Assembly: GCA_964576115.1 (NCBI GenBank)
Contig: CAZNUA010000028.1
Span: 1-46,007, forward strand
Direction: 5' to 3'
Source of the DNA: an uncultured Gemmatimonadota bacterium
GTDB lineage: Bacteria; Blakebacterota; Blakebacteria; Blakebacterales; Blakebacteraceae
DNA: 46,007 nt
Below the pieces are notes generated by a model. It was not told the DNA's origin and did no database searches. It saw nothing but the letters and a program-made list of their open reading frames with translations. The position numbers and the translations under genes are program-made. Shown one piece after another: positions 1-46,007 of this stretch (positions are counted from its first letter, which is position 1; each line of letters begins with the position of its first letter).

Positions 1-941
1 GTGCGTTGATGCAGTCCCTCGGGGGTGAGGTCGAGGATGGGGGTGGTGCCGGTCGTGGCCCGGCCGCCGGCGTTCTCGACCACGAAGGCCAGCGGTGCGG
101 CCTCGTACACGAGCCGCAGTTTGCCCTGCGGGCGATCGGGATCCTTCGTGTCTTCCGGGTACAGGAAGATCCCGCCGTAGAGCAGATTGCGGTGCACGTC
201 GGCCACCAGACTGCCGATATAGCGGCCGGTGTACGGCCGGCCTTCGCCCGGAGTCTTGAGCCATGCGATGTACCTGCGGACGGGTTCGTTCCACCAGACC
301 GCATAGCCCTCGTTGATACTGAAGATCCGCCCCCGCTCGGGGATGGCGAGATCGGGGTGGCTGAGCAGAAACTCTCCGATGCCGGGATCGAGGGTGAAGC
401 CGTGCGCCCCGCCGTTGCGGGCGGCGTAGACCAGCATGGTGGACGAGCCGTATATGAGATACCCGGCTCCGACCTGCTCCCGTCCCGGGCGGCAGACATC
501 GCAGATCGCCGCTTTCTGCCCCTCGCTATCGTAGCGGTAGATCCCGAAGATGGTGCCGATACTGACGTTGGCGTCGATGTTCGAGGAGCCGTCGAGCGGA
601 TCGAGGGTTACCAGGTAGTGGCCCCGCGGATCTTCGTGCTCGATCCGGATCAGATCCTCGTCCTCCTCGTTGGCGATGGCGGCCACGTGCCCGCCCCGGC
701 GCAGGATCCCGACCAGCACGTCGCGGGCGTAGTGGTCGAGCTTCTGGACCCGCTCCCCCTGCACGTTGACATCGCCGGTGGCCCCGAGAATGTCGCCCAG
801 ACCGGCCCGGTTGACTTCGCGGGCGATGATCTTGCCGGCCAGAGCCAGCTCGAGCAGCAGCCGACTGAACTCCCCGGTCGCGCCGGGGAACTGTTTCTGC
901 TGCTCGTGCACGTGGTTCTCGATTGTTACGATCCGTTCCAC
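1..941 (-). CDS. fbp: Class 1 fructose-1,6-bisphosphatase (3' end runs off the window)
   Basis: Not in the ORF track; translated by hand from GTG at 941 behind an [23 protein letters not shown]...NVQGERVQKLD...DPLDGSSNIDANVSIGTIFGIY...GKLRLVYEAAPLAFVVENAGG, which are FBPase I signature motifs. Confidence 0.95.
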   Translation of the reverse strand, partial: MERIVTIENHVHEQQKQFPGATGEFSRLLLELALAGKIIAREVNRAGLGDILGATGDVNVQGERVQKLDHYARDVLVGILRRGGHVAAIANEEDEDLIRIEHEDPRGHYLVTLDPLDGSSNIDANVSIGTIFGIYRYDSEGQKAAICDVCRPGREQVGAGYLIYGSSTMLVYAARNGGAHGFTLDPGIGEFLLSHPDLAIPERGRIFSINEGYAVWWNEPVRRYIAWLKTPGEGRPYTGRYIGSLVADVHRNLLYGGIFLYPEDTKDPDRPQGKLRLVYEAAPLAFVVENAGGRATTGTTPILDLTPEGLHQR

Positions 942-2323
942 TCTCCGGCCTCCTGACGATAGGCGATGCCGTGATGGTCCAGGCGGGAATAGAGCCGGCG
1001 CCGGCTCATGTGCAGCAGCCGGGCCGCCTCGGTCTTGTTCCCCCCGGCCGTGCGCAGGGCCTCGAGAATGTGTTCTTTCTCGAGTGCCTCCAGATCCACC
1101 CCCTCTTCGGGGATCCGGATCTTCCCGCTGCGGCCCGAGCCCGGGACCGCCCCGTGGTCCGCGGCCGGTGGACTCATCAGCCAGTCCAGATCGACGGCCC
1201 CGATCTCGCGGCCGGGCCCGGCCAGGATCCCTGCCCGTTCCAGAACGTTCTCGAGTTCGCGGACGTTCCCCGGCCAGTCGTAGCTCATCAGGATCTCGAG
1301 TGCGGCCTCGGTGATGGCGACCGGCGGCACCCGCCGGGCCAGGAAGTGCCGGGCCAGTTCCGGGATATCCTCGCGGCGCTCGCGCAGGGGGGGCAGATGC
1401 AGCGGAAAGACGTTGAGACGGTAGAAAAGATCTTCACGGAAATTCCCCGTCTCGACCAGGACCGCCAGATCGCGGTTGGTGGCGGCCAGCACGCGGACAT
1501 CGATCCGGAACGTCTCGGTCGAACCGAGCCGTTCGAGTGTGCGTTCCTGCAGCACCCGCAGCAGTTTGACCTGGGCTGAAGGGGTTATCTCGCTGACCTC
1601 ATCCAGAAAGAGGGTTCCCCCGTCGGCCAGTTCGAACCGTCCCGGTCGGCGGCGCTCGGCGCCCGTGAAGGCCCCCTTCTCGTGGCCGAAGAGTTCGGAC
1701 TCGAGCAGGGTGTCGGGAAGGGCGGCGCAGTTGACGACCACGAAGGGTTCGCGGGCGCGCGGACTGGCGGCGTGGATGGCACGGGCGATGAGTTCCTTGC
1801 CGGTGCCCGATTCGCCGGTGATGAGAACGGTCGCTTCCTGCGATGCCACCCGGGCAACCAGATCGAGAACTCCCGCCAGAGCCTCTGACTGACCGACGAT
1901 CTCGCCCCCGGCGTCCCCCATGGCAGCCCGAAGTTCCCGGTTCTCGTCCTGCAGGCGACGCTCCCGGACGATGCGATCGACCATGATCAGGAGCTCGTCC
2001 ATCTCGAACGGTTTGATCAGGTAATCCCAGGCGCCCTCTTTCATGGCACTCACGGCCGTGCGGGCCGAAGCATAGGCGGTCATGAGAATGACCTCGGTGC
2101 CGGGCCAGAGTTTCTTGATCTCGGCCAGCAGTTCGAGCCCGTCCAGTCCGGGCATCTTCAGATCGGTCACCACCAGGTCCCGTGTCCGGGTTCGCAACAG
2201 GTCGAGCGCCCGGGCGCCGTCGGCAGCGGTCTCGACTTCATGGCCGTGATCGGCGAGTTCAAGGGCCACCAGCTCGGCCATGCGGGGTTCGTCATCCACG
2301 ACCAGGATACGCGCCACGATCAC
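926..2323 (-). CDS. Sigma54-dependent NtrC-family response regulator (REC-AAA+-Fis HTH)
   Basis: ILVVDDE receiver domain, GESGTGKE Walker [27 protein letters not shown]-terminal HTH. Confidence 0.95.
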
Positions 2324-3852
2324 TCTCCCCCTTTCTCTTCAGCCCCGGGCTGTTCCGGCGGCCCCGGGTCGGCCGACGCAGCGGTGCCTGCGGGAGCGGG
2401 AGTACCGGTCGGGCCGACCGCCGGGGCCGGGACCACCGGCAGCCGGATCGAAGCCCGGGTCCCCCCCTCCTCGGGGCAGACGATCTCGAGCTCACCGCCA
2501 TGGTCGCGCACGATCTCGCGCACGATCGTCAGTCCCAGTCCGTTGCCGTCGGCACGGGTGGTGAAGAACGGTTCGTAGATGCGTTTCCTGATCCGGGGAG
2601 GTATGCCGGGGCCGTCGTCCTCGACCCCGAGCAGGATCTCTTCCGGTGCCTCTTCCGGCTTCTTCCCCCCCGCCGGCTCCCCTGTCCCCGCGGCAGGCGC
2701 CGAACGGGCGAAGAAGCAAACCCGCCCGGTAGTGCCGAGAGCTTCGAGGGCATTGGTACCCAGATTGAGCAGGGCCTGGCGCAGCAGATGCGGATCGCCT
2801 CGCAGAGCGGGCAGATCGAGGGCGACCTCCAGCTCGAGTTCGATTCCCTCGGGTGGATTCATCCTGCTCAAGGCGTCGCGGGCCGCGGCTGCGAGCCCGC
2901 CCGGGTCCACTTCCTGCCAGATCATCCCGCCCTCCCGGGTATAGGTCAGATAGCGCTCGGTCAGATCCTGCAGGCGGCCCGTTTCCTCTTCGATGTAGGC
3001 GACCATTTCCGCGAGCCGGGGATCGGCGCTCCGGCGCCCTCCCCCCTGGCTCTCGATCCATTTCCCCATCCGTTCGGCCGAGTATTTGATGATCCCGACC
3101 GGGTTGCGGATCTCGTGCGCCACCTGGCTGGCCAGACGGCCGAGGGCGGCCATCCGGTCCTCCCGATCCAGGGCCAGACGGGCCCGATTCACCTGGCGCT
3201 GCAGGCCCAGGTAGGCAGCCACGAGAAGCAGCAACAGAATCCCGGCCGCAGCCATACCGGTGCCCATGACCGTGCGGACCCGGGCCAGCGAAGCAAAGAA
3301 ATCGGCGCTGGCCTCGACTACCAGGACAGCCACCACCTCGCCGTCCCCCAGCAGGGTTCTGACCGGAGCGAAACCGCACTTGAGCCAGATCGAACCCACC
3401 GGCAGGGTCTGCGAGACGGTCACCTCATCGGTCGCCAGGGCGGTGAGGATCGCCTCGCCGTGGGTCGCCAGGTAGGGATAGGCTCCGCCGGGCCGGTAGA
3501 GCGAACTGTCGCTGCTCGAATACCCTATGGTGAACTCGACCGGATCGAGCAGGAGGATCGCATCGAGATCGTTCTCGAGCTGCATCCGGGGCAGGACGAA
3601 ATCGAGCAGGCTCAACGTGAAGGGATCGAATCCCCCGCCCGGATCCGGCAGGTCGTCCCCCTGAATGAAACCAGTAGCCAGCAGGGTTCGAACCACGCTC
3701 TCGAGTCGACTGCCGAGAGCGGTGTCCAGAGCCGTCTCGACCCGCCGGTAGATCCACAGGTCGGTCAGGGCGATCACGAGCAGGGTGCCCGCCACGAAGA
3801 GGAGCAGGCCGATACCCCCTCGCCGGCGCCGGGGTGTGAAGTCGGGACGCAT
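2320..3852 (-). CDS. Membrane sensor histidine kinase
   Basis: Two TM segments, H-box VAHEIRNP, N-box LLNLGTNA, DDGPG, FFTT, GLGL; 4-bp overlap with the regulator. Confidence 0.93.
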   Translation of the reverse strand: MRPDFTPRRRRGGIGLLLFVAGTLLVIALTDLWIYRRVETALDTALGSRLESVVRTLLATGFIQGDDLPDPGGGFDPFTLSLLDFVLPRMQLENDLDAILLLDPVEFTIGYSSSDSSLYRPGGAYPYLATHGEAILTALATDEVTVSQTLPVGSIWLKCGFAPVRTLLGDGEVVAVLVVEASADFFASLARVRTVMGTGMAAAGILLLLLVAAYLGLQRQVNRARLALDREDRMAALGRLASQVAHEIRNPVGIIKYSAERMGKWIESQGGGRRSADPRLAEMVAYIEEETGRLQDLTERYLTYTREGGMIWQEVDPGGLAAAARDALSRMNPPEGIELELEVALDLPALRGDPHLLRQALLNLGTNALEALGTTGRVCFFARSAPAAGTGEPAGGKKPEEAPEEILLGVEDDGPGIPPRIRKRIYEPFFTTRADGNGLGLTIVREIVRDHGGELEIVCPEEGGTRASIRLPVVPAPAVGPTGTPAPAGTAASADPGPPEQPGAEEKGGE

Positions 3853-3941
3853 GCGGGTATGCTATGACTGTACCATATGGGACACAAGGAAGAATGTACC
3901 GGGGCAAGGCGTCGACGCACCGCGCTTGTGACCCGGCGGTC

Positions 3942-5264
3942 TTACGTCAGGCGTTTCCTGACACTCTCGATCGCTTCGGTCAGGGCGGTATCGAGGGCTT
4001 CGCCCCGGGGCCCGCCCCCCGACGCGTACCCGGGTTTGCCCCCGCCCCCACCGCCCACGATCGCGGCCGCTTCGCCGAGCAGTGCCCCGGCATCCAGATC
4101 GAGACCGTCGCCGCGGGCGAAGAGCAGCCGGGCGGTGCCTTCCACCCCCGCCCCGAGCAGGGCCACGACGTCGTCGTGCCCGACCAGTTCGGTCGCCACG
4201 GCAGGCAGTGTTTCCGGGGGCAGGTCGTCGAGGCGGGCCACGATCACCCGGGCCGAGCCTATCTGCTCGGCGCCCCCGAGCAGAGCCGAGACGCGCAGGG
4301 GCACCAGCGCACGCTCGAGAGCGGCGATCTCGTGACGCAGATCGCGGTGCTGCTCCATGATATCGCTCACCCGGTCGGGAAAGTTCAGTGCCCCGGTGGT
4401 GAGAATCTCGCCCAGCTCGGCGGCGATGCGGTCCAGTTCGGTCAGCCGGCGGCGCAGGCGGATTCCGCAGAGAAAGGTGATGCGGAACAGGCCGTGGGCC
4501 CGGCTCGATCCCGAGGCCAGAACGTGGATGCCGCCGATACGGGCGGTGGAGGGCACGTGAGTACCCCCGCAGGGCACGGCATCGAAGGCGCCTATTTCGA
4601 CCAGGCGGATCCGACCGGTCGTCCCGTCCGGCGGCGGCCGCCGGGCCTGCCGGACGGCCTCGTCATCGGCTTCGACCAGGCGCACCGTGACCGGCAGGTC
4701 TTCATCCACCAGGGCATTGGCCCGGATCACCGCCTGAAGCAGGTCGGCCGGGGTGAGCTCGCGGGAAAGATCGATGGTGCTCTCTTCCTCCCCGAGGTGA
4801 AAGCCTTGTGTCCGAGCGCCCCAGGTGTCGAGTAGAACCCGGCTGAGCAGATGCTGGCCGGTGTGCTGCTGCATGATCTCCCAGCGTCGGGGCCAGTTGA
4901 TCGCCCCCTCGACCTTCTCCCCGACCGCGAGGGGGATATCGATATGGTGCACGATGACGCCGCGTTCGGATTGAACGTCGAACACTTCGGCTTCGCCGAG
5001 CCGGCCCTCGTCGGCGGGCTGCCCGCCCCCCTCGGGGTAAAAGGCGGTCCGGTCGAGCACCACGAGAGCCCCCTCCTGCGCCTCACGTACCTCGAGCACG
5101 ATTGCCTCGAAATCGGTCTGGAAGGGATCGTCCCAGAACAGGCGCTGGGTGCCCTCGCCGGTTTCTCCGGACACGTGTTCGTCTGAACCGTCCGGAATCC
5201 GCTCGCCGGAACCGCCCGGTATCTGCTCGCCGGAACCGCCCGGTATCCGCTCGCCGGAAGCCAT
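3942..5264 (-). CDS. Free-standing alanyl-tRNA editing protein (AlaX-L type, with C-terminal DHHA1)
   Basis: LDRTAFYPEGGGQPAD, HTGQH and CGGTH zinc motifs, GGGGGK DHHA1 tail. Confidence 0.88.
   Translation of the reverse strand: MASGERIPGGSGEQIPGGSGERIPDGSDEHVSGETGEGTQRLFWDDPFQTDFEAIVLEVREAQEGALVVLDRTAFYPEGGGQPADEGRLGEAEVFDVQSERGVIVHHIDIPLAVGEKVEGAINWPRRWEIMQQHTGQHLLSRVLLDTWGARTQGFHLGEEESTIDLSRELTPADLLQAVIRANALVDEDLPVTVRLVEADDEAVRQARRPPPDGTTGRIRLVEIGAFDAVPCGGTHVPSTARIGGIHVLASGSSRAHGLFRITFLCGIRLRRRLTELDRIAAELGEILTTGALNFPDRVSDIMEQHRDLRHEIAALERALVPLRVSALLGGAEQIGSARVIVARLDDLPPETLPAVATELVGHDDVVALLGAGVEGTARLLFARGDGLDLDAGALLGEAAAIVGGGGGGKPGYASGGGPRGEALDTALTEAIESVRKRLT
5183..5259. repeat. 24-bp in-frame tandem repeat, about 3 copies (SGERIPGG)
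   Basis: Unit ccggaaccgcccggtatcYgctcg; the protein begins SGERIPGG SGEQIPGG SGERIPDG. Confidence 0.85.
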
Positions 5265-5274
5265 CGATTTCTCC

Positions 5275-7596
5275 TCAGAAGAGGAACAGATAGGTCGCCT
5301 TCAACATGATTGTACGCCCGGTTGAGACGGGGGTGAAGTCGGGACCGGAATCGAAGACGTCATTGTACACCAGGTAGATTTCGGTTCCGTCGCGGATGAT
5401 CCAGTGCAGCAGGTAGTTGGAGAGAATCGCCCGGGTGGCGTCGTTGTACTGCAGGTAGGCCTTGGCCCGCAGTTGCGGCGAAAAGCTGTAGGCCGCACGC
5501 AGGTTGACCACGTTGGTCGTAAAATCCTCGGCCTCGGGTCCCATCGAGGTGAGCACATTGCGATTCAGCCCCAGATTGGTGCCGAAGTGAGGCGAGGGCT
5601 GCCAGGTGAGATTCACATCCCCGCTCAGACGCATGCCGTCGTAGTAGCTGCCCCACGAACCGCCCAGCCGCAGCCGCAGTGGGCGGCGGCTGTCGGTCGA
5701 ACCGTTCAATCGCAGGCCGGTCCACTCGTACGGTCCAGCCAGAATCGTGACCGTGCTATCGGTCCCGGGGTCGGTGTAGATGGTAAAACACTCGTCGAGC
5801 AGATCCCACTCGCGGGAGAGGGTCAGGAAGAGATTGGCCGTGTTCTCCATGAAGACCCAGACCCTGGCCTGCAGCTCGCGGGTCTCCAGACGATCAGCGA
5901 GGTCGGTCAGATAGCTGGCTTCGGTCGTGAACGAGATCTGACGGATACCGAGCACCCCGGGGCGGGGGCTCCAGCCGAATTCCCCCGATGTTTCCCGCAG
6001 CCCGGTCCGGCGCACGAAACCCATGTCGGCCTGAAAATCGTCACCGATCTTGCGGTGCTGCAGGCGTACCTCCCAGAGGTCGGTATCCCAGTTGAACATC
6101 CCCGACCAGGCCAGGGCATCGCCGGTGATGGCGGGATCGAAAGCCCGGGCCATTTCGGCCCGGATGGTGGTGGAGGTACCGAAGGCAAGATTGGTATCGA
6201 ATCTCAGCGTCCGGTTATAGTCCCCGGCACTCGGATCCATGCTGGTGGCCAGCACTCCGATCGAGGAGCGCTCGAGGATATTACGGCGCAGACTGAGGAC
6301 CGACCACGAGGTCCCGCTGACCTCGCCGTCGTCCTCCAGGTCCTTGCCGCCGGTCAGGACATTGAGCACACCCAGCGACCACGCCCCCGCCCGTCCGGTG
6401 AGTTTGGCGCCGTAGGTGATCGGCACTTCCTCACCCTCGGCCAGGCCGATGCGCCGCGAGTAGAAGAGCTGCAGGTCCTGTCCGCCTCCGCCTCCACCGC
6501 CACCCCCACCGCCCCCATACCCGTAGCCGCCCCCTCCGCCGCCGAAAATACCCGCTCCTTCGAGGAAGAAATCCCGTTTCTCGGGGAAGTAGAGGCTGAA
6601 GCGGGTCAGATTGACCCGCTCCTGGTCGGCCTCGACCTGGGCGAAGTCGGTATTCAGGGTCAAATCGAAGGTCAGGTTGGGTGTCGGGGCCCATTTGACG
6701 TCGAGCCCGGTGTCGGCCACGGTGTTGTTCCCATAGCCGCCTTCATCCTGCTGCAATCGTTCGCCACCCCCGGCGACATACGGTTTGACCTGCAGGTTGG
6801 TCCCCTGATGCAGGCCCGTCAGACCGTGCAGACTGCCGGCGTTGGAAAGCCGCTGCAGACCGCGGTAGCCGAGATCGCGCGGGGTGGGAACCCAGTAGGT
6901 CTCCTCGTTGTTCCGGGTGATCGAGCGGAAGAAGTTGATCCCCCAGACATGCTCGCCGCCGTTGCCGGGGAAGCGGAGCTGGCTGAAGGGAATCTCGATC
7001 TCGGCCGACCAGCCGGTCCCGTCGACCGAGGTACAGGCGTCCCAGACGATATTGAAATCGGGATTGGTGTTCCGCCCCTCGTCGGTGATGTACCCGTCGT
7101 GACGGGCGCAGGCGGGATTGACGGTGAAGACGAAGGCGTTGCGGCGGTCGCGGAAGGTGTCGAGCACGAACTGCAGCCGGTCGTCGCGCTCCATGCGGCC
7201 GTCACGGGTGAGCTGGGTGATGTTCAGTTCTTCGGGGGCGGCGTCGTGCATCCGGGCCCCGAGATAGAGGGCGTGATCGGTATAGAGAAGGCGGATCTCG
7301 GTCTGCTCGGTCGCTGGCGCCCCCTCATCGGGATTGCGCTGGGTAAAGCCGGTCGCCGGTTCGGCCAGCCGCCAGATGTCTTCGTCGAGCCGCCCGTCGA
7401 GGACCGGACCTCGCTCGACCCGCACCGCCGTGACGCGGTAATCGGCCGGATCGTAGGCCGCGGGGCCCTGTTGAGCCAGGACCGACGAGGAGGCGGGCAG
7501 GCTGCCGGTAACCGCCAGCCCGAGCGCCGCCAGAACCGGGAGAAGGTTCCCGACCTGATTGGGGTTGCGCGTGACGATTCGGATTCCGGGCTGCAT
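5275..7596 (-). CDS. Secreted CBM9-like/DUF5916 protein with a probable C-terminal outer-membrane beta-barrel (start uncertain)
   Basis: Signal peptide, LDGRLDE...W, GWSAEIEIPFSQLRF, NTDFAQVEAD, FPEKRDFFLEG, LFYSRRIG, terminal Phe. Confidence 0.8.
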   Translation of the reverse strand: MQPGIRIVTRNPNQVGNLLPVLAALGLAVTGSLPASSSVLAQQGPAAYDPADYRVTAVRVERGPVLDGRLDEDIWRLAEPATGFTQRNPDEGAPATEQTEIRLLYTDHALYLGARMHDAAPEELNITQLTRDGRMERDDRLQFVLDTFRDRRNAFVFTVNPACARHDGYITDEGRNTNPDFNIVWDACTSVDGTGWSAEIEIPFSQLRFPGNGGEHVWGINFFRSITRNNEETYWVPTPRDLGYRGLQRLSNAGSLHGLTGLHQGTNLQVKPYVAGGGERLQQDEGGYGNNTVADTGLDVKWAPTPNLTFDLTLNTDFAQVEADQERVNLTRFSLYFPEKRDFFLEGAGIFGGGGGGYGYGGGGGGGGGGGGQDLQLFYSRRIGLAEGEEVPITYGAKLTGRAGAWSLGVLNVLTGGKDLEDDGEVSGTSWSVLSLRRNILERSSIGVLATSMDPSAGDYNRTLRFDTNLAFGTSTTIRAEMARAFDPAITGDALAWSGMFNWDTDLWEVRLQHRKIGDDFQADMGFVRRTGLRETSGEFGWSPRPGVLGIRQISFTTEASYLTDLADRLETRELQARVWVFMENTANLFLTLSREWDLLDECFTIYTDPGTDSTVTILAGPYEWTGLRLNGSTDSRRPLRLRLGGSWGSYYDGMRLSGDVNLTWQPSPHFGTNLGLNRNVLTSMGPEAEDFTTNVVNLRAAYSFSPQLRAKAYLQYNDATRAILSNYLLHWIIRDGTEIYLVYNDVFDSGPDFTPVSTGRTIMLKATYLFLF

Positions 7597-7767
7597 CGCG
7601 ATGGTCTTTTCAGGTCGTTTCCCGCTGGCGTGGTCGGTGTCGGGCATAGTCGGCAGGCAGGGCGCCGGCCAAACTATCGCCGTCACACCCGTCGGTCAAC
7701 TGCCGTCGTTCTCAGATAGTACCGCTGCGACACCGGCCGGCTTGAAACGCCTGCGATGATATTCCGC

Positions 7768-8655
7768 TCAAAGTTCGGAGCCGGTCAGCCAGGTATAGAT
7801 CTTGCGGTAGCGCCGTGAGGTTTCGGCGACCACCTCTTCGGGCAATTCGGGACCGGGGTCGGTCTTGTCCCAGTCGAGTGTCTCGAGCCAGTCGCGCACG
7901 TATTGCTTGTCCAGGCTCTCCTGGGCCACCCCGACGGTGTATTTCTCGGCCGGCCAGAAACGGCTGGAATCGGGGGTGAGGACTTCGTCGATGAGGACGA
8001 GTTCGCCGTCAATGAGTCCGAACTCGAACTTGGTGTCGGCGATGATGATTCCCTTCCCGGCCGCTTCGGCGGCTCCGGCCAGGTAGATCTCGAAGGAGAG
8101 ATCGCGCATCCGCCCGGCCAGTTCGGTGCCGATGATGTCCTGCATCCGCTCGAAGCTGATATTCTCGTCGTGATCGCCCCGTTCGGCTTTGGTGGCGGGG
8201 GTGAAGATCGGCTCGGGCAACTGCGAGGAGAGTTCGAGGCCTTCGGGCAGAGGTACCCCGCTGACCGAACGGACCGTACCGTACTCTTTCCAGCCCGACC
8301 CTGCCAGGTAACCGCGTACGACACATTCGACCGGCAGGGGTTCGGCCCGCCTGACGAGCATGCTCCGTCCGGCCAGCAGCTTGGTATACGGAGCAAAGGC
8401 CTCGGGGTAGTCGGCCGGATCGGTGCTGACCATGTGATTCGGAACGATCGATCCCAGACGGTCGAACCAGTACCGCGATATCTGGGTCAAGACCGCGCCC
8501 TTGTCGGGGATCGGAGTGGGCAGAACGACATCAAAGGCACTCAGGCGGTCGCTGGCCACGATCAGCAGGTGATCCTCCAGCCCGTAAATGTCGCGGACCT
8601 TGCCGCGCCCCAGCAGTTCCACCCCGGCGATATCGGTTTTCAGAACGGGATCCAT
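7768..8655 (-). CDS. purC: SAICAR synthase
   Basis: GKVRDIY, SDRLSAFD, ECVVRGYLAGSGW, ADTKFEFG, DEVLTPDSSRFW; GGAGG SD before ATG 8655. Confidence 0.97.
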   Translation of the reverse strand: MDPVLKTDIAGVELLGRGKVRDIYGLEDHLLIVASDRLSAFDVVLPTPIPDKGAVLTQISRYWFDRLGSIVPNHMVSTDPADYPEAFAPYTKLLAGRSMLVRRAEPLPVECVVRGYLAGSGWKEYGTVRSVSGVPLPEGLELSSQLPEPIFTPATKAERGDHDENISFERMQDIIGTELAGRMRDLSFEIYLAGAAEAAGKGIIIADTKFEFGLIDGELVLIDEVLTPDSSRFWPAEKYTVGVAQESLDKQYVRDWLETLDWDKTDPGPELPEEVVAETSRRYRKIYTWLTGSEL

Positions 8656-8771
8656 CGGTTCTCCCTCCTCCTCGTACAGGCGGCGCCGTGACGCACCGGC
8701 CCCTCTGCAGCCTCGACACACCGACCATATATACACCAGGGCACCGTCACCGGCTACGGCCGGTCGCGTCG

Positions 8772-9818
8772 TCAGGGACGTACGGTGAGAGTGATATCGC
8801 CCGAAAAGGTGGTCAGCGTCACCTGCGCCCGGGGTACGCCCCAGGTACCGGACACCGAGCGGCGGCTCACATTCTGGCCCTGCAGGTCCAGATCGAGGGG
8901 GGCGACGATGTTGCCCGAAACCGTGCTCAAGCTGATAGTGAAACCCGCTCCCGGTGCAGCGATGAATTCGATGGCGCCCGAGTGGCTCGAGAGGGCGAAT
9001 GAGCTTTCGGCCGGAACGGCCCCCTCCCAGCGGATACCGCCCCCGGTCGAGCTGGCATCGACCGAAAGAGGGGTGCCCCCCCGGATTTCGATATCGCCGC
9101 TGACACAGGTGGCCTTGATCGAACCGGCGATCGCGACCAGGACGATCCCCCCCGAAACGGTGTTGACGTACCGTACTTCCGCCGCTCGTTCGATACGGAT
9201 GTCGCCCTGCATGCTGCCGGCCTCCACCACCCCGGCGGCGTCGGTCACGAGTACCTCGCCGCTTCGCGTCTCGAGCCGCACGTCACCCCCGGTATCGCGA
9301 GCCGTGATATCGCCGCTCCCGGTCGTGATAGAGACATCGCAATCGCGGGGCAGCTCGACCGTGAAGCTGACACCGATCAGGGCGGCATCGGACTGCCGCC
9401 CGGTCAGGCGTCTGATCTCGGCGGCCGGAGGATGAGTGACACGCACCTCTGCGCTCTCGTCGCCGCCTGTGAGTTCGATCCTTATCGCTTCGAGCAGCGC
9501 CCGGGCGCTTTCTCCCGCCGGCCCGGCCACCTCCTTGACGGCTGCCAGCCGGAGTTGTCGCCCCGCGGTGCCGAGCAGGGTGACATTGCCGGCAATATTT
9601 GTCAGATCGAGACGACTCCCGGGAGGCAGACTCAGGGTGCGGGTCCAGCGGGCGGTCTGGAAGGGAGGGGTTTGATCGGTCGGGACCGTTGCGGAGCATA
9701 CCGTCCGAGCCACAGAGCCGAGCAGGATCAGGGCGGTGAGCCCGGACAGAAAAACCCCGGCTGCGGCAGCCGCCGGGGTGCTGGGAGCACGGAATCGCTG
9801 TCTTGATGGGCCGGACAT
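8772..9818 (-). CDS. DUF4097 beta-strand-repeat (putative adhesin) protein
   Basis: N-terminal hydrophobic segment and repeated T.SG.I motifs. Confidence 0.8.
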   Translation of the reverse strand: MSGPSRQRFRAPSTPAAAAAGVFLSGLTALILLGSVARTVCSATVPTDQTPPFQTARWTRTLSLPPGSRLDLTNIAGNVTLLGTAGRQLRLAAVKEVAGPAGESARALLEAIRIELTGGDESAEVRVTHPPAAEIRRLTGRQSDAALIGVSFTVELPRDCDVSITTGSGDITARDTGGDVRLETRSGEVLVTDAAGVVEAGSMQGDIRIERAAEVRYVNTVSGGIVLVAIAGSIKATCVSGDIEIRGGTPLSVDASSTGGGIRWEGAVPAESSFALSSHSGAIEFIAAPGAGFTISLSTVSGNIVAPLDLDLQGQNVSRRSVSGTWGVPRAQVTLTTFSGDITLTVRP

Positions 9819-9882
9819 GATGCCTCCCGGTCGGAGCGGTTCCCCTGCCCGCCCGACCGCGGATCGCCCGGCCGGCGGCAGG

Positions 9883-10968
9883 TTACCGGGGATGTATTCT
9901 CACGCTTCCCGAGCCGGTGTCAATGTAAATACGGCCGTTCCCGCTGCCGAGCGTCCCGAGCACATAGGAGCGGCTCCGCCTGCGGTAATCGATCGGGATG
10001 TCGACATCGATACCGCCGCTGCCCACATCGATCTCGAGTTCGGCGTTGATGTTCCGGGGTACCTGGACCGTCACCCCGCCCGAGCCGGTGTCCACGATCA
10101 TGCGGCGCACACCCTCGAGCAGTTCGACCGTCACGGATCCGCTCCCGGTATCGAGGACGATATCTTCGGCGGCCAGTCCATCGATGACAATACCGCCCGA
10201 GCCGGTATCCACCACCAGCCGGCCGGCCCGCACGCCTTCGCCGGTTACCCGTCCCGAGCCGGTATCCAACCGGATGCTCTCGCCGCTCACGTCATAGACA
10301 TCGACCCGACCCGAACCGGTGTCGATATCGAGATCGCCTTCGATCTCGTTGCAGGTCACACGTCCCGAGCCGGTATCGACCAGAAGACTACCCCGCACGC
10401 GCGTGGCGTGTACGTCGCCGCTGTACGTGTCGAGCCTGAAATCACCGGTCACGTCGGTGGCGGTGATCTCTCCAACCCCGATGTATACCGCCAGATCACG
10501 CTCGGCGGGTACCCTGATACGCACGTCGGCCCAGGCCTCGAGGCCAGAACCCGAGCCGGTGATGCGAACCCGGTGGGCGCCGTAACCGGACCCCCCGAAG
10601 GTACCGTCCCGCCGGACCGACATGTCCGTGCGGCTGAAGCGGCTCATTTCCCGGTAGACGATCCGGTCGTCGGGATAGATGACCCGCAGGGTTTCCCGGC
10701 CGTTGATGCGATCGACAGCCACTTCGAGAGCCCGGGAATCGGCTCCATGGTATTCGAGCTCGACTACTACCTCCCGGTCGCTGCCCGTTTCCACCGTCAC
10801 TGTGCCGGCGATATTGTAGACGGCGATATCCCGGCCCGAGATCGTGTACCGGTCCGACTCCTGGGCGCCGGCTTGAGAACCGGCCAGAAGGAGCAGCGAA
10901 ACGGCCGAAAGAATCGCCAGCGATCTCAGGAACCGGGGGTCAACCCGGGTGTTGGATAAGACAATCAT
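9883..10968 (-). CDS. DUF4097 beta-strand-repeat protein
   Basis: Signal peptide and many DTGSG repeats; start placed at ATG 10968. Confidence 0.82.
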   Translation of the reverse strand: MIVLSNTRVDPRFLRSLAILSAVSLLLLAGSQAGAQESDRYTISGRDIAVYNIAGTVTVETGSDREVVVELEYHGADSRALEVAVDRINGRETLRVIYPDDRIVYREMSRFSRTDMSVRRDGTFGGSGYGAHRVRITGSGSGLEAWADVRIRVPAERDLAVYIGVGEITATDVTGDFRLDTYSGDVHATRVRGSLLVDTGSGRVTCNEIEGDLDIDTGSGRVDVYDVSGESIRLDTGSGRVTGEGVRAGRLVVDTGSGGIVIDGLAAEDIVLDTGSGSVTVELLEGVRRMIVDTGSGGVTVQVPRNINAELEIDVGSGGIDVDIPIDYRRRSRSYVLGTLGSGNGRIYIDTGSGSVRIHPR

Positions 10969-11169
10969 GCTACTTTCCCCCCACCTGCGTGCGGCGTGGA
11001 GCACGTCGCTCCCGCCTACAGAGATACGTAAGTTCGCCGTCGCGTGTTTCACCTGCGGCATTGACTCCCGCCGGCAGGCCACTTTGACTATCATGACATG
11101 CGACCTGGCAGTTCAAAAGCCGGGACCGGCCCCCGAAGGGCATTCCCGAAACGGAGACTGAAACACACC

Positions 11170-13380
11170 ATGGTCAACCTCTCCCGCCCCCGTTCCTTTC
11201 CTGCAATCTGGTTCCCGCCCCTGTGCCGGTTCGCCGGTCTGGGTGCGGTCCTGCTTCTGCTTTCCAGTTTCCCGAATCCGCTGCCGGCCCAGAGCGATTC
11301 CGGCAATCTGTCACGGGGTCTGCCGCTCTCCCCCGAGACCACCGCGGCCCTGCAGGAAGAACTTTCTGGCGAAATCGCCATGCATCACGTGCGCCGGATC
11401 GCCCGCTGGCACCGGATCCAGGCCTCGCCGATGATGCGGGAAGCGGCCGAATACGTTCTGGCCCGGCTGCAGGAATACGGCCTGAACGACGCCGCCATCG
11501 AGTCGTTTCCCTCCGACGGCCGTCGTTCGTACCTCACCTGGCTCTCGCCGGTGGGCTGGACCGTGGAGGAAGCCGAACTGTGGCTGACGGCTCCCGAGCG
11601 GCGCCGGATAACCCGCTACACCGAGATTGCCAATGCGCTCGTCACGCTCTCGGCCTCGGCCGACGAAGAAGGCCTTCTCATTGACGGCGGAACCGGCCTC
11701 GATCCCGCTTTTTACGATTCCACCGAGGTGCAGGGTAAAATCGTCCTGGCCAGCGGTTACGGCGGCGATGTGCACCGCATGGCTGTCCTGCGCTACGGGG
11801 CGCTCGGCGTGGTCTGCTACAACGACCGTCCCGGCTACCCCGACCAGGTACGCTACACCGGTATGTGGCCCAAGGCCGGGGAACGCGAGCGGATCCGCTG
11901 GGGGTTCAACATCTCCTACGCCGCCGCCGCCGAACTCAAGGACCTGCTCGCAACGGGTACCGAGGTGCGTCTGCACGCCCGGATCACCAACGCCGTCCTG
12001 GCCGACGGATCGCTCGACAACGTCACCGCCACCATCCCGGGCGCGCGCTACCCGGGCAACGAGATCGTTCTCATGGCTCACCTCGACCATCCCCGCCCGA
12101 GCGCCAACGACAACGCTTCGGGCTCAGCGGCTCTGCTCGAGATCGCCCGCGCTCTGAACCGGCTCATCGCCGATGGCCGCCTGCCGCGGCCCGAGCGGAC
12201 AATCCGCTTTCTCTGGGTGGCCGAGATGCACGGAACAGCCGCCTGGCTCGACGCCCATCCCGAGGTCGGCGAGCGAACCGCTTTCGCAGTCAATCTCGAC
12301 ATGGTGGGAACCCCGGCCGAGCTGAGCGTGCTGCAGGTCATCCTGAACCCGGCCTCGACCGCCAGCGTGCTCGATCTGGTGGCCGCCGATGCCGCCGCCT
12401 GGGTCGCCGATCTGCCCGGGCACGAACCGCGGGGCACGACCGGCCCGATGAATTACCGGGTCGTACCCTATTCGGGCGGTTCCGATCACTACATGTTCAT
12501 CGACGGTGCCATCGGCGTGCCTTCAATCATGCTCAACACCTGGCCCGACCCGTACTACCACTCCAGCGAGGATACTCCCGACCGGGTGGATCCCACCGCC
12601 CTGCGGCGTTCCGGCCTGCTGGCGGCGGCGGCGGCCTGGTCGCTGGGCAACCTCTCGAGGCAGGCGGTCGATCCCCTGCTCGATCTGCAGGTCGCCGCTT
12701 CCCTGAACCGTCTCAGCCTCGATCAGCAGAGAGTGATCGACAGTCTGGAAAGAATCGATCGGCAGATGGAGGATGTGGAACTCGCCCTGCTGGTTCAGGA
12801 TGCCAACGACCTGCTCGAGGCTCAACTCGACCGCGAGATGCGGGCGGTCTCGAGCGTGATGCGGCTGGTTCCGGCCGGTGCGGACTCGGCGACCGCAGCG
12901 GCGTTCCAGGCGGCGGTGACACGCGCTCACGCCCGTCTGGAGGCGCACGGGATCGTGATCAGAACCCGGGTCATGGAAACCGAACTGACCCGCATCGCCC
13001 AGGAGGCCGGCCGCTGGCCCCTGCCCCAGCTGCTCCCCATCGCCCGGGTTCCCGAGCGGGCCGAAGCCGGCGCCCTGGTTCTGCAGCGCACGACGCGGGG
13101 GCCGATCAGCGACGACTGGTTTCTCGACCACCTGCCCGCCTCCCGGCGGGCCTGGTACCAGGACGGCGGGGGACGGTCGTTGTGGGGGCAGTCCACTCTG
13201 CGATACGAGATCGTCAATCACGTGAACGGCACGCGCAGTGCGCTCGAGATCTGGCAGGCGATCTCGGCCGCCTACGAACCGATCGAACTGAATACCATCG
13301 TCACTTTCCTGAAGGATCTGCAGGCGGCCGGCCTGGCGGTGGGAACCCGCGAGACGGCGGGATCCCGCTTCCGCCGATGA
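11170..13380 (+). CDS. Secreted M28-family aminopeptidase-like protein (DUF4910 type)
   Basis: Signal peptide, AHLDH, ANDNASGSA, AEMHG, NLDMVG, GGSDH, YYHSSEDT. Confidence 0.85.
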   Translation: MVNLSRPRSFPAIWFPPLCRFAGLGAVLLLLSSFPNPLPAQSDSGNLSRGLPLSPETTAALQEELSGEIAMHHVRRIARWHRIQASPMMREAAEYVLARLQEYGLNDAAIESFPSDGRRSYLTWLSPVGWTVEEAELWLTAPERRRITRYTEIANALVTLSASADEEGLLIDGGTGLDPAFYDSTEVQGKIVLASGYGGDVHRMAVLRYGALGVVCYNDRPGYPDQVRYTGMWPKAGERERIRWGFNISYAAAAELKDLLATGTEVRLHARITNAVLADGSLDNVTATIPGARYPGNEIVLMAHLDHPRPSANDNASGSAALLEIARALNRLIADGRLPRPERTIRFLWVAEMHGTAAWLDAHPEVGERTAFAVNLDMVGTPAELSVLQVILNPASTASVLDLVAADAAAWVADLPGHEPRGTTGPMNYRVVPYSGGSDHYMFIDGAIGVPSIMLNTWPDPYYHSSEDTPDRVDPTALRRSGLLAAAAAWSLGNLSRQAVDPLLDLQVAASLNRLSLDQQRVIDSLERIDRQMEDVELALLVQDANDLLEAQLDREMRAVSSVMRLVPAGADSATAAAFQAAVTRAHARLEAHGIVIRTRVMETELTRIAQEAGRWPLPQLLPIARVPERAEAGALVLQRTTRGPISDDWFLDHLPASRRAWYQDGGGRSLWGQSTLRYEIVNHVNGTRSALEIWQAISAAYEPIELNTIVTFLKDLQAAGLAVGTRETAGSRFRR

Positions 13381-14350
13381 CTCCGGTGCCGAGAGGAACG
13401 ACCAGACGCAATCGTACGCCGCCACCGACCCCGGCCCCGGAGGCGGGAAGCGCCTCGAGGTTGAGGAAGAACGTGCGGGTGTCGACCCGGCGGCGGGACA
13501 GCAGCAGGGTATCGATCAAATTGAAGACGTAGGCACCGACCAGCATCCGGCTGGCCCGCCGGCGGCGCTTCTCGGCCTCCTGCCGTTCCCGCTCGGCCCT
13601 GATGTTATGCCGCCGGGCCTCGCTCAGCTCGGCGTAAAAATCCTCCTCGGCACAGACCCGGCCGTCGATCAGAAAGAGATAATCGTTGGTGCCGAAGATT
13701 CGCTGAGCCTGGTAGCGTTCCCACTTGAGCCGATAATTGTCGGGGCTGGGGATGGCGGCCTGGTAGAGAAGCACGCCCGCCACCAGACCAGCGCTGAGGG
13801 CTGCATGAGCGTGATTGCCCTGCTGGAACTGCCCCAGACCGGGGATGAAAAGCGAATAAAAGAAGGGAGTGTCTGCGGGAGAATAGAAACGCGGGTGCGT
13901 CAGGTCCCGGGCCAGCTCCCGGGTGCCCGCCACGACGTCGCTCCGCTCCCAGGTGCCGAACCGGACCTCTCTGATCTCATCTTCGAGAGCGTTATAGAGC
14001 AGCAGGCTGATCTCGACGAACCCCGAATCGTTCCTGGCGGCGAGAGAGCCGATGATAAATCGGGCTCCGCTCGTTTCGGCGAACTCCTGGAGAGTAAGCC
14101 GTGAGTTCAGGATCTGACGGACCTGCCGCGATCCGAGTCTTTCTGCGGTCTCTTCCTTGTCGATGAGCAATTGCGTCGAGTAGACCCGTGTGCCCGTCCG
14201 GATTGCATCGTGGATGTCGGCCGTCAGGGTGGAATCCAGCCCTACCGCGAGGGGCGGCAGAACCATGATCCGGTCGGTTATCCTCTGGGCGGCGGTCGGA
14301 CGGACGGCGGAGAACAGGAGGAGCAGGACCGGCAGGAGAACCCGGTGCAT
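13301..14350 (-). CDS. Secreted/membrane hypothetical protein with a DUF5683-like motif
   Basis: Signal peptide; SLFIPGLGQF motif followed by hydrophobic helices; stop/start coupled to the upstream gene. Confidence 0.6.
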   Translation of the reverse strand: MHRVLLPVLLLLFSAVRPTAAQRITDRIMVLPPLAVGLDSTLTADIHDAIRTGTRVYSTQLLIDKEETAERLGSRQVRQILNSRLTLQEFAETSGARFIIGSLAARNDSGFVEISLLLYNALEDEIREVRFGTWERSDVVAGTRELARDLTHPRFYSPADTPFFYSLFIPGLGQFQQGNHAHAALSAGLVAGVLLYQAAIPSPDNYRLKWERYQAQRIFGTNDYLFLIDGRVCAEEDFYAELSEARRHNIRAERERQEAEKRRRRASRMLVGAYVFNLIDTLLLSRRRVDTRTFFLNLEALPASGAGVGGGVRLRLVVPLGTGVIGGSGIPPSRGFPPPGRPPADPSGK

Positions 14351-15552
14351 CAGTCATCCTCCCAGCAACCGTACCAGAGCCGGCCGGCCGAGCTGTAGAC
14401 ACTGACGTGGACCGCTCCGTCACCGTCGACCTGAAAGTCCCAGCGCCCGGCGGGATCAAGAGTGGTGATTGCAGTCCGTTTGTCCCACCGCGCCGACAAC
14501 TCGTTGTAGGTCGCCAGGATGAGGGCGCGATCACGCGCGTATAGAATCCAGAGTTTTCCCTCACTGTCGCGACGGAGCTGGACGAAAGCCTTCCGTACTT
14601 CGGAGTCGACCGGCCGGCCGAGGGCCAGGTCGACCAGGTTCCCGGCACCGTTGCGGAAGAGCACGTGCCGGCGATCGTTCGCGTCATAGCCCATCACGAG
14701 CGAGCGATGATAGAAATCGTCGCTCTTCAGTCCGGATAGAAGAGTGTTGCGGGTCCAGTTGCTTTCAGGCGTGAGGGCGGAGCGGTGCTCGATCTGCCAG
14801 CTGCTCGAACGCCACGATGACGACTTGGCGAAGGCTGCAATCTCAAGGTTGTTCGGCCCGCGACAGAAAGCGAAGGAGGCCCGGGAGGAGGTGAAGCTGA
14901 CACAGCCGACCCGTTCCCAATTCCCCAGACCGCCCCGCCAGTAATTCACCAAACTGCGTTCGGTGTTCATCTCCACGACAGAGAACCCGTCGGGGGTGGC
15001 GACCAGATAGGGATTCTCGCCCCCGCTGTGGAAGGTATCGAGCCGTTCGTACTGCCACGACTCGCCGTCGAAGCGGGCGTACCGGAGATCTTCGGGAAAG
15101 ATGTCCTTGTACGCCAGGTGCAGGGTGTCGCCGATACCGGCTTCGAGCGTTACTGCCTCGCCCTTCCAGCCGACGGTATCAATCGGCGTACTGAGCCACT
15201 GACCGGGAGCGGCCCGCCGGGCGTAGAAGAGACGCAGATGATAGGCGTCGTGATAGGCCAGGTGGACCGTACCGTCATCGGATACGGCCACGGCGGAGTG
15301 ATAGCCGAGCTCGTTTCCCATCGCAACGGGTTCGAGGCTCCAACCCGAACCGCGGGGATCGATCAGACCGTTGCCGCAGGCGCTCACCATCACCGCCAGG
15401 AGGATCGGCGCCCCAAGACGCCACGCTGCTGTTGTACGCCCGATGATCATTCGGTGGTGTCGTTTCTTCCGTTCTCCCGTTTCCCTGCCACTCCCGGATG
15501 CGGGGAGCACCCGGCGGGGACGACCGCCGCCCGTCGGAGACGAACTGTTCAT
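14350..15552 (-). CDS. Hypothetical lipoprotein with beta-propeller/BNR-like repeats (start may be 15450)
   Basis: Lipobox VSAC; repeated 'HLAY...L.YA' blades. Confidence 0.65.
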   Translation of the reverse strand: MNSSSPTGGGRPRRVLPASGSGRETGERKKRHHRMIIGRTTAAWRLGAPILLAVMVSACGNGLIDPRGSGWSLEPVAMGNELGYHSAVAVSDDGTVHLAYHDAYHLRLFYARRAAPGQWLSTPIDTVGWKGEAVTLEAGIGDTLHLAYKDIFPEDLRYARFDGESWQYERLDTFHSGGENPYLVATPDGFSVVEMNTERSLVNYWRGGLGNWERVGCVSFTSSRASFAFCRGPNNLEIAAFAKSSSWRSSSWQIEHRSALTPESNWTRNTLLSGLKSDDFYHRSLVMGYDANDRRHVLFRNGAGNLVDLALGRPVDSEVRKAFVQLRRDSEGKLWILYARDRALILATYNELSARWDKRTAITTLDPAGRWDFQVDGDGAVHVSVYSSAGRLWYGCWEDD

Positions 15553-15674
15553 CGCCCCCGAACCGGTTGAGCACTATATTCGCAGGCGTAGCGTTCTGCG
15601 GGTAGTACCGAATGACATCACCCATGCTTCAGGTCCGGAACGGGAAAAGCCGGAGCGGGAGAGGAACACCCGGC

Positions 15675-17051
15675 GTGGCATACGAGGGCACCTCCAGAGA
15701 ACTGCTGACCCGCTACGGTGTGGATGTCGGCTCGCGCATCATCCTCCGCACCGCCAAAGGTCCTTATGAGGGGATCGTCATGCCCCGGACCGAGCTGGGC
15801 GATTCGGAGCATATCGTCATGAAGCTCGTGAACGGCTACAACGTCGGGATCCGGATCGACGGGACCGAAACGATCGAGAGCCTGGCGGTGCATCAGGACG
15901 TCGGCACGTACAAGCACCGCACCCCCGTTCACGATCCATCCCGGCCCACTTTTTCGATCCTGCATACCGGCGGTACAATCGCTTCGCGGGTGGACTACAA
16001 AACCGGGGGGGTCGTGCCGGCTTTCACCCCCGAGGAAATCCTCGAGCTCTTCCCCGAGCTGGAACAGGTCGGCAACTTCCGCGCCCATCTGGTCTCGAAC
16101 ATGTTCTCGGAAGACATCGAGTACGAGCACATCGTCGCCCTGGGCCGGGGGATCGAAAACGAGATCGCCCGGGGCACACGAGGGATCGTCATCACCCACG
16201 GCACCGACACCATGCACATTTCCTCGGCCGCGCTCTCGTTCGTGGCCCAGAATCTGCCGGTACCGGCCATCTTCGTCGGTTCCCAGCGCTCGAGTGACCG
16301 CGGCTCGAGCGATGCCAAAATGAACCTGATGTGCGCCGCCCATTTCGCCACCGAGGCCGATTTCGCCGGGGTCGGACTCTGCATGCACGAATCGATGGAG
16401 GATGAAGCCTGCTTCATCCATGAGGGCACCAAGGTCAAGAAGATGCACTCTTCGCGGCGGGATAGCTTCCGCAGTATCAACCAGCATCCCTGGGCCCGGG
16501 CCTGGCCCGACGGCCGGGCCACGTTTATTCGCGAAGGGTACGCCCGTCGCGATCCCGGCCGCGAACCCTGTTTCTTCTTCGACTTCGAACCGAAGGTCGC
16601 TCTCGTCAAATCGTACTGCGGCATGCAGCCCGAGGTGATCCGCTTCTTCACCGAACGGGGGTACCGCGGGCTCGTACTCGAGGGCACCGGTCTGGGGCAC
16701 GTACCGGTCAACGAACTCGACGCCGATACCGCCCATCATCCCGACATCCTGCAGGCCCTGGCGGAGTTCATCGAGGCGGGGGGAACGGTGATGATGACCT
16801 CCGCTTCGCTCTTCGGCCGGATCAACATGAACGTCTACAGCACCGGCCGCTACCTGCAGAGCGCCGGCGTGATCCCGGGTGAGGACATGCTCAGCGAGGT
16901 TGCGGTGGTCAAGCTCAAGTGGGTTCTGGGACAGACCCGCGACCAGACCGAAGCCCGCGAGATGATGCTCACCTCATACGCCGGCGAGATCGCCGAGCGC
17001 ACCTCCTCGAACGTCTTCTATTACCAGTTCCCCGAGAGGAACGTGCGGTGA
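15675..17051 (+). CDS. gatD: Glu-tRNA(Gln) amidotransferase subunit D (archaeal type)
   Basis: GatD-specific N-terminal domain (YEGIVMPR...HIVMKLVNGYNVGI) plus asparaginase fold: TGGTIASRVDYKTG, HGTDTM, GSQRSSDRGSSDA, KKMHSSRRD, GTGLGH, NMNVYSTGR; GTG start after a purine-rich SD. Confidence 0.93.
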   Translation: MAYEGTSRELLTRYGVDVGSRIILRTAKGPYEGIVMPRTELGDSEHIVMKLVNGYNVGIRIDGTETIESLAVHQDVGTYKHRTPVHDPSRPTFSILHTGGTIASRVDYKTGGVVPAFTPEEILELFPELEQVGNFRAHLVSNMFSEDIEYEHIVALGRGIENEIARGTRGIVITHGTDTMHISSAALSFVAQNLPVPAIFVGSQRSSDRGSSDAKMNLMCAAHFATEADFAGVGLCMHESMEDEACFIHEGTKVKKMHSSRRDSFRSINQHPWARAWPDGRATFIREGYARRDPGREPCFFFDFEPKVALVKSYCGMQPEVIRFFTERGYRGLVLEGTGLGHVPVNELDADTAHHPDILQALAEFIEAGGTVMMTSASLFGRINMNVYSTGRYLQSAGVIPGEDMLSEVAVVKLKWVLGQTRDQTEAREMMLTSYAGEIAERTSSNVFYYQFPERNVR

Positions 17052-19009
17052 GTCCTGGCCGGCAGGACGAGTCCGAGACCGGTCCGGCCGGCAATACCGG
17101 CGGGGCGGCCGAACCCGGGTTCGAACCCCTGGACTGGCGCGAGATCGAGTTCCGGGGCGGGATCGAGATCCACCAGCAGATCGACACCCGCAAGCTGTTC
17201 TGCGAGTGCCAGCCGGCGATCCGCAAAGACACCCCCCACGAACGCACCCGGCGCAAGCTGCACGCGGTAGCCTCCGAACTCGGCGAGTACGACCCCGCCG
17301 CCCTGCACGAAGCCCACCGCGACCGGACCTTCTTCTACGAGAGTTACGAGGACAGCGTCTGCCTGGTCGAACTCGACGAGGAACCCCCCCACCCGGTCAA
17401 CCGCCGGGCCCTGGAAGTGGTTCTGCAGACCTCGCTGATGCTGGGGGCGCGGATCGTGGACGAAATCCAGGTCATGCGCAAGACGGTCATCGACGGCTCC
17501 AACACGGCGGGTTTCCAGCGCACCATGCTGGTGGCGACCGACGGGGTGATGCAGACCAGCGAGGGCGATGTCGTCCTGCAGTACTTCTGTCTGGAAGAAG
17601 ACGCAGCCCGCATCATCGAAACCGATGACCGCAGCGTGCGCTACCGGCTCGACCGGCTCGGCATCCCCCTGCTCGAGATCGTAACCGGTCCCGTTTTCGT
17701 TTCCCCCGTCCAGGCCGGCGAGGTGGCCGACCGGCTCGGCCACATCATCCGCAGTCTGCAGGTGCGCCGCGGCATCGGCAGCGTGCGCCAGGACGTCAAC
17801 GTTTCGACCCGCTACAGCGATCGGATCGAGATCAAGGGCGTCCAGAAACACCGCCTGATTCCGCTCATCATGTCCAACGAGGCCCGCCGTCAGAAGAGCC
17901 TGTGGGAGATCGGCCGCGAACTCACCGCCCGATGTTCCCCCCCCGGCCCCGACGACCTGCGCCGGCGCACCGCCACGGTGACCGACCTCTTCCGCACCAC
18001 CGAATGCCGGGCCCTGCGCCGCGTGATCGACCGCGGAGGCGAAGTCACGGCGATCGCCGTTCCCGGCCTGCGGGGCATGCCGAGCCGGCTGCTGTGCCCC
18101 AACATGCGTCTGGCCACCGAGTTCAAGGATCAGCTTCTGACGCTCGGCATCCGCGGGCTCCTGCACCGCGACGAGGACACCGCCGCCCGGGGAATCAGCA
18201 CCGCCGAACGGGAAGCTCTCGAGGCCCGCCTGGCGGCAGAGCCCGGGGATGCCTGGCTCATCTTCGCCTCCCGGCCCGAGGTCGTGCCGCTGGCCCTCGA
18301 CAAGTTGCGGGCCCGCATACCGGCCTGCTGGAAGGGTGTGCCGTGGGAATCGCGCCGCGCGATCGGGCGGGGCAACACCCAGTATATGCGCCCCCTGCCC
18401 GGTGAGGCCCGGATGTATCCCGAGACCGACATTCCCCCGGTGGTCATGACCCCGGAGAAGGTCGCCGAGACCCGGGCCGCCCTGCCCGAGATCCTGCAGG
18501 ACCGGATCACGCGCCTGAGCGAACGCAGCGGGATCTCGGCCTACGATCTCTGGAAGATCGAGGATTCGCTCGAACTGCTCTTCTTCGGGATCGATGAACT
18601 GAACCTGCCGGTGGGACTCCTCTTCAACTTCCTCGCCTCGCAGGTGGTGGATTTCCGGCGCCGGACCGGCCTGCGCCCCACTCCCGAGATCCTTTCCGAC
18701 CTGCTCGAGTCCGTCGCCACCGATCGCCTGCACCCCGAGGCCCTGCCCGAGGCCCTGGAACGAATGTGCGCCGGCGAAGCGCTCGAGACCATCGTCGCCG
18801 CTCTCGACCCGAACAAGCTCGACCTGGAGGCGGAGATTGCGCAGGTCATCGCGGCTCATGCCGACCTGACCGACAATCCGCACCGGCACCAGATCCTGAT
18901 GGGAGCCCTGATGGAAAACGTGCGCGGACGGATCGACGGCCGGCTGGCGGCTAAAGCCCTGGCTGAGGCCCTGGCCGGGATACCGGAACAATCACCACCG
19001 CGCTCATGA
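17048..19009 (+). CDS. gatE: Glu-tRNA(Gln) amidotransferase subunit E (archaeal type)
   Basis: GIEIHQQI, KLFC.C, CLVELDEEPPH, MRKTVIDGSNTAGFQRT, RLDRLGIPLLEI, RRGIGSVRQDVNVS, AspRS-like insertion domain, RPLPGEARMYPETDIPP; GTGA overlap with the gatD stop. Confidence 0.93.
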   Translation: MSPGRQDESETGPAGNTGGAAEPGFEPLDWREIEFRGGIEIHQQIDTRKLFCECQPAIRKDTPHERTRRKLHAVASELGEYDPAALHEAHRDRTFFYESYEDSVCLVELDEEPPHPVNRRALEVVLQTSLMLGARIVDEIQVMRKTVIDGSNTAGFQRTMLVATDGVMQTSEGDVVLQYFCLEEDAARIIETDDRSVRYRLDRLGIPLLEIVTGPVFVSPVQAGEVADRLGHIIRSLQVRRGIGSVRQDVNVSTRYSDRIEIKGVQKHRLIPLIMSNEARRQKSLWEIGRELTARCSPPGPDDLRRRTATVTDLFRTTECRALRRVIDRGGEVTAIAVPGLRGMPSRLLCPNMRLATEFKDQLLTLGIRGLLHRDEDTAARGISTAEREALEARLAAEPGDAWLIFASRPEVVPLALDKLRARIPACWKGVPWESRRAIGRGNTQYMRPLPGEARMYPETDIPPVVMTPEKVAETRAALPEILQDRITRLSERSGISAYDLWKIEDSLELLFFGIDELNLPVGLLFNFLASQVVDFRRRTGLRPTPEILSDLLESVATDRLHPEALPEALERMCAGEALETIVAALDPNKLDLEAEIAQVIAAHADLTDNPHRHQILMGALMENVRGRIDGRLAAKALAEALAGIPEQSPPRS

Positions 19010-20042
19010 CCTCACGCTGATATGTGCCTCCCACCGGCCGGTTGACGAGCCGACCGTTCACCACCAGGGTACTGCTCCCTCCCCCGTCGAGGTTCAGAGC
19101 CTCGACACAGCCGACCGCGTGCATCAGAGCTGCCAGTTCCTCGAGATCCACGCCCCGGCTGGCCGCCTGACGTCCGTCCACGACCATGAGCACCAGGTCA
19201 CCGTGGCGGGTGACGCCGGCGGCGGTCCGGGGATGAGTCTGAGGAATGGAAGAGGCGAAAAAGACCTCTTCGTCGACCGTGATATCGATCCGGCCGTCGC
19301 CGATGAGGGCCGGACCCGCCGCCAGAGCGTCGCCGACCGGCCAGGGGCGTGCCCGCGAGAAATCGGGGCGGGGAGCGGGCTGGTTCTCGCGATTCGCCGG
19401 CGGTCGGACAATCGTGAACAGACTGTCGTTACGGGTGACCGACCAGGCCACGTCGGGCCGTCCCGCAGGGGTGATCCCCAGGGCGGCCCGGGCCGTATAG
19501 TACCGTACCTCGCCCCGCCTGAGGGTTTCGAAGGCGGTCTCGATCATGCGCCCGTCGTCATAGAGCAGGCCGACATGCCGGGCGGGAACGAGATCCATGC
19601 GGAAATACCCGCCGTTGACGGCGACGACCGCTCCCAGCCGGGCGGCGAAATCGCCCACGCTTTCGCGGCCGTCTTCATCGGCGGAACCGACGATATCGAT
19701 CCGCAGTTCGGGGCCGGGGCGAACCCGGACGTACCAGGCGCGCAACGGCAGATCATCGTGTCGGGCGGCAAAGACCCGGATTGCCCGCGGCAACCCGGCA
19801 TTGATCTCTGCGACCGGTTCCCAGTCGAGCGCGAGCACCGTCCCGGAACGTTCCCGGCTGCAGGAGGACAGGAGCAGACCGAGGATCATGAGCAGACCGA
19901 GAGGTACGAGCAGACCGGGAGGCGCGAGCAGACCGGGAGGCATGAGCAGACCGGGAGGCGTCAGCGGACCTTGCGCCGCGATCGGGACGGTCGGAGCCGT
20001 CGCCCCCTCCCGGCAATCGCGGCGGCCCGACCCGCCGGTCAC
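18951..20042 (-). CDS. Phosphodiester glycosidase (NAGPA/DUF2233) family lipoprotein (start uncertain)
   Basis: AVNGGYF, HPRTAAG, VVDGRQ, ALNLDGGGSSTL; lipobox LSSC. Confidence 0.85.
   Translation of the reverse strand: MTGGSGRRDCREGATAPTVPIAAQGPLTPPGLLMPPGLLAPPGLLVPLGLLMILGLLLSSCSRERSGTVLALDWEPVAEINAGLPRAIRVFAARHDDLPLRAWYVRVRPGPELRIDIVGSADEDGRESVGDFAARLGAVVAVNGGYFRMDLVPARHVGLLYDDGRMIETAFETLRRGEVRYYTARAALGITPAGRPDVAWSVTRNDSLFTIVRPPANRENQPAPRPDFSRARPWPVGDALAAGPALIGDGRIDITVDEEVFFASSIPQTHPRTAAGVTRHGDLVLMVVDGRQAASRGVDLEELAALMHAVGCVEALNLDGGGSSTLVVNGRLVNRPVGGTYQREVMSAVVIVPVSRPGPQPGL
19873..19970. repeat. 18-bp in-frame tandem repeat, about 5 copies (xPPGLL)
   Basis: Units gagcagaccgRgaggNNN encoding TPPGLL MPPGLL APPGLL VPLGLL MILGLL. 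Confidence 0.9.
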
Positions 20043-20065
20043 ACCCTCTGCCGCTCGCGACCTTT

Positions 20066-20830
20066 TCAACCGGCCAGTCCTCCTCCGTCGACCACCAGAG
20101 TTGTTCCGGTCACCCAGGCGGACGATTCCGTGACGAGATAGAGAACCGCTGCAGCGACATCGTCGGGGGTTCCGGCCCGTCCGAGAGGCCGCCGGGCTGC
20201 GGCGGCGGTGAAATCGGCGACCGGCACTCCCAATTGACGCGCCTCTTCGGCGAGCATGCCGGTGTCGGTGTCGCCGGGACACACGCAGTTGACCCGTATC
20301 CCCTCGGGGCCGTGATCGATCGCCATGGCCCGGGTGAGCTGGACGACCCCACCTTTCGAGGCACAGTACGCCGCCGCCCGGGGACCCCCCACCAGCCCCC
20401 AGCCCGACGCGATATTCACGATCGCCCCGCCGCCGGCGGCCGCCATGACGGGAATCGCCTCACGACAGATGAGAAAAACCGATCGCAGGTTGACCGCCAG
20501 GCTCCGGTCCCATTCCTCCTCGCTGAGTTCGGTCACAGCCGCCCGGCGGATGATTCCGGCGTTGTTCACCACAATGTCGAGACCCCTGAACCGGGACACG
20601 ATGTCCTCGACGGCGGCCCGGCAATCCTCGGCCAGGGCGACGTCGGCTGTTACAGCGATGACTTCGTGCCCCGCATCGACCAGCGCCGCCGCCTCACGTT
20701 CGGCGGTCTCGCGGTCGATATCGACGACGGCCACGGAGGCTCCCTCACCCGCCAGGAGCCGGACGATCGCCCGGCCGATACCCGCCCCCGCCCCGGTAAC
20801 CAGAGCCCGCCTGCCGTCGAGCTGCCCCAT
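20066..20830 (-). CDS. SDR-family oxidoreductase
   Basis: TGAGAGIG, NNAG, YCASK, VNCVCPG. Confidence 0.93.
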   Translation of the reverse strand: MGQLDGRRALVTGAGAGIGRAIVRLLAGEGASVAVVDIDRETAEREAAALVDAGHEVIAVTADVALAEDCRAAVEDIVSRFRGLDIVVNNAGIIRRAAVTELSEEEWDRSLAVNLRSVFLICREAIPVMAAAGGGAIVNIASGWGLVGGPRAAAYCASKGGVVQLTRAMAIDHGPEGIRVNCVCPGDTDTGMLAEEARQLGVPVADFTAAAARRPLGRAGTPDDVAAAVLYLVTESSAWVTGTTLVVDGGGLAG

Positions 20831-20853
20831 GGAATGCTCCTTCCCGGCTGCAA

Positions 20854-21621
20854 TCAATCGTGCTGCATGACGAAGAAGACCTCGCCGTACCAGTCGGAGA
20901 ACTCGCGATAGAGATCGATCTCGTACTGATCGGCGTCGATCACCTCGAGCGCCTCGGGATCGTCGGCATACCTGCTCCGCATCTCCGCCAGCCGGGCCTC
21001 GAGCGGACGATAGTAGTCATCCCACCAGGCATCTTCGGGCAGGGTGAAATACCCGATCCGGCGGTATCCGGCGGCATCGATCAGGGCGATATTGGCGGCG
21101 ATCGTGGTCAGGGCCGGGTACTCCCGGTTCCAGTGCTCCCGAAGTTCCCGCGGCGGATCGGTTCTCAGCCAGGACAACTCGCTCACGGCCAGGTATCCGC
21201 CCGGTCGCAGCCACTCTCGCCACTCGCGCAATCCGCGCTCGAAACCGATCACGTAGATCGAACCTTCGGCCCAGATGACATCGAAGCTCCCCTCGGGCCA
21301 GGGCAGGGCGAACATCGATCCCTCGACCGCTTCGACCCGCTCTTCGAGTCCGGCCCCGGCGATCTTTTGCTGCAGTTCTTCGATATACGGAGGATTGTTA
21401 TCCAATCCGATCACATGACCGGAGCTCAGCCGGGCCAGTTCGATGGTCTGCACCCCCGGGCCGCAACCGATATCGAGAATGCGGGGTTGCGTCAGAGGTC
21501 CGAGCATTTCCCAGGCCCGTCGGGTATGTTCGTTTCCTCCGGCCCCCTCGCGTGGAAGCCCGGTGTGAATCTCGTAGAAGATGTTCTCCCGGTGAGTGCG
21601 CCCGCTCTCGCTCCCGCTCAC
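20854..21621 (-). CDS. Class I SAM-dependent methyltransferase
   Basis: ILDIGCGPG, FDVIWAEG, LRPGG. Confidence 0.9.
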   Translation of the reverse strand: MSGSESGRTHRENIFYEIHTGLPREGAGGNEHTRRAWEMLGPLTQPRILDIGCGPGVQTIELARLSSGHVIGLDNNPPYIEELQQKIAGAGLEERVEAVEGSMFALPWPEGSFDVIWAEGSIYVIGFERGLREWREWLRPGGYLAVSELSWLRTDPPRELREHWNREYPALTTIAANIALIDAAGYRRIGYFTLPEDAWWDDYYRPLEARLAEMRSRYADDPEALEVIDADQYEIDLYREFSDWYGEVFFVMQHD

Positions 21622-21775
21622 GGTTCAGCCTCCTCTCCGATCCCTGACCGGCAGCGCTGGTCCCAAACCGGCAGCGCGCCCCTTCTTTCCGGCCCGATCC
21701 TGTGCCGAGCATGGCATACTATCCTGACGAGGTCACGCGATTCCTTGCCGACAACCCGGGTGGCGATTGTCATTT

Positions 21776-22609
21776 TCAGTCGGACAGAGCGACCCTTTCC
21801 CCGTCACGGACGATGAAGCCTTCGGATTCGAGCCCGTCGAGAATTCCCTCGATCCGGTCCGATCCGGCGCCGGTCACACCGGCGAGCGAAGCGGACGGGA
21901 GCGTCCCCTTCCCGATCAGATGGCGCAGGATCTCGCCCCGCAGCTGGCGGTCGGAACCGGCGAAGGGAGACTGGCGGGTATAGTGGGCGCTGCGCCGGTT
22001 GGGATCGCCCTGCCATCCTTGCTCGCTCCCCAGACGGCTGCCGTAGTCCATCAGAGCGGCGTACCAGCCGCGGGGATCGCGACGATCGAGAGTGCGTTCG
22101 ATCAGCGGCAGCAGGTCGCGGTCGGGGACCGGGTCCGAACCGGGGAAAAAGTGCTGGATGAAAACCCGCCGGATATTGGTCTCGATGAATACTGTCGGCC
22201 GGTTGAAGGCAAAGGCCAGCACCCCCCCGGCAGTCGACGGCCCCACACCCGGCAGGGCCAGCAGGGCCGTTCTGTCTTCCGGCACGCGACCCTCGTGTTC
22301 GGCGACGATACGGCGAGCCGATTCCCGCAGGTTGATCGCCCGCCGGTTGTAGCCCAGTCCCTGCCAGACCTCCAGAACCCGGTCGAGCGGGGCTGAAGCC
22401 AGAGACGCCGGATCGGGAAAGCGGTCGAGAAAGGCTCTGTATTTCTTCTCGACCCGGGCGACACCGGTCTGCTGGAGCATGAATTCGGAGACCAGAATCG
22501 CCCAGGGATCGGCCGTGCGCCGCCACGGCAGGTCGCGGCCGGCCCGCCCTGCCTCCCGGCGTACCAGACGCCGGAAAGCGGCGACACCTGAAGCCGTCAG
22601 CTCAGGCAT
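21776..22609 (-). CDS. mutY: Short MutY-like HhH-GPD adenine glycosylase
   Basis: RDLPWR, VSEFMLQQT, WQGLGYNRRA, LPGVG HhH motif. Confidence 0.75.
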   Translation of the reverse strand: MPELTASGVAAFRRLVRREAGRAGRDLPWRRTADPWAILVSEFMLQQTGVARVEKKYRAFLDRFPDPASLASAPLDRVLEVWQGLGYNRRAINLRESARRIVAEHEGRVPEDRTALLALPGVGPSTAGGVLAFAFNRPTVFIETNIRRVFIQHFFPGSDPVPDRDLLPLIERTLDRRDPRGWYAALMDYGSRLGSEQGWQGDPNRRSAHYTRQSPFAGSDRQLRGEILRHLIGKGTLPSASLAGVTGAGSDRIEGILDGLESEGFIVRDGERVALSD

Positions 22610-22661
22610 GCGCCAGGTACGCCCGGAGGTGTCCGATCCCTTTTCCCTCGAGCCGGCCGGT

Positions 22662-25544
22662 CTATTTCTCCCACGCCTGGATGCCGTTGATCATCCAGTC
22701 GGGCGCCGGGGCGCCCTTGAGGTAGTGGTCGAAGAACTCCTGCATGCGGATGGTGTAGTCCTTCTGGTTCACCCGCTGGCGCAGGCCATGATCTTCGCCG
22801 TTGTAGTTGAACATCCAGGCCGGCTTGCTTAGCCGTCGCAGGGTCATGATGAATTCAATCCCCTGGTACCACGGCACGGCCCCGTCCTCGTCGTTGTGCA
22901 GGATCAGACAGGGAGTGGTGACCCTGTCGGCGAAGAAGATCGGCGAGTTCTCGATGTAGCGCATCATCCCGCCGTTCCACAGGTTTCGGCCCAGACGGCT
23001 CTGGGTGTGCTCATACTGGAACTGGCGCACCATCCCGCTCCCCCATCGGATCCCGCCGTAGGCGCTTGTCATGTTCGAAACCGGCGCGCCCGACTCGATG
23101 GCGGCAAAGATGTCGGTCTGGGTGATCATGTAGGCGCCCTGGTAGCCGCCCCACGAGTGCCCCTGCAGGCCGACCCGCTCCGGATCCACGAACCCGAGCG
23201 AGATGATCTTCTCCACGCTCGGCACCACGCAGTCGACCGCATCACGCCCCGGGTGCCCTGTGCCGTAGTAGATGTCGGGCTGCCAGATGACGTAGCCGTT
23301 CGAGACGTAGTAGGAGAGGTTGATCGAGGTGCCCGGTGAGGGGGCGCGGAAGCGGTGCAAACCGCTGGTCAGCTTCTCATAGATGTAGACCAGCATGGGG
23401 TATTTCTTCGCCGGGTCGAAGTTCTCCGGCTTGATCAGAATCCCCTGGTACTCGGCTCCCCAGGCGTTGACATAGGGCACGAGTTCGGCCTGACCCCAGA
23501 CGAACTCGTCCCGCTGGGCACCCACCGCGGAGATCTTCTGCCAGTCCTCGAAGCTCATGTCGGTGATCCAGAGATCGGGGAACTCGTAGAACGACTGCCG
23601 GGTTGTCAGGATGGTATCGGTATCCTCGGCCTTCTGCGGCGATCCGAAACTGTAGTCATCCATATGCAGCTGCTGCGGCTCGCGGCTGCCGGCCACCCGG
23701 TCGCGGTAGACACCCGAAGCCATCGTCCCGGTGTCGGTGGCCGAGAGCAGGAGCCACTGGTTCGGAGTGATGGTGCGTTCCTCGGGGTCCATCCGCCGGT
23801 AGCGGAAGGAAATGCCGTTGGTGCGGCCGTACCCTTCTGTGATGCAGCGTGCGCCGGTACCGTCGGGGTTGAGTTCCCAGATGTCGAACTCGTCGTAGAC
23901 CAGCACCTTCTCCTCGTCATCGGTCCAGCCGGCCAGGCCGTAGGAGCCCATCGGCTGGGGCCGGTCGTCGGTGGCGCGCCAGACCGGGACCGGCAGGTCG
24001 TAGGTCAGGTTGGCCCTGACGCCGGTGGCGACATTGTAGACATGCCAGTGCCGGTCGGTGCCCCACCAGTACACATACCCGGCCAGGGGGGAGAGGCTGA
24101 TCCGGCTGTAGCTCTCCTCCACGATCAAGGTGCGATCGCCCGTCATGGGATCGACCAGGTAGAAATCGTAGTAGGCCGAATCGTAGGAGATGCGCGGGCG
24201 GTAGGGTTTGTCGGTCTGCCCGTAGGCGATCTCGCCGCTCCAGTGCAGGCTCACGTCCTCGAGTTCCTCGTCGGCCAACTGTACGAAGCGCCCCGAATCG
24301 AGGTGGTAGACCGACTCCATGGTCTGGTTGCGAACTCGGTCGGCCATGATCTTCTGCTGCGGATAGGGATAGGGATCGTTCCAGCTCCACAGTTCGAACT
24401 CGGCGACCTCTTCCTCCTCTTCCGCTTCGGCCCCCTCTTCATCCTCTTCCGGCTCGGGTTCGGGGATGTCCTTGATCCCGAAGAGAACGATCGAGCCGTC
24501 CTCGCAGAAGCTGGGCCGGGTCAGATCGCTGACGCTCATGCCGTCGGGGAACCCGGACGTCGACGTATGCGAGACCCACAGTTCGGCCGCCGGCTGACCG
24601 GCCCGCCAGCCATAGAGGTTCCAGGTGACCGGGTTGTCATCGAAGGCGTCGCGGTCGGTCAGGAAGGCCATGACCGACTCGTCTTCGTTCAGCACCCAGC
24701 TCTTGTAGGTGCCCTGGCCCGTGATCAGCGGCTGGCTTGCGGCCTGGCCGGGAACCAGGGTGTAGACGCCGTCTCGGCTCGAATCGGCTTCGCACGAGAC
24801 GATGTAGAGCAGGTACTCCGCTTCTTCGGTGAAGCGGTAGTCGAGCACGGAATCCAGCGAAGTCTCGCTGCCGTCACCCAGGGAACGCAGCACCAGTTCG
24901 GTTCCGAACTCCTTGTCGCGGCCGTTCCCCCCGCTCTCTCCGCCCCCGCCGGGACGACGCTGGCCGCCGGGACGGCGGCGGGCCCCCGCCGGACGGGCGG
25001 TCGGCTCACCGGTTTCTTCTTCCGCCTCGCCAGCCTCTTCCTCGGGAGTGGGTTCCTCGGCCTTGAGGTAGGCCAGCCAACTTCCGGCTTCCTCGGGGAG
25101 ATTGAAATTCTGCACCCGCTCGATCGACGTCACCGAGACATCGGAGAGATCGACGATCGTGAGGACGGGCTGAGGCAGATCGCCTCCCCTTTTACCCGCG
25201 TCACGGGCCGCCTCGGTCGAGTCTTCGGGCGGCGTGACCAGCAGAACGAGGAACCGGCTGTCCCGGGTGAACTGCGCCCGGGTGCCGCGCTCGTAGCGGA
25301 CCTCGGTACCGCCGCGCACATTGCGCAGCACCAGCTCGCCATCACCGTCCTGCGGCTGGATCTGGTAAGAAACCCAGCGGCCGTCGGGGGAAATCTGCTG
25401 GCTCCGGATGGATTTCCAGGAATCGTAGTCGTCGTGCGTGAGCGGTCGCTTCTCCTGCTGTGCAGCAGCCAGAGCCGGGAGCAACAGAATCAGAACCGCA
25501 GCGAGTGCGACGGGAGAATGGCGCCTCATGTCGGATACCCTCAC
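22662..25544 (-). CDS. Secreted S9 prolyl oligopeptidase/acylaminoacyl-peptidase family protein
   Basis: Signal peptide, propeller region, GHSWGG nucleophile, DGAV and EDHG triad residues. Confidence 0.92.
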   Translation of the reverse strand: MRVSDMRRHSPVALAAVLILLLPALAAAQQEKRPLTHDDYDSWKSIRSQQISPDGRWVSYQIQPQDGDGELVLRNVRGGTEVRYERGTRAQFTRDSRFLVLLVTPPEDSTEAARDAGKRGGDLPQPVLTIVDLSDVSVTSIERVQNFNLPEEAGSWLAYLKAEEPTPEEEAGEAEEETGEPTARPAGARRRPGGQRRPGGGGESGGNGRDKEFGTELVLRSLGDGSETSLDSVLDYRFTEEAEYLLYIVSCEADSSRDGVYTLVPGQAASQPLITGQGTYKSWVLNEDESVMAFLTDRDAFDDNPVTWNLYGWRAGQPAAELWVSHTSTSGFPDGMSVSDLTRPSFCEDGSIVLFGIKDIPEPEPEEDEEGAEAEEEEEVAEFELWSWNDPYPYPQQKIMADRVRNQTMESVYHLDSGRFVQLADEELEDVSLHWSGEIAYGQTDKPYRPRISYDSAYYDFYLVDPMTGDRTLIVEESYSRISLSPLAGYVYWWGTDRHWHVYNVATGVRANLTYDLPVPVWRATDDRPQPMGSYGLAGWTDDEEKVLVYDEFDIWELNPDGTGARCITEGYGRTNGISFRYRRMDPEERTITPNQWLLLSATDTGTMASGVYRDRVAGSREPQQLHMDDYSFGSPQKAEDTDTILTTRQSFYEFPDLWITDMSFEDWQKISAVGAQRDEFVWGQAELVPYVNAWGAEYQGILIKPENFDPAKKYPMLVYIYEKLTSGLHRFRAPSPGTSINLSYYVSNGYVIWQPDIYYGTGHPGRDAVDCVVPSVEKIISLGFVDPERVGLQGHSWGGYQGAYMITQTDIFAAIESGAPVSNMTSAYGGIRWGSGMVRQFQYEHTQSRLGRNLWNGGMMRYIENSPIFFADRVTTPCLILHNDEDGAVPWYQGIEFIMTLRRLSKPAWMFNYNGEDHGLRQRVNQKDYTIRMQEFFDHYLKGAPAPDWMINGIQAWEK

Positions 25545-25616
25545 AGGCTGGATGGATGTTGGATGCTGATCCGCAGACTAGTGCCGATCGTGTCCGGGGG
25601 CAAGGATGCCTTAAGG

Positions 25617-25651
25617 AAAAGCCCCCGCCCGGATTTTTCCGGACAGGGGCT
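25617..25651 (-). terminator. Rho-independent terminator after the 25678-26625 gene
   Basis: Minus strand AGCCCCTGTCCGGA-AAAA-TCCGGGCGGGGGCT followed by TTT. Confidence 0.7.
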
Positions 25652-25677
25652 CCTGTTATTGGCCTATGCGACGCGAT

Positions 25678-26625
25678 CTACCTGATCAGCGTCATCTTCT
25701 TCAGAATGCTGCCCTCGTTCGTCTCCAGGAGGTAGAGGTAGACCCCGGATGACACATCCTGACCACTCTCGTTCTTCCCATCCCAGGTCACCGTGTACCA
25801 GCCTGCCTGCTTCTCTTCGTCCACCAGCGTTCTGACTGTCTGGCCCCTGATGTTCATGATTCGCAGATTGACTCGAGAAGATATCGGCAATCCGTACCGA
25901 ACGGTTGTAGTCGGATTGAAGGGATTGGGGTAGTTCTGGTCGAGGGTTAGTTCTTTTGGAAGTGCGACAATGTTACTATAAGGATCAGAAACAGCAATGC
26001 CAATTTTCCAGGCAAGAAGAAAGTCGGCACCATAGGGCAATATTATTAGTTGTTCCTCATAAATATTACATCTTTCTAGTTCAACACATAACTCTGACAA
26101 TACAGCATTTATTGCATAATTTATATCATAGGTTGGTATTGTCATTTTAACAACAATATTATCATAACAATGGTTATTAATCATGTAAACACTGTTCATA
26201 CTGTTCATATGTGCTGATAATATTCCACCCTCTACTGGAATATTATTGTAGTATTGTTGGAATCTTATATGAATGCCATGTAGTTTATATATATTACATA
26301 TTCTTATGTCGTAATTAGTCTCCTTTACCTTTAGCATATTACGGTTTTCCGAAACAAATTGCCGTGCAACCATGACCGGATTACTAATCCTATAATTGAT
26401 TGGACTTCCATAAATATATCTCACACCACCTGTATCACTATCCCATCTTACCCTCCAATCAGGGTAATTAGCCTTGAACGCGTTCCAAGCAAATAATTGT
26501 TCTTCAACGACTTGTATTGATGGAGGTTCTGGAAACGATATTTGTCTTGTATGTTGCCCATTACATATGCTTGGAATTAGATTGAAGATAAATGCTGTAA
26601 CTATAAGTAATAATGACTTGTACAT
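25678..26625 (-). CDS. Secreted protein: M4/M36-type propeptide (FTP plus partial PepSY) fused to a FlgD-Ig/C-terminal sorting-like domain, with no catalytic domain
   Basis: Signal peptide, HIRFQQYYNNIPVEGG, LAWKI, then directly LDQNYPNPFNPTT...WDGKNESGQDVSSGVYLY. Confidence 0.7.
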   Translation of the reverse strand: MYKSLLLIVTAFIFNLIPSICNGQHTRQISFPEPPSIQVVEEQLFAWNAFKANYPDWRVRWDSDTGGVRYIYGSPINYRISNPVMVARQFVSENRNMLKVKETNYDIRICNIYKLHGIHIRFQQYYNNIPVEGGILSAHMNSMNSVYMINNHCYDNIVVKMTIPTYDINYAINAVLSELCVELERCNIYEEQLIILPYGADFLLAWKIGIAVSDPYSNIVALPKELTLDQNYPNPFNPTTTVRYGLPISSRVNLRIMNIRGQTVRTLVDEEKQAGWYTVTWDGKNESGQDVSSGVYLYLLETNEGSILKKMTLIR

Positions 26626-28025
26626 GACAGCACCTACTTGCTATGAAACTATTAACATTAGTATTCACTCATTATTGTGACACCAACATTACATTGAGTC
26701 AGCTTATTTCTGGGGTCTCCACTCGGAATCATAGTAGTTACCCTGCCCTCCAGCTATCTGATGCATATTTGTGCCATCTCTATTTATCACATACATATAT
26801 CCACCATGAAAATATGACCCAGCTATGAAAACAATTTTGCTTCCATCAGGAGACCAAGAAAGGTTTGTGATTACAATATCGTTGTTTGTAATATTCGTAA
26901 CATCGGAGCCGTCATAATTCATAAGATAAATATTAAACGTGTACTCATTTGTCTTTCCTATAAAGGCAAATTTATTGGCGCGCTCAGAATAACGATAAAA
27001 TGTGCCGATAAAAGTGCTGTCGCAATTTATAATAGAGCGCCTAGTGTGATTCGATAAATAATACTCATAACAATCAATGTATGTATCAAAAGAATGATCT
27101 GGTGAATACTCTGAACTCAGAATAATACTACTATCACACCAATCCCATGGTACGTTATAGTATGGATTGTCTGTTATTTGGACTTCCTGAAATCCCTCAG
27201 ATGTATCAATACTTGTAATGAATATATCGTATTTCAAAAGACCCCACTCCAATCCAAAACCCCTTTGAAATGCTATCTGTTTACTATCAGGAGACCAGAC
27301 AGGATGAGTTCCCCCATCAGGATGGGGCCCTAGAATCCCTTGATCCTCCTTGAGGGTAATGATTCGTTGGTTCTCTCCTTTATCATCTGCAATGAGAATT
27401 TGAGAGCACATACCATCAACACGCGAAAAAGCTATCAATTTTCCATCGGGAGACCAGCGAAGGGGTCCATGCCCATCGAGAATCTTGCGATGGTCCTTTG
27501 TTTGCATGTCATAGACCATAATCGCACTACCGACAACATAAGCTATCTCATCATGCTGTTCCTCTCGTTGGGATGAAACAAGACCACACGAACATGTGAG
27601 AGTAGCGTGTACAATTAGTGTGATACACAGTGTTGATTGATGCAATAAACCGAGTATGGTCTTTAGTGTATTCACGATATTTCTTCAACACAACAGCAGA
27701 CGCTTGAATGCTTCACGTTGTCGCAATGTTCTCGTCTTGAATTGCTGTTTCTTTAATAATCGGAACCGCGGGGCTTTTATGTATCCTAAAATCTTAAGCC
27801 CACTTCAGGCTGCGTTGAGTCTATATGGATAGTCTGTAGCCAGTCAAATATAAAATAGGGAGGAACCTATATGACACTTTCACCACAACAAGATTCTTTC
27901 CTCTGGTGATATCGCTACTGAAAATATAAATCTCCTTTATCCTCACCCCTCCTGGAACAGCACCGCCAGACGGGAGACCAGTTATGTCGTCACTTGTTCT
28001 GCTCTATAAAACCTCTTCATCCCTA
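25960..28025. other. AT-rich horizontally acquired islet
   Basis: Abrupt visual drop in GC and A/T-ending codons relative to the GC-rich flanks; no integrase or transposase seen. Confidence 0.8.
26704..27675 (-). CDS. TolB-like (PD40) beta-propeller protein, probable lipoprotein
   Basis: Repeated WSPDG..IAF motifs; N-terminal hydrophobic segment ending CSC. Confidence 0.8.
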   Translation of the reverse strand: MNTLKTILGLLHQSTLCITLIVHATLTCSCGLVSSQREEQHDEIAYVVGSAIMVYDMQTKDHRKILDGHGPLRWSPDGKLIAFSRVDGMCSQILIADDKGENQRIITLKEDQGILGPHPDGGTHPVWSPDSKQIAFQRGFGLEWGLLKYDIFITSIDTSEGFQEVQITDNPYYNVPWDWCDSSIILSSEYSPDHSFDTYIDCYEYYLSNHTRRSIINCDSTFIGTFYRYSERANKFAFIGKTNEYTFNIYLMNYDGSDVTNITNNDIVITNLSWSPDGSKIVFIAGSYFHGGYMYVINRDGTNMHQIAGGQGNYYDSEWRPQK

Positions 28026-28039
28026 TCAGCGGCCGAGCC

Positions 28040-29209
28040 TCAGCGATCGGGAATGAAGTGGAACGATTCCCCCCAGCTCATCAGCACCAGGGGCCAGGCG
28101 CTGCCATACATGCGGTCGTAGGTCAGCCAGAAGGGCTCGCGATGATCGACGCTGTGTCCGAGCTCGTTCTCGTGACCGGTGATCACCACCGTCGGATCCA
28201 TCCCCTGCAGGAGACGCTGCAGCTCGGGGGTCCAGCAGTTGGGCAGCAGAATATCGACCTCGGCCTGGCCGGCGATCTCGTCGATCCAGAGAAAATCTTC
28301 GGTCCGGGCCTGGTCACCGGTGTGACAGACCGATACTCCCTCGGGCGTGCGCACGAGGATAACGTTGTTCTCCAGATCGCCCTGGTGGCCGGGGTAGACC
28401 ACCACCTCGAGGATCACCGCTCCGTCGCGCACGGGCAGGTTCTGAAACTGGTGGGCGCGGCGTTCGAGCGTGATGTACCGGCTCGTCTCCTGGAGGCCAC
28501 CCGCCCCCTGGAGGCTGTCCGCACCCGGGACACCGGCCGCTTCGGCGAAACCGGCCGTACCGAGGGTATCGGAGGGGGCGGCCGGAGGACCCACGACCGG
28601 CTTCCCCTGTTCCAGAAAGAGCCCGGCCACACCGGGATCGGCATGATCGCCATGCACGTGACTGATGAAGAGAACATCGCATTCCTGAACGATCCGCCGC
28701 ATCAGTTCGGCCGGCAGGGCGAACCCTTCGGCCCCGGCACTGCGGCCGTCGACCAGATCGAAAGCCAGGGTGACACTGCGCGTACGCACCACGAACCCGT
28801 GATTGTAGATTTTCCAGACGATCGCTCCCCGCCCCGGGCGGGTCGATTCCATCTCGTCGGCCGCCGCCATGACAAAGGAATGAAAGAAGGCCTGGACCGC
28901 CTGACGGGACGGCGCCTCGGGCTCGTGCAGAACCGCATCGAGCAGTGAGAAGGCCAGCGGGCGCAGATCGGGTTCGGGCAGGCGCGGGGGAAAGCGCATG
29001 AGCACGTCGCCCGCCAGTTCCAGAGCCACCTCGCTCTGACGTTCGAAAAAGGCGTCGAGATCGCCCCAGTAGGTTCGCGCCGGATCGATCGCTCCCTGTC
29101 CGCGCGCGACGAGGGGCAGAAACAGCGGGATGACCATGACGCTCAGGGCACGCAGAAGGTACCGGCGGCGGGTCGATTCGGCCGGACTCACGGGCAGGGC
29201 ATCTGGCAT
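28040..29209 (-). CDS. MBL-fold metallo-hydrolase
   Basis: SHVHGDHAD, HTGD, GHENE; N-terminal signal-like segment. Confidence 0.82.
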   Translation of the reverse strand: MPDALPVSPAESTRRRYLLRALSVMVIPLFLPLVARGQGAIDPARTYWGDLDAFFERQSEVALELAGDVLMRFPPRLPEPDLRPLAFSLLDAVLHEPEAPSRQAVQAFFHSFVMAAADEMESTRPGRGAIVWKIYNHGFVVRTRSVTLAFDLVDGRSAGAEGFALPAELMRRIVQECDVLFISHVHGDHADPGVAGLFLEQGKPVVGPPAAPSDTLGTAGFAEAAGVPGADSLQGAGGLQETSRYITLERRAHQFQNLPVRDGAVILEVVVYPGHQGDLENNVILVRTPEGVSVCHTGDQARTEDFLWIDEIAGQAEVDILLPNCWTPELQRLLQGMDPTVVITGHENELGHSVDHREPFWLTYDRMYGSAWPLVLMSWGESFHFIPDR

Positions 29210-29385
29210 CGGCTTCCCCTGTCTCTCTCTGAACCTTGACACTTCCACCCGGGCGACGGTTAGCTCAGGTGTAGAGGGTACAGGCTGAACGGCGCCGGGC
29301 TCCAGCAGGGTTCGCGCTGCACGGACCGGAGCTCGAGCAGGATTCGCACTGTACGGACCGCAGCTCCAGCAGATAGAGGCATCGG

Positions 29386-30084
29386 ATGATCGGACTCATC
29401 ATCGGCTCGGCTTTCCGCACCACCGGCCTCCTTGACGGTCTTCAGGAACTCACTGTTGAGACGCGTCACGGTCAGGTCAGCGTTCACACCGGTTCGGAAC
29501 GGATCGTCCTGCTCCGCCACGCCCCCGACCTCGCCGTTCCCCCTCACCGGATCAATCATCAGGCCAATCTGCGCGCCCTGGCTGGCCTGGGAGCCGAAAA
29601 GATCATCGGCGCCAACTCCACCGGCAGCCTCCAGCGCTCCCTGGCTCCGGGCACAATCGTCATACCGCACGATTACCTCTGCCCGTGGCGCATCGCGACC
29701 TACTGCGAAAACGAGGTCCGCCACGTCACTCCCGTTCTCGACCCCGAGCTGCGGGCTGTCCTGGCCCAGGCCGGTCGGCGGAGCGGTCTCGAACCGGTTA
29801 CCGAGGCGGTCTACGCCCAGACCATCGGCCCCCGCTACGAAACCCCCGCCGAGGTCCGCCTGCTGGCCCAGTTCGCCGAGATCGTCGGCATGACCATGGC
29901 CAACGAGGCCGATTGCGCCGCCGAGCTCGGCCTGCCCTACGCCGCCGTCTGTGCGGTCGACAACTGGGCCAACGGCATAGATGAGACCCCGCTGGCCCAC
30001 GACGACCTGCTCACCCGCCAGGTCGAAACGATCGCGGCGGTCGAGACACTGCTGCTCGCCGCCGTGGAAGAACTCACCGCCTGA
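29386..30084 (+). CDS. MTAP/PNP-family phosphorylase, probably 6-oxopurine (methylthioinosine) specific
   Basis: PPHRINHQAN, GPRYETPAE, VGMT, EA..A.E, VDNWANG (Asn at the specificity site rather than the MTAP-type Asp motif). Confidence 0.85.
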   Translation: MIGLIIGSAFRTTGLLDGLQELTVETRHGQVSVHTGSERIVLLRHAPDLAVPPHRINHQANLRALAGLGAEKIIGANSTGSLQRSLAPGTIVIPHDYLCPWRIATYCENEVRHVTPVLDPELRAVLAQAGRRSGLEPVTEAVYAQTIGPRYETPAEVRLLAQFAEIVGMTMANEADCAAELGLPYAAVCAVDNWANGIDETPLAHDDLLTRQVETIAAVETLLLAAVEELTA

Positions 30085-30170
30085 ACCTCTTCAAGCCCGG
30101 TCCCCTACTCTGATCCCGGTCACAGTGCGGGTCTGGTCGTCAGACAGGGTCACCTGCCGCCGGTCGAGAT

Positions 30171-31397
30171 TCAGACCAGCAGCGGTGCCAGGGAATCGGG
30201 ACCGGGGGCGAGGAGCCCCCTTTCGGTGAGATAGCCGGTGATGAGACGGGGGGGAGTAATATCGAAGGCGGGATTGGCGGCCGTGCTGTCCGGGGGCGCG
30301 AGACGCACGGTGATCGGCTCGGTGTCCTGAACGGCGGGACGTCCGGCATTCGGACCGGCGGGCAATCCTGTGTCCGGACCGGCCGGGGGCCCGTCGACGG
30401 CACAGCCGCGGGCCGTGAGCACCTCCTCGCCGTCGCGCTCTTCGATGACGATGTCCTCCGGTCCCAGGGCGGTCGGATCGAAGGTGCTGGTCGGAAAGGC
30501 GACATAAAAGGGCACCCCGGAATCGGCCGCCGTGACCGCCGTGGTATAGGTACCGATCTTGTTGGCCACATGTCCGCTTACGGTGACCCGGTCGGCGCCC
30601 GTGATCACCAGGTCCACCAGACCCTGCTGCATGAGGTACCCGCCGGCCGAGTCGGCGACGATGGTATGGGGAATGCCTTCCTGGCCCAGTTCCCAGGCCG
30701 TGAGCCGGCTGCCCTGATTCCAGGGGCGGGTCTCGTCGACCCACACATGCAGCGCCACCCCCCGATCGCGGGCCAGGTAGAGGGGTGCGGTGGCGGTACC
30801 GAGGTCCACGAAAGCGAGCCAGCCGGCGTTGCAGTGGGTGAGAACGTTGAGCGGTCGGCCCTCAACGCCCGCAGCGAGTGCTTCGAGCAGATCGGCCCCG
30901 TGTTCCCCGATCGCCCGGCAGGCCGCGACGTCTTCGTCGGCGATCTGCTCCGCTTCGGATCGCAGGGCGGCGACGACCGCTTCGCGCTCCTCATCCGCAC
31001 CGATTTCCCCGGAGCCTGCAGCGTCCGCCGGCTCTGAACCACCCATCCCGGCCTTCTCCCGGCCCGCGGCTTCGGCGATCCGGCGCTGGCGCTCGACCGC
31101 CCAGGCCAGGTTGCGGGCAGTCGGGCGGGTGGCGAGCAGCAGCTCCGCGGCCCGCTCCAGGTCCTCGCGCCAGTTCTGCGCAGCGGCGCTTCGGGCGGCC
31201 AGATACATACCGTAACCGGCGGCGGCTCCGATCAGACCGGCCCCGCGTACGTGCATCTCGCTGATCGCCCGGGCCATGTCCGCGATTTCTGTGATGGTTT
31301 CGATCTCGATCGCAAAGGGGAGCCGGCGCTGATCGATGACACGCACGGTTCCGGCCTCGAGCCAGATCGTGCGCAGCTGCCGGTCACCGGCCTTCAT
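30171..31397 (-). CDS. mtnA: S-methyl-5-thioribose-1-phosphate isomerase
   Basis: DQRRLP, VRGAGLIG, TRPTARNL, LTHCNAGWLA, DETRP, GADRV, ANKIGT, NPAFDITP; ATGA overlap with mtaD. Confidence 0.93.
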   Translation of the reverse strand: MKAGDRQLRTIWLEAGTVRVIDQRRLPFAIEIETITEIADMARAISEMHVRGAGLIGAAAGYGMYLAARSAAAQNWREDLERAAELLLATRPTARNLAWAVERQRRIAEAAGREKAGMGGSEPADAAGSGEIGADEEREAVVAALRSEAEQIADEDVAACRAIGEHGADLLEALAAGVEGRPLNVLTHCNAGWLAFVDLGTATAPLYLARDRGVALHVWVDETRPWNQGSRLTAWELGQEGIPHTIVADSAGGYLMQQGLVDLVITGADRVTVSGHVANKIGTYTTAVTAADSGVPFYVAFPTSTFDPTALGPEDIVIEERDGEEVLTARGCAVDGPPAGPDTGLPAGPNAGRPAVQDTEPITVRLAPPDSTAANPAFDITPPRLITGYLTERGLLAPGPDSLAPLLV

Positions 31398-32740
31398 GCC
31401 GGCTGCCGCGGCTGATCGAAACCGGCCCGTACGGCGGCTCCGCAAGCCCGTGCCTCGGCCAGAATCCCGTCGAGATCGGTATCCACAAGCTGCCGGTTGC
31501 GGACCCGCACCACGCCGTTCACGACGGTCTCGCGCACATCCGACGCCAGGGCCGCATAGACCAGGTGGGAGTAGGGATCGTAGCAGGGTGTCAGGTGCGG
31601 CGCGCGGAAGTCGACGACGATCAGATCGGCCCGCAGACCGGGTGCCAGCCGGCCGACGACATCTTCCAGACCGAGTACCCGGGCTCCCCCGGCCGTAGCC
31701 AGACGGACGACCGTGCGGGCGTCCAGGTGGGTGGGATCGTCATCGTACACCTTATGGATCTTGGCCAGCGTGTCCATTTCGCCGAAGAGATCGAGGTTGT
31801 TGTTGCTGGCACAGCCGTCGGTCCCGATCCCGACTTCTATTCCCTGTTCCAGATAGCGCCAGATCGGAGAGAAACCCGAGGCGAGTTTGGCGTTGCTCTC
31901 GGGGTTGGTGACCACTCCCACCCCGCGGCGGGCCATGATCTCGATCTCGGTTCCGTTCACCCAGACGGCGTGCACGGCCGTAAACGGCCCTTCGAGAACG
32001 CCCAGATCCTCGAGATGTTCGAAGCTGCGTTTGCCGTAGGTGGCCAAGGTATGATCGAGGTTGGCCTGGCTCTCGGCCACGTGGGCGATGAGCGGCACCC
32101 CGTACTCGTCGGCCAGGGCGCGGGCCCGGACGAGCAGCTCGGGACTGCAGGTATCCAGGGCGTGGGGCTGGATCGACGGTGTGATGAGATCGTCGTCGCG
32201 CCAGGTCTCGATAAAACGCCGGGTCCAGGCCCAGCCTTCTTCGAGCGGGCCGTAGCTCGGCGAAGGAAAGTCGTAGAGGACCTCACCGAGCACCCCCCGC
32301 ATCCCCATCTCGCTAGCCGCCCGCGCGGCGGCATCCTCGAAGAGATACATGTCGCAGAAGGTAGTCGTTCCCCCCAGCAGCATTTCGGCACAGGCCAGGC
32401 GGGTGCCGGCATACACGAAAGCGTCGTTCAGGTTCCGGGCTTCGGCGGGGAAGATGTGATCGTTGAGCCAGGTCATGAGCGGCAGGTCGTCGGCGATGCC
32501 TCTGAACAGGCTCATGGCCGCGTGGGTGTGGGCGTTGACGAGCCCCGGCATGACCACACACCCCGCGGCGTCGATGGTTTCGGCGGCTTCATAGCCGGCC
32601 TCGATCTCCGCCTTGGGTCCGACCGCAGCGATCGCCGTGCCCTGTACCGCAACGCTCCAGCCCGGGTGTGCCATCTCGTCGGTCAGGGTCAGGACCGTAC
32701 CGTCGCGGATGATCAGGTCCGCCCGCGCCCGTTCTGCCAT
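31394..32740 (-). CDS. mtaD: 5'-methylthioadenosine/S-adenosylhomocysteine deaminase family amidohydrolase
   Basis: PGLVNAHTH, RGIADDLPLMTWLNDHIFPAE, HVAES, NPESNAKLASG, GTDGCASNN; adjacent to mtnA. Confidence 0.85.
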   Translation of the reverse strand: MAERARADLIIRDGTVLTLTDEMAHPGWSVAVQGTAIAAVGPKAEIEAGYEAAETIDAAGCVVMPGLVNAHTHAAMSLFRGIADDLPLMTWLNDHIFPAEARNLNDAFVYAGTRLACAEMLLGGTTTFCDMYLFEDAAARAASEMGMRGVLGEVLYDFPSPSYGPLEEGWAWTRRFIETWRDDDLITPSIQPHALDTCSPELLVRARALADEYGVPLIAHVAESQANLDHTLATYGKRSFEHLEDLGVLEGPFTAVHAVWVNGTEIEIMARRGVGVVTNPESNAKLASGFSPIWRYLEQGIEVGIGTDGCASNNNLDLFGEMDTLAKIHKVYDDDPTHLDARTVVRLATAGGARVLGLEDVVGRLAPGLRADLIVVDFRAPHLTPCYDPYSHLVYAALASDVRETVVNGVVRVRNRQLVDTDLDGILAEARACGAAVRAGFDQPRQPA

Positions 32741-32824
32741 GCTCGTCTCCTCATGTTCGATCCGGGGATAGCGGCCCTGACGGTCCGCGCCGGCGCTGGC
32801 CGGGTCCGGCCGGCACAACGCGGT

Positions 32825-34657
32825 TCAGGGAATGCCGCTCAGCAGGCCGGTGGCGATGGCCTGTTGCCGGGCATCGGCCTCGGCCAGGGCTTCGAGCACG
32901 TACCCCTGGCGGTTCCCCTGCCCGAGCTCGAAGGAAATCGTCTCTTCGGTCATGCGACGCTGGATGGTCAGGGTCAGCTGCTCTCCGGGGCGGGCGGTGG
33001 TGAGGATGTCAGGCAGAGCAGGAGAGGCCGGACGGCCGTTGGCCTGCACGATCCGGTCGCCTACCCGCAGTCCGGCCCGTGCGGCCGGGGCGTGTTCTTC
33101 CACGGCGGTGACGATCAGGGTCTGTGACCCCTCCGGTTCTGTATCGAATCCCGCCGTAGCGATTTGTACCGCTTCCCGGCGCAGATCCCAGCCGGCTGCC
33201 GTCGCCAGCTCTTCGTAGGGCAGTTCGTCGGTACCGGCCACGAACCGGGTGTAGAAATCGGACAGATCGGTTCCGGCCAGGGCTCCGGCAGCCCTGATGA
33301 TTTCTTCGCTGTCGGCGTACGGCCTGCCCCCCCGCCCGAACCAGGCGGTCATGAAACCCATCAGGTCATCGAGAGAACGGTGGTTGTCGGAGGCGTCGCG
33401 CATGGCCAGATCGAGCAGGAAACAGAGCACGTAACCCTTGGTGCGGGGGTCGAGGCTGCGATCGGGGCGGCGATACTCCGGCCAGGTCCGGTAGCGGACC
33501 TGTTCGGAGGCGCTCCTGGCCGACTGCAGCAAGCGTGCCGGCGTGTTCTGCAGGGCCGTGATCTGCATGCTGACCTTGCCGAGGAAATCCTCACCGGGCA
33601 CGAACCCGGACCGGGTCAGGAGCAGATCGGCGTAATAAGCGGCAGCTCCTTCCAGGAACCAGAGGCTCTCCACCACCAAAGGTTCGCGCAGGGGATCGCG
33701 GATTGTCTGCGGCCTGATCCGCCCTCCCAGCCAGGAGCGCAGAAAAGAGCCGGTGCAGACGCTCAGGAGCGGATTCTGATCCTCCTCCCGGGCGTGCTGA
33801 TCCCAGAAGACGGTCGTCGTCGTGCAGAAGCCCGCACCCGTGCGCACCCGGGCGTCGGCGAAATGAAGGATAAAGAGATAGTCCTCGGTCGGCATGGTCT
33901 CGAACAGAGCCACGGAACGACGCACCAGGCGTTCGAGGCCCAGCAGGAAGGTCCGGTCGTCGAAGGTGGAAGTGGCACCGTCGATCACCACCCTGACATT
34001 CATGTCGTCGATGGCAAAGAAGGCGTCCTGGAAACGCCCCGCCATGATCGGCGAACTCGCCAGCTGGGCGAAGCTGTTGCTCCGGAAGCGGGTCGGATCG
34101 AAGGAGGGTTCGAGAGCCACGGCAGCCTGCCAGCCGTTGGGCAAAAGAAGGTTGATCGAGAGCTGCCGGTCGGCCAGCAGGGGCGCATAGAGCAGAACCG
34201 CAGCCGGGTTGACATAGGCGTGTCGGGCGGTAAGCTGAGCCGACCAGGGTGAGGGATCGTTGGCATAGCAGGTGTATTGCACGGTCACCCCGGCGATCCC
34301 GCGGGTGTCGCATTCCCACTCGCCCAGAGCCCGCTGGTACACCGGCAGGTCGAATCCCTCGGGGCCGGTGGCGGTCAGCACGCTGATATGACGGGCCCTG
34401 CGATCGAGCGAGCGGGGATCGGGTGCGGAGGGCATGACCAGTTGCAGGTCGGGTTGATCGAGACCGGAGATCTCGAGGCTCACCTCGATCACATGAGTCG
34501 CCGCTCCGCGCAGATCGATCGTGTAGGTTACATGAAGGTCTTTCTCGCCGGTGCTCAGCCCGGTTCCCGAGTCGAGAGCGAGTTCCTCCTGGGCTGCTGT
34601 GGGGGAAGAGAACAGAACCAGCACCAGCCCCCATGATATCCATCGTGTTCTATTCAT
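32825..34657 (-). CDS. M61 glycyl-aminopeptidase homolog with C-terminal PDZ domain, HEXXH motif absent
   Basis: Signal peptide, M61 N-domain, ..RIRP..LWFLEGAAAYY, PDZ (APAARAGLRVGDRI). Confidence 0.8.
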   Translation of the reverse strand: MNRTRWISWGLVLVLFSSPTAAQEELALDSGTGLSTGEKDLHVTYTIDLRGAATHVIEVSLEISGLDQPDLQLVMPSAPDPRSLDRRARHISVLTATGPEGFDLPVYQRALGEWECDTRGIAGVTVQYTCYANDPSPWSAQLTARHAYVNPAAVLLYAPLLADRQLSINLLLPNGWQAAVALEPSFDPTRFRSNSFAQLASSPIMAGRFQDAFFAIDDMNVRVVIDGATSTFDDRTFLLGLERLVRRSVALFETMPTEDYLFILHFADARVRTGAGFCTTTTVFWDQHAREEDQNPLLSVCTGSFLRSWLGGRIRPQTIRDPLREPLVVESLWFLEGAAAYYADLLLTRSGFVPGEDFLGKVSMQITALQNTPARLLQSARSASEQVRYRTWPEYRRPDRSLDPRTKGYVLCFLLDLAMRDASDNHRSLDDLMGFMTAWFGRGGRPYADSEEIIRAAGALAGTDLSDFYTRFVAGTDELPYEELATAAGWDLRREAVQIATAGFDTEPEGSQTLIVTAVEEHAPAARAGLRVGDRIVQANGRPASPALPDILTTARPGEQLTLTIQRRMTEETISFELGQGNRQGYVLEALAEADARQQAIATGLLSGIP

Positions 34658-34665
34658 AGTTTGTG

Positions 34666-34695
34666 ATTGTAAAGTCGCTATCACCCGGGTGACAA
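34666..34695 (-). promoter_or_regulatory. Sigma70-like promoter of the M61-like gene, with a palindrome overlapping the -35
   Basis: TTGTCA-N18-TACAAT, 8 nt before the ATG; TCACCCGGGTGA palindrome at 34681-34692. Confidence 0.55.
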
Positions 34696-34761
34696 GAGCA
34701 ACCCCGGACGTTATTGGGAAGACTCTCATCCCCAGGCTGTTGAGTATGCCCGGCACATTAA

Positions 34762-34926
34762 TGTAAGACGCCGACCCGCGCGTGGCAGGTCGGCGTCTGA
34801 AGGAGCGAAGACCGGTCCCGAAGTTGAGGGAGTGAAGGAGAGATCGCGAGCGGTGAGAGTTACTTCGCTCACCGGGCCCAGCCTCCACATCCTCGACGCA
34901 GCTTGAAGAAAAGCTGTTTACACCCA
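34762..34926 (-). ncRNA. Candidate structured non-coding RNA, family not recognised
   Basis: Long stem 34873-34899/34793-34820 that needs G-U pairs (minus strand only), inner hairpin, CU-rich loop, 14-bp terminal hairpin 34766-34798, upstream GATAAT. Confidence 0.5.
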
Positions 34927-34942
34927 CCGGGTATTATCAGAA

Positions 34943-35914
34943 TTATTTTTCCTCGCGGTAGATCTCGGCCATGTCCCGCAATCGGTCGACCAGGCCGTGG
35001 CGTAGCACGGAGGGGCTGACGAGCTCGGCGGACTCGCCGTAGGAGAGCAACCGCTGCAGCAGCCAGCGGGGACTCGAGGTGCGGTAGCTCAGGGTCACGG
35101 TGCCGTCCCGGGCCGGTTTGCCCCGCCCCTCCTCCTCCATGACGAGCTGGGCCGCCGGGGGAGAGTAGCGAACCACGATCTCTTCTTCATCTTCGGTCTC
35201 GACGTAGACGCCCTGCTGGAAGTGGTCCTCGAGGCGGAAATCGGCCGGGATGGAGAAGTGCTCGCCCAGCAGTTGGGCGCTGCGCACGTTGTCGGCCCGG
35301 AAGGTTCGATACCCTCCTGCCTTCTCGCAGTACCCGACGATATACCAGCGGCCGTCGCTGAAGACCATCTTGCACGGCCAGACGATTCGTTCGGAAACCG
35401 TACCCCGGTGTTCGGTGAAGTAGCGGATCTCCACTTTGCGGCTCTCGTGCACCCCCCGCTCCAGAATCGAGAAAATCTCTCCCGAGAGTGCCGGAGGCGG
35501 TTCCACTCCGATCTGCCCTTTCAGAGCGCTGGCCCGGGTGTGAAGATCCTCATCCCGGTCGGTGATGAGTTTGTAGGCATGGGCAAGGGCGCGGGCCTCC
35601 CGGACGTCGGTATGCTCGATCATCATCGAAATGGCGGTGCGCAGAGCCAGCAGTTCGGAAGGGGTGAAGGAGAGCGGCCGCTTGAAATGTTCCCCGGCCC
35701 AGAGATGCACTTTTCCGTCCTCGATATAGGCATCCATCACCTCGGCCGAACCGAAGGGACCGTAACTGCAGTGCGAGAGGGCCTGCAGGTCGCGGACCAG
35801 CTCAGAGGGTTTGACCTGGAACTCCTCTGCCAGTTCCTCGAGGGGAACCTCCTGGTTCTGCAGCAGGAAAGGAATCATCCCGAGGATACGATTCAGCCGA
35901 TCGGCGCTGGCCAT
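34943..35914 (-). CDS. WYL-domain transcriptional regulator, PafC-like (wHTH-WYL-WCX)
   Basis: RLNRILGMIPFL...ELAEEF..DL HTH, RPLSFTPSE, WYIVGYC, RTFRADNV, LLSYGESAELVSP. Confidence 0.88.
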   Translation of the reverse strand: MASADRLNRILGMIPFLLQNQEVPLEELAEEFQVKPSELVRDLQALSHCSYGPFGSAEVMDAYIEDGKVHLWAGEHFKRPLSFTPSELLALRTAISMMIEHTDVREARALAHAYKLITDRDEDLHTRASALKGQIGVEPPPALSGEIFSILERGVHESRKVEIRYFTEHRGTVSERIVWPCKMVFSDGRWYIVGYCEKAGGYRTFRADNVRSAQLLGEHFSIPADFRLEDHFQQGVYVETEDEEEIVVRYSPPAAQLVMEEEGRGKPARDGTVTLSYRTSSPRWLLQRLLSYGESAELVSPSVLRHGLVDRLRDMAEIYREEK

Positions 35915-36948
35915 CACGCACCCTCCCCGGGGCCGGCATGAATCGCCGCCACCCGTTCGATCAGCCGCCGCATCTCCCGGCGCAGCCGCCGGGGCGTGAC
36001 GATCTCCACCTCGCCCTGCTGGGCGAGAACCCAGCGCAGGAAAGCGGCGTCGTCGCGTACGTGCAGGATGACGCTACGTTCCCTGACCGGACCGAACTCG
36101 ACGTCATCGCGCTCTTCCCAGCGGGCCCGGGCCTGGTTGTACTGGGCGGTCGACATCTTGACCGTGACCCGGGATGGCCGGGCATTGGAATAATCCCATG
36201 GTTCCCGGCCCATATAGTCACGGATCGAGAAATCATCGGGGATCTCGTAATCGGCCGTGCCCGGGGCGCTCCGATTCATCGCCAGCGACCGGATCCGTTC
36301 GAGCCGGAACTGACGCAGCTCGCCCCGCAGGCAGCACCACGCCACCAGATACCAGCGTCCCCGCCGCTGTACCAGGGCGTAGGGATGAACGTCCCGCTCG
36401 GTCACGGCGTCGCGGTGCAGGCTGTAGTAGGTCAGATGCAGGCGCTTACGGTGCAGCAGAGCCTCGGTGACCGTCTCGAGCACCGACCGGGAGGTCGAGC
36501 CCGAGAAGAAGAAGGCCACTCGCCCTTCGGCATCCTCTCCCGGGGGGCAGTCGAAGACGAGCTTGCGCAGCGCGCTGCGAGCCTCGCGCGCCATGCTGAA
36601 ATCCTTCATCTCGGCCAGACGGCGGACCGCCACGACCAGAGCCCTGATCTCCTCTTCGGTGAAAGCGAAACGGGGCAGATAGAAGCGGGAACGGTCGAGC
36701 CGGTAGCCCATGAGGACTTCGGAGTCGATCGCGACGGTATCGATGGGAATACCCTGCCGGCGCAGTTCCTCCTTGTCGCGCTCGAACTTGCGCAGGATCG
36801 ATTTTTCGTCCACCTCGCCGACCGGCTGGTAACCGGGCACCTTGAGCCTGATCTCTTCCCAGGTGACGGGGAAACGGTGATTGAGAAGATAGGCGATGAG
36901 ATTGAGCTGCCTGAGGTCTTTATTGGTCTTCTCGTTCATCTCGTTCAT
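35914..36948 (-). CDS. WYL-domain transcriptional regulator, PafB-like
   Basis: RQLNLIAYLL, RKFERDKEELRRQGIPI, FTEEE, WYLVAWC, FRLERI; coupled to the pafC-like gene. Confidence 0.88.
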   Translation of the reverse strand: MNEMNEKTNKDLRQLNLIAYLLNHRFPVTWEEIRLKVPGYQPVGEVDEKSILRKFERDKEELRRQGIPIDTVAIDSEVLMGYRLDRSRFYLPRFAFTEEEIRALVVAVRRLAEMKDFSMAREARSALRKLVFDCPPGEDAEGRVAFFFSGSTSRSVLETVTEALLHRKRLHLTYYSLHRDAVTERDVHPYALVQRRGRWYLVAWCCLRGELRQFRLERIRSLAMNRSAPGTADYEIPDDFSIRDYMGREPWDYSNARPSRVTVKMSTAQYNQARARWEERDDVEFGPVRERSVILHVRDDAAFLRWVLAQQGEVEIVTPRRLRREMRRLIERVAAIHAGPGEGA

Positions 36949-36954
36949 CGGCAG

Positions 36955-37221
36955 CTACCGTTGATTCTCCTCGTCGTTCTCGTCCGCTCCGCTCAGAAAG
37001 CGCCAGACCTCGGGGAGCAGTGACAGGGCCCGATCGCGTTCGACCGTCGGGACGAAGACGGTATTGCCCCCCACCTGGGCCGAGGGGGGCAGATCGAGTG
37101 CCTCGCCGGGAATCAGGACGGTCAGTCCGTGCTCGGTCAGAACCTTTCTGATCAGTTCCGCTTCGAAGGTTGACCGGGCGTCCCAGATACGAACGAAGGC
37201 CTCTTCTCCTGATGCGTCCAC
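36955..37221 (-). CDS. DUF2007 putative signal-transducing small protein
   Basis: EAELIRKVLTEHG...VFVPTVERDRALSLL pattern; GGAGG SD. Confidence 0.7.
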   Translation of the reverse strand: MDASGEEAFVRIWDARSTFEAELIRKVLTEHGLTVLIPGEALDLPPSAQVGGNTVFVPTVERDRALSLLPEVWRFLSGADENDEENQR

Positions 37222-37259
37222 CGCTCTCCTCCCCCACCGCCGGACGGCGGATCATGTGC

Positions 37260-37288
37260 AGACTAGGCCAGCACCCACCGCCTCTCAA
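37260..37288 (-). promoter_or_regulatory. Sigma70-like promoter of the DUF2007-WYL-WYL operon
   Basis: TTGAGA-N17-TAGTCT. Confidence 0.5.
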
Positions 37289-37350
37289 GAGCGAAATGCG
37301 GGCGCGAGAAAGCACTTCACGCCCGCCGGGAGTTCGGATACTCTAGCGTC

Positions 37351-37527
37351 ATGATCGAGTGTATGGAATGCGGTTACTGCTACCTGCCGACCGAGGGAGC
37401 CCCTCTGCAGGGTATTTCACCGGGCACGGCGGTTGAGGACCTGCCGGTGGATTTCACCTGTCCGTCCTGTGGCGCCGGCCCGGATGCGTTCTCTGGGCCC
37501 GTTGCCCGCCGGCCGGAGTCAGCCTGA
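37351..37527 (+). CDS. Rubredoxin (58 aa, not in the ORF track)
   Basis: MIECMECGYCYLPTEGAPLQGISPGTAVEDLPVDFTCPSCGAGPDAF: two CxxCG knuckles and GI.PGT..EDLP. Confidence 0.9.
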   Translation: MIECMECGYCYLPTEGAPLQGISPGTAVEDLPVDFTCPSCGAGPDAFSGPVARRPESA

Positions 37528-37536
37528 GGAGAAATC

Positions 37537-38238
37537 GTGCCCGAGCAGAAGTGGAGCGACGCCGGCAGCTACGATCTTGATGCCGGTCCGGACAATGGTC
37601 TGGAGATCGTCGAGGAGGGATACGGAAAATACCGCCGTCCCGACGCCGAATCTCCCGAGGACAAGGCCAGGCAGGAGCGGACCGCCCGAAATCGCCTTTG
37701 GATCGTGGTCGGAATCATCGTCGTCGTCATCGCCGGATCACTGTTGCTGAGTTTCGGCGCCGGCGAGGAGAGTGAAGATGAGCGGCTGCAGGAAATCGCC
37801 AGTCTCTCCGCCGCCGTCCCGCTCTTCGATTACGGCGACACCCTGGCGGTGGGCATGATCAAGAGACGCTTCGACCAGAACGGTTCACGGCTGCCCTTCA
37901 CAGACGCCCGGATCGTCAGTTATCTCTTCCTCCACCACCCGGTCGAGATCTGGGTCGGCGTCTGCAACCTGCAGTCCCTGGCTGCCGATGCCTTCGATCT
38001 GCTGATTGAGGAAACCGATCCCGAGCTGAATCCGATGTGGCGGGCGCAATCTCAGTTCGAGCGTCTGGGACGGACGATTGCCAATGTGGCCGGCCGGGGA
38101 CAGCGGAACTACTTCTTCCAGGATTCGAACATGCTCGTCTGGATCACAGCTGATTCGATCGCCGCGGTCCATGCTCTCAACGCCACCCTCAACACCAATA
38201 TCCGCGACTGGCTTGACGCCGGCCAGTCGGGATACTGA
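37537..38238 (+). CDS. Hypothetical single-pass membrane protein
   Basis: GAGGAG SD, one TM helix, host-like codon usage. Confidence 0.65.
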   Translation: MPEQKWSDAGSYDLDAGPDNGLEIVEEGYGKYRRPDAESPEDKARQERTARNRLWIVVGIIVVVIAGSLLLSFGAGEESEDERLQEIASLSAAVPLFDYGDTLAVGMIKRRFDQNGSRLPFTDARIVSYLFLHHPVEIWVGVCNLQSLAADAFDLLIEETDPELNPMWRAQSQFERLGRTIANVAGRGQRNYFFQDSNMLVWITADSIAAVHALNATLNTNIRDWLDAGQSGY

Positions 38239-38260
38239 ACGCCCTCCAGCAGCGGGCCCG

Positions 38261-38305
38261 AAAACGGCAAGAGCCGCAGTCAGCGTACGTGACTACGGCT
38301 CTTAC
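38261..38305 (-). terminator. Hairpin terminator downstream of tRNA-Ala (possibly bidirectional)
   Basis: GTAAGAGCCGTAGTCA/TGACTGCGGCTCTTGC stem followed by CGTTTT. Confidence 0.65.
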
Positions 38306-38312
38306 GGTGAGA

Positions 38313-38388
38313 TGGTGGAGATAACGGGGCTCGAACCCGTAACCTCCGGCATGCGAAGCCGGCGCTCTCCCAGTTGAGCTATATCCCC
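38313..38388 (-). tRNA. tRNA-Ala(CGC)
   Basis: GGGGATATAGCTCAACTGGGAGAGCGCCGGCTTCGCATGCCGGAGGTTACGGGTTCGAGCCCCGTTATCTCCACCA: cloverleaf, G3.U70, anticodon CGC, encoded CCA. Confidence 0.97.
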
Positions 38389-38411
38389 ACGCTTCGAGAA
38401 CGGGTCATTCG

Positions 38412-38440
38412 AATATGCCCGCCCCCATCGGGTGTGTCAA
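38412..38440 (-). promoter_or_regulatory. Sigma70 promoter of tRNA-Ala
   Basis: TTGACA-N17-CATATT. Confidence 0.6.
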
Positions 38441-38514
38441 TGATCTCACTCCGTGCCCCTCGCGCCCGACTCCGCTCTCCCGGCGCGTGCCCACCCTGCA
38501 CAGCTTCGGGGCCC

Positions 38515-38572
38515 CGGGTAAGATAGGGCACGGGCAAGATGGGGCACGCGAAAGATGGGGAACGGGCAAGAT
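38515..38572. repeat. 16-bp intergenic tandem repeat, about 3.6 copies
   Basis: cgggtaagatagggca / cgggcaagatggggca / cgcgaaagatggggaa / cgggcaagat. Confidence 0.75.
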
Positions 38573-39213
38573 CAACGCAGAATCTTGAAGAAGCGGTTCC
38601 AGCGCAGGCGCCGCCAGAACGGCTTGTACTTCACGTGTTCCCACGAATAGAGCACGATCATGGCCTTGCCGAGGATGAGGTCGTCATCCAGAAAGCCCCA
38701 CGACCGGCTGTCGATCGAATCCTCCCGGTTGTCGCCCATGACCCAGAGCCGCCCTTCGGGCACCGTCACCGGCCCCATGTTGTCCCGTCGCGACATCTCG
38801 CCCGGCAGGATCCGCGGATCGGCATGCTGCCCCGTTTCGGGCAGCGGCATCACCTCGCCGTCGACGTAGACGACTTTATCCCTGATCTCAACCGTCTGGC
38901 CCGGCACCGCGATCACCCGCTTGACCAGCCGTCCCGACTCGACCGGGTGCCGGAAGATGATCACGTCCCCGGGGCGCGGCCGGCGCAGGGCGGGCAGCCG
39001 GACGTCGATCACGGGCAGCAGGATGCCGTAGAGGAACTTGTTCCCCAGCAGAGTGTCCCCGGTCATGATGGTGTTCTCCATCGAACCGGAGGGCACGTGA
39101 TACGCTTCGACGATCGTGATCCGCAGGACCAGCGTAATGACCACGACGATCATGAGGAACTTCGCGGTCTCGCGGGTTTTCGACGGCTTGCTCGCGGGCT
39201 GTTCCTGCGCCAT
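38572..39213 (-). CDS. lepB: Signal peptidase I
   Basis: VPSGSMENT (Ser), LVKRVIAVPG (Lys), MGDNREDSIDSR; only the C-terminal part of the 974-aa track ORF is the real gene. Confidence 0.93.
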   Translation of the reverse strand: MAQEQPASKPSKTRETAKFLMIVVVITLVLRITIVEAYHVPSGSMENTIMTGDTLLGNKFLYGILLPVIDVRLPALRRPRPGDVIIFRHPVESGRLVKRVIAVPGQTVEIRDKVVYVDGEVMPLPETGQHADPRILPGEMSRRDNMGPVTVPEGRLWVMGDNREDSIDSRSWGFLDDDLILGKAMIVLYSWEHVKYKPFWRRLRWNRFFKILR

Positions 39214-39372
39214 GCTGTTCTCCGTGGTGCTCGCACCGAACCTGACCGTTCCGGTCATTTGACGGCCGGGCATCGTCACAATATGTTGCACGGAACCCGA
39301 GAAGTCTAACCGCTGCTCGTGCGGCGGGTGCCGATGCCGGCTCAACCCCAGACGGGAGATGGCCCCCCGACC

Positions 39373-40854
39373 ATGAGACGACCGAGCCCCTCCACTCTGC
39401 TCGCCGCCGGTGCGATCCTGGCCGTGCTGCTGATCGCCACCGCCCCCCCCGCCACAAACGCCGCCGGCTCCGGAGTCCCGGAGACCGGATCCCGCACCGA
39501 AGCCGTCACGGCGGTGCAGACAGCCGGGGGGCAGAGCCAGTTGTCCGATTTCTCGGCCGCCACCGAACGGGGTGTGTTCTGGATGTATCTGGCCGCCTTC
39601 TTCGGCGGTATCCTGGCCAGCCTGACTCCCTGCGTGCTGCCGATCATCCCGCTCACGATCACCGTGATCGGGGCCCGGGCGGCGAAAAGCCGCGCCCGGG
39701 GGTTTTCGTTGAGCCTGGTCTACGTGCTCGGTATCGCCATGACCTATTCCGTCCTGGGAATCGTGGCAGCCACGACCGGCGCCCTGTTCGGCTCCCTGTT
39801 TCAGAGCACCCTGTTCCTGATCTTCGCCATCGCGCTTTTCACCCTGTTGGCTTTCGGACTCTTCGGGGCGTACGAACTGCAGCTTCCGGCCGGCCTCCGC
39901 AACAAGCTGATGGCCAGACAGGGCCAGGGGTTTTTCGGCGTCTTCATCATGGGGCTGATCGCCGGCCTGGTCGCAAGTCCCTGTGTGGGACCCATCATCG
40001 TCGGTATCCTGGCCTTCATCGCCGCCACGCAGAACGTGGTCTTCGGTTTCACCCTGCTCTTCACCTTCTCGGTCGGGATGGGTGTTCTCTTCGTTGTCGT
40101 CGGTACCTTTTCGAGTGAAATCCAGCGACTGCCCTCGGGTACCTGGATGGTGGCGATCGAGTACCTCATGGGCACGGCCATGCTGGCGGTCGCCTTCTAC
40201 TACCTCTCGATCCTGCTCGGCACATTCCCCTTCGTCCTCACCCTGGGCGCCGCCCTGGTGATTGCGGGAGTATTCGTCGGGGCTTTCCTGCGTCCCGATC
40301 CCGACACCCCCGGTCCCTGGCAGAAACTGCGTCAGGCCTTCGGCGTGCTTCTGGTGGCGCTCGGCCTCTACTTCTTCGTCGGGGGTTTGTTGACCTTCGG
40401 ACTCATCCTTCCGCCGCTCTCGGCGCCTGGATCGGCAGGCGGCGGGGCCGCAAGTGCGGCTGTACTCGAGGGACCGGCCTCGGCCGAAGCCGGCGTGACG
40501 TGGAGCGACGACCTCGAAGCGGCCCTGGTCCTGGCCGGGATCGAAGGAAAACCGGTCATGATCGACTTCACCGCCGACTGGTGCGCGGCGTGCAAGGAAC
40601 TCGATCACCGTACGTTTTCGGACCCGGCCGTGGTCGAGGCCTTCAGCGATTTCATCCTGGTACGGATCGATATGACAGACAATACGGATCCCCGCAACCA
40701 GGAGTACACAGCCCGCTACGAGATCTTCGGTCTGCCCAGTGTCACCTTCCTGACCCCGCAGGGAGAGATGCTGCAAGAGCACACCGTGACCGGCTTCGTG
40801 CGGGCCCCGGAATTCCTTGATATTCTCGGTCGAGTCCGGGAAGCTGCGAAATAG
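39373..40854 (+). CDS. dsbD: DsbD-like protein-disulfide reductase (TM plus thioredoxin domains)
   Basis: SLTPCVLP and ASPCVGP TM cysteines; DFTADWCAACK. Confidence 0.85.
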   Translation: MRRPSPSTLLAAGAILAVLLIATAPPATNAAGSGVPETGSRTEAVTAVQTAGGQSQLSDFSAATERGVFWMYLAAFFGGILASLTPCVLPIIPLTITVIGARAAKSRARGFSLSLVYVLGIAMTYSVLGIVAATTGALFGSLFQSTLFLIFAIALFTLLAFGLFGAYELQLPAGLRNKLMARQGQGFFGVFIMGLIAGLVASPCVGPIIVGILAFIAATQNVVFGFTLLFTFSVGMGVLFVVVGTFSSEIQRLPSGTWMVAIEYLMGTAMLAVAFYYLSILLGTFPFVLTLGAALVIAGVFVGAFLRPDPDTPGPWQKLRQAFGVLLVALGLYFFVGGLLTFGLILPPLSAPGSAGGGAASAAVLEGPASAEAGVTWSDDLEAALVLAGIEGKPVMIDFTADWCAACKELDHRTFSDPAVVEAFSDFILVRIDMTDNTDPRNQEYTARYEIFGLPSVTFLTPQGEMLQEHTVTGFVRAPEFLDILGRVREAAK

Positions 40855-40971
40855 TGCCCACTGTACAAAACGGACCGGCATCGTCGATGCGGCAAAGAAC
40901 CCCTTCGAGGTGTGAACAGGCCTCGAGCCACATCCGTTGATCTCTGTGGAGAGTGATAGGACGCGCGGCAG

Positions 40972-41571
40972 GTGACGAAGGCGCCAGAACAGATCGGTGA
41001 AGCCCTTCCGGCCACCTATGATGAGCTGGTGCGTGAGTACGGCAAGCGCGTCCTCGCGATCGCCTACGACTACGTCAAGGACTACGACGCGGCACAGGAT
41101 GTGGCGCAGGAGGTGTTCATCAGGGTCTGGCAGAAAGGTGACGAATTCCAGGCCCGCGCGAGTGTTTTCTCCTGGATCTACAGGATCACCGTGAACCTGG
41201 CGATCGATTTCCTCCGCAAGCAAAAAAGCCGGGGGAAGCTCGCGGACAAAGAGGGGGACTACATCGGCACCTACCGGGCCGAACAGGAAACGGGCTCGAC
41301 CGTGACGGCTCCCGGAACCGAGATGGAACGCTCTTCGGTTCGGGAACGGATCGATACCAGTCTCGAGATCCTCTCCGAACACCAGAAACAGGCTTTCATC
41401 CTGCGCTACTATCAGGAGATGCCGATCGACGAGATCGCAGCCATCATGGGGTGCCGGGAGAGTACGGTGCGACAGCACCTGTTCCGGGCGACCCACAAAC
41501 TGCAGGACGAACTAGGTGACCTGGCCGAACGCTTCGGGATCCGACGCGCCGGCGAGGACGAGAACGGTTGA
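40972..41571 (+). CDS. ECF sigma-70 factor
   Basis: AQDVAQEVFIRVW, SWIYRITVNLAID, region 4 EIAAIMGCRESTVRQHLFRA. Confidence 0.92.
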   Translation: MTKAPEQIGEALPATYDELVREYGKRVLAIAYDYVKDYDAAQDVAQEVFIRVWQKGDEFQARASVFSWIYRITVNLAIDFLRKQKSRGKLADKEGDYIGTYRAEQETGSTVTAPGTEMERSSVRERIDTSLEILSEHQKQAFILRYYQEMPIDEIAAIMGCRESTVRQHLFRATHKLQDELGDLAERFGIRRAGEDENG

Positions 41572-42458
41572 TGAGAAACATGACGCACGTCGACGAATAT
41601 CTGGATGAGTACCTGAGGGGCGAACTGGGACGCCGGCAGACCGAGCAGGTCGCCGCCCACCTGGCCCGCTGCCCTCGTTGCGCCGCCCGGGCCGACTGGC
41701 TGGAGCAGCTCATCGAGGTCACCGGACAGGTGCGGATCGAGCCCCCCGCAGAAGTCGTCGAAGACCTGGAACGTCGTCTGCTGGCTCTACCCGGCGAACT
41801 CGAGTCAGGCCGGTTCGGTACCGTTTCGACGCCGCGGAGGATCGAGCGTCCGGTACCCGTCACGGCCCGCTTCCCCCTGCTCGGGTCTCCGGCCCTGCGT
41901 GTCGCCGCCGCCCTGCTGCTCGGCGTGGCGGTCGGCTACGGGTTATGGGGCCGGACGGATCAGCGCCTGGGTGGACCCGAAGGAGCGACCGACCTCGCTC
42001 CCGCACCGTCGCTGACGGCTGAAAGCACGGCCCGCGCCGCCCGCAGCGGCATCGTTCCGGCGGCCGGTATGACGGCCTCAGCCGGCGCCGGCCCGACCGA
42101 AGAACTCGAGGCCCGCGTGGCCCGGCTCGAGCGGCTCCTGCTGCGCGATCACCTGGGCCGGGTCGAGGCAGCGATCACACACTTCGTCAACGGCACCGCC
42201 GACGGGCGGGTCGTGCAACTGCCCGAAGGATCCATGCAGTCTCTGCTCTCGACCACCACCAGCCTCAAGTTCGACTACCGCACCAGCGGTAACGATCGCA
42301 TGACCCGTCTGCTGGGCCAGATCGAGGCGGTTCTGACCGAGATCGAGCAGATCTGCTGCGAGCAGAATCTCGACAACGCCGTTGTTGTCGCGTCACGGAT
42401 CGAAGATGGCGGAATCCTTTCCACTCTCCAGCGCATGAAGGTTACAATCGAGGAGTGA
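41568..42458 (+). CDS. Zinc-binding (zf-HC2) transmembrane anti-sigma factor
   Basis: HLARCPRC motif, one TM helix, overlaps the sigma factor stop. Confidence 0.85.
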   Translation: MMRNMTHVDEYLDEYLRGELGRRQTEQVAAHLARCPRCAARADWLEQLIEVTGQVRIEPPAEVVEDLERRLLALPGELESGRFGTVSTPRRIERPVPVTARFPLLGSPALRVAAALLLGVAVGYGLWGRTDQRLGGPEGATDLAPAPSLTAESTARAARSGIVPAAGMTASAGAGPTEELEARVARLERLLLRDHLGRVEAAITHFVNGTADGRVVQLPEGSMQSLLSTTTSLKFDYRTSGNDRMTRLLGQIEAVLTEIEQICCEQNLDNAVVVASRIEDGGILSTLQRMKVTIEE

Positions 42459-43831
42459 GTCAGATGTTCAGCGGTCATAACATACAGCGAGGGCGCCGGG
42501 CCGAGAGGGGTCTCGCCACATTTGCCTTCGTGCTCGCGATCGGGCTGGCGGTACCCACCGCGGCCCGGGCCGCACCGTACGCCGGCCTGAAGCAGGAACC
42601 GGACGTCGAAGCACGCTACCAGCAGGCGCTCGCCTTGAACCTGCAGGGGAACTGGGAGAACGCCCTCCCCCTCTTCCGCCAGATTGCAGCGGGTTCCTCC
42701 GAGCATGCCGCCGAGGCCGCCTACTATGCCGGACTGTGCCTCGAGAACCTCTCCGAGCGCGATGCCGAAGCTTTCCAGGCCTTTGTGGACCTGCGCACGC
42801 GGTTTCCCGAAAGTCCTTTCGCCGCCCACGCTCTCTCCCACCAGGTGACCCTGGCCGGACAGTTGGGCGACAACGACCCCTTTTACCGCGACTTTCTCAT
42901 GTTCCAGATCGAGAACGGCGAGCAGCCAATAAGATACGAGGCTGCCCTGAGCCTGGCCGGGCTTGGTGACGAGCGGGCCAGCAGGGGTCTGCTCGAAGTG
43001 CTGCGGGAAGGTACCAACGACCAGAAGATGCTCGCCCTGGAGCGCATTCCCTCTTTCGCACCCGAGATCGCCTCCGATCTGGCCAACGAAGCGGTGCGCA
43101 TCACCCGCGGGAACGCTCTGAACGTCCAGGCGACCGATCTACGCCGCTCCCTGGCTGCCCAGCAGGCCGAACGGGAGCGTCTGGAAGAAATGATCGCCAC
43201 CGACCGCCGCTTCCTGATGAACACCATCAAGCGGCAGGGCGAGGAGTGGACCGAAGAAGAGCTCATCACCCAGGGTCTCTTTCACATCATGCCGGTCGAG
43301 ACCTTCGCCCGCTACGTGCAGGCCAGCGGGGCCGAGAAGCGCCGGATCTACACCGAGTTTTTCCAGAGTGTCGAGGATCCCTTCCCCGACACTCCCGAAC
43401 AGGAAGCCGAATCGGAATTCCGGCTGCGCATCGAGTACGCCCGCGATCACTTCAGCGAACCGTGGAAGGCCGCCCGCAGTCTCTACGAAGCCGCCGACTG
43501 GCTGACCGAGGACAACTCCTACGCGGCCTGGGACGCCCGCGGCGAGCTCTTCGTCAAATACGGCGCTCCCGATGCCATCAGCATGGTCAACTTCAATGTC
43601 GAGGAGTGGCTCTACACCCGCTTCGGGATCGACTTCACGGTCATGAAGTACAAGGTCAATTTCTTCCGCAACGCCATCTACCCCGGCCGCGTGAGCCAGA
43701 TGGATTTCGGTCCCGACATCGTCCAGACCAATTTCATCAACGCCCCCCGCTTCGAGTACTGGCCGACCCCCCCCTGGCGGCGGGATCAGGAAGACCAGGA
43801 AGATCCGCGGCAGGGACCGATTGAGCCCTGA
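42455..43831 (+). CDS. Secreted TPR/HEAT-repeat protein with a C-terminal GWxTD-like domain
   Basis: Signal peptide, TPR, HEAT (RYEAALSLAGLGD), EFRLRIEYARDHFS...DARGELFVKYGAPD. Confidence 0.7.
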   Translation: MSQMFSGHNIQRGRRAERGLATFAFVLAIGLAVPTAARAAPYAGLKQEPDVEARYQQALALNLQGNWENALPLFRQIAAGSSEHAAEAAYYAGLCLENLSERDAEAFQAFVDLRTRFPESPFAAHALSHQVTLAGQLGDNDPFYRDFLMFQIENGEQPIRYEAALSLAGLGDERASRGLLEVLREGTNDQKMLALERIPSFAPEIASDLANEAVRITRGNALNVQATDLRRSLAAQQAERERLEEMIATDRRFLMNTIKRQGEEWTEEELITQGLFHIMPVETFARYVQASGAEKRRIYTEFFQSVEDPFPDTPEQEAESEFRLRIEYARDHFSEPWKAARSLYEAADWLTEDNSYAAWDARGELFVKYGAPDAISMVNFNVEEWLYTRFGIDFTVMKYKVNFFRNAIYPGRVSQMDFGPDIVQTNFINAPRFEYWPTPPWRRDQEDQEDPRQGPIEP

Positions 43832-43877
43832 CCGGTCTCCGGGATAACCGGACCGGATTCAGAATCACTCCCCGAGC

Positions 43878-43904
43878 AAGCCCCCACCCCGGTGGGGGCT
43901 TTTT
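43878..43904 (+). terminator. Rho-independent terminator
   Basis: AAGCCCCCACC-CC-GGTGGGGGCTT followed by a T run. Confidence 0.85.
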
Positions 43905-44019
43905 CGTTGTACCGGAAGGTTCGATTTATCCGGGGAGGTTTGATTCTGAATTCCCGGCGGTGGTACAGTCTGGACCACTCTGCCGCTTCTTCTCAGGCAT
44001 CCTTATCAGAGGGTGAAAA

Positions 44020-46007
44020 ATGAGCGGGAAACGAATCCTTCGGGCAGCCTCGCTGATCAGTGCGGTGGCGATCATCATCGCCAGCTGTGTCGAGATTCCC
44101 ACCGAGGAACCGACCGGTATCAATCCGCTGGAATTCCAGGACGTGCCGTTGTACGTCGCAGCCGACGGTCTCAGCTCGGTCGAGGTGACGACGACCGTGG
44201 TCAACACAGACGGAGTCCGTCTGCCCAACGTTCCCGTCACCTTCACGGCGACCCTGGGAACATTGCTCAAATCGACGGTCCTCACCGACTCCAGCGGTAT
44301 CGCCTCCACGTCCCTGATCAGTATCGAAAGCACCGTCGACACGACCAGTTACGTCACCGCCGCCATCCTGGACTCGAGCTATGTCATCTCTCCCCGGACC
44401 GGAATCCACGATCCGCTTCCGGCCGTACCCGCCGATGCCGTGGCGATCATCTCCTCCGGACAGCTCACCGACGAAGAGCTCGAAACCAGGCTGCACCTGC
44501 TGCTGCTCCAGCAGGCCCGGGACAACGCCCGTGAACGCCGTCAGGGCATGAGCGCCCTGCTGGGCGAACCGGAAGGAGGCCATGCGGCCGGAGACGAGAG
44601 GACCGCAGCCGAACAGCTGACGGTGATCTTCGAAGGGGTCGAGATCCTCCTGAGTTCGAACAAGTCCCAACTGCCGGCTGACGGACTCTCGAAAGCCACC
44701 ATCGCCGCCCAGGTCCGCACCGTGACGCGCCGGATCGCCGTTCCCGACGCCCGCCTGCAGTTCGCCGCCGAGCAGGGTCAGATCACCGCCACGTCCACGA
44801 CCGATGACAACGGCAACGCCAGCGCCACTTTTACCGCCGCCGTTACTCCCTCGGGATCCGATACCATCACCGCCCGGCTGGGGAACACCCTTTCCTCCGA
44901 ACTGATCCAGACCTACGTCCAGCCGGTGCTCTCGATCTCCTCGGACGCTTCGACACTGCCGGCCGACAATAATTCGACCACCAACGTGCGCGCCCGCCTG
45001 CTCACCCCCGGCGGCCTGCCGATCCAGGGCGCCCAGGTCGATTTCAGCCTCACCGGCCCCGGTGACGTGTCCATTACGGTGCAGGGAGCCACGAATGCCA
45101 ACGGCGAGGCGATCGCTGTTGTCAAGGCCGGTCAGACCTCGGGAACGGTGACCGTCACCGCCGCCTTCAGCCAGCTCTCCGAGTCGACTTCGGTCGAGAT
45201 ACTCGGTTTGAATGTGACCCTGTCGGCGTCAAAGAGCACCATTCTGGCCAACGGCAACTCCACGACCGATATCATCCTGGTCGCCAAAACCCAGAACACC
45301 AATGTGGCCGTGGTGGGCAAGACGGTTACCTTCGCCAGTGATCTGGGCACCATCCAGGCCACGACCACCACCAATTCTTCGGGAATCGCGCGGGCGACCC
45401 TGACCTCGGGCACCACCGCCGGGACCGCCACCATCACCGCCACGGTGGGCAACATCACCCGCACGACCACGGTCAGCATGATCGCCGTCGATGCCCAGCT
45501 GACCCTTGAACCGTCAACGACCTCTATTCTGCGTGACGGCCAGAGCACGTCCGTTATCACCGTCACTGTTACCGATAACGAGAACCAGCCTCTCTCGAAC
45601 AGGAGTGTCGCCTGGTCGCTGGCCGCCGGAACGGGATCTCTGAGTACCGTCAGCGGAACGACCAATGCCCAGGGCCAGACCTCGGTCACCTTCCGGGCCG
45701 ATGCCGCCGACTCCCTGGACGGAAGCGGCACGATTCAGGCGTCAGCGGAGGGGAACAGCGCCACGACCGTTGTCTCTGTGCGCGGCATCAGCCTCGCGAT
45801 CTCCTCGAACAAGGGTTCGATCATCGCCGACGGCAGCGACGCCGCCACGATCACCCTGCAGGCCACCGAGACGACCTCCGGGATTCCCCTGGTCGGGAAG
45901 AGTATCGCCTTCGCCACCAGCCGCGGATCGATAACGGCTTCGGCCGTGACCGGCTCGACCGGAGAAGCGACGGCGACCCTGAGCGCCGCCAGTGCCGGAA
46001 CGGCAAC
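44020..46007 (+). CDS. Invasin/intimin-type Big_1 Ig-like repeat lipoprotein (runs off the window)
   Basis: Not in the ORF track; MSGKRILRAASLISAVAIIIASC lipobox, then repeated 'L.ADG.S...I......V.F....G......TD..G.A' units. Confidence 0.88.
   Translation, partial: MSGKRILRAASLISAVAIIIASCVEIPTEEPTGINPLEFQDVPLYVAADGLSSVEVTTTVVNTDGVRLPNVPVTFTATLGTLLKSTVLTDSSGIASTSLISIESTVDTTSYVTAAILDSSYVISPRTGIHDPLPAVPADAVAIISSGQLTDEELETRLHLLLLQQARDNARERRQGMSALLGEPEGGHAAGDERTAAEQLTVIFEGVEILLSSNKSQLPADGLSKATIAAQVRTVTRRIAVPDARLQFAAEQGQITATSTTDDNGNASATFTAAVTPSGSDTITARLGNTLSSELIQTYVQPVLSISSDASTLPADNNSTTNVRARLLTPGGLPIQGAQVDFSLTGPGDVSITVQGATNANGEAIAVVKAGQTSGTVTVTAAFSQLSESTSVEILGLNVTLSASKSTILANGNSTTDIILVAKTQNTNVAVVGKTVTFASDLGTIQATTTTNSSGIARATLTSGTTAGTATITATVGNITRTTTVSMIAVDAQLTLEPSTTSILRDGQSTSVITVTVTDNENQPLSNRSVAWSLAAGTGSLSTVSGTTNAQGQTSVTFRADAADSLDGSGTIQASAEGNSATTVVSVRGISLAISSNKGSIIADGSDAATITLQATETTSGIPLVGKSIAFATSRGSITASAVTGSTGEATATLSAASAGTA

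What the first reader, a model, noticed from the sequence alone, without database searches (positions are those of the whole stretch)
15675..19009. Complete archaeal-type GatDE tRNA(Gln) amidotransferase operon in a bacterial chromosome
Seen: gatD has its GatD-specific N-terminal domain and intact TGGT, HGTDT and K.MHSSRRD catalytic motifs. gatE has the AspRS-like insertion that GatB lacks and RPLPG.ARMYPETD. The genes overlap by GTGA, match the host's GC-rich codon style, and gatE overlaps a convergent bacterial lipoprotein gene, which argues against a chimeric contig. Established: GatDE is described as an archaeal signature enzyme, while bacteria make Gln-tRNA(Gln) with GatCAB or GlnRS. Inference: an old, ameliorated archaea-to-bacteria transfer of a core translation module that may have replaced the bacterial route. 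I cannot exclude that scattered bacterial gatDE annotations already exist.
Basis: partly seen in the sequence, partly recalled or inferred. Interest (0 to 1): 0.92.

Follow-up and report, generated by a model that had tools for sequence, protein, structure and literature searches.

The report
Archaeal-type GatDE operon in a bacterium
A sediment bacterium carries an intact, long-resident copy of the two-gene enzyme GatDE, which textbooks call archaea-only, but it sits beside the normal bacterial routes to glutamine-charged tRNA and has not replaced them.

Summary
gatD (15675-17051) and gatE (17048-19009) are complete and score far above NCBIfam's equivalog cut-offs. They keep all catalytic motifs and overlap by GTGA. 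The contig is bacterial and not chimeric: it holds a sigma-54 activator and a T9SS sorting domain, its flanks are syntenic in two other assemblies, and contigs of four public runs bridge both junctions.

In both subunit trees the operon sits in a tight bacterial clade A nested inside archaeal sequences. The nearest labelled GatD are Micrarchaeota. Composition matches the host, and dN/dS is 0.10 for gatD and 0.25 for gatE. This fits an old archaea-to-bacteria transfer that was then inherited vertically (GatE in 7 of 10 genomes of this small phylum).

The idea that it replaced the bacterial route is not supported. The same genome has GlnRS, GatA and GatB, AsnRS, AsnB and one bacterial GluRS. Both tRNA-Gln genes are the bacterial U1-A72 type, not the A1-U72 that archaeal GatDE recognises.

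Bacterial GatDE is not rare. 37 of 391 sampled bacterial genomes outside the phylum carry GatE, mostly a second, deeper clade B. NCBI already annotates these proteins, but I found no paper describing them.

The parts
15657..15664 (+). Shine-Dalgarno-like GGGAGAGG, 10 nt upstream of the gatD start
   Evidence: Read directly from the sequence. It is a consensus resemblance only; function was not tested.
15675..17051 (+). gatD: glutaminase/asparaginase subunit (458 aa from GTG 15675). GatD_N domain plus type I asparaginase N and C domains.
   Evidence: TIGR02153 482.8 bits (cut-off 324). 396 bits to 2d6f_A, aligned from residue 1. The Thr of TGGT, the Thr-Asp of HGTDT and the Lys of KKMHSSRRD are identical to both solved GatD.
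17048..17051 (+). GTGA overlap: the gatE start GTG overlaps the gatD stop TGA (translational coupling is inferred)
   Evidence: Read directly. The protein collection holds exactly the 653-aa product starting here (P0003).
17048..19009 (+). gatE: tRNA-dependent kinase/amidotransferase subunit (653 aa). Cradle (GatB_N) domain, AspRS-like GAD insertion, YqeY-like tail.
   Evidence: NF003107 582.3 bits (cut-off 456). 385 bits to 1zq1_C over residues 28-640. The HQQ, DEEPP, VIDGSN..GFQRT, CLEEDAARI, RQDVNVS, IEIKGVQ and MRPLPG.ARMYPETDIPP blocks are conserved.
18951..20282 (-). Context, not part of the operon: a convergent gene for a NAGPA-domain protein with a lipobox-like LLLSSC. The true start is probably internal. 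Its 3' end overlaps gatE by 59 nt.
   Evidence: The same gene follows gatE in the same-genus genome G001 (71% identity).

Best explanation
This is an intact gatD-gatE operon of archaeal ancestry in the chromosome of a bacterium from a small candidate phylum. Only 10 species of that phylum are in the held genome set. Close relatives in NCBI are labelled KSB1, Zixibacteriota, Gemmatimonadota or just 'bacterium'. Shown: the identity of both proteins, their intact catalytic motifs, the bacterial and non-chimeric context, nesting of this bacterial clade A inside archaeal GatD and GatE, host-like composition, and purifying selection. Inferred: an ancestor of this order took the operon from an archaeon, probably DPANN or Micrarchaeota-like, and passed it down vertically. 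Inferred mechanism: GatD releases ammonia from Gln or Asn. GatE binds Glu-tRNA(Gln), phosphorylates the gamma-carboxyl with ATP and amidates it to Gln-tRNA(Gln). In this host the only available substrate is bacterial-type tRNA-Gln (U1-A72, G73) charged by the single bacterial GluRS. The enzyme must therefore accept U1-A72, or not read the first pair strictly. It could still tell tRNA-Gln from tRNA-Glu by the D-loop (7 against 8 nt here) and by a weak against a G-C first pair. It acts as an additional or back-up Glu-amidotransferase beside GlnRS and GatCAB, not as their replacement.
For: Identity.

Bacterial context: the window holds a sigma-54 activator, a histidine kinase, a T9SS Por_Secre_tail domain and an S26 signal peptidase. 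The upstream neighbours resemble CsgG/LpoB/DUF5683-type and BNR beta-propeller envelope proteins of FCB-group bacteria (leads only). The 16S on C50 fits the bacterial SSU model best.

Not chimeric: the gene order M28 peptidase, 349-aa gene, 400-aa gene, gatD is kept in G001 and in L024. The order gatE, NAGPA gene, SDR is kept in G001. Logan contigs of 4 runs from 3 studies cover the region. X4 has a 12,037-b contig over 14000-20062 and X3 a 17,761-b contig over 14000-20500. Three of the four runs may be the source sample.

Ancestry: in the GatE tree with 5 real GatB as outgroup, clade A (13 rows, SH-aLRT 100) lies inside a 40-row group (97) with all 14 archaeon-labelled rows. A 220-row FastTree gives the same picture. 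In the GatD tree, clade A (11 rows, 100) lies inside a 20-row group (98) with two Micrarchaeota-labelled rows. The nearest GatD and GatE outside clade A share longest-contig lengths (91065, 14593, 42131, 11893), so they probably come from the same contigs. Putting all bacterial GatE in one clade is rejected (AU p = 0.009).

Age and function: GatE is present in 7 of 10 genomes of the phylum, spanning three families. dN/dS against the same-genus genome is 0.10 for gatD and 0.25 for gatE. Composition is host-like.

Substrate: 8 of 8 tRNA-Gln genes read in six GatDE-bearing bacteria have U1-A72. In G000 the tRNA-Glu D-loops are one base longer than the tRNA-Gln D-loops.
Against: No activity or expression data exist; no RNA run was listed. 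The enzyme looks redundant: GlnRS, GatA/GatB, AsnRS and AsnB are all present, so nothing in the genome demands a Glu-amidotransferase. Whether the GluRS is non-discriminating, and so makes Glu-tRNA(Gln) at all, was not resolved. Published work says GatDE recognises A1-U72 and binds the archaeal ND-GluRS through the GatE insertion domain (PMC2330236, PMC2943598 passages). Here neither partner is of the archaeal type. GatE evolves faster than GatD (76% against 88% identity to G001), which would also fit a change of substrate. The donor assignment rests on a few NCBI labels of MAG proteins, and most neighbouring sequences are unlabelled. The trees are quick searches on archaeal sequences chosen for their similarity to the query.
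Confidence: 0.72

Rival explanations
1. GatDE has been put to a new use in bacteria. It keeps the kinase/amidotransferase chemistry but serves another substrate. Candidates are a special tRNA species such as a suppressor-like tRNA, Asp-tRNA(Asn), or a non-translational aminoacyl-tRNA-dependent pathway. A regulatory or quality-control role is also possible.
For: It is redundant with GlnRS and/or GatCAB in 41 of 44 GatE-bearing bacterial genomes. The host tRNA-Gln lacks A1-U72 and there is no archaeal GluRS. In three clade-B genomes of one family, a tRNA with anticodon UUA lies directly upstream of gatE; it scores 43.8-52.5 bits on the Rfam tRNA model against a cut-off of 29. GatE diverges faster than GatD.
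Against: All catalytic and tRNA-binding domains are kept, and scores exceed the equivalog cut-offs. No odd tRNA lies next to the operon in the window or in the clade-A loci: 0 tRNA genes in 8 clade-A loci, and only tRNA-Ala at 38.3 kb in the window. AsnRS was found in 12 of 14 genomes searched, including 10 of the 11 GatE-bearing ones, so an Asn role is not needed. No conserved neighbour hints at a secondary-metabolite pathway.
Confidence: 0.2
2. One reading: GatDE replaced the bacterial route and is the cell's way of making Gln-tRNA(Gln).
For: GatB was not found in 8 of the first 11 GatE-bearing genomes or in 24 of all 44. In 3 genomes neither GatB nor GlnRS was found: G001 (83% complete), G178 (98%) and G268 (100%).
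Against: This genome has GlnRS, GatA and GatB on contigs that fit the bin. 21 of the 24 GatB-less genomes have GlnRS. The three 'neither' genomes are draft assemblies, and G178 and G268 each have a family-mate that does have GlnRS (G331 and G110).
Confidence: 0.05
3. Artefact: an archaeal contig wrongly binned into a bacterial MAG, or a chimeric assembly joining archaeal and bacterial DNA.
For: The genome is a MAG of 144 contigs. The proteins' nearest labelled non-clade-A relatives are archaeal.
Against: Bacteria-only gene types lie on the same contig. Both junctions are syntenic in other assemblies. Contigs from separate runs bridge both junctions at even depth. Composition is typical of the bin. 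Relatives at 57% GatE identity lie on a 62-kb contig of a single-cell genome labelled KSB1 (L026).
Confidence: 0.02
4. Clade A is an ancestral bacterial GatDE inherited from the last bacterial or universal ancestor, not a transfer.
For: A published hypothesis places GatDE in LUCA (Sheppard and Soll 2008, as cited in PMC9499178; the paper itself is not held). Bacteria do hold a deep clade B.
Against: Clade A sits 12 nodes deep inside the archaeon-labelled and unlabelled group, apart from clade B. Its GatE is 38-45% identical to the archaeal-group hits but only 29-35% identical to clade B. A single bacterial clade is rejected at AU p = 0.009. Clade A fills only one 50%-identity cluster.
Confidence: 0.03

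Closest known systems
Archaeal GatDE (solved: M. thermautotrophicus 2D6F with tRNA-Gln; P. abyssi 1ZQ1)
   Same: Same two subunits and same domain order. Same catalytic motifs. 371-396 bits to the solved chains over nearly full length. The genes are adjacent.
   Different: The host is a bacterium. Its tRNA-Gln has U1-A72 instead of A1-U72. Its GluRS is bacterial, not the archaeal ND-GluRS that binds the GatE insertion domain. GlnRS, which archaea lack, is present (PMC2330236, PMC2943598).
Bacterial GatCAB (also present in this genome on contig C52)
   Same: Same overall reaction. GatB is the paralogue of GatE and shares the cradle and YqeY-like tail. Bacterial GatCAB reads U1-A72 of tRNA-Gln (PMC2811023).
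   Different: The glutaminase is an amidase (GatA), not an asparaginase-type GatD. GatCAB needs GatC and has no AspRS-like insertion. The window's GatE scores only 108-127 bits on GatB models whose cut-offs are 315-338.
Bacterial 'clade B' GatDE, annotated by NCBI in MAGs labelled Planctomycetota, Brocadiia, Gemmatimonadota, KSB1, Oleimicrobiaceae, Edwardsbacteria, Coatesbacteria and Clostridiales
   Same: Both subunits are present and above the GatE/GatD cut-offs. They sit in bacteria that mostly also have GlnRS.
   Different: GatE is only 29-35% and GatD 39-46% identical to the window's proteins. Gene order is E then D. Only 3 of the 120 listed hits carry a precomputed GAD (PF02938) hit. The clade branches outside the archaeal + clade A group.
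Bacteria that keep an amidotransferase beside GlnRS and AsnRS (Deinococcus, Thermus, Bdellovibrio; PMC4206432, abstract only)
   Same: Direct and indirect aminoacylation routes coexist in one cell.
   Different: In those bacteria the extra enzyme is GatCAB, which is explained by tRNA-dependent asparagine synthesis. Here AsnB is present and the extra enzyme is GatDE, which is known only as a Glu-specific amidotransferase.

Membership tests
GatD (TIGR02153 / NF003217) | Whole-protein score above the curated equivalog cut-off, and above the plain asparaginase models | tested here: met
   482.8 bits against a cut-off of 324. Type I asparaginase subfamily scores 354. The asparaginase equivalogs score 120.5 and 84.2 bits, below their cut-offs of 376 and 506.
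GatD (TIGR02153 / NF003217) | GatD-specific N-terminal domain ahead of the asparaginase fold | tested here: met
   Pfam GatD_N 59.1 bits (cut-off 25.7), residues 38-90 of the long ORF. The N-terminus aligns to 2d6f_A from residue 1.
GatD (TIGR02153 / NF003217) | Catalytic Thr nucleophile plus the Thr-Lys-Asp triad (PMC2330236) | tested here: met
   The TGGT, HGTDT and K(M)HSSRRD residues are identical in the alignments to 2d6f_A and 1zq1_A.
GatE (TIGR00134 / NF003107) | Whole-protein score above the curated equivalog cut-off, with GatB models below theirs | tested here: met
   582.3 bits (cut-off 456) and 490.4 bits (cut-off 319.55). The best GatB model scores 127.4 against a cut-off of 338.
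GatE (TIGR00134 / NF003107) | AspRS-like insertion domain that GatB lacks | tested here: met
   Pfam GAD 28.5 bits (cut-off 23.4) at residues 325-414. Weak AspRS match at 308-425. The region aligns through P. abyssi GatE.
GatE (TIGR00134 / NF003107) | YqeY-like C-terminal tail that reads the tRNA D-loop | tested here: met
   Pfam GatB_Yqey 27.9 bits (cut-off 27), residues 543-642. This is only just above the cut-off. The tail aligns with archaeal GatE.
GatE (TIGR00134 / NF003107) | ATP-dependent phosphorylation and amidation of Glu-tRNA(Gln) | not testable with these tools
   Needs an enzyme assay.
Archaeal Gln-tRNA(Gln) system (ND-GluRS + GatDE + tRNA-Gln A1-U72, no GlnRS) | Substrate tRNA-Gln carries A1-U72 | tested here: not met
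   Both tRNA-Gln genes of the genome (CUG on C36, UUG on C42) have U1-A72 and G73. The same holds for 6 further tRNA-Gln genes in 5 other GatDE-bearing bacteria.
Archaeal Gln-tRNA(Gln) system (ND-GluRS + GatDE + tRNA-Gln A1-U72, no GlnRS) | Archaeal-type non-discriminating GluRS as partner | tested here: not met
   There is one bacterial GluRS (543.9 bits against a cut-off of 290). Nothing exceeds the archaeal GluRS cut-off; the best match, 352.6 bits, is the GlnRS gene.
Archaeal Gln-tRNA(Gln) system (ND-GluRS + GatDE + tRNA-Gln A1-U72, no GlnRS) | GatDE is the only route, with GlnRS absent | tested here: not met
   GlnRS scores 730.3 bits (cut-off 425.8) on C81. GatA and GatB lie on C52.

The most novel reading that the evidence does not exclude
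GatDE is not an archaeal signature. Bacteria hold at least two lineages: the archaeal-derived clade A seen in this window, and a much larger and deeper clade B that branches outside all sampled archaeal GatE. Clade B is spread over FCB/PVC-type phyla and usually occurs beside GlnRS. If this holds, then either GatDE is ancient in Bacteria, which bears on whether LUCA had both amidotransferases, or bacterial GatDE has a role that GlnRS and GatCAB do not cover. The tRNA(UUA) gene directly upstream of gatE in three GlnRS-less genomes hints at such a role: serving a special tRNA.
Probability: 0.3. Interest if true: 0.85.

Novelty: new member of a known kind. Interest (0 to 1): 0.62.

Why it matters
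Reviews from 2008 to 2022 treat GatDE as exclusive to archaea, and explain this by co-evolution with the A1-U72 tRNA-Gln and the archaeal GluRS. Here is a conserved, selected GatDE in bacteria whose tRNA-Gln, GluRS and GlnRS are all bacterial. That makes the co-evolution argument directly testable: does this enzyme amidate U1-A72 Glu-tRNA(Gln)? It also raises an open question. Why do many bacteria keep a Glu-amidotransferase next to GlnRS? The answer touches translational fidelity, the evolution of the indirect aminoacylation pathways, and which amidotransferases the earliest cells had.

Tried and rejected
- Expression: no RNA holder was listed for window 14000-20500, so nothing can be said about transcription.
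- GluRS type: I tried to read whether the host GluRS is discriminating from alignments to solved GluRS. The T. thermophilus chain, whose Arg358 I recall as the determinant, was not among the five alignments printed. The question stays open.
- First GatE tree: its 'GatB' outgroup was a spurious long ORF picked by length, not GatB. I noticed this and discard that rooting. The tree was rebuilt with five real GatB and gave the same topology.
- UAA recoding in the three genomes with tRNA(UUA) next to gatE: in 16.6-19.9 kb around each locus, the standard code gives 86-92% ORF coverage. TAA ends 1 of 13, 6 of 17 and 3 of 14 long ORFs. There is no sign of genome-wide reassignment.
- Asn role for GatDE: AsnRS was found in 12 of 14 genomes searched, including 10 of the 11 GatE-bearing ones, and AsnB is in the own genome. 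An Asn role is not needed.
- Promoter and terminator scan of 15300-19400: 0 promoter-like sites, and 3 terminator-like sites against 1.9 expected. Uninformative.
- Literature: the phrase 'bacterial GatDE' gave 0 papers. GatDE + Planctomycetes gave 0. Four other combinations gave nothing on bacterial GatDE. Of the 29 papers since 2016 that hold 'GatDE', 27 were listed and none describes a bacterial GatDE by title or abstract start. Passages read in PMC9499178, PMC8007984 and PMC13047044 do not either.
- Sheppard and Soll 2008 (PMC2366055) is not held. Supplements were not consulted.
- No structure or complex prediction was run. Homology to solved GatDE is strong and the pair is a textbook one.


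Full report
**What is there**

The window is the whole 46,007-b contig C28 of a metagenome-assembled genome (144 contigs, 3.96 Mb, 93.7% complete, 0.04% contamination). Two overlapping + strand genes fill 15675-19009.

gatD:
- The longest ORF starts at 15612. The GTG at 15675 is the likely start.
- From there the product aligns residue 1 to residue 1 with M. thermautotrophicus GatD (2d6f_A, 396 bits).
- A GGGAGAGG stretch lies 10 nt upstream.
- The protein collection holds exactly this 458-aa product.

gatE:
- It starts at GTG 17048, inside the GTGA that ends gatD, and stops at 19009.

NCBIfam places both proteins far above the equivalog cut-offs:
- GatD: 482.8 bits against 324.
- GatE: 582.3 against 456, and 490.4 against 319.55.
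- GatB and asparaginase equivalog models fall far below their own cut-offs.

Pfam finds GatD_N plus both asparaginase domains. In GatE it finds the GatB_N cradle, the GAD (AspRS-like) insertion and the YqeY-like tail.

**Is the contig bacterial and sound?**

Gene content is bacterial.
- The window encodes a sigma-54-dependent response regulator, a histidine kinase, a protein with a type IX secretion sorting domain, WYL/PafC-type regulators and a signal-peptidase-I domain protein.
- The two genes just upstream of gatD have no Pfam family. The protein atlas points to CsgG/LpoB/DUF5683-like and BNR-propeller envelope proteins of FCB-group bacteria (leads only).
- The genome's partial 16S gene, on another contig, fits the bacterial model best.

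Synteny holds in other assemblies.
- The order M28 peptidase, 349-aa gene, 400-aa gene, gatD recurs in the same-genus genome G001 and in the named MAG contig L024.
- The order gatE, NAGPA lipoprotein, SDR recurs in G001.

Public reads support the joins.
- Logan contigs of four runs from three studies cover 14000-20500 at even depth.
- One 17,761-b contig (X3) and one 12,037-b contig (X4) bridge both junctions.
- Three of the four runs may be the sample of origin. X4 is not so marked.

Composition fits the bin.
- Tetranucleotide make-up of C28 and of the operon is ordinary for this genome. GC3 of gatD and gatE (0.83 and 0.86) is at the high end of the genome's range.
- The contigs that carry glnS, gatAB, asnS, gltX and the 16S gene also fit the bin.

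**Where it came from**

The closest GatE proteins (57-77% identity) come from bacterial MAGs and one single-cell genome. Their labels are KSB1, 'bacterium' or Gemmatimonadota. For GatD (72-87% identity) a Zixibacteriota label also appears. After these, identity drops to 45% or less for GatE and 64% or less for GatD. Every label from there on is archaeal:
- GatE: Altiarchaeota, Bathyarchaeota, Hadarchaeales, Methanofastidiosa, Thermoproteales.
- GatD: Micrarchaeota, Undinarchaeota, Aenigmarchaeota, Helarchaeota.

The trees agree.
- GatE tree, rooted with five real bacterial GatB: clade A (13 rows, SH-aLRT 100) is nested inside a 40-row group (97) that holds all 14 archaeon-labelled rows.
- A 220-row FastTree that adds 140 cluster representatives puts clade A 12 nodes deep in that group.
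- GatD tree: clade A (11 rows, 100) lies inside a 20-row group (98) with two Micrarchaeota-labelled proteins.
The two subunits therefore tell one story.

Within the held genome set the phylum has only 10 species. Seven of them, from three families, have GatE. The three that lack it belong to one genus and are 63-90% complete. dN/dS against the same-genus genome is 0.10 for gatD and 0.25 for gatE. The flanking genes give 0.20-0.33.

This fits one old transfer from an archaeon, probably DPANN-like, followed by vertical descent under selection. The donor label rests on few named MAG proteins.

**Did it replace the bacterial route? No.**

The same genome encodes:
- GlnRS (730 bits);
- adjacent GatA and GatB (509 and 460 bits);
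- a weak GatC-like ORF (40.5 bits, below the cut-off of 47.1);
- AsnRS (458 bits);
- asparagine synthetase B (442 bits);
- one bacterial GluRS (544 bits), and no archaeal GluRS.

Both tRNA-Gln genes (anticodons CUG and UUG) have U1-A72 and G73, the bacterial identity set. Published work states that archaeal GatDE recognises A1-U72 and the D-loop, and binds the archaeal ND-GluRS through the GatE insertion domain (passages in PMC2330236, PMC2943598, PMC9499178). Six further tRNA-Gln genes in five other GatDE-bearing bacteria are also U1-A72.

In G000 the tRNA-Glu D-loops have 8 nt and the tRNA-Gln D-loops 7 nt. tRNA-Glu starts with G1-C72. D-loop and weak-first-pair discrimination could therefore still work. 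That last step is my inference.

**How widespread is bacterial GatDE?**

A sample of 401 bacterial genomes around this one gave GatE at E <= 1e-60 in 44 (43 above the family cut-off). Of these, 37 are among the 391 genomes outside the phylum, including three closed genomes. How the tool samples 'same domain' genomes is not stated, so this is not a prevalence for all Bacteria. None of the 10 bacterial control genomes has it.

The GatE genes outside the phylum that I examined (26 of the 37, all included in the trees) fall in a second clade B.
- Identity to the window's proteins is 29-35% for GatE and 39-46% for GatD.
- Gene order is E then D.
- Only 3 of 120 listed hits carry a precomputed GAD hit.
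- NCBI labels include Planctomycetota, Brocadiia, Gemmatimonadota, KSB1, Oleimicrobiaceae, Edwardsbacteria, Coatesbacteria and Clostridiales.

Clade B (35 rows) is monophyletic and branches outside the archaeal + clade A group. Forcing all bacterial GatE into one clade is rejected (AU p = 0.009). I named that grouping only after seeing the tree. The archaeal rows were chosen for similarity to clade A, so a hidden archaeal relative of clade B is not excluded.

Across the 44 GatE-bearing genomes:

| GatB | GlnRS | genomes |
|---|---|---|
| yes | yes | 13 |
| yes | no | 7 |
| no | yes | 21 |
| no | no | 3 (drafts, 83-100% complete) |

GatDE is thus almost never the only route.

**What it most likely does**

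The conserved domains and catalytic residues, the coupling of the two genes and the purifying selection argue for a working GatDE with its known chemistry. GatD supplies ammonia. GatE phosphorylates and amidates tRNA-bound glutamate. The nature of its substrate in this host is inferred, not shown.

I put about 0.7 on a Glu-tRNA(Gln) amidotransferase that has adapted to bacterial tRNA-Gln and serves as a second or back-up route. That route would be useful if the bacterial GluRS mischarges tRNA-Gln, which I could not settle. I put about 0.2 on a changed substrate or role.

**Is it known?**

The enzyme family is well known, and NCBI's pipeline already names these bacterial proteins GatD and GatE. 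In the searchable literature I found no description of bacterial GatDE. Reviews up to 2022 still state that GatDE is found only in archaea (PMC2330236, PMC2811023 abstract, PMC8007984, PMC9499178). Subscription papers and supplements were not searchable. Sheppard and Soll 2008 was not held.

**Verdict**

This is a real, old, archaeal-derived GatDE operon in a bacterium, and a new member of a known enzyme kind. The 'replacement' reading fails. The open and interesting question is why many bacteria keep GatDE beside GlnRS, and how it deals with U1-A72 tRNA-Gln.

Noticed in passing
L050:1306-1380 (+), L052:3505-3579 (-), L053:3548-3622 (-); loci of G367, G217 and G049: In three clade-B genomes of one bacterial family, a 75-nt tRNA with anticodon UUA (called 'tRNA-Stop' by ARAGORN; Rfam tRNA 43.8-52.5 bits) lies just upstream of gatE on the same strand. 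One copy has a tRNA-Gln-like acceptor stem with U1-A72 and G73. Two copies start with A1. Position 37 is a pyrimidine in all. These genomes have GatB but no GlnRS. About 17-20 kb around each locus shows no sign that TAA is read as sense.
   Followed up: partly
L061:232-303 (+), locus of G376: In a closed clade-B genome, an ordinary tRNA-Gln(CUG) gene with U1-A72 lies about 1.2 kb upstream of gatE.
   Followed up: partly
window 25600-28000: A low-GC island: windows overlapping it read 0.38-0.53 GC, against about 0.64 elsewhere. It holds two minus-strand ORFs. ORF 25678-26625 has FlgD_ig, a thermolysin-propeptide motif and a T9SS Por_Secre_tail sorting domain. ORF 26704-27675 has PD40/WD40-like repeats. 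It looks like a recent foreign insertion.
   Followed up: partly
window 3942-5264 (-): A 440-aa protein with an AlaRS editing-domain fragment, a tRNA_SAD domain and a DHHA1 domain. This is an AlaX-type free-standing trans-editing factor, a second tRNA quality-control gene on the same contig.
   Followed up: no
protein P0178: One clade-B GatE is labelled 'Thermoplasmata archaeon' by NCBI, yet its longest contig is 5.16 Mb and it groups with bacterial sequences. The label may be wrong, or it may be a real archaeal member of clade B.
   Followed up: no
G000 genome: C9:72194-72288 and the whole tRNA set: ARAGORN finds 47 tRNA genes but no tRNA-Asn and no tRNA-Lys. It also makes an odd 95-nt call, 'tRNA-Asp(AUC)'. 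The gaps are probably due to the incomplete MAG. A tRNA-SeC is present.
   Followed up: no
G000:C36:19709-21502: The single gltX gene lies directly beside tRNA-Gln(CUG) and tRNA-Glu(CUC). The tRNA-Gln/tRNA-Glu pair is also adjacent in G007 and G073.
   Followed up: no
window 38572-41496 (-): An unusually long 974-aa ORF whose only Pfam match is a C-terminal signal peptidase I (S26) domain at residues 775-949. tRNA-Ala(CGC) lies just downstream at 38313-38388.
   Followed up: no
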